From the NCBI RefSeq assembly GCF_000211815.1, contig NZ_GL890973.1, positions 103,777 through 120,230 of the forward strand: a stretch of DNA of 16,454 nt. Direction: 5' to 3'. Origin of the DNA: Moorena producens 3L (GTDB taxonomy: Bacteria; Cyanobacteriota; Cyanobacteriia; Cyanobacteriales; Coleofasciculaceae). The translations under genes were made by a program, and so were the position numbers. The notes below the pieces were generated by a model that made no database searches, was not told the DNA's origin, and saw only the letters and a program-made list of their open reading frames with translations. Below are positions 1 through 16,454 of the stretch, piece by piece (position 1 is the first letter of the stretch; every line of letters begins with the position of its first letter).

Positions 1-1230
1 TCTATCCCAATAGCGAATTCCGTAGCTATGGTAGAGGAAATCTTGGACTTCGATACCTTGGCTGAGCTGAAGTGCGCCAGTTGCGATCGCTTCAAAAGGT
101 TTTTGGCAACGAACCTTGCTTGAATCGAAATACCGGTTTACCCATGCCTGAACTGCTGGGATCTTCACCGTCCCACCCACTAACAAGACACCATCTATAT
201 CTGGCACTTCTATACCGCTGCGTCTTGCCTGTTGCAGCACTTCCGTCATCTTATCATCAAGGGTATCAAAAAACTGGTGTTCTTTGAGAATAGTTTCAAA
301 AGTCTCCCGGTCTAGTTTTAGTTCGTAACTCTCAAAGGTTTCATCATTAAAATAGACTTCTGTAGCTTCAGACTGCTCAGATAGTTGAATTTTCAGGCGT
401 TCTGCTAGTCGAGTAGTCAAAGGCGATCGCATTAACCCTTGAGTTTCCACAAAATAATCCACCAGCCAGTTATCAATATCTGTCCCACCCAAATTTTGTC
501 CCACTTTCGCCAGCACACGGGCAATTTTCACCTTCTGGCTAGACCCTTCACCAAATGACTTTTGCCCCCACTTAAGAATAAACCCGATAGGTTTTTTATT
601 CCCTTGAGCCTCCTGATTCAGCTGCACCAGAGATAAATCCAGAGTGCCACCACCAAAGTCTATAACTAGTAGAGTATCCCCTTCCGCAATACCATAGCCC
701 AAAGCAGCCGCTGTCGGTTCATCCAGCATCCTCACCTGTTCCACTGGCAAGGATTGGCAGATTGCACTAAGCCAATGGCGGTAGGCTTCAAAGCTATCCA
801 CAGGCACAGTCAGAATCACCGATTCAATGGCAGAATCCCCCGCCTCGGACTGGAGGGCTGATAGGTCTTCAATAATTTGGTTGAGGAACCATTCCCCAAC
901 TTGTTCAAAGGTGATCACGGTGCCATCCAGTTCTGGCAGAAATCCCTGAACCTCAGCACCAATCCCCCGTTTGAAGCTGCGGAAGAATCGAGGGTCACTG
1001 CTGAGATCCAATCCGCGATCGCGTACTGCCTGTCCAACCATAACCTTACCCTGAGCCGCATCTTCCACATACACCAAACTCGGAATTAAGGGAGGATTTT
1101 GACTAAGTTGCAGTGCAAGTCCTGGTAAAGTGATGGTTTCTGGCGTTTCGGTGACTGGGTTCCAGCGAGTGATTACCGTATTGCTCGTGCCAAAGTCAAT
1201 AGCGTAGGACGTAGTACTGGTGCTAGGCAT
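1..1230 (-). CDS. Hsp70-family ATPase (DnaK/HscC/YegD-like, not canonical DnaK). Partial: the C-terminus lies beyond the window start.
   Basis: Reverse-complement translation from ATG at 1230-1228 gives MPSTSTTSYAIDFGTSNTVITRW... It contains the Hsp70 phosphate-1 motif (IDFGTSNT), phosphate-2 (DFGGGTLD) and adenosine motif (LLVGGTVKIPAV). The frame has no stop down to position 1. A stop lies 5 codons upstream of the ATG. It is missing from the ORF track because it runs off the window. Confidence 0.8.
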   Translation of the reverse strand, partial: MPSTSTTSYAIDFGTSNTVITRWNPVTETPETITLPGLALQLSQNPPLIPSLVYVEDAAQGKVMVGQAVRDRGLDLSSDPRFFRSFKRGIGAEVQGFLPELDGTVITFEQVGEWFLNQIIEDLSALQSEAGDSAIESVILTVPVDSFEAYRHWLSAICQSLPVEQVRMLDEPTAAALGYGIAEGDTLLVIDFGGGTLDLSLVQLNQEAQGNKKPIGFILKWGQKSFGEGSSQKVKIARVLAKVGQNLGGTDIDNWLVDYFVETQGLMRSPLTTRLAERLKIQLSEQSEATEVYFNDETFESYELKLDRETFETILKEHQFFDTLDDKMTEVLQQARRSGIEVPDIDGVLLVGGTVKIPAVQAWVNRYFDSSKVRCQKPFEAIATGALQLSQGIEVQDFLYHSYGIRYWDR

Positions 1231-1403
1231 CAATATTGATTCAACTTATCTTATTAATATTATTTATTAATAAATATCAGTTTATGGACGAACTACTCAA
1301 TAGCCAGGACACCTGTACCCAGGAAGACAGTTTAGCAATCCGTGTCGGAATTGTGATAATTTTTGATGCCATATTCCCGATTCCCTTTGCTATTGCACTA
1401 CAG

Positions 1404-3026
1404 TTATCCCGTAGTTGAAACATCTAACTCTTGCCTAAAGCTTAGCCATGCTCTCATAGCCTCTGGATTAGATGCTACTCCTTTTTGCATCAAAATCACA
1501 CCATCTTTAAAACCAATGATGCCATACTCGTTAGTCTTGGTGACCCGGTCAATCATGTTAACTAAAGAGCGCAACCGCTGACCATCATGCTTAAAGGCAA
1601 TTTGATAGCGTTGTAACCGCCATAAATCTGCGATCGCATAATCCACCTTCACCACCTCGCCATTATCATTGCGCAACTGTAAATCCCCTAAGCGGATGAT
1701 TTCCCGACGTCCTGACAGATGAGGGACTAGATAGGTAGTAGCTGAGACACTAGCATTTGCAGGAATCTGAGCCAGTAATGACCGAATCGACCCCACACGA
1801 GACCACTGTTGGGTTAAGGGCACATAGACGAAGGGTTGGTAGGAATCGGGAAGGAGGAAATAAAAGGTTCGATTTGGGCTAGAGGTAATAGTCAACACTA
1901 CCGCAAGGGTTAGACAAAAAATCCAAAAGCGCCGAAACTTAGACCTAGCCGAGATCACAGCTTGACTAAATTGGGTATGAGCTGACCACCAAAGTATCGC
2001 GCCATAGAATAGCCCAGGTACTACGGTCATCGCATAGCGGATATTAATCGCAAGCACTGATTGACCTTTACCCAACAGAAGTTTTAGCAAGGGAAATGCT
2101 GCGATAGACCAAGAAGCGGGAGCAATAGCTGGTATAAATGCTAATGGTAACCATTGACCTAATAAATACTGAATGGTGCCAAAAAAGGGAGTAAACAGTT
2201 CTACTAGTAAACGCCAAGGATTAGTCAGCATACCCTTAATAATTTCCAGAGTAGACGCCTCATCCCCATCAGCGTACTGACCAAAACGCTCGATCATGAA
2301 CCGTTGAGAAATATCTTCCGAAAATAGGGGCATAATTAGATTGGTCAAGACAAGTATGTAACCGAAACTGAGGGTACAAACTGCCAGACCAATGCGAGGG
2401 TAGCGCCGACTGACTATTAAATAGAATCCCACACCAAACAAACCTATCCCGGAATCTTCCCGTACAGCTAAAATCAAAATTGCCAGCAACCAAAACAGCC
2501 ACCACCAGCGTTTTTCCATAGCTAGCAGTAGCCCAAATACAAATAGCGGAATTTGGCAGATGTCATGGAAATTGGCTAAGGTCGGACCGAGAATAGCATT
2601 AGCACAGTAAAAGCTAACCGTAATCATTGCTGCTAACATCGGTTGCAGATACTGTCTAGCCAGGATATACAAAACTACACCAGCAGCTGTTACCAACGTT
2701 ACCTGCAAAACGGTTAGGGTAGCGGGAAATGGAAACAAAGCATATAACGGTAACCAAAGTAACAGGGCGGGAGTAAAATGTTGCCCTAATCGGTGGTAAT
2801 AGACATTTGGAACTTCCCCATTATGAACTACATTAGTAGACAGCTGGGATGAAAGAGTACTCTGAAAGAAGCTACCGTGAATTCCATTCCAGAAGACTTG
2901 ATTAAAAATTCCTTGATCGTAGGAAGAATAAAAAGTATAGTGTCGATGTAGAGTAAAAATTAAGGTGAATAAAAAAAATGCGATCGCCGCAGTAATAACA
3001 AGTTTTAACCCAGGTTTTTTGGTCAT
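1404..3026 (-). CDS. Polytopic integral membrane protein of 540 aa, possibly DUF2079-like or GT-C-like.
   Basis: Listed 540-aa ORF. It has a dozen or more hydrophobic segments (e.g. LVITAAIAFFLFTLIF and the Trp-rich MEKRWWWLFWLLAILILA). An AAGGA Shine-Dalgarno sits 5 nt before ATG 3026. The N-terminal SYDQGIFNQVFWN resembles the first-loop Asp motif of DUF2079/GT-C membrane proteins. The family assignment is from memory only. Confidence 0.65.
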   Translation of the reverse strand: MTKKPGLKLVITAAIAFFLFTLIFTLHRHYTFYSSYDQGIFNQVFWNGIHGSFFQSTLSSQLSTNVVHNGEVPNVYYHRLGQHFTPALLLWLPLYALFPFPATLTVLQVTLVTAAGVVLYILARQYLQPMLAAMITVSFYCANAILGPTLANFHDICQIPLFVFGLLLAMEKRWWWLFWLLAILILAVREDSGIGLFGVGFYLIVSRRYPRIGLAVCTLSFGYILVLTNLIMPLFSEDISQRFMIERFGQYADGDEASTLEIIKGMLTNPWRLLVELFTPFFGTIQYLLGQWLPLAFIPAIAPASWSIAAFPLLKLLLGKGQSVLAINIRYAMTVVPGLFYGAILWWSAHTQFSQAVISARSKFRRFWIFCLTLAVVLTITSSPNRTFYFLLPDSYQPFVYVPLTQQWSRVGSIRSLLAQIPANASVSATTYLVPHLSGRREIIRLGDLQLRNDNGEVVKVDYAIADLWRLQRYQIAFKHDGQRLRSLVNMIDRVTKTNEYGIIGFKDGVILMQKGVASNPEAMRAWLSFRQELDVSTTG

Positions 3027-3170
3027 TTTTCCTTTGTCATTTGTCCTTGGTATTAAGCTCCAGAAAGTTTCGCTTTTTTAAAACTACTCTTGTTTTCAAC
3101 ACACCCTCACGCTTATCGGGAAAAAGATCTAGCGTTTCTCATAGCTATGAGGTACAAATATTTTTTTACC

Positions 3171-3383
3171 TCTTGCCTCTTGCCTTCCCCTCCTGGGAGG
3201 GGTTAGGGGTGGGTTCCTCTTGCCTTCCCCTCCTGGGAGGGGTTAGGGGTGGGTTCCTCTTGCCTTCCCCTCCTGGGAGGGGTTAGGGGTGGGTTCCTCT
3301 TGCCTTCCCCTCCTGGGAGGAGTTAGGGGTGGGTTCCTCTTGCCTTCCCCTCCTGGGAGGGGTTAGGGGTGGGTTCCTCTTGT
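3171..3383. repeat. 40-bp tandem minisatellite: 5 perfect or near-perfect copies (3178-3377) plus partial flanks.
   Basis: Unit is tcttgccttcccctcctgggaggggttaggggtgggttcc, at 3178, 3218, 3258, 3298 and 3338. There is a single G>A change in copy 4 (3321). Each unit carries the near-palindrome CCCCTCC-TG-GGAGGGG and G-runs (GGGGTTAGGGGTGGG). It lies between the hybrid kinase stop (3443) and the membrane-protein gene start (3026). Confidence 0.95.
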
Positions 3384-3442
3384 CTGCTCCCTGCTCCCTA
3401 AAGCCCATAATTTTGACCTCATTAGTTTGAGAATTGCTATAG

Positions 3443-5005
3443 CTAATTGCGACTACTCCCGAGCCATTCCGAATCAGAACTTCTCACCTCAGACCTCTGA
3501 CCTCTGACTTCCCCATTACTTACTATGGGAATTTTAATCGTAAATGTTGTCCCAACGCCCACTTCGCTAGTCAGTTCAATCTCTCCCTGATGCTGTTCCA
3601 CACAGCGTTTCACAATCGATAGTCCCAGACCAGTCCCTTGAATTGTCCCCACATTTTTGGCTCGATAAAAAGACTCGAAAATTTTCTTTTGGTCTGCTTC
3701 AGCAATCCCAATTCCTTTATCCTGGATGCGGAACACAACCAACTGCTGTTTCAGATCACAAGTTAGGTTAAAGGTCACGATTTCATGAGAAGGAGAATAC
3801 TTCAAAGCATTGGTAAGCAGATTAGTTATAATGTAATGTATAAGTTTATCATCCATACAGACTTCTGTATAGACCCCGTCAGAGGTAAAAACAATCCGGT
3901 TGCGGCTGGCTTGATCTAGGCATAGTTCTGCAATTAAATCCTGGCAGAATTGCTCTAAGTTCATGGGAGTTGGAATAAATTCTAGCCGACCTACTTCAGC
4001 TTGACCGATTAGCAACACCTCTTCCATCAACTCAGTCATGCGCTCTACTGAAATAGTAATTCGTTTTAGATAACGCTGCTTTTGCTCCTGAGTGGCCAGA
4101 TTACCATAGCGCTTAAGTAATTCAGCGGCAGTTAGGATCACACTGAGGGGATTACGGAATTCGTGGCAAACGGTGGAAACGAACTGGGAGCGGAAATCTT
4201 GTATTTCTTGCTCTTTTGCTAACACCTGCTCTAACATTTCTGTTTGAGGTTCCTCGCTGATATCCCAAAACGCCAGCACTACTCCATTCACGTTTCCCAG
4301 TTGGTCTTTTAGGGGTGAAGCACTATTACCAACAGGAATTCGACCACCGTCCTTTGCGATCAAAGCGTTATGCTCGCCCAGATAGACAACTTGTCCGGTC
4401 TTGATCACTTTATCTAGGGGATACTTGACTAGATTACCGGTCAGGTCATTAACAATTGGGAACACTGAGGTCACATCTCGCCCCCATACCTCCGATGCCT
4501 TCCAACCAGTCAGAGCTTCAGCGGGAGCATTCATAAAGGTAATGGTACCTTGGGTCGTGGTAGCAATAACTGCATCATCGATAGAGTTTAAAATGGATGC
4601 CAACTGAGCTTGGCTGTTCTGCAACGACTGCTCCATCTGGTATTGCTGGAGAGCCATTTCAATGGCAACCCGCAAGTCTCTCTCGTTAAACGGTTTGGTA
4701 ACATAGCCAAAGGGTTGGGTAACCTTAGCCCGTTGCAAGGTATCTTCATCCCCATAGGCAGTTAAATAGACGATAGGAATACGTAAATGTTCACGAATTT
4801 GCCTAGCAGCAGTAATACCATCCATCTTGCCTTTGAGGAAAATGTCCATCAGCACTAAGTCAGGCTTAGTTTGAGCGGCTTTGGTAATGGCTTGAGAGCC
4901 AGATGAAGCAGTAGCTGATACCATATAACCCAGTTGCTTAAGCTGGCTAGCAATTGTCTTAGCAACAATAACTTCGTCTTCTACAACTAACACCCTGGTA
5001 ACCAC
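3443..5005 (-). CDS. Hybrid two-component protein: N-terminal receiver (REC), PAS, HisKA and HATPase_c sensor histidine kinase.
   Basis: 520-aa ORF. The receiver fold is seen in RVLVVEDE...PDLVLMDIFL (phospho-acceptor Asp in LVLMD). A central PAS-like segment follows. The H-box is CHEFRNPLSVI and the ATPase G-boxes are DKGIGI and GTGLGLSIV. The start is GTG at 5005, overlapping the upstream TAG stop. Confidence 0.9.
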   Translation of the reverse strand: MVTRVLVVEDEVIVAKTIASQLKQLGYMVSATASSGSQAITKAAQTKPDLVLMDIFLKGKMDGITAARQIREHLRIPIVYLTAYGDEDTLQRAKVTQPFGYVTKPFNERDLRVAIEMALQQYQMEQSLQNSQAQLASILNSIDDAVIATTTQGTITFMNAPAEALTGWKASEVWGRDVTSVFPIVNDLTGNLVKYPLDKVIKTGQVVYLGEHNALIAKDGGRIPVGNSASPLKDQLGNVNGVVLAFWDISEEPQTEMLEQVLAKEQEIQDFRSQFVSTVCHEFRNPLSVILTAAELLKRYGNLATQEQKQRYLKRITISVERMTELMEEVLLIGQAEVGRLEFIPTPMNLEQFCQDLIAELCLDQASRNRIVFTSDGVYTEVCMDDKLIHYIITNLLTNALKYSPSHEIVTFNLTCDLKQQLVVFRIQDKGIGIAEADQKKIFESFYRAKNVGTIQGTGLGLSIVKRCVEQHQGEIELTSEVGVGTTFTIKIPIVSNGEVRGQRSEVRSSDSEWLGSSRN

Positions 5006-6600
5006 TATTGTTGTCCTATTGCTTCTACAATTGTTGCTGTTGAGAATACTATTCTGAAAGCTGTGCCCTCGCTATGGCCCTGAAACATACTCCCGTCTAG
5101 TTGCTCCGTTGCCAGGTCATAAACTAACGATAATCCTAAAGACTGGGTATTACGCCAATCTAACTCTTCTGGTAAACCAACCCCATTATCTCGGACAATC
5201 AATTCAACCTGATCGTCCCCGCTATGGTGCAATTCAATGTGAATCTCACCATAGCGTCCATTGGGAAACCCGTACTTCAGGGAATTGGATACCAGTTCAT
5301 TGATGATTAGACCGCAAGGGATGGCCTGATCAATACTGAGGGAAATGGGTTCAATAGTCGTGTGCAACTGAATCCTATCGCTAGTTACTTGATAAGCTAC
5401 CAGTAAGTTCACCGCTAGGTTCTGGATATAATCCACTACATCCAGGTTGCCTATCACTGAGGCACCATAAAGTTTCTTGTGAATGAGAGCCATGGCTTCA
5501 AGGCGATGGCGAGCTTCCGACAGGTGTACTCGGGTTTGGGGTTGATCTACTGTCAGAGATGGCAAGTGTAGTAAGCTAGAAACAATTTGTAAGTTGTTTT
5601 TGACCCGATGGTGAATTTCTTTGAGCAGCACCTCTTTCTCAACTAGGGTAGCTTTGAGGTTTTCCTCGACCTGTTTGAGCTGTGTGATGTCGATGGCTAT
5701 GTTATGGATCCGAATTGGAGTGTTATTAGCATCTGTGAGGAGGTGAGCACGATGGCGAATCCAACTCACAGCTCCATCCGGTCGCAAAATTCTGTAGTCA
5801 ATATCTTTGGCACCAGTTGACAGCAGGGTTTGGTGTGCCAGTTCATAGGTTTCGAGATCCTCTGGGTGAACCACTGATTCCCACAGGCGTAAGTTTCCGA
5901 AGAACTCAGTGATACTGCGACCATAGACTTGCTCGGTAGCACTGTTAAGATAAAGCAGTTTGTCAATCGAAGGATCAAAAGACCATACCACTGCTTCTAG
6001 GGAAGTCAGAATACTCTCAAGACGTTCTTGGCTCAACTGCCAGGCATGTTCATTTTCCCCCAATTCTTCTTCAAACTGCTGATTGACAGCAACTTCCTGC
6101 TGCCATCGCTGATTAGCTGCCACTAATTCCCCTTCTTTTTGACTCAACTGTTGGTGTAAGTCTTCGACCTTAGTAACAATAGCAGAGAGGATGGCTGGCA
6201 TGGTGTGGGGGGTCACCACACGCACTACTTGACCTGGTTCATCCACTAGGGGTAGGTGACGAATCTGGTGTTGACGTAATCGGGACTCTACCAAAAAAAT
6301 GTCCGGTTTCGCTATGATGGGCAAGGTAATTAACTCTTGAGTCATCACATCAGCGATGGAAACCCCTGAGTTGACCATTCCGGCTGATGCTACTTTGACC
6401 ACATCCCGTTCTGTAAAAATGCCTACCAATTGCTGCTGCTGTACTACCAGCACATAACTCCTTCGAGTTTGATTCATCGTAGCGATCGCTTCCGTTACTG
6501 GAGTATCGGGAGCAATGGTGATCGGCTGCTGGTCGCAAGGAAAATTTACAATGGAAAGTTGACCAGAAATGCCATTTTTCAGGTAATCTTTAGCTTCCAT
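5005..6600 (-). CDS. Sensor histidine kinase with a CBS pair, PAS domain, HisKA_2-type phosphoacceptor and HATPase_c.
   Basis: 531-aa ORF. The N-terminal CBS pair reads ...GIFTERDVVKV...ELITLP.... A coiled-coil linker and a PAS segment (LEAVVWSFDP...) follow. The H-box EIHHRVKNNLQIVSSLL is typical of HisKA_2/HWE kinases. The ATP-binding site is NELVSNSLKYGF...VRDNGVGLP. Confidence 0.9.
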   Translation of the reverse strand: MEAKDYLKNGISGQLSIVNFPCDQQPITIAPDTPVTEAIATMNQTRRSYVLVVQQQQLVGIFTERDVVKVASAGMVNSGVSIADVMTQELITLPIIAKPDIFLVESRLRQHQIRHLPLVDEPGQVVRVVTPHTMPAILSAIVTKVEDLHQQLSQKEGELVAANQRWQQEVAVNQQFEEELGENEHAWQLSQERLESILTSLEAVVWSFDPSIDKLLYLNSATEQVYGRSITEFFGNLRLWESVVHPEDLETYELAHQTLLSTGAKDIDYRILRPDGAVSWIRHRAHLLTDANNTPIRIHNIAIDITQLKQVEENLKATLVEKEVLLKEIHHRVKNNLQIVSSLLHLPSLTVDQPQTRVHLSEARHRLEAMALIHKKLYGASVIGNLDVVDYIQNLAVNLLVAYQVTSDRIQLHTTIEPISLSIDQAIPCGLIINELVSNSLKYGFPNGRYGEIHIELHHSGDDQVELIVRDNGVGLPEELDWRNTQSLGLSLVYDLATEQLDGSMFQGHSEGTAFRIVFSTATIVEAIGQQ

Positions 6601-6689
6601 ATAACCCTTGAAGCGCCAAATTATTGGATACTTTTAGGGAGTCGAAAGATAAACATTAACACAATCCAGTAGCAATTCAAAGAGACGGT

Positions 6690-8597
6690 ATGCATCTCAG
6701 TGAAATTACTCATCCAAATCAGTTGCACGGTCTATCGATTCGTCAACTAGAGGAAATTGCCCGTCAAATTCGCGAGAAACATCTCCAAACCATAGCTACT
6801 AGTGGTGGTCACTTAGGACCAGGCTTGGGAGTGGTAGAATTAACCTTAGGTCTGTATCAAACACTTGACCTTGACTATGATAAGGTAGTCTGGGACGTTG
6901 GACACCAAGCTTATCCCCACAAAATGCTCACGGGGCGCTATAACCGATTCCATACCCTACGGCAGAAAGATGGTATTGCTGGTTATCTAAAGCGCTGCGA
7001 GAATAAGTTTGATCACTTTGGAGCGGGTCATGCGTCCACCAGTATTTCTTCCGCTTTGGGTATGGCCCTCGCCCGAGACCGCAAAGGGCAAAACTTCAAA
7101 GTGGCAGCAGTTATTGGTGATGGTGCTCTGACCGGTGGCATGGCCTTGGAAGCCATCAATCATGCAGGGCATTTACCCCATACTAAACTACTGGTGGTGC
7201 TCAATGACAATGAGATGTCCATCTCCCCCAATGTGGGGGCTATTCCCCGTTACCTCAATAAAGTGCGGCTTTCTGAGCCGATGCAGTTTATTACTGACAA
7301 TTTGGAGGAACAGTTCAAAAATCTCCCCTTTGTCGGTGAGTCTTTATCCCCAGACTTGCAACGGCTCAAGGAAGGGATGAAGCGTTTAGCCGTACCTAAG
7401 GTCGGAGCAGTATTTGAAGAACTTGGCTTTACTTACATCGGACCGGTAGATGGTCACAATCTAGAGGAGTTAATTTCCACCTTTACCAACGCCCACAAGC
7501 TAGATGGACCAGTGCTGGTGCATGTGGCAACTACGAAAGGCAAGGGGTATGCGATCGCAGAAGCGGACAAAGTGGGTTACCATGCCCAAAGTCCCTTCAA
7601 CCTAGCTACGGGTAAAGCCCTTCCAGCTAAAAAACCCAAACCCCCGGGCTATTCCAAAGTGTTTGCCCACACCCTGGTAACACTAGCTCAGAATAATCCC
7701 AAAATCATTGGCATCACCGCAGCTATGGCTACCGGGACAGGGTTGAATAAATTGCAAGAAAAACTCCCTGACCAATACATTGATGTGGGAATTGCGGAAC
7801 AACACGCCGTCACCCTAGCGGCTGGCCTAGCCTGTGAAGGAATGCGACCGGTTGCAGCTATTTACTCCACCTTCTTACAACGGGCTTACGACCAAATTAT
7901 TCACGACGTTTGTATCCAAAACCTACCCGTCTTCTTCTGCCTCGACCGTGCGGGAATTGTGGGTGCTGATGGCCCTACTCACCAAGGGATGTATGATATC
8001 TCCTATTTGCGATGCATTCCCAATATGGTAATTATGGCTCCCAAAGACGAAGCTGAACTGCAACGTATGGTAGTTACAGGAATAAACCACACCGATGGTC
8101 CGATTGCCATGCGCTATCCTCGGGGTAGTGGCTATGGCGTTCCCCTGATGGAAGATGGTTGGGAAGCACTACCCATTGGTAAAGCAGAACTCTTGCGTAA
8201 TGGTGACGACCTGTTAATGGTAGGGTACGGCACTATGGTTTACACCGCCATGCAAACCGCTGAAATTCTTAGCGAGCATGGTATTGAAGCAACGGTGATT
8301 AATGCTCGTTTTGTCAAGCCCCTAGATACAGAATTAATCTTCCCCTTGGCTCAGAAAATTGGTCGTGTAGTTACCCTAGAAGAAGGGTGCTTAATGGGTG
8401 GCTTTGGTTCAGCGGTGGCAGAAGCACTCATGGACAATGATATATTAGTTCCCCTCAAGCGCTTTGGTGTACCGGATCAATTAGTGGATCATGCCAAGCC
8501 CGATGAATCAAAAGCTGATTTGGGGCTGACTGGCTCTCAAATTGCTGAACAGATCAGGGCAGCGTTCTTTAATAGACAGCCATCTTCTGTTAGTTAA
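6690..8597 (+). CDS. dxs: 1-deoxy-D-xylulose-5-phosphate synthase.
   Basis: 635-aa ORF, full-length DXS. It has the TPP-binding [10 protein letters not shown] motif, the N-terminus [15 protein letters not shown] and the transketolase-like C-terminal half. Confidence 0.97.
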
Positions 8598-8605
8598 TCT
8601 ATCAA

Positions 8606-8688
8606 TGTTAACAGTTGACAGTTAACTGTTAACTGTTAACCGTTAACAAAATAGCAATTAACAATTAACAATTAACAATTAACAATAT
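8606..8688. repeat. Heptanucleotide STRR arrays: GTTAAC-containing heptamers (8606-8647) and AATTAAC x4.5 (8655-8686).
   Basis: tgttaacagttgacagttaactgttaactgttaaccgttaac followed by caattaacaattaacaattaacaattaacaat. It lies directly after the dxs stop. GTTAAC is itself palindromic, so the array can form hairpins. Confidence 0.9.
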
Positions 8689-8699
8689 ATCGAACTTAT

Positions 8700-9761
8700 A
8701 TGAACCCATCCACATACCAAGTTTATCCCGTTGTTTGGGAAAACGACCGAGTTATCCTCATTGACCAAAACCGCTTACCCGGCAAATATTCCATTGTAGA
8801 AATCAGCCGCTGTGAAGATATGGTTGAGGCGATTAAAACTATGATTGTTCGGGGAGCGCCAGCTATTGGAGTAGCAGCGGCTTATGGCATTTACCTTGGC
8901 GCAAGAGAGATTAAAACAAAAGAACGTAAGGCTTTCCTCGCAGAGCTTGAAATTGTAGCGCAACAGTTGCGGCAAACTCGTCCTACAGCCGTGAATTTGT
9001 TTTGGGCAATCATGCGGATGCTTAAAAATGCCTATGAAACGATCGGGACAGTAGAAGAGATTAAAGCTTCCTTACTTGAAACAGCTCAACAAATTCAGCT
9101 GGAGGATTTACAAACCTGTCAATCCATAGGCGATCGCGGATTAGAAGTATTACCGACAACCCCCGACAAACTCTGTCTTCTGACCCATTGTAATGCAGGA
9201 GCGTTGGCAACAGCTGGGTATGGTACTGCCTTGGGAGTGGTGCGTTCGGCCTGGCGGGATGGGCGATTAGCCAGATTATATGCTGACGAAACCCGCCCCC
9301 GCTTGCAAGGTGCTAGGTTAACGACCTGGGAATGCGTCGAAGAAGGTATTCCGGTTACTTTAATTACCGATAGCATGGCCGCCCATTGTATGAAACAAGG
9401 GCTAATTGATGCGGTTGTAGTGGGAGCTGATCGCATTGCTGCCAATGGGGATACGGCTAACAAAATTGGTACCTATAGTGTAGCTCTGATTGCTCAAGCT
9501 CATCAGATACCTTTCTTTGTGGCTGCTCCGATCTCAACCATTGATTTTCAGCTATCTACTGGCGAAGAGATTCCCATTGAAGAACGTCACCCCTCAGAAA
9601 TTTATCAGATTGGGGAGACAGTGATTTGTCCTCCTAAAGTGGAATTTTATAACCCAGCTTTTGATGTAACTCCAGCGGAGTTAATCACTGCCATTATTAC
9701 TGAAAAAGGCGCATTAGCCCCCAGTGAGCTGTCACAACTTAACATTAAGCAGTCAGTTTGA
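8700..9761 (+). CDS. mtnA: S-methyl-5-thioribose-1-phosphate isomerase (eIF-2B alpha/beta/delta family).
   Basis: 353-aa ORF. Family hallmarks are the N-terminal ...[22 protein letters not shown]..., then [17 protein letters not shown] and [19 protein letters not shown]. Confidence 0.93.
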
Positions 9762-9775
9762 AATCTATCTTGGTT

Positions 9776-9804
9776 TTAGGGATTAGGGATTAGGGAGTAG
9801 GGAG
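9776..9804. repeat. STRR heptamer array TAGGGAT/TAGGGAG x4.
   Basis: ttagggattagggattagggagtagggag immediately after the mtnA stop. Confidence 0.85.
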
Positions 9805-9805
9805 C

Positions 9806-9846
9806 GGTGCGACCCGTGGCGAATTTAATTACGGGTCAAGCGCACC
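9806..9846. repeat. Bulged stem-loop element, copy A of a duplicated about 25-bp core (copy B at 10134-10178).
   Basis: GGTGCGACCCGT-ggcgaatttaatt-ACGGGTcaagCGCACC. The 5' arm is an exact reverse complement of the 3' arm apart from a 4-nt bulge. The 25-mer ggtgcgacccgtggcgaatttaatt recurs exactly at 10134-10158. Confidence 0.8.
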
Positions 9847-9879
9847 GAGGGAGTGGGGAGTCGGGGTAATAAAATTGAA

Positions 9880-9909
9880 TGTACCTGATAAGGAGTGAGA
9901 AACGCTATA
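9880..9909 (+). repeat. Small dispersed dyad-symmetric repeat, about 30 bp, SDR-like. Other copies at 10206-10234 (+), 3129-3157 (-) and a partial at 10028-10044 (-).
   Basis: Consensus TGTACCTCATAGCTATGAGAAACGCTATA with palindromic core CATAGCTATG. Copies read 9880 tgtacctgataaggagtgagaaacgctata, 10206 tgtacctcataactgtgagaaacgctata, and the reverse complement of 3129-3157 tgtacctcatagctatgagaaacgctaga. Confidence 0.75.
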
Positions 9910-9976
9910 ACTGACCCAACTATGTTTGAGTCAGTTCCTTAGTTCAGCAACCTCTAAAGGATAAAGTCCGATAGCT

Positions 9977-10017
9977 ATGGGTGTTTAGATCATGGGTGTT
10001 TAGATCATGGGTGTTTA
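9977..10017. repeat. 15-bp tandem repeat atgggtgtttagatc x2.7. A second array of x2 lies at 10239-10268.
   Basis: atgggtgtttagatcatgggtgtttagatcatgggtgttta, and again at 10239 as atgggtgtttagatcatgggtgtttagatc. Confidence 0.9.
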
Positions 10018-10058
10018 TAGCAATTATCATAGCTATGAGGTACACAATTTCGGGATTT

Positions 10059-10116
10059 TAGGTAATAGGTAATAGGTAATAGGTAATAGGTAATAGTAAT
10101 AGGTAATAGTAATAGG
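10059..10116. repeat. STRR heptamer array GGTAATA (about 8 copies, two shortened to GTAATA).
   Basis: taggtaataggtaataggtaataggtaatagtaataggtaatagtaataggg. Confidence 0.9.
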
Positions 10117-10372
10117 GATGCGCTGCATCAAGAGGTGCGACCCGTGGCGAATTTAATTCTTAATGGTAAGAGCGCACCTAACAGGGAATCAGCTTCAAAG
10201 AATACTGTACCTCATAACTGTGAGAAACGCTATAGATCATGGGTGTTTAGATCATGGGTGTTTAGATCAAAGCCCTGCAGCTGTAGAACCGTCAACAGTC
10301 AACGCTCAACAGTGAACAAAACATGATCAATTAAAATATGCACATAAAATATCAAATAGCTAAGAGGAAATC

Positions 10373-10990
10373 GTGAACGGAAAACTTTCCACCCAACACT
10401 TAATTGTGTGCGGCTTAGGTGTAGCTATCCCGTTATTATACGCAGAGGTAGCCACCGCCGCCGCTGATCTAACCAATACTAGTGTAACTAACTGGAAAAA
10501 AATTCAGTATGAAAGCTTTCTGCCAAGGCTTGAAACACCAGAATTGTCCCCTCTCGAAGAAGTCAATCACTATCTGCGGCAAGAAGAAGATTTCTTTAAT
10601 AATACCCCTCGTTTAGTGATTAAACTAAGTGAGCGTCGTCTTTATGTTTATCGAGGAGATAAACTCGAAGCCAGTTATCCAGTTGCCATCGGTCAGCCTG
10701 GTTGGGAAACCCCTACAGGCAATTTCCAAGTGACACAGATGGTTCAAAATCCAGTTTGGAAGCATCCTCTAACTGGTGAAGTCGTTGCTCCAGGACCAGA
10801 AAACCCTCTTGGTCCAAGGTGGATGGCATTTTGGAGTGATGGAACAAACTACATCGGGTTTCATGGTACCAATGATGAGGAACTGGTGGGACAAGCAGTG
10901 TCTCACGGTTGCATCCGGATGCGTAATGATGATGTCAAAGCTTTGTATAACAGAGTGGCTTTGGGAACATCTGTAACAGTACAGGAATAG
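10373..10990 (+). CDS. L,D-transpeptidase (YkuD/ErfK family), secreted.
   Basis: 205-aa ORF. The N-terminus MNGKLSTQHLIVCGLGVAIPLLYAEVATAAA is hydrophobic and signal-peptide-like. The YkuD catalytic region is YIGFHGTNDEELVGQAVSHGCIRMRNDDV (His...SHGC Cys). Start is GTG at 10373, with AAGAGGAAA Shine-Dalgarno 4-12 nt upstream. Confidence 0.9.
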   Translation: MNGKLSTQHLIVCGLGVAIPLLYAEVATAAADLTNTSVTNWKKIQYESFLPRLETPELSPLEEVNHYLRQEEDFFNNTPRLVIKLSERRLYVYRGDKLEASYPVAIGQPGWETPTGNFQVTQMVQNPVWKHPLTGEVVAPGPENPLGPRWMAFWSDGTNYIGFHGTNDEELVGQAVSHGCIRMRNDDVKALYNRVALGTSVTVQE

Positions 10991-11000
10991 TTATTGTTGA

Positions 11001-11040
11001 CAGCTGCCCCTAGCTAAAGCTAGGGGATTGAGGCAGCTTG
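11001..11040 (+). terminator. Two-tier hairpin 11 nt after the transpeptidase stop. Possible terminator or stability element; it lacks a U-tract.
   Basis: CAGCTGC-CCCTAGC-taaa-GCTAGGG-gattga-GGCAGCT. The inner stem is 8 bp (cccctagc/gctagggg) and the outer stem is 7 bp. No T-run follows, so an intrinsic terminator is uncertain. Confidence 0.4.
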
Positions 11041-11087
11041 ATCAGGGTGGGCACAAGATGGTGATTCAAGCTTTTTGGTATATATAG

Positions 11088-11129
11088 CAGAAGTCAGAAG
11101 TCATTTGTCAGAAGTCATTTGTCAGAAGT
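11088..11129. repeat. 14-bp tandem repeat cagaagtcatttgt x about 2.7, preceded by TATATA (11081-11086).
   Basis: cagaagtcagaagtcatttgtcagaagtcatttgtcagaagtaaaac. Confidence 0.8.
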
Positions 11130-11147
11130 AAAACTCTTGCGCTTCTT

Positions 11148-11191
11148 GATGCAGTCGCTCATGGGGGAAACCCCCAAGACCGCGCTGCATC
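11148..11191 (+). promoter_or_regulatory. Extended stem-loop in the region upstream of ccdA (putative 5'UTR).
   Basis: GATGCAGtcgc-tcat-GGGGG-aaa-CCCCC-aagaccgcg-CTGCATC. A 7-bp outer stem encloses a GGGGG/CCCCC stem with an AAA loop. The motif GCGCTGCATC also occurs at 10121-10130. Confidence 0.4.
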
Positions 11192-11307
11192 GCTTACAAA
11201 GGGTGTGAGACTTTTGTCATGTCCTAACTGCCCTGGCGACTGCTATATCCCTGGGATTTGGCCACTCTACTTGAGGGGTTCAATACGCTAAAATTCAAGC
11301 AAACTGG

Positions 11308-12063
11308 GTGTTAAAATTCCCTATGCTTGACACATTCTCGACTCAACTCTATCAACTCCAACAATTCGCTAATAACCTGGTTGACAGCCAACTGACTCAC
11401 CTGAGCCTAGTCAGCATAGCCATCATCTTTGCTGCTGGGTTGCTGACTAGCCTAACCCCCTGTATGCTATCAATGCTACCGATCACGATTGGCTACATCG
11501 GTGGTTATGAAAATCAAGGACGGCTGCAAGCTGCTACCCAATCGGTATGGTTTTCCTTAGGCTTAGCCACAACCTTAGCTGCATTAGGAATTATCGCAGC
11601 ATCTATCGGGCGAGTCTATGGTCAAATCGGTGTTGGCTTACCGATTATTGTGAGCCTAATCGCCATTATTATGGGGTTGAATTTACTAGAAGCACTACCG
11701 CTACAGTTTCCAACTTGGGGTGGTATGGATTGGATTTCCCAGGAATGGCCGAAAGGGTTACGCTCTTATCTCATTGGTTTGACCTTCGGTTTAGTTGCGT
11801 CTCCTTGCAGTACACCGGTATTAGCAACGTTACTGGCTTGGGTTGTCTCAACTAAAGATTTAGTGTTAGGTGGTGCCTTGCTGTTGTCTTATACAGCTGG
11901 TTATGTGGCACCCTTGATCTTGGCAGGTACGTTTACTGCTTCAATTAAACGATTATTAGAATTGCGACAGTGGTCGAGTTGGATTACACCAGTAAGTGGT
12001 GCGCTATTGGTGGCATTTGGTGTGTTTTCGTTGTTGTCTCGGATTCCTGTGGGAATTTTTTGA
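11308..12063 (+). CDS. ccdA: Cytochrome c-type biogenesis protein CcdA (DsbD-family thiol:disulfide transporter).
   Basis: 251-aa ORF with 6 or more TM segments. The two conserved CcdA cysteines sit in LTSLTPCMLSMLPI and LVASPCSTPVLATLL. The tool start is GTG 11308; the alternative ATG at 11323 (MLDTFST...) is equally plausible. Confidence 0.9.
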   Translation: MLKFPMLDTFSTQLYQLQQFANNLVDSQLTHLSLVSIAIIFAAGLLTSLTPCMLSMLPITIGYIGGYENQGRLQAATQSVWFSLGLATTLAALGIIAASIGRVYGQIGVGLPIIVSLIAIIMGLNLLEALPLQFPTWGGMDWISQEWPKGLRSYLIGLTFGLVASPCSTPVLATLLAWVVSTKDLVLGGALLLSYTAGYVAPLILAGTFTASIKRLLELRQWSSWITPVSGALLVAFGVFSLLSRIPVGIF

Positions 12064-12084
12064 CTGAGTACTGAGTGCGTCGTA

Positions 12085-12228
12085 AGCTATCAGCTATCAG
12101 CTATCAGCTATCAGCTATCAGTTATCAGCTATCAGCTATCAGTTATCAGCTATCAGCTATCAGCTATCAGCTATCAGCTATCAGTTATCAGCTATCAGCT
12201 ATCAGTTATCAGCTATCAGCTATCAGCT
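12085..12228. repeat. STRR heptamer array AGCTATC/AGTTATC of about 20.5 copies, organised as two identical 63-bp higher-order blocks.
   Basis: Units 1-9 (12085-12147) and 10-18 (12148-12210) share the same C/T variant pattern C-C-C-C-C-T-C-C-T. Two further units and a partial follow. Confidence 0.92.
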
Positions 12229-12348
12229 TATGCGCTACGCGCAATGGACTTTTCTGGTGACTTTCAATTATCATAAATCTCGAACTATTAAATTCTCTCG
12301 TTTGCGCACGCTACGGGAACGGCGCACGCTACGCTGGGTTTATTTTAA

Positions 12349-12397
<49 letters not shown>

Positions 12398-12464
12398 GCT
12401 ACTGAGATTCTTTTCATAAATCTGCTCATCCTATTCAGAAAACAAGTAATTAACTAGACTGAAT

Positions 12465-13907
12465 ATGACTTTAGAAAACTCATCAGATAACTCATCAGAT
12501 AACTCATCAAATAACTCATCAGATAACTCATCAAATAACTCATCAAATAACTCATCATTGAATAGTAGCAGTCGGTTGTGGCGTCGGTTAGTATCAGTGC
12601 TGGCTAACTTACGGTTAGCGATTATCTTGCTGCTTGCGATCGCATTCTTTAGCATCAGCGGTACAGTTATTGAACAGGGTGAATCTCTGGCATTTTACCA
12701 AGCTAATTATCCTGAAGACCCAGCGTTGTTTGGTTTCCTGAGCTGGAAGGTGTTGTTGCTGCTAGGGTTAGATCATGTCTACCGGACTTGGTGGTTTTTG
12801 TCCTTATTAGTGTTATTCGGTAGTAGTCTGACCGCCTGTACCTTCACTCGTCAATTTCCAGCTTTAAAAGCAGCCCGGAATTGGAAGTTTTACAAAGAAC
12901 CCCGCCAGTTTGGGAAACTTGCTTTGAGTGTAGAGTTGGACAAGGGGTCTTTTACTTCCCTCACTGAGTTGTTAGAGAAGCGGCGTTACAAGGTATTCCA
13001 AGAGGGGGATACTATCTACGCCCGTAAAGGAATTATCGGACGGATTGGTCCAATTGTAGTACATGCCAGTATGTTGATTATCCTGGGAGGGTCAATTTGG
13101 GGCTCAATGACAGGATTTACGGCTCAGGAAATGGTTACCAGTGGCAATACATTCCAAGTTAGAAACATTATTGATGCCGGTCCGTTTGCTTGGCCCCAAA
13201 TCCCCAAAGATTTGTCAGTGCGGGTGAATCGTTTCTGGATTGATTACACTCCATCCGGGGATATTGATCAATTTTACTCCAATCTGTCAGTTTTGGATAG
13301 TCAAGGTGAGGACATTGACCAAGAGACTATCTATGTGAATAAGCCCCTAAGATATCGAGGTGTCACCTTTTACCAAACGGATTGGGGGATTGCTGGGGTT
13401 CAGGTGCAGTTGAATAATAGTCCAATTTTCCAGCTTCCCATGGCACAACTTCCCACTAATGGTGAGGGACGGATTTGGGGCACTTGGGTTCCCACAAAAC
13501 CTGATTTAAGTGAAGGGGTATCCCTTTTAGCTAGGGATTTGCAGGGAACCCTGTTTGTTTATGATGGAACGGGTAATCTCGTTTCAAGTGTTCGTTCTGG
13601 TATGGGGATTAAGGTCAATGGGGTGATACTTAAAATTAAAGATGTCATCGGCAGCACTGGCTTACAAATTAAAGCTGACCCGGGTATTCCCTTTGTTTAC
13701 ACTGGCTTTGGTTTACTGATGTTAGGGGTACTGATGAGTTATGTCTCCCACTCTCAGATTTGGGCATTACAAAAAGGCGATCGCTTTTATATTGGTGGGA
13801 AAACCAATCGTGCTTTGGTCACCTTTGAACGGGAATTGATTGAGATTTTAGAGCAGGTGGGTGAATCATCCCAGACCGTAGAACCTTTACTAGCTAAATC
13901 TGCTTAG
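12465..13907 (+). CDS. ccs1: Cytochrome c biogenesis protein Ccs1/ResB (CcsB, System II).
   Basis: 480-aa ORF. The ResB-family N-terminal signature is [50 protein letters not shown]. It has a large soluble domain and the C-terminal [25 protein letters not shown]. It lies directly downstream of ccdA. The true start is uncertain: ATG 12465, or in-frame TTG/GTG after the repeat. Confidence 0.9.
12478..12561 (+). repeat. In-frame 12-bp tandem repeat AACTCATCA(G/A)AT x7 inside the 5' end of ccs1.
   Basis: It encodes (N)[26 protein letters not shown]. The variant order is G,G,A,G,A,A. The opposite strand reads [11 protein letters not shown]... Confidence 0.9.
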
Positions 13908-13958
13908 TATGACCGCGATCCAGCTTCCGAACAGGGGAGCCAGTGCCGCCAAGACGTG

Positions 13959-16454
13959 CTAGTTGTTCAATAGATACTTGTTCAATTCTGCAGTTAGACC
14001 CTCAACTTGAGGGGCTTTCATAATAGTGAAATGGTCTCCAGTAATAGTGTGAGTTTGGATATTACCTAGAACTAGAGAACCCCAGCCGTGGGTTGGGTCT
14101 TCAATTACTGCTGGGGAAGTTTGACTAGCATTTAGAAGGAGAACTGAACCTGGATAAGCTTGTGGTTGATAATAAGAGTTTGCTGCTAGATTTGCTTGAA
14201 AAACTTCCCATAAAGAACGCATTTGCTCTATTTCTAGGTCTGATGGGAATATCCCTTGCTGTTTGGCTTGCTCAAATAGATGCAAAACTTGCTGGGATGC
14301 TTCAAGTTGTCTAAGTGTTTCATGGGATATATCTAACTCTTGACCATAAAGACCTCCCAAATCTTGAGCCAATAGATTTACTATCATGGCTTGATCTATT
14401 TCTGAAGGTTTCCGAATTAAAGTGGGTGCATAACTGTCTATTAACGTTAGAAGAGCCACTGGCTCATTTTTAGCCTGTAATTGTTGTGCCATCTCATAAG
14501 CAATTACACCTCCAAAAGACCAGCCTATTAGGTGTAATGGTCCTTGGGAATGAATTGGCTTTATTGCCTCAATATAATGGGATGCCATCTCCTCAACAGA
14601 AGTTAAGGGTTGCTGTTGTCCATCTAAACCAAGAGATTGTAAACCATATACTGGATAATCTTGATCTAAATGACGAGCTAACTCTGCATAACACAGGACA
14701 TTACCACCACCAGGGTGAATAAAAAACAAGGGGGGTTGGTTTCCACTGGTTTTAATGGGAACTAATATGGAGTGAGATGTATCTACTGAACAATCCAGAA
14801 AGCTGGCTAACTGTTCAATGGTTGGACTTTGGAAAAGGGTTGCTAAAGGCAAATTGATTTGGAATTGTTGTTTAATCTGGGACATTAAACGGACAGCCAG
14901 TAGAGAATGTCCTCCGATTTCAAAGAAGTTGTCATGTATTCCTACATCTGGCACTCCTAGAACATTGGCGAAGATGTTGGCGATTATTTCTTCGGTTGGA
15001 GTACATGGAGCTACATATTCCTCCACCCTGCTGAAAACCCCATCAGGTGCAGGTAGGGATTTGCGGTCTACTTTGCCGTTTGGTGTTAAGGGCAGGGTGT
15101 CTAAGGTAACGAAGGCACTGGGCACCATATAGTCTGGTAGTTTCTGAAAGAGGAATTCTCGTAGTTGCTTGGTGCTTAGTGATTCGGACTGACTGACATA
15201 ATAGGCGACTAGGCGTTTGTGACCAGGAACATCTTCTGTTACAATTACTGCGGTTTGTTGGATGTGGGGATGGGTGGACAGTACTGATTCTATTTCCCCT
15301 AGTTCGATGCGGAAACCCCTGATTTTGACTTGGTTATCGATCCGACCGAGAAATTCAATGTTACCGTCTCGTCGGTATCTCGCCAGGTCTCCGGTTTTGT
15401 AGAGTCGTTCTGAAAAGGAACTACACAAGGGATTTGGGATGAATTTTTCTGATGTTAGTTCTGGGCGATTTAGGTATCCTCTGGCTAGTCCATCACCTCC
15501 TAGGTATAATTCTCCGGGTACGCCTATGGGTACTGGTTCCAGGTTTTTGTCTAGGATATAGATTTGGGTGTTGGCGATGGGGCGACCTATGGGGGGAAGT
15601 GATGACCAATCACTGGGAAAACCATTTAATTTAAAAGCACTGACCACATGAGTTTCTGTTGGTCCATACTGATTTTCTAGACGGCAATTAGACAGTTTTT
15701 CAAAAAAGTTCCTGAGGGTGGGAGTAATTTGTAACTGTTCTCCTGCGGTAATCAATTCACACAGTGTAGAGGGTAGACATTCCGGACTAGTCAAAGCACT
15801 AGTCGCTAAGTATTCTAGAGCCACAAACGGTAGAAAGAGTCTTTCGATACCTTGTTGTTTGAGCAATTGCAATAAGGCAGTTCCATCTCTTCGTACATCT
15901 TCTGGTATCAATACTAATGTTCCACCTGAACACCAAGTAGATAAGATTTCTTGGAAGGAGACATCAAAGCTTATCGGTGTAAATTGCCCAGTTTTTGTGC
16001 CGTATTTGGCAGAGGAGTTTTTCAACTGCCACAGGATAAGATTAACCAGAGGACTATGGTTCATGGCAACCCCCTTAGGTTGACCAGTAGAACCAGAAGT
16101 ATAAATCACATAAGCCAAATTATGTGAATGAACCCCAACATCAAGATTCTCCCCACTATATTGCTCTATGGCACCCCAATCACTATCCAAGCAAACCACC
16201 TGGGCTTGATTTTGTGGCAAAGATTCTAGTAACGACTGTTGAGTCAACAACACTTCAACACCCGAATCGCCCAACATATAACTCAGTCGTTGGTGAGGAT
16301 AATTAGAGTCCAGGGGTACATAAGCACCACCCGCCTTGAGTATCGGCCCAACAGTCCTACCACCATCTGTACAGAACGTTCCACACAAATACCCACCAAT
16401 ACTTCTGGTCCTACTCCTAAGTTTTGTAGGTGATGTGCTAGTTGATTCGCCTTT
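13959..16454 (-). CDS. Non-ribosomal peptide synthetase, terminal module (adenylation, PCP, thioesterase). The 5' end is partial and a −1 frameshift is present near 16344.
   Basis: Frame a (the 13959..16388 ORF) carries the A-domain cores: A2 LKAGGAYVPLD, A3 YTSGSTGQPKGV, A4 FDVS, A5 NQYGPTETHV, A6 GELYLGGDGLARGY, A7 YKTGDLARY, A8 GRIDNQVKIRGFRIELGEIES, A10 NGKVDRKSL. The PCP is FFEIGGHSLLAVRL (Ser codon 14904-14906). The TE is GWSFGG (Ser codon 14517-14519). Stop is TAG at 13961-13959. The listed 'M' at 16388 is really a TTG codon; the frame stays open to the window edge. Upstream of about 16344 the NRPS-like sequence (KANQLAHHLQNLGVGPEVLVGICVERSVQMVVGLLG) is in a different frame. Confidence 0.88.
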   Translation of the reverse strand, partial: KGESTSTSPTKLRSRTRSIGGYLCGTFCTDGGRTVGPILKAGGAYVPLDSNYPHQRLSYMLGDSGVEVLLTQQSLLESLPQNQAQVVCLDSDWGAIEQYSGENLDVGVHSHNLAYVIYTSGSTGQPKGVAMNHSPLVNLILWQLKNSSAKYGTKTGQFTPISFDVSFQEILSTWCSGGTLVLIPEDVRRDGTALLQLLKQQGIERLFLPFVALEYLATSALTSPECLPSTLCELITAGEQLQITPTLRNFFEKLSNCRLENQYGPTETHVVSAFKLNGFPSDWSSLPPIGRPIANTQIYILDKNLEPVPIGVPGELYLGGDGLARGYLNRPELTSEKFIPNPLCSSFSERLYKTGDLARYRRDGNIEFLGRIDNQVKIRGFRIELGEIESVLSTHPHIQQTAVIVTEDVPGHKRLVAYYVSQSESLSTKQLREFLFQKLPDYMVPSAFVTLDTLPLTPNGKVDRKSLPAPDGVFSRVEEYVAPCTPTEEIIANIFANVLGVPDVGIHDNFFEIGGHSLLAVRLMSQIKQQFQINLPLATLFQSPTIEQLASFLDCSVDTSHSILVPIKTSGNQPPLFFIHPGGGNVLCYAELARHLDQDYPVYGLQSLGLDGQQQPLTSVEEMASHYIEAIKPIHSQGPLHLIGWSFGGVIAYEMAQQLQAKNEPVALLTLIDSYAPTLIRKPSEIDQAMIVNLLAQDLGGLYGQELDISHETLRQLEASQQVLHLFEQAKQQGIFPSDLEIEQMRSLWEVFQANLAANSYYQPQAYPGSVLLLNASQTSPAVIEDPTHGWGSLVLGNIQTHTITGDHFTIMKAPQVEGLTAELNKYLLNN

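Follow-up and report, generated by a model that had tools for sequence, protein, structure and literature searches.

What kind of DNA is the near-perfect 40-bp minisatellite that lies between two minus-strand genes in Moorena producens? The window analysed here, a stretch of 16,454 nucleotides, places it in a 416-bp gap separating a gene for a DUF2079 membrane protein from a gene for a hybrid histidine kinase (Table 1); these flanks match the description given in a first-pass annotation made from the sequence alone. The same annotation had taken the host to be a member of the Nostocales, which is wrong: the DUF2079 protein is identical in 540 of 540 residues to a Moorena producens 3L entry, and Moorena belongs to the order Coleofasciculales. 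For the array itself, it had suggested a protein-binding array, an insulator or terminator of the kinase operon, or a hypervariable repeat locus. Our preferred answer, to which we assign a probability of about 75%, is that the array is a lineage-specific amplification in a mobile element, with a heptamer-flanked triplex motif amplified within a MITE, and not a conserved cellular device.

A 40-bp minisatellite built on a 31-nt element

Tandem Repeats Finder describes the minisatellite as a repeat of period 40 with 98% matches, no indels, and the consensus CCTCTTGCCTTCCCCTCCTGGGAGGGGTTAGGGGTGGGTT. Each 40-bp unit joins a CAAGAGG-type heptamer to a 31-nt element, TT-CCCCTCC-TG-GGAGGGG-TTA-GGGGTGGG-TT, and all five units contain both the palindrome CCCCTCC-TG-GGAGGGG and the GGGGTTAGGGGTGGG tract. 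The 27-nt core of the element occurs five times in the window, four times exactly and once with a single G>A substitution at 3321, and was absent from 200 of 200 dinucleotide-preserving shuffles. A near-perfect array with one substitution, as first described, is therefore real; its start had been placed at 3171, a position that falls within an extra copy of the CCTCTTG heptamer preceding the array. The 3321 variant is carried by the corresponding unit in Moorena sp. SIO3B2 and is thus inherited, not an error. The first-pass annotation was also right that this is no CRISPR array, as the units are contiguous and no unique spacers separate them. A coding repeat was rejected because a period of 40 is not divisible by three.

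Table 1. Coordinates in the window of the repeat elements discussed and of the genes that flank the array.
Feature	Position	Strand	Remarks
DUF2079 membrane protein gene	1404-3026	-	Flank of gap
RR-PAS-HisKA-HATPase hybrid histidine kinase gene	3443-5005	-	Flank of gap; stop codon 3443-3445
40-bp minisatellite	3176-3382	+	5.2 copies; unit is CCTCTTGCC plus the 31-nt element TT-core-TT
Triplex-motif core 1	3187-3213	+	CCCCTCC-TG-GGAGGGG-TTA-GGGGTGGG
Triplex-motif core 2	3227-3253	+	Core match
Triplex-motif core 3	3267-3293	+	Core match
Triplex-motif core 4	3307-3333	+	G>A at 3321 disrupts one stem pair and one triad (C-A mismatch)
Triplex-motif core 5	3347-3373	+	Core match
Heptamer (STRR-type) repeat CCTCTTG, 2.4 copies	3169-3185	+	Precedes array; reads CAAGAGG on the gene strand; triplex motif embedded in heptamer array
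Heptamer repeat CTGCTCC, 2.3 copies	3384-3399	+	MITE interior; about 11 copies in the PAL ortholog
MITE-like non-autonomous element, about 310 bp	3130-3439	+	Array as cargo; lies 1 nt beyond the kinase stop codon
Terminal inverted repeat, left arm TAGCGTTTCTCATAGCTATGAGGTACA	3130-3156	+	93% complementary to 10206-10232; 89% identical to 10018-44
Terminal inverted repeat, right arm ACCTCATTAGTTTGAGAATTGCTA	3416-3439	+	Pairs with left arm in DNA fold
TA target-site duplication	3440-3441	.	Partner at 3128-3129 degenerate in the window (TC)
MITE copy 2, opposite orientation	10018-10232	+	Without triplex motif; TA duplications 10016-10017 and 10233-10234
Partial third MITE copy	9776-9909	+	(TTAGGGA)4; internal hairpin module in common with copy 2; one terminus ...GAGAAACGCTA/TA

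A feature that the first-pass annotation had overlooked is that the G-tract mirrors the purine arm of the hairpin, which is the architecture of a triplex motif. The C-rich arm CCCCTCC is followed by the complementary GGAGGGG and then by a third domain, GGGGTGG, which is the mirror of GGAGGGG with T in place of A. In the predicted fold, this third domain would give G*G.C and T*A.T triads. The geometry, with a stem of 7 and loops of 2 and 3 nt, lies within the ITxF limits of 6-15 nt for the stem and 1-6 nt for the loops; the 2-nt first loop probably lowers the effective stem to 6 pairs. Four perfect class II motifs are present in the window, all of them within the array, compared with 0.04 in shuffles. 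The mirror relationship recurs in a set of 335 asymmetric C/T-arm hairpins that was not selected by the search pattern: the third domain is a perfect mirror in 45 (comprising 21 different arm sequences), compared with 9 direct copies and 4 or 0 matches on the 5' side. The 31-nt element combines a pyrimidine arm and a complementary purine arm with a mirror third domain and suitable geometry, and it is dispersed, multi-copy and mostly intergenic. Judged by its sequence, it answers to the class II purine-motif intrastrand triplex motif (PIT/BoxC/TM) as defined in the literature.

The G-tracts are confined to the plus strand, as claimed at the outset, and this is the template strand of the flanking genes. 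Here each unit also matches the canonical G4 motif, GGG-A-GGGG-TTA-GGGG-T-GGG, with four G-tracts of at least three and loops of 1, 3 and 1 nt. An alternative reading is that the five motifs constitute a plus-strand G4 array, not a triplex array, and affect replication or transcription. ViennaRNA with DNA parameters prefers a three-tetrad G4 (-16.7 kcal/mol) over the hairpin (-7.1 kcal/mol), and G4 formation in vitro is known for the G-rich heptamer repeats of Nostoc and Xanthomonas (PMC4692102). However, many members of the family have only GG before the A (such as CCCCTCCTTGGAGGGG) or have arms reading GGGGGA or AGAGGGG, and such members, though devoid of four G3 tracts, still retain the mirror third domain. 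The C-rich arm is always there, although a G4 has no need of it, and NMR of the related TMECO ruled out a G4 and favoured a triplex. We consider the G4 reading improbable, if likelier than the regulatory and artefact readings discussed below. Triplex, G4 and hairpin would be alternative predicted folds of one and the same strand.

The surrounding MITE and its alleles in sister genomes

The first-pass annotation had also missed the mobile element around the array. This element has the features of a MITE: terminal inverted repeats, a target duplication, filled and empty orthologous sites, and a small, non-coding, multi-copy body. The terminal inverted repeats are 24-27 nt long, and their arms pair in the predicted DNA fold (z -3.4). 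Given the TA duplication, an autonomous partner would be expected to be an IS of the IS630/Tc1 type, with ends TAGC(G/A)(T/A)TT.TCA...ATGAGGTACA. The only ORF overlapping the element is a chance 81-aa ORF with a TTG start on the opposite strand. The orthologous copy in M. producens PAL has TA on both flanks. The family is represented in the 16-kb window by two full copies and one partial copy. MITE copy 2 interrupts a 15-bp tandem array (ATGGGTGTT/TA/GATC), so that its TA duplication is seen directly. Additional copies were found at other Moorena loci (L119, L002, L003), and the left-arm terminus recurs at loci L003, L119, L001 and L125. A plasmid BLAST with MITE copy 2 as the query gave no match, and no transposase with matching ends was identified; with the array region as the query, the only match was a short one between a Nostoc plasmid and the G-rich core. 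Literature searches with the terminal inverted repeats or the core as strings retrieved nothing relevant.

We compared seven Moorena genomes at the orthologous site, reaching the loci via cluster members of the flanking-gene proteins. The site is empty in PNG, SIOASIH and SIO3I6, and filled in PAL, SIO3A2, SIO3B2 and the window. The MITE of M. producens PAL contains heptamer arrays only and no 40-bp unit; it is collinear with that of the window, and has (CAAGAGG)n (n = 3) where the window has CAAGAGG-[33 nt]-CAAGAGG five times. The MITE of the remaining three (the window, SIO3A2 and SIO3B2) contains five units. The empty allele differs from the filled one by about 20 nt beside the site and is not a clean pre-insertion footprint. 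Thus, sister genomes keep three intermediate states: an empty site, a MITE with heptamers only, and a MITE with the array.

The sequence of the array is evolving faster than its surroundings. When the window is compared with SIO3A2, the repeat block shows 4 differences in 231 bp and the flanks show 3 in about 1360 bp, a roughly 8-fold excess. Different units carry recurrent G/C variants at their first base, and this mosaic distribution among strains is consistent with the recent expansion or concerted evolution that had been proposed from the near-identity of the units. The number of trailing heptamers also varies between strains (2 versus 3), and at a second orthologous site triplex motifs have been gained or lost between strains. 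The suggestion of a hypervariable locus is thus borne out for presence and absence and for sequence. It is not borne out for copy number, as a copy-number VNTR would require: all three array-bearing strains have five units, and for this reason ongoing slippage is not demonstrated.

Origin of the array and regulatory readings

Given that close relatives lack the element, the array seems to be unstable selfish DNA rather than a conserved regulatory site. The amplification that we favour probably proceeded as follows. A MITE of about 310 bp, with a TA duplication, terminal inverted repeats of 24-27 nt and an interior of STRR-type heptamers, evidently entered some Moorena lineages immediately behind the stop codon of the kinase gene, a step that we regard as established. 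A 31-nt class II triplex motif, whose presence and architecture we regard in the same way, would then have entered the CAAGAGG heptamer array, either by independent insertion or by conversion from another MITE copy. Unit boundaries and mosaic variants lead us to infer that slipped-strand mispairing or unequal exchange between the identical flanking heptamers duplicated the motif and heptamer together as a 40-bp unit. Replication stalling at a hairpin, triplex or G4 of the single-stranded G-rich strand probably favoured the duplication, and more slippage in the 40-bp register, along with conversion between units, would have yielded and homogenised the five copies. For the flanking genes, the array is probably neutral, or its effect incidental, as the gene-strand transcript would contain C-rich hairpins only.

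The location of the array between the 3' end of the kinase gene and the start of the DUF2079 gene could instead point to a cis-regulatory element, be it a terminator or insulator of the kinase operon or a set of binding sites controlling the DUF2079 promoter. Each unit is predicted to form a stable hairpin in the gene-strand RNA (-14.7 kcal/mol), and MITEs elsewhere may carry promoters, as is the case for BrickBuilt (PMC4596501). On the transcribed strand, however, the hairpin is followed by AAGGCAAGAGG and not by a U-tract, and an intrinsic terminator was rejected on this ground. A promoter and terminator scan of positions 2800-3700 revealed no terminator-like site on either strand within 3130-3441 and no promoter-like site in the element, and the gene-strand RNA fold is unremarkable (z -1.9). 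Three Moorena genomes lack the element altogether and one has the MITE but no unit, yet all of these retain the same genes and the same DUF2079-proximal region of about 85 bp. The orientation of the copies to their neighbouring genes is inconsistent, as far as a crude stop-to-stop ORF analysis can tell, and neither PIT elements in E. coli nor the triplex motif class was found to have promoter or terminator activity (PMC4666352). Rfam returned no match at the gathering score in the whole window and, at E<=1 in positions 2950-3520, only chance matches to miRNA models (E 0.7-0.9). In sum, nothing that we found points to a terminator, a promoter, an insulator or a conserved array of binding sites, and the regulatory functions proposed in the first-pass annotation are unlikely.

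We consider it less likely still that the array is a contingency (phase-variation) locus, in which the 40-bp copy number tunes expression of the downstream DUF2079 gene. The array is indeed upstream of this gene, and both the fast-evolving repeat block and the variable trailing heptamers might be expected of such a locus, but the number of 40-bp units is the same in every array-bearing strain. Moreover, the array is at least 150 bp 5' of the start codon, beyond the conserved proximal region, and no promoter spacing element is involved. An assembly artefact, in the form of a collapsed or inflated repeat, can safely be set aside: draft assemblies and MAGs are among the genomes, but three independent assemblies have five units with different internal variants and identical flanks, and the 207-bp array fits within read or insert length.

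If the array is strain-specific mobile DNA, as we favour, labels such as terminator, insulator or binding array should be kept out of its annotation. The locus combines three nested layers of repeats, a triplex motif in a heptamer array in a MITE, and could serve as a strain-typing marker for Moorena.

Dispersal and comparison with known repeats

A scan of a genome collection with a permissive pattern returned at least 119 stretches, with one Moorena locus among the matches listed. The exact 27-nt core was found as single copies in Okeania, Trichodesmium, Oscillatoria and another Moorena MITE copy, and the dispersed copies reside mostly within heptamer arrays, in both cases among the matches listed. 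More than 120 metagenome contigs contain the exact core, with the flanking TT dinucleotides conserved. A metagenome scan for the unit-to-unit junction of the 40-bp composite gave no matches. The first-pass annotation had considered that the unit might belong to an ordinary dispersed repeat family; this holds for the core of 27-31 nt, which is widely dispersed, but not for the 40-bp composite unit, which was not found elsewhere in these scans. Tandem arrays of triplex motifs with periods of 32, 38, 39 and 41 bp are present in unrelated genomes, including those of other phyla. The identical 31-nt element is found in cyanobacteria (GC 35-45%) and elsewhere; in high-GC soil bacteria it makes up a large family.

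The fact that arrays recur in other phyla and that the 31-mer is identical between phyla is a possible lead to something wider. It is conceivable, though doubtful, that the 31-nt element is a self-propagating mini-element, which prefers heptamer (STRR) arrays and MITEs in filamentous cyanobacteria and drives its own tandem amplification via fold-back. If this were true, "triplex-motif minisatellites", which we met in at least four unrelated genomes with periods of 32-41 bp, would be an undescribed general class of bacterial repeat.

Several known systems share features with this locus. The pilE G4 of Neisseria gonorrhoeae, GGGTGGGTTGGGTGGG, combines tracts of G3-4 with loops of about 1-2-1, all on one strand. 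It initiates recombination at one specific locus, exists as a single copy, and has a dedicated sRNA promoter and no known C-rich arm. The Moorena unit likewise has a G3-4 tract motif on one strand, but also a C-rich arm. The SDR1-8 repeats of Nostocaceae, the subject of Elhai et al. 2008 (Genome Res 18:1484; cited in PMC5861425), are said to be dispersed elements of 21-27 nt that are nested in other repeats and present or absent between relatives, and reportedly occur in Nostocaceae only. The Moorena motif, which can be likened to them by description only, is found in Coleofasciculales and beyond.

The STRR heptamers and G4-forming GGGNATC/GGGGAYT repeats of Nostoc and Xanthomonas (PMC4692102) are similar in having one G-rich strand, a location between co-oriented genes, and a variable copy number. 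Heptamer arrays of the STRR type fill the interior of the Moorena MITE and flank the unit, whereas the 40-bp unit itself is a heptamer plus a 31-nt structured element and not a heptamer repeat. The cyanobacterial MITE Nezha (Zhou et al. 2008; PMC3184786) resembles the Moorena MITE in its terminal inverted repeats, short direct duplication, filled and empty orthologous sites, and intergenic location. The Moorena MITE is apparently unrelated to it in sequence, belongs to a different host order, and has an interior of heptamer arrays and triplex motifs. BrickBuilt of Porphyromonas gingivalis (PMC4596501) is a spacer-less tandem repeat between small inverted-repeat ends, and is intergenic, multi-copy and strain-variable as well. 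Its 23-nt unit forms the defining body of the MITE and is promoter-active; in contrast, the Moorena minisatellite is present only in some MITE copies and alleles, and no promoter was found.

PIT (Hoyne/Maher 2000), BoxC of E. coli and TMECO have the same class II order as the Moorena motif, the same 3-nt TTA loop, and a G-rich mirror third domain in which A or T lies opposite A. Like the Moorena motif, the PIT/BoxC/TM elements are intergenic, dispersed and multi-copy, and are located at loci that differ between close strains. The Moorena motif resembles TMECO, CCCTCTCCC-TTGA-GGGAGAGGG-TTA-GGGTGAGGG, in sequence; TMECO has a stem of 9 nt and a first loop of 3-6 nt, as opposed to 7 and 2 in the Moorena motif. 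Triplex motifs form triplexes and block DNA polymerase in vitro, and mark unstable loci (Holder et al. 2015, PMC4666352); the triplex was seen with TMECO oligonucleotides only, and not in duplex DNA or in vivo. The class is reported to be very abundant in cyanobacteria (PMC4666352). The published association of intrastrand triplex motifs with local genome instability gains support from the Moorena locus, and now takes in marine filamentous cyanobacteria. The published motifs are described as single and inverted-pair copies (PMC4666352), whereas the Moorena motif recurs every 40 bp in a direct tandem array within a MITE. The array, the motif and the MITE are each known kinds of repeat, of which this locus adds another example.

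Array and carrier element

The array between the DUF2079 membrane protein gene and the hybrid kinase gene was called by Tandem Repeats Finder with a period of 40 bp, 5.2 copies, 98% matches and no indels. Of the five copies of its 27-nt core, CCCCTCCTGGGAGGGGTTAGGGGTGGG, four are exact and one carries G>A at 3321; 200 dinucleotide-preserving shuffles produced no match. The near-perfect minisatellite described in the first-pass annotation is therefore real, and its placement in a 416-bp gap between two minus-strand genes was confirmed. An Rfam search of the array region returned no family match. The assignment to Nostocales was wrong: Moorena belongs to the Coleofasciculales, and the DUF2079 protein is identical (540/540) to an entry common to Moorena producens 3L and related Moorena. 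Nostoc-like features, namely HIP1 sites and many heptamer repeats, are nonetheless present in the window.

Features of the window (coordinates are window positions)
Feature	Position	Strand	Remark
DUF2079 membrane protein gene	1404-3026	minus	one flank of the 416-bp gap
Array-bearing MITE	3130-3439		~310 bp
Inverted repeats bracketing the array	3130-3156, 3416-3441		
40-bp array	3176-3382		
TA beside the array-bearing MITE	3440-3441		
Kinase stop codon	3443-3445	minus	
Hybrid kinase gene	3443-5005	minus	receiver-PAS-HisKA-HATPase; other flank of the gap
TCTGACC x3.9	3482-3508		within the 3' end of the kinase CDS
TTAACAA x11	8608-8686		intergenic
Partial MITE	9776-9909		single terminus; directly after an mtnA-like gene
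15-bp array ATGGGTGTTTAGATC	9977-10269		interrupted by MITE copy 2, leaving 2.7 + 2.5 copies
MITE copy 2	10018-10232		
TAGGTAA x8.6	10059-10116		intergenic
Hairpin module in MITE copy 2	10131-10180		
AGCTATC x20.6	12085-12228		intergenic
GCTGACC x6.7	12349-12395		intergenic
ResB-like ORF	12465-13907		
12-bp repeat AGATAACTCATC x7.1	12473-12557		in the first ~30 codons of the ResB-like ORF

The inverted repeats that the repeat finder placed around the array match the ends of a second element (10016-10234) and of a partial element ending at 9909, and the ends of 3130-3441 pair together as folded single-stranded DNA (z -3.4). MITE copy 2 lies in a 15-bp tandem repeat, ATGGGTGTT-TA-GATC, which it splits precisely at the TA. 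Because TA stands on both sides of copy 2, the target duplication of the MITE is TA, and the interrupted 15-bp array provides an 'empty-site' control for it within the window. The array-bearing MITE ends in ...TTGCTA, followed by TA, one base and the kinase stop codon; the TA on its opposite side has decayed to TC. The carrier of the array has the hallmarks of a MITE; no partner transposase was identified.

The partial MITE and copy 2 have an internal hairpin module in common (GGTGCGACCCGTGGCGAATTTAATT...GCGCACC). A diverged terminus of the same family, TCGCAGTTATGAGGTACG, is present in two fetched loci (L002, 6340-6410; L003, 6450-6520), with the triplex motif TCCCCC-ttattaa-GGGGGA-TTT-AGGGGG 16 nt away from it. 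Members of this MITE family may regularly carry triplex motifs close to one terminus. The window as a whole is unusually dense in STRR-type repeats, including long intergenic heptamer arrays. Moorena strains differ in the C-terminal tail of the kinase at the TCTGACC repeat. The Pfam ResB match of the ResB-like ORF begins at residue 49, downstream of the 12-bp repeat, which either encodes a repetitive N-terminal tail or indicates that the true start codon lies further downstream.

Strain differences at the insertion site

We compared the orthologous kinase-to-DUF2079 spacer in the window and six other Moorena genomes. The sister genomes keep INTERMEDIATE states of the insertion site. In M. bouillonii PNG, Moorena sp. 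SIOASIH and SIO3I6 the spacer is 110 bp long and lacks the element; M. producens PAL-8-15-08-1 (PAL) has the MITE at the same TA, with only heptamer arrays inside and without the 40-bp unit; SIO3A2, SIO3B2 and the window have the MITE with five 40-bp units. The PAL MITE has TA at both flanks and an interior of (TAGGTTT)~12, (GGGAGCA)~11 and (CAAGAGG)3. On the gene strand, which is the minus strand, CAAGAGG-CAAGAGG of PAL aligns with CAAGAGG-[AACCCACCCCTAACCCCTCCCAGGAGGGGAAGG]-CAAGAGG of the window, and by this collinearity the 40-bp unit is one heptamer plus an insert of ~31-33 nt. Outside the MITE, ~85 bp next to the DUF2079 start are kept in 7/7 genomes.

The repeat block changes faster than its surroundings. 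Over 1.6 kb centred on the array, SIO3A2 differs from the window by 4 substitutions in the 231-bp repeat block and 3 in the ~1360 bp outside; the corresponding figures for SIO3B2 are 2 substitutions plus one heptamer indel, and 2 substitutions. Every G/C variant affects the first position of its unit (3216, 3256, 3296, 3336), the affected units differing by strain, and the 3321 variant is common to the window and SIO3B2. Such a mosaic of unit variants is the pattern expected from inter-unit conversion or unequal exchange. Despite the faster sequence change, the 40-bp copy number is five in 3/3 array-bearing strains.

Strains also differ at another orthologous site, which lies downstream of DUF2079 and at which the length of a (GGGAATN)n array is very variable (~2 to ~10 heptamer copies among 7 genomes). 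SIO3B2 has one copy of the 31-mer (the core flanked by TT on each side) within this array (L125, ~4150-4190), PAL and SIOASIH have a C6/G6-type triplex motif, CCCCCC-agaatt-GGGGGG-CTA-GGGGGG, beside it (L003/L123, ~4150-4215), and the window has neither.

Architecture and folding of the insert

The G-tract of the core mirrors the purine arm of the hairpin: GGAGGGG is followed by TTA and then GGGGTGG. Judged from the sequence, an antiparallel fold-back would give six G*G.C triads and one T*A.T triad. The same mirror rule for the third domain was seen in unrelated modules outside the selection of the search pattern: TCCCCC-ttattaa-GGGGGA-TTT-AGGGGG, CCCCCCT-tacta-AGGGGGG-TTA-GGGGGGA, CCCCCTC-ttgg-GAGGGGG-TT-GGGGGGTG, CCTCCCCCT-cgt-AGGGGGAGG-cgg-GGTGGGGGT and CCCTCTCCCC-ttcggaa-GGGGAGAGGG-tca-GGGTGAGGGG. 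The fetched loci supplied 335 asymmetric C/T-arm hairpins that were independent of the pattern, 135 of them with arms of at least 8 nt; a perfect mirror lay 3' of the hairpin in 45/335 (27/135 for the longer arms) and a perfect direct copy in 9/335 (2/135); on the 5' side the counts were 4/335 (4/135) and 0/335 (0/135), respectively. The third domain covaries with the arm, with 21 different arm sequences among the 45 perfect 3' mirror cases. Scanning the window with ITxF-like rules returned exactly four perfect class II motifs, which are the four unmutated units, compared with 0.04 per shuffle.

Class II purine-motif intrastrand triplex motifs were first noted as BoxC in E. coli, are the PIT elements of Hoyne, Maher and colleagues, and were surveyed as 'TM' by Holder et al. 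2015 (PMC4666352). The E. coli TM consensus is CCCTCNCCC-N3-6-GGGNGAGGG-N3-GGGNGAGGG, e.g. CCCTCTCCCTTGAGGGAGAGGGTTAGGGTGAGGGT (PMC4666352); the Moorena core has the identical domain order and the identical TTA second loop. By every sequence criterion tested, the Moorena core belongs to the PIT/BoxC/TM class. A TM oligonucleotide forms a stable triplex in vitro (CD, 18 NMR imino signals, Tm 70-82 C; G4 excluded); neither duplex DNA nor DMS footprinting in vivo revealed a TM triplex (PMC4666352). PIT elements block DNA polymerase in vitro and are without promoter or terminator activity, E. coli strains show more rearrangement at TM loci than at control sites, and G/C-rich TMs are very abundant in cyanobacteria (PMC4666352).

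ViennaRNA with DNA parameters gave a three-tetrad G4 of -16.7 kcal/mol per G-rich unit, compared with -7.1 for the hairpin; with RNA parameters the hairpin was preferred (-18.0). The gene strand can form the hairpin only, in agreement with the earlier proposal that a G-quadruplex would be confined to the plus strand, which is the template strand of both flanking genes. Given that purine-motif triplexes do not form in RNA (PMC4666352), any triplex or G4 effect would be exerted at the DNA level, by the plus strand. We found no evidence of a role of the array in expression. The site scan found no promoter-like or terminator-like sites within the array, no U-tract follows the array hairpins, and the gene-strand RNA folds unremarkably (z -1.9). 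A crude analysis found no consistent orientation of copies elsewhere relative to genes.

We infer that the motif, once it lay between two identical heptamers, was duplicated together with one heptamer by slipped-strand mispairing or unequal exchange between them, and that the resulting 40-bp register then let the array expand further and become homogenised. Both processes may be promoted by stalling where the G-rich strand is folded.

Dispersal of the core and comparison with known systems

The genome collection was scanned for the core with a loose pattern, all counts being lower bounds. Among the matches listed, single copies of the exact 27-mer occur in several Okeania contigs, a Trichodesmium MAG, Oscillatoria sp. 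HE10JO and Moorena sp. SIO3I8, and variants differing at 1-2 nt are many more. The listed cyanobacterial cores nearly always lie within a heptamer array or border one (tgtctcc, tgactcc, ccctact, cttctga, cccatct and others). The SIO3I8 core sits in a further member of the window's MITE family, its position and orientation to the ...ATGAGGTACA terminus unchanged, and is followed by CTGCTCC heptamers and then a second, different triplex motif.

An exact-match scan found the core in at least 120 metagenome contigs. One flank is TT in 117 of 134 metagenome copies and the other is TT or TC in 120, so the conserved element is the 31-mer TT-core-TT; the identical 31-mer occurs across phyla. Soil contigs with GC ~0.6 contain one large core family with conserved flanks of its own. 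Across many such contigs (L127-L243) there are dozens of diverged copies of a longer element, GCGTTCGTCCGCGTCCTGTCAGTT-(exact 27-mer)-TTCATGGTCCCAATGCATGCG, so that in high-GC soil bacteria the same core as in Moorena forms part of another repeat family. The junction between 40-bp units had no match in the metagenome scan. The question posed by the first-pass annotation, dispersed or locus-specific, thus has a divided answer: the core is an ordinary dispersed family, and the 40-bp composite is specific to this locus as far as tested.

In a Prevotella MAG (L019), hairpin-plus-G-tract motifs lie in frame in the signal peptides of two lipoprotein-like ORFs (4626-4656, 5570-5599; ...LLAPLLLGGVGGGLFLSSC), and two adjacent copies in opposite orientation occupy the spacer between them (4760-4833). 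On a Nostoc sp. NIES-3756 plasmid (NZ_AP017296.1, 382235-382276), a short stretch annotated under an 'ATP-binding protein' gene matches the G-rich core at 92% identity.

Similar arrays were found elsewhere: 32 bp x 2.9 with the identical core, beside (TCTTCCT)n, in a cyanobacterial MAG; triplex-motif arrays of 39 bp x 6.8 and 38 bp x 5.0, each in a Bacteroidales MAG; and 41-bp units with the identical core within higher-order repeats of a 483-kb metagenome contig. As these genomes are unrelated, tandem amplification seems to be a general tendency of triplex motifs. In L203 (Ga0101944_10000043, 600-1900), each copy of a higher-order repeat of ~131-216 bp has 0-4 tandem 41-bp units holding the exact 27-mer; the repeat also carries an oppositely oriented CCCACCCCCGGCCCCTCCGGAGGAGGGG module.

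The components are of already-known kinds: besides the class of the core, BrickBuilt of P. gingivalis is an earlier case of a minisatellite within a MITE (PMC4596501), filled and empty sites are already on record for cyanobacterial MITEs such as Nezha (PMC3184786), and cyanobacterial heptamer repeats are well known (PMC4692102). What is new is this particular family of MITEs in Moorena and, inside it, a triplex motif amplified as a direct 40-bp array.

Follow-up and report, generated by a model that had tools for sequence, protein, structure and literature searches.

Nested non-autonomous mobile repeats as the very probable content of the mtnA–ldt spacer in the cyanobacterium Moorena producens

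Introduction

MITEs of the IS630 family (Tc1/mariner superfamily) are known in cyanobacteria, for example Nezha of Anabaena and Nostoc (Zhou et al., 2008, summarised in PMC3184786). Units of the Nezha type share with those found here in Moorena their non-coding character, terminal inverted repeats (TIRs) of about 29 nt matching a full insertion sequence (IS), a flanking direct repeat (TA in our case), filled and empty sites between close relatives and many intergenic copies. Unlike Nezha, the Moorena units have an interior consisting almost wholly of tandem heptamer or 40-nt arrays, which differ between strains, and other small repeats use them as landing pads; likeness to Nezha and ISNpu3 is judged by description, not by sequence. 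A variable tandem array as the interior of the element, as in the Moorena MITEs, is also reported for a minisatellite-bearing MITE of Porphyromonas gingivalis (PMC4596501), which has neither host nor IS family in common with the Moorena case.

On a smaller scale, REP/REPIN sequences and their RAYT partners (PMC3116915, PMC3733652) offer the nearest comparison for the hairpin repeat described below, since both are short imperfect palindromes of similar size, mostly extragenic, forming a homogeneous family with high copy number, on the order of a hundred per genome (the figure for the hairpin being roughly extrapolated). Unlike REP/REPIN, the hairpin bears no 5′ GTAG/CGTC tag, its ends being (A/C)GGTGCG and CGCACC(T/G), and its copies are mostly single, not arranged as inverted doublets. 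Neither does it conform to a classical MITE, with TIRs, direct duplication and a length above about 50 bp: the hairpin measures 41-46 nt and its flanks are complementary, not directly repeated.

Smaller still are the small dispersed repeats (SDRs) of Nostoc punctiforme, SDR4, SDR5 and SDR6, which Elhai and colleagues reportedly described in 2008 as units of 21-27 nt. The hairpin shares with SDRs a length under 50 nt, near-identical copies in unrelated contexts, nesting in repeats and heptamer arrays, the ability to form a hairpin and the lack of any evident transposase. It differs from them in size (41-46 versus 21-27 nt) and in that no insertion into HIP1 was seen, the two being likened by description, not by sequence. 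It also differs in its host, since SDR-like repeats have been reported as absent outside Nostocaceae (PMC5861425), whereas the hairpin resides in Moorena.

Here, we addressed the composition of a 611-bp spacer (9762-10372) lying between mtnA (8700-9761, PF01008) and the gene of a YkuD L,D-transpeptidase (ldt, 10373-10990) in Moorena producens 3L; positions are those of the window, that is, the whole 16,454-nt stretch of DNA analysed, and all features are given on its plus strand. A first-pass annotation had read this spacer as a duplicated composite reminiscent of SDR insertions in heterocystous cyanobacteria or, alternatively, as a duplicated RNA gene. The first setting does not suit the host, since Moorena is a marine, filamentous, non-heterocystous cyanobacterium. 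We consider it very probable that separate events have filled the spacer with non-autonomous mobile repeats, stacked and nested in one another. The locus is ordinary in kind, though intricate, and the hairpin family is its only part with some novelty.

Results

The repeats listed by the first-pass annotation are all real and lie at the following positions: an exact 25-mer GGTGCGACCCGTGGCGAATTTAATT at 9806-9830 and 10134-10158, both copies ending in GCGCACC (9840-9846 and 10172-10178); a 30-mer core GTGAGAAACGCTATA, exact at 9895 and 10220; arrays of the 15-mer ATGGGTGTTTAGATC at 9977-10021 and 10239-10268; and heptamer arrays of TTAGGGA (9776-9803), TAGGTAA (10059-10116) and AACAGTC (10287-10318). 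In shuffle controls the matches of the 25-mer, the 30-mer core and the 15-mer all exceeded chance, two matches of the 25-mer occurring in 0 of 200 shuffled sequences. Two details had to be revised. Heptamer arrays are three and not four in number, as the run of AGGGAGT/GGGGAGT at 9848-9866 is the first array resuming past the hairpin; and the inverted copy of the 30-mer, indeed present, is not a partial one at 10028-10044 but a complete one of 29 nt at 10016-10044. The repeats studied are found almost exclusively in genomes of Moorena, the MtnA protein of the window being the same in four NCBI assemblies, and a blastn comparison of the spacer with the plasmids of PLSDB gave no match.

The 30-mer, previously taken for SDR-like, is on the evidence of its relatives a TIR of an IS630-family insertion sequence and not an SDR. 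In roughly 470 kb of sequence from Moorena, a profile built for this 29-30-mer gave 29 matches, of which the window accounts for five. Three of the sampled loci (numbered with the prefix L) connect it to transposase genes. At L079, which belongs to another assembly than that of the window, an IS of about 1.02 kb has both TIRs, TATAGCAAGTCTCTAACTCATAAGGTACA and TGTACTTCATGAGTTAGGGAATTGCTATA, with TA on each side, and encodes HTH_32 and DDE_3 fragments matching NF033545 in an interrupted reading frame; the right end found at L080 is identical in kind. At L067 a DDE_3 transposase fragment (...NWFTHCCYCTS*) has its stop codon overlapped by a copy of the TIR; all database homologues of this fragment carry PF13358, some being named IS630 family transposase. 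Thus the DDE_3 catalytic domain, the N-terminal HTH domain and the NCBIfam IS630 model are all represented, the fragments matching PF13358, PF13565 (HTH_32) and NF033545 with E values of 1e-15 to 1e-21; their scores do not reach the full-length cut-off because the proteins are fragments. The sole transposase copy seen in a Moorena genome, that of L067 in Moorena sp. SIO3I8, is disrupted.

Copies of the TIR commonly pair in inverted orientation around heptamer arrays, as at 3128-3441 and 10016-10234 of the window and at L041, L048, L050, L060, L029 and L009. The units so delimited are non-coding, 130-320 bp long, with heptamer interiors, and occur in multiple copies. Since the 30-mer forms the ends of an IS630-family IS, units bounded by it are therefore MITEs of an IS630-family element, and they combine small size and multi-copy non-coding character with TIRs homologous to an autonomous IS, TA duplication and the occurrence of both filled and empty sites. 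TA also borders the members at L041, L048, L060 and L029 as well as the IS of L079, where, without empty sites, it is inseparable from the TIR. The anatomy well supports the view that these MITEs would have been spread in trans by the presumed activity of an IS630-family transposase, with TA duplication.

One such unit, a complete 215-bp element referred to here as MITE B, occupies 10018-10232 and is inserted at a TA inside a single 15-mer minisatellite. Its junctions read ATGGGTGTT-TA-[10018-10232]-TA-GATC, the duplicated TA lying at 10016-10017, the target, and 10233-10234, and its TIRs (10016-10044 and 10206-10234) show 79% complementarity over 34 nt. The left half is composed of the left TIR (to 10044), GGTAATA heptamers (10059-10116) and the remnant of a different hairpin repeat, GATGCGCTGCATC (10117-10129), while the right half holds a copy of the hairpin repeat, a linker and the right TIR (from 10206). 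Once 10018-10234 is deleted, which takes out the element with one TA, what remains is precisely five perfect units of ATGGGTGTTTAGATC. This restoration, together with uninterrupted arrays in two relatives, L001 and L081, means that the two 15-mer modules noticed previously are one split array, with a left part at 9977-10017 and a right part at 10235-10268. The 15-mer was also considered as a dispersed repeat, a candidate rejected because no second locus was found among those sampled; it is a local minisatellite. Close relatives of MITE B are located at unrelated loci, L053 and L029.

In L081, which represents another Moorena species (MtnA 95% identical), the orthologous spacer is 309 bp long and contains a contiguous array of three 15-mer units and no MITE B. 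The uninterrupted array is the ancestral state, as this more distant relative shows. In the conspecific strain L001 (GCA_010672795) the array is likewise uninterrupted and free of MITE B, and the spacer is otherwise 100% identical, being shorter by 232 bp, that is, 217 + 15. The site in L001 may never have been filled, or it may be the product of a secondary deletion in which one half-array recombined with, or slipped on, the other. We give the deletion a little less than an even chance. In its favour, L001 keeps four units, whereas a simple empty site predicts five; the half-arrays adjoining MITE B (41 and 34 bp) share at most 26 bp of exact in-register identity at a distance of 232 bp; and no excision footprint was seen, which cut-and-paste excision typically leaves. 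Against it stand the complete identity of the remaining spacer, the different mobile-element content of L001 elsewhere (an IS607-like insertion, for example) and the uninterrupted array of the more distant L081. Because of the difference in mobile-element content recent element traffic is plausible either way, and because the units number four and not five the polymorphism of L001 alone is no proof of recent transposition.

The part of the spacer adjoining the mtnA stop codon (9762-9909) is MITE A, an older member of this MITE family that survives as a relic. It is built of a subterminal AATCTATCTTGGTTTTA, G-rich heptamers, a subterminal GGGGTAATAAAATTGAA and a right TIR at 9880-9909, the 30-mer TGTACCTGATAAGGAGTGAGAAACGCTATA with one inserted base, which is recovered by the TIR profile with an nhmmer E value of 0.019 and is homologous to the IS630 TIRs of L079, L080 and L067. 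The architecture resembles that of L045, L048 and L009, subterminal sequences of the family being comparable at the left end with L048 and L009 and at the right end with L045. A left TIR sought within the 3′ end of mtnA was not recovered by nhmmer, and inspection by eye gave no convincing similarity. The relic is present in diverged form, without the hairpin, in L081, and MITE A is therefore older than the split of the two Moorena species. The rest of the spacer also has its counterpart there, since a 67-nt non-repeated segment (9910-9976, with a small local hairpin at 9909-9936), ancestral in the spacer, and the AT-rich leader of the L,D-transpeptidase gene (10319-10372) are both conserved in L081, and the AACAGTC array (10287-10318), likewise ancestral, occurs there as well. 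An AAGAGGA ribosome-binding site is placed 5 nt upstream of the GTG start codon of the transpeptidase gene.

The hairpin repeat is represented in the spacer by two variants: variant a, GGTGCGACCCGTGGCGAATTTAATTACGGGTCAAGCGCACC, with a C...G closing pair, at 9805-9847, where it interrupts the GGGAG heptamers of MITE A, and variant b, GGTGCGACCCGTGGCGAATTTAATTCTTAATGGTAAGAGCGCACC, with an A...T closing pair, at 10133-10179, inside MITE B. When 185,579 species, each represented by one genome, were scanned with the pattern GGTGCGACCCGTGG-N(6-36)-GCGCACC, at least 74 stretches were detected, of which at least 60 belong to four Moorena genomes; a further 14 among those listed come from unrelated, mostly high-GC genomes, and with their unrelated interiors they look like chance matches. 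A hairpin profile found 75 matches in 470 kb, just 9 of which are degenerate, although the apparent homogeneity of the family is inflated because the sample came from a pattern fixing 21 hairpin bases. From some 12 additional copies met incidentally in about 430 kb, the number per genome may roughly be put at the order of 10^2, an estimate that is biased by clustering. Further genomic copies had been proposed as the test of whether the hairpin core and the 30-mer form dispersed, apparently mobile families, and this expectation was borne out.

Members of the family, 41-46 nt long, combine a constant 5′ arm GGTGCGACCCGTGGCGAATTTAAT, nearly invariant even at the ten bases left free in the search pattern, with a modular 3′ half and an invariant GCGCACC end. 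About 20 variants of the 3′ half are assembled from a few blocks, among them ACGGGTCAA, CTTAATGGTAAGA, CTTAATGGGTCAA, CGCC(A/T)ACGGAAA and AATTAGATGCGGAAA. Variant a was sampled in six identical copies (the window and L026, L048, L060, L070 and L073). The 3′ half of variant b, CTTAATGGTAAGA, is identical in eight sampled copies, those of the window, L013, L021, L031, L053 and L061 being identical throughout and those of L047 and L078 differing by one base in the 5′ arm. Since this 3′ half recurs identically elsewhere, the second copy has lost no arm, as had been supposed for its ACGGGT stretch, and represents a separate variant. Stability of folding varies widely between variants, with DNA z values from -5.5 (CGCCTACGGAAA) to -0.8 (variant b). 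In 59 of 65 copies the core is flanked by complementary bases (A-T in 43, C-G in 16), where 36.6 would be expected (Fisher p = 3e-14), and the covarying closing pair may mean either an extended stem or two subfamilies.

The contexts of the hairpin are diverse and include heptamer arrays (gggagC[hp]Gaggga), a C6/G6 hairpin repeat, a MITE TIR (L009, L005 and L036), a G5A3C5 hairpin repeat (L076, L028, L073 and L054) and, at L067, the space between two halves of the IS630 transposase gene. As many as 56 of the 65 copies are outside long open frames and nine within, two of them, at L042, being in frame inside a frame of 1290 codons. In units of the MITE B type the hairpin rides along, as in L029 and L053. 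At truly orthologous sites the same variant was observed in three pairs out of three; a change of the 3′ half at such sites was considered and rejected, as the differing pairs share just short paralogous flanks (40-160 nt, 78-95% identity). Hairpin A is missing from the orthologous heptamer array of L081, an empty site that can be placed only roughly, as the two species have different numbers of heptamers. The sampled copies of the hairpin showed neither a target-site duplication nor a cleanly defined boundary of insertion.

Discussion

The order of events that would account for the spacer may be outlined as follows. An ancestral version would have comprised MITE A, an old IS630-type element truncated on the left, a unique segment of about 67 nt, a single 15-mer minisatellite, the AACAGTC array and the ldt leader. 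In the lineage of the window hairpin variant a, 41 nt long and with its C...G closing pair, would then have inserted into the G-rich heptamers of MITE A. As a third step the 215-bp MITE B would have moved by cut-and-paste, through the action of an IS630-family DDE transposase, to a TA of the 15-mer array. The latter element would have arrived already carrying hairpin variant b and the stump of the other hairpin repeat, its insertion duplicating TA and splitting the array into two apparent modules.

The hairpin behaves as a very small mobile or copied element, given its near-identical copies, unrelated contexts and absence from one orthologous site, and it evidently spreads both alone and as a passenger of MITEs. 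Our working guess is that it would be propagated by an enzyme recognising hairpins in single-strand DNA (HUH/Y1, compare REP/RAYT and derivatives of IS200/IS605), together with hitch-hiking in MITEs. At L076 an inverted pair of hairpins encloses two ordinary long ORFs and no transposase; from reading of their translations we take them to be chlL and chlN, and the presence of a RAYT-like gene between inverted hairpins was rejected for this locus. Kinship of the hairpin to the IS607-like (resolvase + TnpB) element near ldt in L001 was also rejected, the ends being dissimilar. A more far-reaching proposal is that the hairpin is a genus-specific, self-propagating element of the SDR type, the first outside Nostocaceae, which would enter heptamer arrays and hairpin repeats without target duplication, by neither classical transposition nor RAYT; we regard this as conceivable and still rather unlikely. 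The hairpin does sit in heptamer arrays, and to that extent the SDR-like insertion suggested in the first-pass annotation holds; it fails for the 30-mer, which we assign to the IS630 TIRs. Literature searches for descriptions of Moorena repeats returned nothing relevant, and the 41-46-nt hairpin repeat appears not to have been described previously.

Less probable again, in our judgement, is that hairpins are REP-like cis elements kept for a function of the host, with an origin by transposition being secondary. The roles considered were stabilisation of mRNA 3′ ends, binding of gyrase or nucleoid proteins, and transcriptional insulation of mtnA from ldt. Such roles would agree with the extragenic position of most copies (56 of 65 by the criterion of long open frames), with the location of hairpin A on the sense strand 44 nt past the mtnA stop codon and with the high homogeneity of the family. 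They agree poorly with the lack of a T-tract, with the absence of the hairpin at the same position in the sister species, with the multi-copy state of weakly folding variants as well, and with copies that disrupt other elements or occur inside open reading frames.

As for a duplicated gene of a small structured ncRNA, with either the hairpin core or the whole composite transcribed as functional RNA, the better than shuffled folding of variant a (z of -2.7 for RNA and -3.3 for DNA) and the covariation of the closing pair are what may be quoted on its behalf. They are outweighed by the lack of any Rfam family in 9762-10372 at E ≤ 1, by the absence of a sigma-70-like promoter or intrinsic terminator from 9600-10500, by the folding of variant b (copy B), no better than that of shuffled sequence (z of -0.8), so that no fold is common to the variants, by the roughly 10^2 copies in both orientations, some of which fall in transposase pseudogenes, TIRs and open reading frames, and by the orthologous spacer of L081, devoid of both hairpins. 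We consider an RNA gene highly improbable here, and nothing indicates a dedicated cellular function for the mtnA–ldt spacer.

Local tandem duplication of a hairpin, 30-mer and 15-mer composite of about 140-210 bp, with later divergence of the copies, is hardly credible in spite of the same order and orientation of modules and the exact matches of the 25-mer and the 15-mer, as the linkers from hairpin to 30-mer align at 48.5% against a shuffled mean of 49.6%, that is, at chance level; the 118-nt right part of MITE B shares 92% identity with two M. bouillonii loci, L053 and L029, which resemble neither the window nor each other in their flanks, and only 71% with A; the modules are unequally spaced (by 328 and 325 nt in the case of the first two, by 262 nt in that of the 15-mer arrays); MITE B has its own inverted TIRs and TA duplication and excises cleanly from a single array; and L081 holds A, as a relic without the hairpin, but not B.

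The reading we prefer, a stack of separately acquired non-autonomous repeats, retains from the first-pass annotation the dispersed, mobile-looking small repeats in heptamer arrays and departs from it regarding the duplicated composite and the nature of the 30-mer. Its practical consequence is that intergenic mosaics of Moorena can be resolved into few families, namely heptamer-carrying IS630-type MITEs, the GGTGCG hairpin and the G5A3C5 hairpin, and are not to be taken for duplicated regulatory units or RNA genes. Moorena is a genus rich in natural products, with genomes that are large and hard to assemble; these elements vary between near-identical strains, so they are useful as markers and a likely cause of assembly breaks. 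To our knowledge, the mode of movement of repeats below 50 nt has been an open question since the work on the Nostoc SDRs. If the hairpin does spread by itself, Moorena would provide a second, independent system for the movement of such repeats, beside the SDRs of Nostoc.

Repeats in the spacers around mtnA and ldt

The spacer between dxs and mtnA is occupied by an array of heptamers based on the palindrome GTTAAC, in inverted arrangement, seen both in the window (8608-8686) and in the orthologous locus of another Moorena species (L081, 2915-2975), the heptamer unit itself not being the same in the two. The Rfam match to MIR6288 that this array returned (E = 0.028) is spurious. Two further, long arrays lie in the dsbD-resB spacer, one of AGCTATC (20.6 copies, 12085-12228) and one of GCTGACC (6.7 copies, 12349-12395), and since neither is flanked by IS630 TIRs, heptamer arrays also occur outside MITEs.

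Near ldt, a further dispersed hairpin repeat, GATGCAGTCGCTCATGGGGGAAACCCCCAAGACCGCGCTGCATC, is located at 11146-11196, with 24 matches among the Moorena loci sampled. Copies of it often host the GGTGCG hairpin, a dispersed repeat of 41-46 nt, and a stump of GATGCAGTCGCTCATGGGGGAAACCCCCAAGACCGCGCTGCATC (GATGCGCTGCATC, 10117-10129) adjoins the hairpin copy at 10133-10179 (hairpin B).

Small repeats within reading frames

The ResB-like ORF has at its predicted N-terminus seven copies of the 12-mer AGATAACTCATC (12473-12557), which are in frame and translate to (SSDN/SSNN)n; the length of this ORF, 480 aa in the window versus 476 aa in the orthologous locus of the conspecific strain GCA_010672795 (L001), suggests either variation in 12-mer copy number or a mis-called start codon. 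In M. bouillonii PNG, an open frame of 1290 codons with 582-bp periodicity (L042, 1538-5410) holds two GGTGCG hairpins, with the peptide CGATRGEFNSPTESAP, and a C6/G6 repeat, all in frame, and may represent a repetitive protein gene tolerating small repeats or a pseudo-ORF.

Mobile elements and turnover of MITE interiors

The ldt-dsbD spacer of L001 carries a 1.79-kb IS607-like element (12347-14138) encoding a serine recombinase and TnpB/OrfB_IS605, which is absent from the window, the insertion point corresponding to about 11277; the element's ends are unrelated to the GGTGCG hairpin. In another Moorena locus (L067, 7384-7897), an IS630-family transposase gene is divided between ...YSPEFSP and IENFWSK... 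by an inserted G5A3C5 repeat, itself carrying the GGTGCG hairpin, and thus small repeats inactivate the IS that supplies the TIRs of the MITEs. A second MITE of the IS630-TIR family, at 3128-3441 of the window, encloses 5.2 tandem copies of a 40-nt unit, CCTCTTGCCTTCCCCTCCTGGGAGGGGTTAGGGGTGGGTT; in L001 these TIRs bound a wholly different interior, composed of CCTGCTC heptamers. MITE interiors therefore turn over among near-identical strains.

Follow-up and report, generated by a model that had tools for sequence, protein, structure and literature searches.

The final adenylation domain of a nonribosomal peptide synthetase (NRPS) gene in Moorena producens 3L is encoded in two different reading frames. 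This raises the question of whether the break is a real inactivating mutation, a site of translational recoding, or a flaw in the recorded sequence. We addressed this question by translation, profile searches, and comparison with related genomes and public 3L records over a stretch of 16,454 nt, referred to here as the window; the NRPS gene occupies its last part, on the minus strand.

The Frameshift Site

Read on the minus strand from the window edge (first codon at 16453-16451), one frame encodes KANQLAHHLQNLGVGPEVLVGICVERSVQMVVGLLG, reaches ...VVGLLG, and then continues into RYSRRVVLMYPWTLIILTND, a run of junk codons that ends in TGA. The residues of this upstream frame are identical to those that precede ILKAGG in JHB WAN69458.1 and in the SIO3A2 protein. 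The conserved continuation, ILKAGGAYVPLD, is found in the -1 frame of the same strand, where ...GGRTVG-P-ILKAGGAYVPLDSNYP... is encoded and no stop interrupts the remainder of the adenylation domain, the peptidyl carrier protein (PCP), or the thioesterase (TE) before the one at 13959-13961. This frame forms an 809-aa open reading frame (ORF; 13959..16388, minus strand), the N-terminal extension of which exists solely because of the frameshift (Table 1).

On the minus strand the window has TTGGGCCGATA at the site, versus TTGGCGATA in relatives. The insertion amounts to one additional G and one additional C in adjacent runs, the G run going from two to three and the C run from one to two, for a net gain of 2 nt. 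The position given in Table 1 is that assigned by BLAST, placement being ambiguous within 16345-16349.

An earlier, sequence-only reading of this DNA had proposed a +2-nt frameshift between adenylation motifs A1 and A2, and the two-frame translation bears this out; the plus-strand letters that it gave for 16341-16350, TATCGGCCCA, are confirmed. Its count of two extra nucleotides stands as a net figure, but their identity, given as 'cg', is better described as one G plus one C. The old frame, said to stop after 14 codons, in fact runs for 20. The consensus against which the site had been judged, GLL-G-ILKAGG, needs correction as well: the closest relatives read GLL-A-ILKAGG (TTG GCG ATA), and the ancestral residue is Ala, not Gly.

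No single frame runs through core motifs A1-A10 of the adenylation unit. The switch of frame falls between ...VVGLLG and ILKAGG, and the ORF is disrupted relative to intact orthologues, as in a pseudogene. Only with manual repair of the junction is the AMP-binding domain recovered as a single HMM match: aligned with PF00501, as the sequence-only reading had recommended, the repaired two-frame translation gives one unbroken match (residues 2-327 versus profile positions 31-384). Pfam matches on this translation also uphold the claim that the adenylation, PCP, and thioesterase regions downstream of the shift are intact. The AMP-binding, AMP-binding_C, PP-binding, and Thioesterase matches are all above the curated cut-offs.

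Table 1. Features of the frameshifted NRPS region (window coordinates)
Feature	Position	Strand	Basis or remark
Two extra nucleotides	16346..16347	-	BLAST and MAFFT versus SIO3A2, SIO3A5, SIO4E2, and JHB
Upstream frame, 36 codons (KANQLAHH...VVGLLG); N-terminus of terminal-module adenylation domain, from window edge	16346..16453	-	Translation
Out-of-frame tail: 20 junk codons (RYSRRVVLMYPWTLIILTND) and TGA at 16283-16285	16283..16345	-	Translation
Downstream -1 frame, ILKAGGAYVPLD to stop: rest of A domain, PCP, TE	13959..16343	-	Zero differences versus SIO3A5
Non-homologous N-terminal extension (MCGTFCTDGGRTVGP) of annotated 809-aa ORF, TTG start at 16388	16344..16388	-	
ATG start of 772-aa annotation EGJ28634.1/AEE88262.1, 5 nt past upstream-frame TGA	16275..16277	-	
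AMP-binding (adenylation), PF00501	15471..16450	-	E = 3e-73 on repaired translation; interrupted by the frameshift at 16346-16347; coordinates hand-converted
AMP-binding_C, PF13193	15072..15296	-	E = 1.2e-13
Peptidyl carrier protein (PP-binding), PF00550	14796..14987	-	E = 7.9e-18
Terminal thioesterase, PF00975	13992..14732	-	E = 1.1e-37
3' end of ~2.55-kb intragenic module duplication	16084..16454	-	Modules 2 and 3 of relatives
Five-substitution allele patch	16418..16425	-	HHLQNLGV in 3L, SIO3A2, and JHB; HHLLCLGV in SIO3A5 and SIO4E2

Comparison with Related Genomes

The two nucleotides are absent from all eight copies of the site in the related genomes SIO3A5, SIO3A2, SIO4E2, and JHB, which read TTGGCGATA or TTGGGGATA. 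Every one of the more distant orthologues passes through the site in a single continuous frame, and all orthologues and paralogues compared have one frame without the extra residue. As judged by sequence, the frameshift is not a chance feature, since it sets the window apart from the eight related copies and from all distant orthologues. The gene encodes an uninterrupted 3530-aa NRPS in JHB (WAN69458.1) and SIO4E2 (NEQ07588.1), and in SIO3A5 its frame is uninterrupted for 2618 aa, until it meets a 100-N scaffold gap.

SIO3A5 is an independent Curaçao field sample (code NAC18DEC082ENV; Illumina HiSeq 4000, >30x) that shares the genes of the window, its NRPS included, but is without the 2 nt and has the alternative allele of the patch listed in Table 1. 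SIO3A5 contig JAAHHD010000002.1 matches positions 1-16345 of the window with 100.000% identity. The 2,387 nt downstream of the insertion contain 0 substitutions relative to this genome, and no further decay (extra lesions or relaxed constraint) was found in them. Apart from the 2 nt, the window departs from SIO3A5 only in this patch, which represents natural allelic variation and not noise; the insertion is the sole 3L-specific change in 16,454 nt. A search with the site pattern, allowing 0-2 extra bases, gave no match in genome and metagenome contig collections in which the species is not represented.

A Module Duplication around the Site

The frameshift lies inside an intragenic duplication that spans the C domain and the N-terminus of the A domain up to the TSGSTG motif. 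The two copies share 99.96% identity in SIO3A2 and SIO3A5, 99.88% in SIO4E2, and 97.0% in JHB. The insertion coincides with the first position that distinguishes the module-2 from the module-3 copy of JHB (G versus C), whereas in the closest relatives of 3L the two copies are identical at the site. It is 108 nt from the window end, a proximity that a randomly chosen position would show with a chance of ~0.7%, or 1.3% if both ends are counted.

Two further explanations involving the duplication were considered. That the duplication in SIO3A2 and SIO3A5 is itself an assembly artefact is ruled out by its presence in a gap-free SIO4E2 contig and at the JHB chromosome locus, which has no Ns. That the window represents a gapped union of paralogous alleles is unproven: merging TTGGGGATA and TTGGCGATA of JHB gives +1, and +2 is observed.

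Public 3L Records

The ORF products of the window match proteins of Moorena (Lyngbya) producens 3L exactly, the 809-aa product (13962-16388, minus strand) being OLT63726.1/WP_071986989.1 and the 772-aa product (13962-16277, minus strand) EGJ28634.1/F4Y3F8/AEE88262.1. The indel is thus a property of the 3L records, and the truncated ORF is already in the databases; it was found in three 3L records and nowhere but in 3L records. Both entries, of which EGJ28634.1/F4Y3F8/AEE88262.1 bears the name 'non-ribosomal peptide synthetase module', treat the fragment as a protein in its own right and give no sign that it stems from the 3' portion of a frameshifted 3530-aa gene.

Within the 90% protein cluster no annotated 3L protein covers the ~2,750 aa encoded farther upstream in the gene, a result compatible with a break of the 3L assembly at this point. 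PGAP calls a complete 809-aa coding sequence (CDS) with a TTG start, not a partial CDS, and if the upstream sequence resembled that of SIO3A2 and SIO3A5, the frame-B stop would fall 36 nt past the window end. These two observations hint that sequence may continue past 16454.

Origin of the Frameshift

We lean toward the view that the frameshift arose as a consensus error, in sequencing or assembly, when the old 3L draft was made, and passed from there into later 3L records. The true 3L sequence would then be TTG GCG ATA (Leu-Ala-Ile), as in every relative, and the corrected gene would supply an ordinary intact terminal C-A-PCP-TE module to a three-module, ~3530-aa NRPS encoded beside ccsB/ccdA. 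A read or consensus error would have lengthened two neighboring short runs by one base apiece (GG to GGG and C to CC). Reads from the two copies of a 2.55-kb near-identical duplication would pile up, contigs would tend to break there, and a consensus built from the collapsed repeat would first meet conflicting reads at the first difference between the JHB module-2 and module-3 copies; the window end may lie at or near a contig end. We take 3L to have been sequenced by Sanger and 454 methods and merely re-scaffolded in 2017, and its three records, presumably not independent, may rest on one underlying data set. Several observations favor such an error: the change is confined to 3L records and absent from the independently sequenced, near-identical SIO3A5; each of two neighboring runs is longer by one base with no tandem duplication, a pattern that seems characteristic of base over-calling and would be unusual for a single event of replication slippage; the only 3L-unique change falls so close to the window end and inside the module duplication; and the downstream frame shows zero decay. 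Set against this is the absence of any error in 16,345 nt relative to SIO3A5, which indicates that the 3L consensus is generally accurate and that the prior for an error at a given site is low. In addition, conflicting paralogue reads could arise only if the middle copy of 3L resembled that of JHB, while the copies of the closest relatives are identical here; a union of the JHB alleles falls one nucleotide short of the insertion; the complete 809-aa CDS and the frame-B stop hint at sequence beyond 16454; and the indel, present in three records, would be real if any of these had been sequenced independently. This last point, together with the error-free remainder of the 3L consensus in the window, the true strain variation in the same stretch (the allele patch), and the complete CDS call as a hint that the contig may not stop right at the site, speaks for a genuine, very recent +2-nt insertion in 3L, acquired either by the field clone or over decades in the laboratory. 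Cultured cyanobacteria are well known to lose the function of secondary-metabolite genes by mutation, and we give this explanation a substantial chance, though one short of even. The NRPS would break off ~90 residues into the last A domain, with the C domain before it retained and the rest of the A domain, the PCP, and the TE stranded; with no working last module or release domain the pathway would be dead, and the gene an ordinary young pseudogene. A real insertion is harder to reconcile with its absence from four related genomes, one of them otherwise identical over 16.3 kb, with two adjacent single-base run expansions in place of one slippage event, with the lack of either a second lesion or any substitution downstream, with the assembly-hostile repeat near the window end, and with the probable non-independence of the three 3L records.

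Readings in which the cell makes use of the shifted frame fare far worse. Programmed -1 ribosomal frameshifting (or a +2 hop) at TTG-GGC-C would produce a full-length NRPS with ...GLLG-P-ILKAGG...; the two frames do overlap, the -1 frame is open over the junction, and if tRNA-Gly slipped by -1 from GGC onto GGG, the conserved sequence would resume after a single additional Pro. There is, however, no X XXY YYZ heptamer at a point where the shift would keep the conserved residues (CTG TTG GGC CGA). The 111 nt downstream show no unusual structure (minimum free energy -29 kcal/mol versus a shuffle mean of -28.6, z = -0.11), and no Rfam family matches anywhere in the window. Moreover, the flanking DNA is identical in single-frame relatives, so that no signal has evolved, and the extra residue is absent in all orthologues and paralogues. 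Given the missing slippery site, the unremarkable fold, the lack of an Rfam match, and the single-frame relatives, programmed frameshifting is ruled out for practical purposes, its probability being close to nil. The orthologue comparison called for in the sequence-only reading returned a continuous frame, an outcome that reading had listed as refuting its claim; it refutes an ancestral or programmed frameshift but leaves the indel of the window itself unrefuted; of the three explanations that reading had listed, the sequencing indel is now favored, an inactivated gene still stands, and the programmed frameshift is rejected. It is similarly hard to believe that the insertion is real and bypassed by a non-canonical -1 slip on G-GGC-C, so that the NRPS is full-length and active and contains one more proline, between A1 and A2; if true, such a ribosomal bypass would be recoding inside a megasynthase. 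Equally implausible is a functional two-polypeptide NRPS in which translation re-initiates at the ATG (16277) and the halves of the A domain reassemble. The TGA is indeed close to this ATG, and the 772-aa ORF is annotated as a 3L protein; against this, the segment from ILKAGG (A2) to SYML would be deleted and replaced by 20 junk residues, so that conserved core sequence would be lost, no relative is split at the site, and docking elements are lacking.

Significance

The most probable source of the 3L frameshift is an error of sequencing or assembly; at most, it is a trivial inactivating mutation of recent date. It is an ordinary finding in both cases, and its biological significance is small. 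EGJ28634.1, AEE88262.1, and OLT63726.1 are to be understood as a 3' fragment of a ~3530-aa three-module NRPS and not as a stand-alone 'NRPS module', and genome-mining tools will consequently score this orphan cluster of 3L wrongly, as a fragmentary one. A real indel would account for the lack of a 3L product from this cluster, which JHB, SIO4E2, SIO3A2, and SIO3A5 carry intact, and this would be useful to Moorena natural-product chemists, even though the event is of an ordinary kind.

Comparison with Known Systems

Bacterial programmed -1 frameshift sites include those of the dnaX and IS3-family types. The 3L site shares with them only the geometry of a downstream frame at -1 relative to the upstream frame; unlike them, it has no slippery heptamer, no stimulatory structure, and no conservation in orthologues, and it would place an extra residue in the product.

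The closest counterparts are the orthologous genes of JHB (WAN69458.1; CP017708.2, locus L085, 3001-13593) and SIO4E2 (NEQ07588.1), which fall into one 90% protein cluster with the window ORF. Their NRPSs share the domain order TubC_N-C-A-PCP-C-A-PCP-C-A-PCP-TE, and, as in the window, the 3' end of the gene abuts ccsB/resB and ccdA. Over the last 371 nt the terminal-module DNA of JHB is the same as that of the window, the 2 nt excepted. The JHB and SIO4E2 genes pass through TTG GCG ATA in a single open frame, whereas the window has two extra bases and a premature TGA.

Reading Frames at the Site

Translated from the window edge, the minus strand has one frame that encodes KANQLAHHLQNLGVGPEVLVGICVERSVQMVVGLLG and then 20 codons without homology (RYSRRVVLMYPWTLIILTND), closed by a TGA (16283-16285), and a -1 frame that encodes (P)ILKAGGAYVPLDSNYP... 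and stays open as far as a stop at 13959-13961 on the same strand. A sequence-only reading had described a frameshift here, two extra nucleotides within the adenylation (A) domain of a nonribosomal peptide synthetase (NRPS); its coordinates and sequence strings agree with our translation, and its count of 14 codons before the stop of the original frame is corrected to the present figure. Stitched at the junction, as that reading had proposed, the translation gives a single unbroken match to AMP-binding (residues 2-327 against profile positions 31-384, E = 3e-73), and then AMP-binding_C, PP-binding, and Thioesterase in that order.

By exact look-up, the 809-aa product is OLT63726.1/WP_071986989.1, carried on a scaffold of 8,171,464 bp; a 772-aa version that begins with the ATG at 16277 (EGJ28634.1/F4Y3F8/AEE88262.1) is annotated [quoted passage not shown]. 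The first residues of the 809-aa protein (MCGTFCTDGGRTVGP) are junk that owes its existence only to the frameshift, and the public 3L records therefore carry the same indel. No 3L protein in the same 90% protein cluster covers the approximately 2,750 aa that precede the site, which is compatible with a break in the 3L assembly close by. The NRPS gene has cyanobacterial housekeeping genes as neighbors (DUF2079, two sensor kinases, dxs, mtnA, a YkuD transpeptidase, ccdA, and ccsB/resB); of their products, DUF2079, Dxs, and CcsB match those of Moorena producens 3L (genus previously Lyngbya or Moorea) exactly.

The Site in Relatives

The locus was fetched from four genomes by exact-protein match: Moorena sp. 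SIO3A2, SIO3A5, and SIO4E2, and M. producens JHB. JHB and SIO4E2 encode an uninterrupted NRPS of 3530 aa (TubC_N-C-A-PCP-C-A-PCP-C-A-PCP-TE), whose gene end adjoins ccsB as in the window; in SIO3A2 and SIO3A5 the same gene is open for 2618 aa until a 100-N scaffold gap. The site reads CTG TTG GCG ATA CTC (GLLAIL) in seven of the eight module copies and CTG TTG GGG ATA CTC (GLLGIL) in the JHB middle module; the window alone has CTG TTG GGC CGA TAC TC. The two extra nucleotides are thus missing from all eight copies, formally amount to an added G and an added C in neighboring runs, and form no tandem duplication. The repaired protein matches 80 related loci in other genomes, the best of which span the 830-residue query nearly end to end, and more distant orthologues (56-74% identity) all have GLL[G/A]-ILKAGG with no extra residue. 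A single frame is thus ancestral.

A Duplicated Module

Modules 2 and 3 share a direct repeat of approximately 2.55 kb in all four relatives, spanning the C domain and the A-domain N-terminus and ending at the TSGSTG motif. The duplication is real, since it is also present in the gap-free SIO4E2 contig and the N-free JHB chromosome locus. From the window edge toward the 3' end of the gene the JHB copies are identical for 107 nt, and the first base that tells them apart (C versus G) falls exactly at the anomaly.

Copy identity is 97% in JHB versus at least 99.9% in the other three strains, a pattern suggestive of gene conversion that is ongoing and has its boundary fixed within the A domain, so that the specificity-conferring part stays distinct. 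Identical 127-mers border the 100-N gap in SIO3A2 and SIO3A5, and the two sides of the gap probably overlap directly or conceal more repeat copies; the gap-free SIO4E2 contig yields 3530 aa.

Coordinates of repeats and of the 809-aa ORF (L001, SIO3A2 locus; L002 and L003, SIO3A5; L085, JHB, CP017708.2; L086, SIO4E2)
Feature	Coordinates	Strand	Details	Source
ORF holding downstream part	window 13959..16388	-	809 aa, TTG start	mechanical ORF list
Module repeat, 3' end	window 16084-16454	-		comparison with relatives
Module repeat copies, SIO3A5	L002 13620-16168 vs 16803-19351		99.96% identity (also SIO3A2)	
Module repeat copies, SIO4E2	L086 3248-5806 vs 6431-8989		99.88%	
Module repeat copies, JHB	L085 5724-8282 vs 8907-11465		97.0%	
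127-mers flanking gap	L001, L002 19225-19351 vs 19452-19578			
40-bp repeat	window 3176-3382		x5.2, 98% match	
Heptamer array	window 8608-8686		TTAACAA	
Heptamer array	window 10059-10116		TAGGTAA	
Heptamer array	window 12085-12228		AGCTATC x20.6	
Heptamer array	window 12349-12395		GCTGACC	
12-nt repeat	window 12473-12557		(N/D)NSS run, CcsB/ResB N-terminus	
56-bp stretch	window 11144-11199		perfect inverted copy, L003 18359-18414	

Other Repeats and Variation

The 40-bp repeat lies between the DUF2079 and hybrid response-regulator/histidine-kinase genes and carries the palindrome CCCCTCCTGGGAGGGG in every unit; SIO3A2 departs from the window at the same position of successive units. The 56-bp stretch upstream of ccdA, with its copy approximately 18.5 kb away on the SIO3A5 contig, is a small dispersed repeat. 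In other Moorena, annotated CcsB/ResB homologues are 426 to 480 aa long, a spread due partly to differing start calls and possibly to differing copy number of the 12-nt repeat. The heptamer arrays are intergenic and similar to the short tandemly repeated sequences known from filamentous cyanobacteria; in the first, indels of 14 and 7 nt (window 8622 and 8638) set SIO3A2 apart from the window. Substitutions in SIO3A2 fall nearly all within window 7025-9353 (dxs, mtnA), between almost identical flanks, which indicates a putative recombination tract between otherwise near-clonal strains.

Origin of the Insertion

SIO3A5, an environmental sample (collection code NAC18DEC082ENV), was sequenced, like SIO3A2, on the Illumina HiSeq 4000 at >30x, independently of 3L. 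Its contig JAAHHD010000002.1 is 100% identical to window 1-13026 (L003) and 2465-16345 (L002), and differs from the window only by the insertion (16346-16347) and a five-substitution patch (16418-16425). The patch is a natural allele: HHLQNLGV is common to the window, SIO3A2, and JHB (HHLLCLGV in SIO3A5 and SIO4E2); the insertion, 108 nt from the window end, is therefore the sole 3L-specific base change in 16.4 kb. The patch segregates among strains, but within any one strain both module copies carry the same version, a small, clear case of concerted evolution between modules.

Programmed -1 frameshifting, which the sequence-only reading had itself thought less likely, is rejected as extremely improbable. 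A residue-preserving shift must fall within TTG-GGC-CGA, where no heptamer of the form X XXY YYZ occurs; shuffled sequence folds as well as the 111 nt downstream (z = -0.11), and an Rfam search of the whole window gave no match. The product would hold an extra Pro seen in no homologue, and relatives without any need of a shift have identical flanking DNA.

A consensus error and a real indel are both ordinary readings, and we lean toward an error in the 3L assembly. The indel is confined to one assembly lineage, is absent from the otherwise identical SIO3A5, and has the shape of over-calls in two adjacent runs. Its place is within a repeat, at the first base distinguishing the JHB paralogues and close to the window end, and older read-overlap assemblies collapse the copies of such repeats, break contigs, and give poor consensus. 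An error also fits the lack of decay downstream of the indel, where comparison with SIO3A5 showed none. A real, very recent inactivating indel in 3L, for which we would give somewhat less than even chances, fits the otherwise perfect 3L consensus in the window and the presence of the insertion in three 3L records. Sanger/454 sequencing of the strain reportedly dates from 2011, and the 2017 version was only a re-scaffolding. Also in favor of a real indel, the PGAP CDS call is complete rather than partial and, with the relatives' upstream sequence, a stop in frame B lies just 36 nt past the window; a contig may thus extend beyond the site. Should the indel be real, the NRPS would stop after the third C domain and approximately 90 A-domain residues, with no working last module or release domain, leaving the cluster silent in 3L.

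Databases already contain the truncated ORF (EGJ28634.1, OLT63726.1), and the finding is of practical use only for a corrected reading of these 3L entries and for a straightforward re-sequencing test. Frameshifts in draft NRPS genes are familiar, as artefacts or as young pseudogenes; the site holds no new kind of feature, and the gene, whose JHB orthologue (WAN69458.1) is intact, encodes a routine cyanobacterial NRPS.
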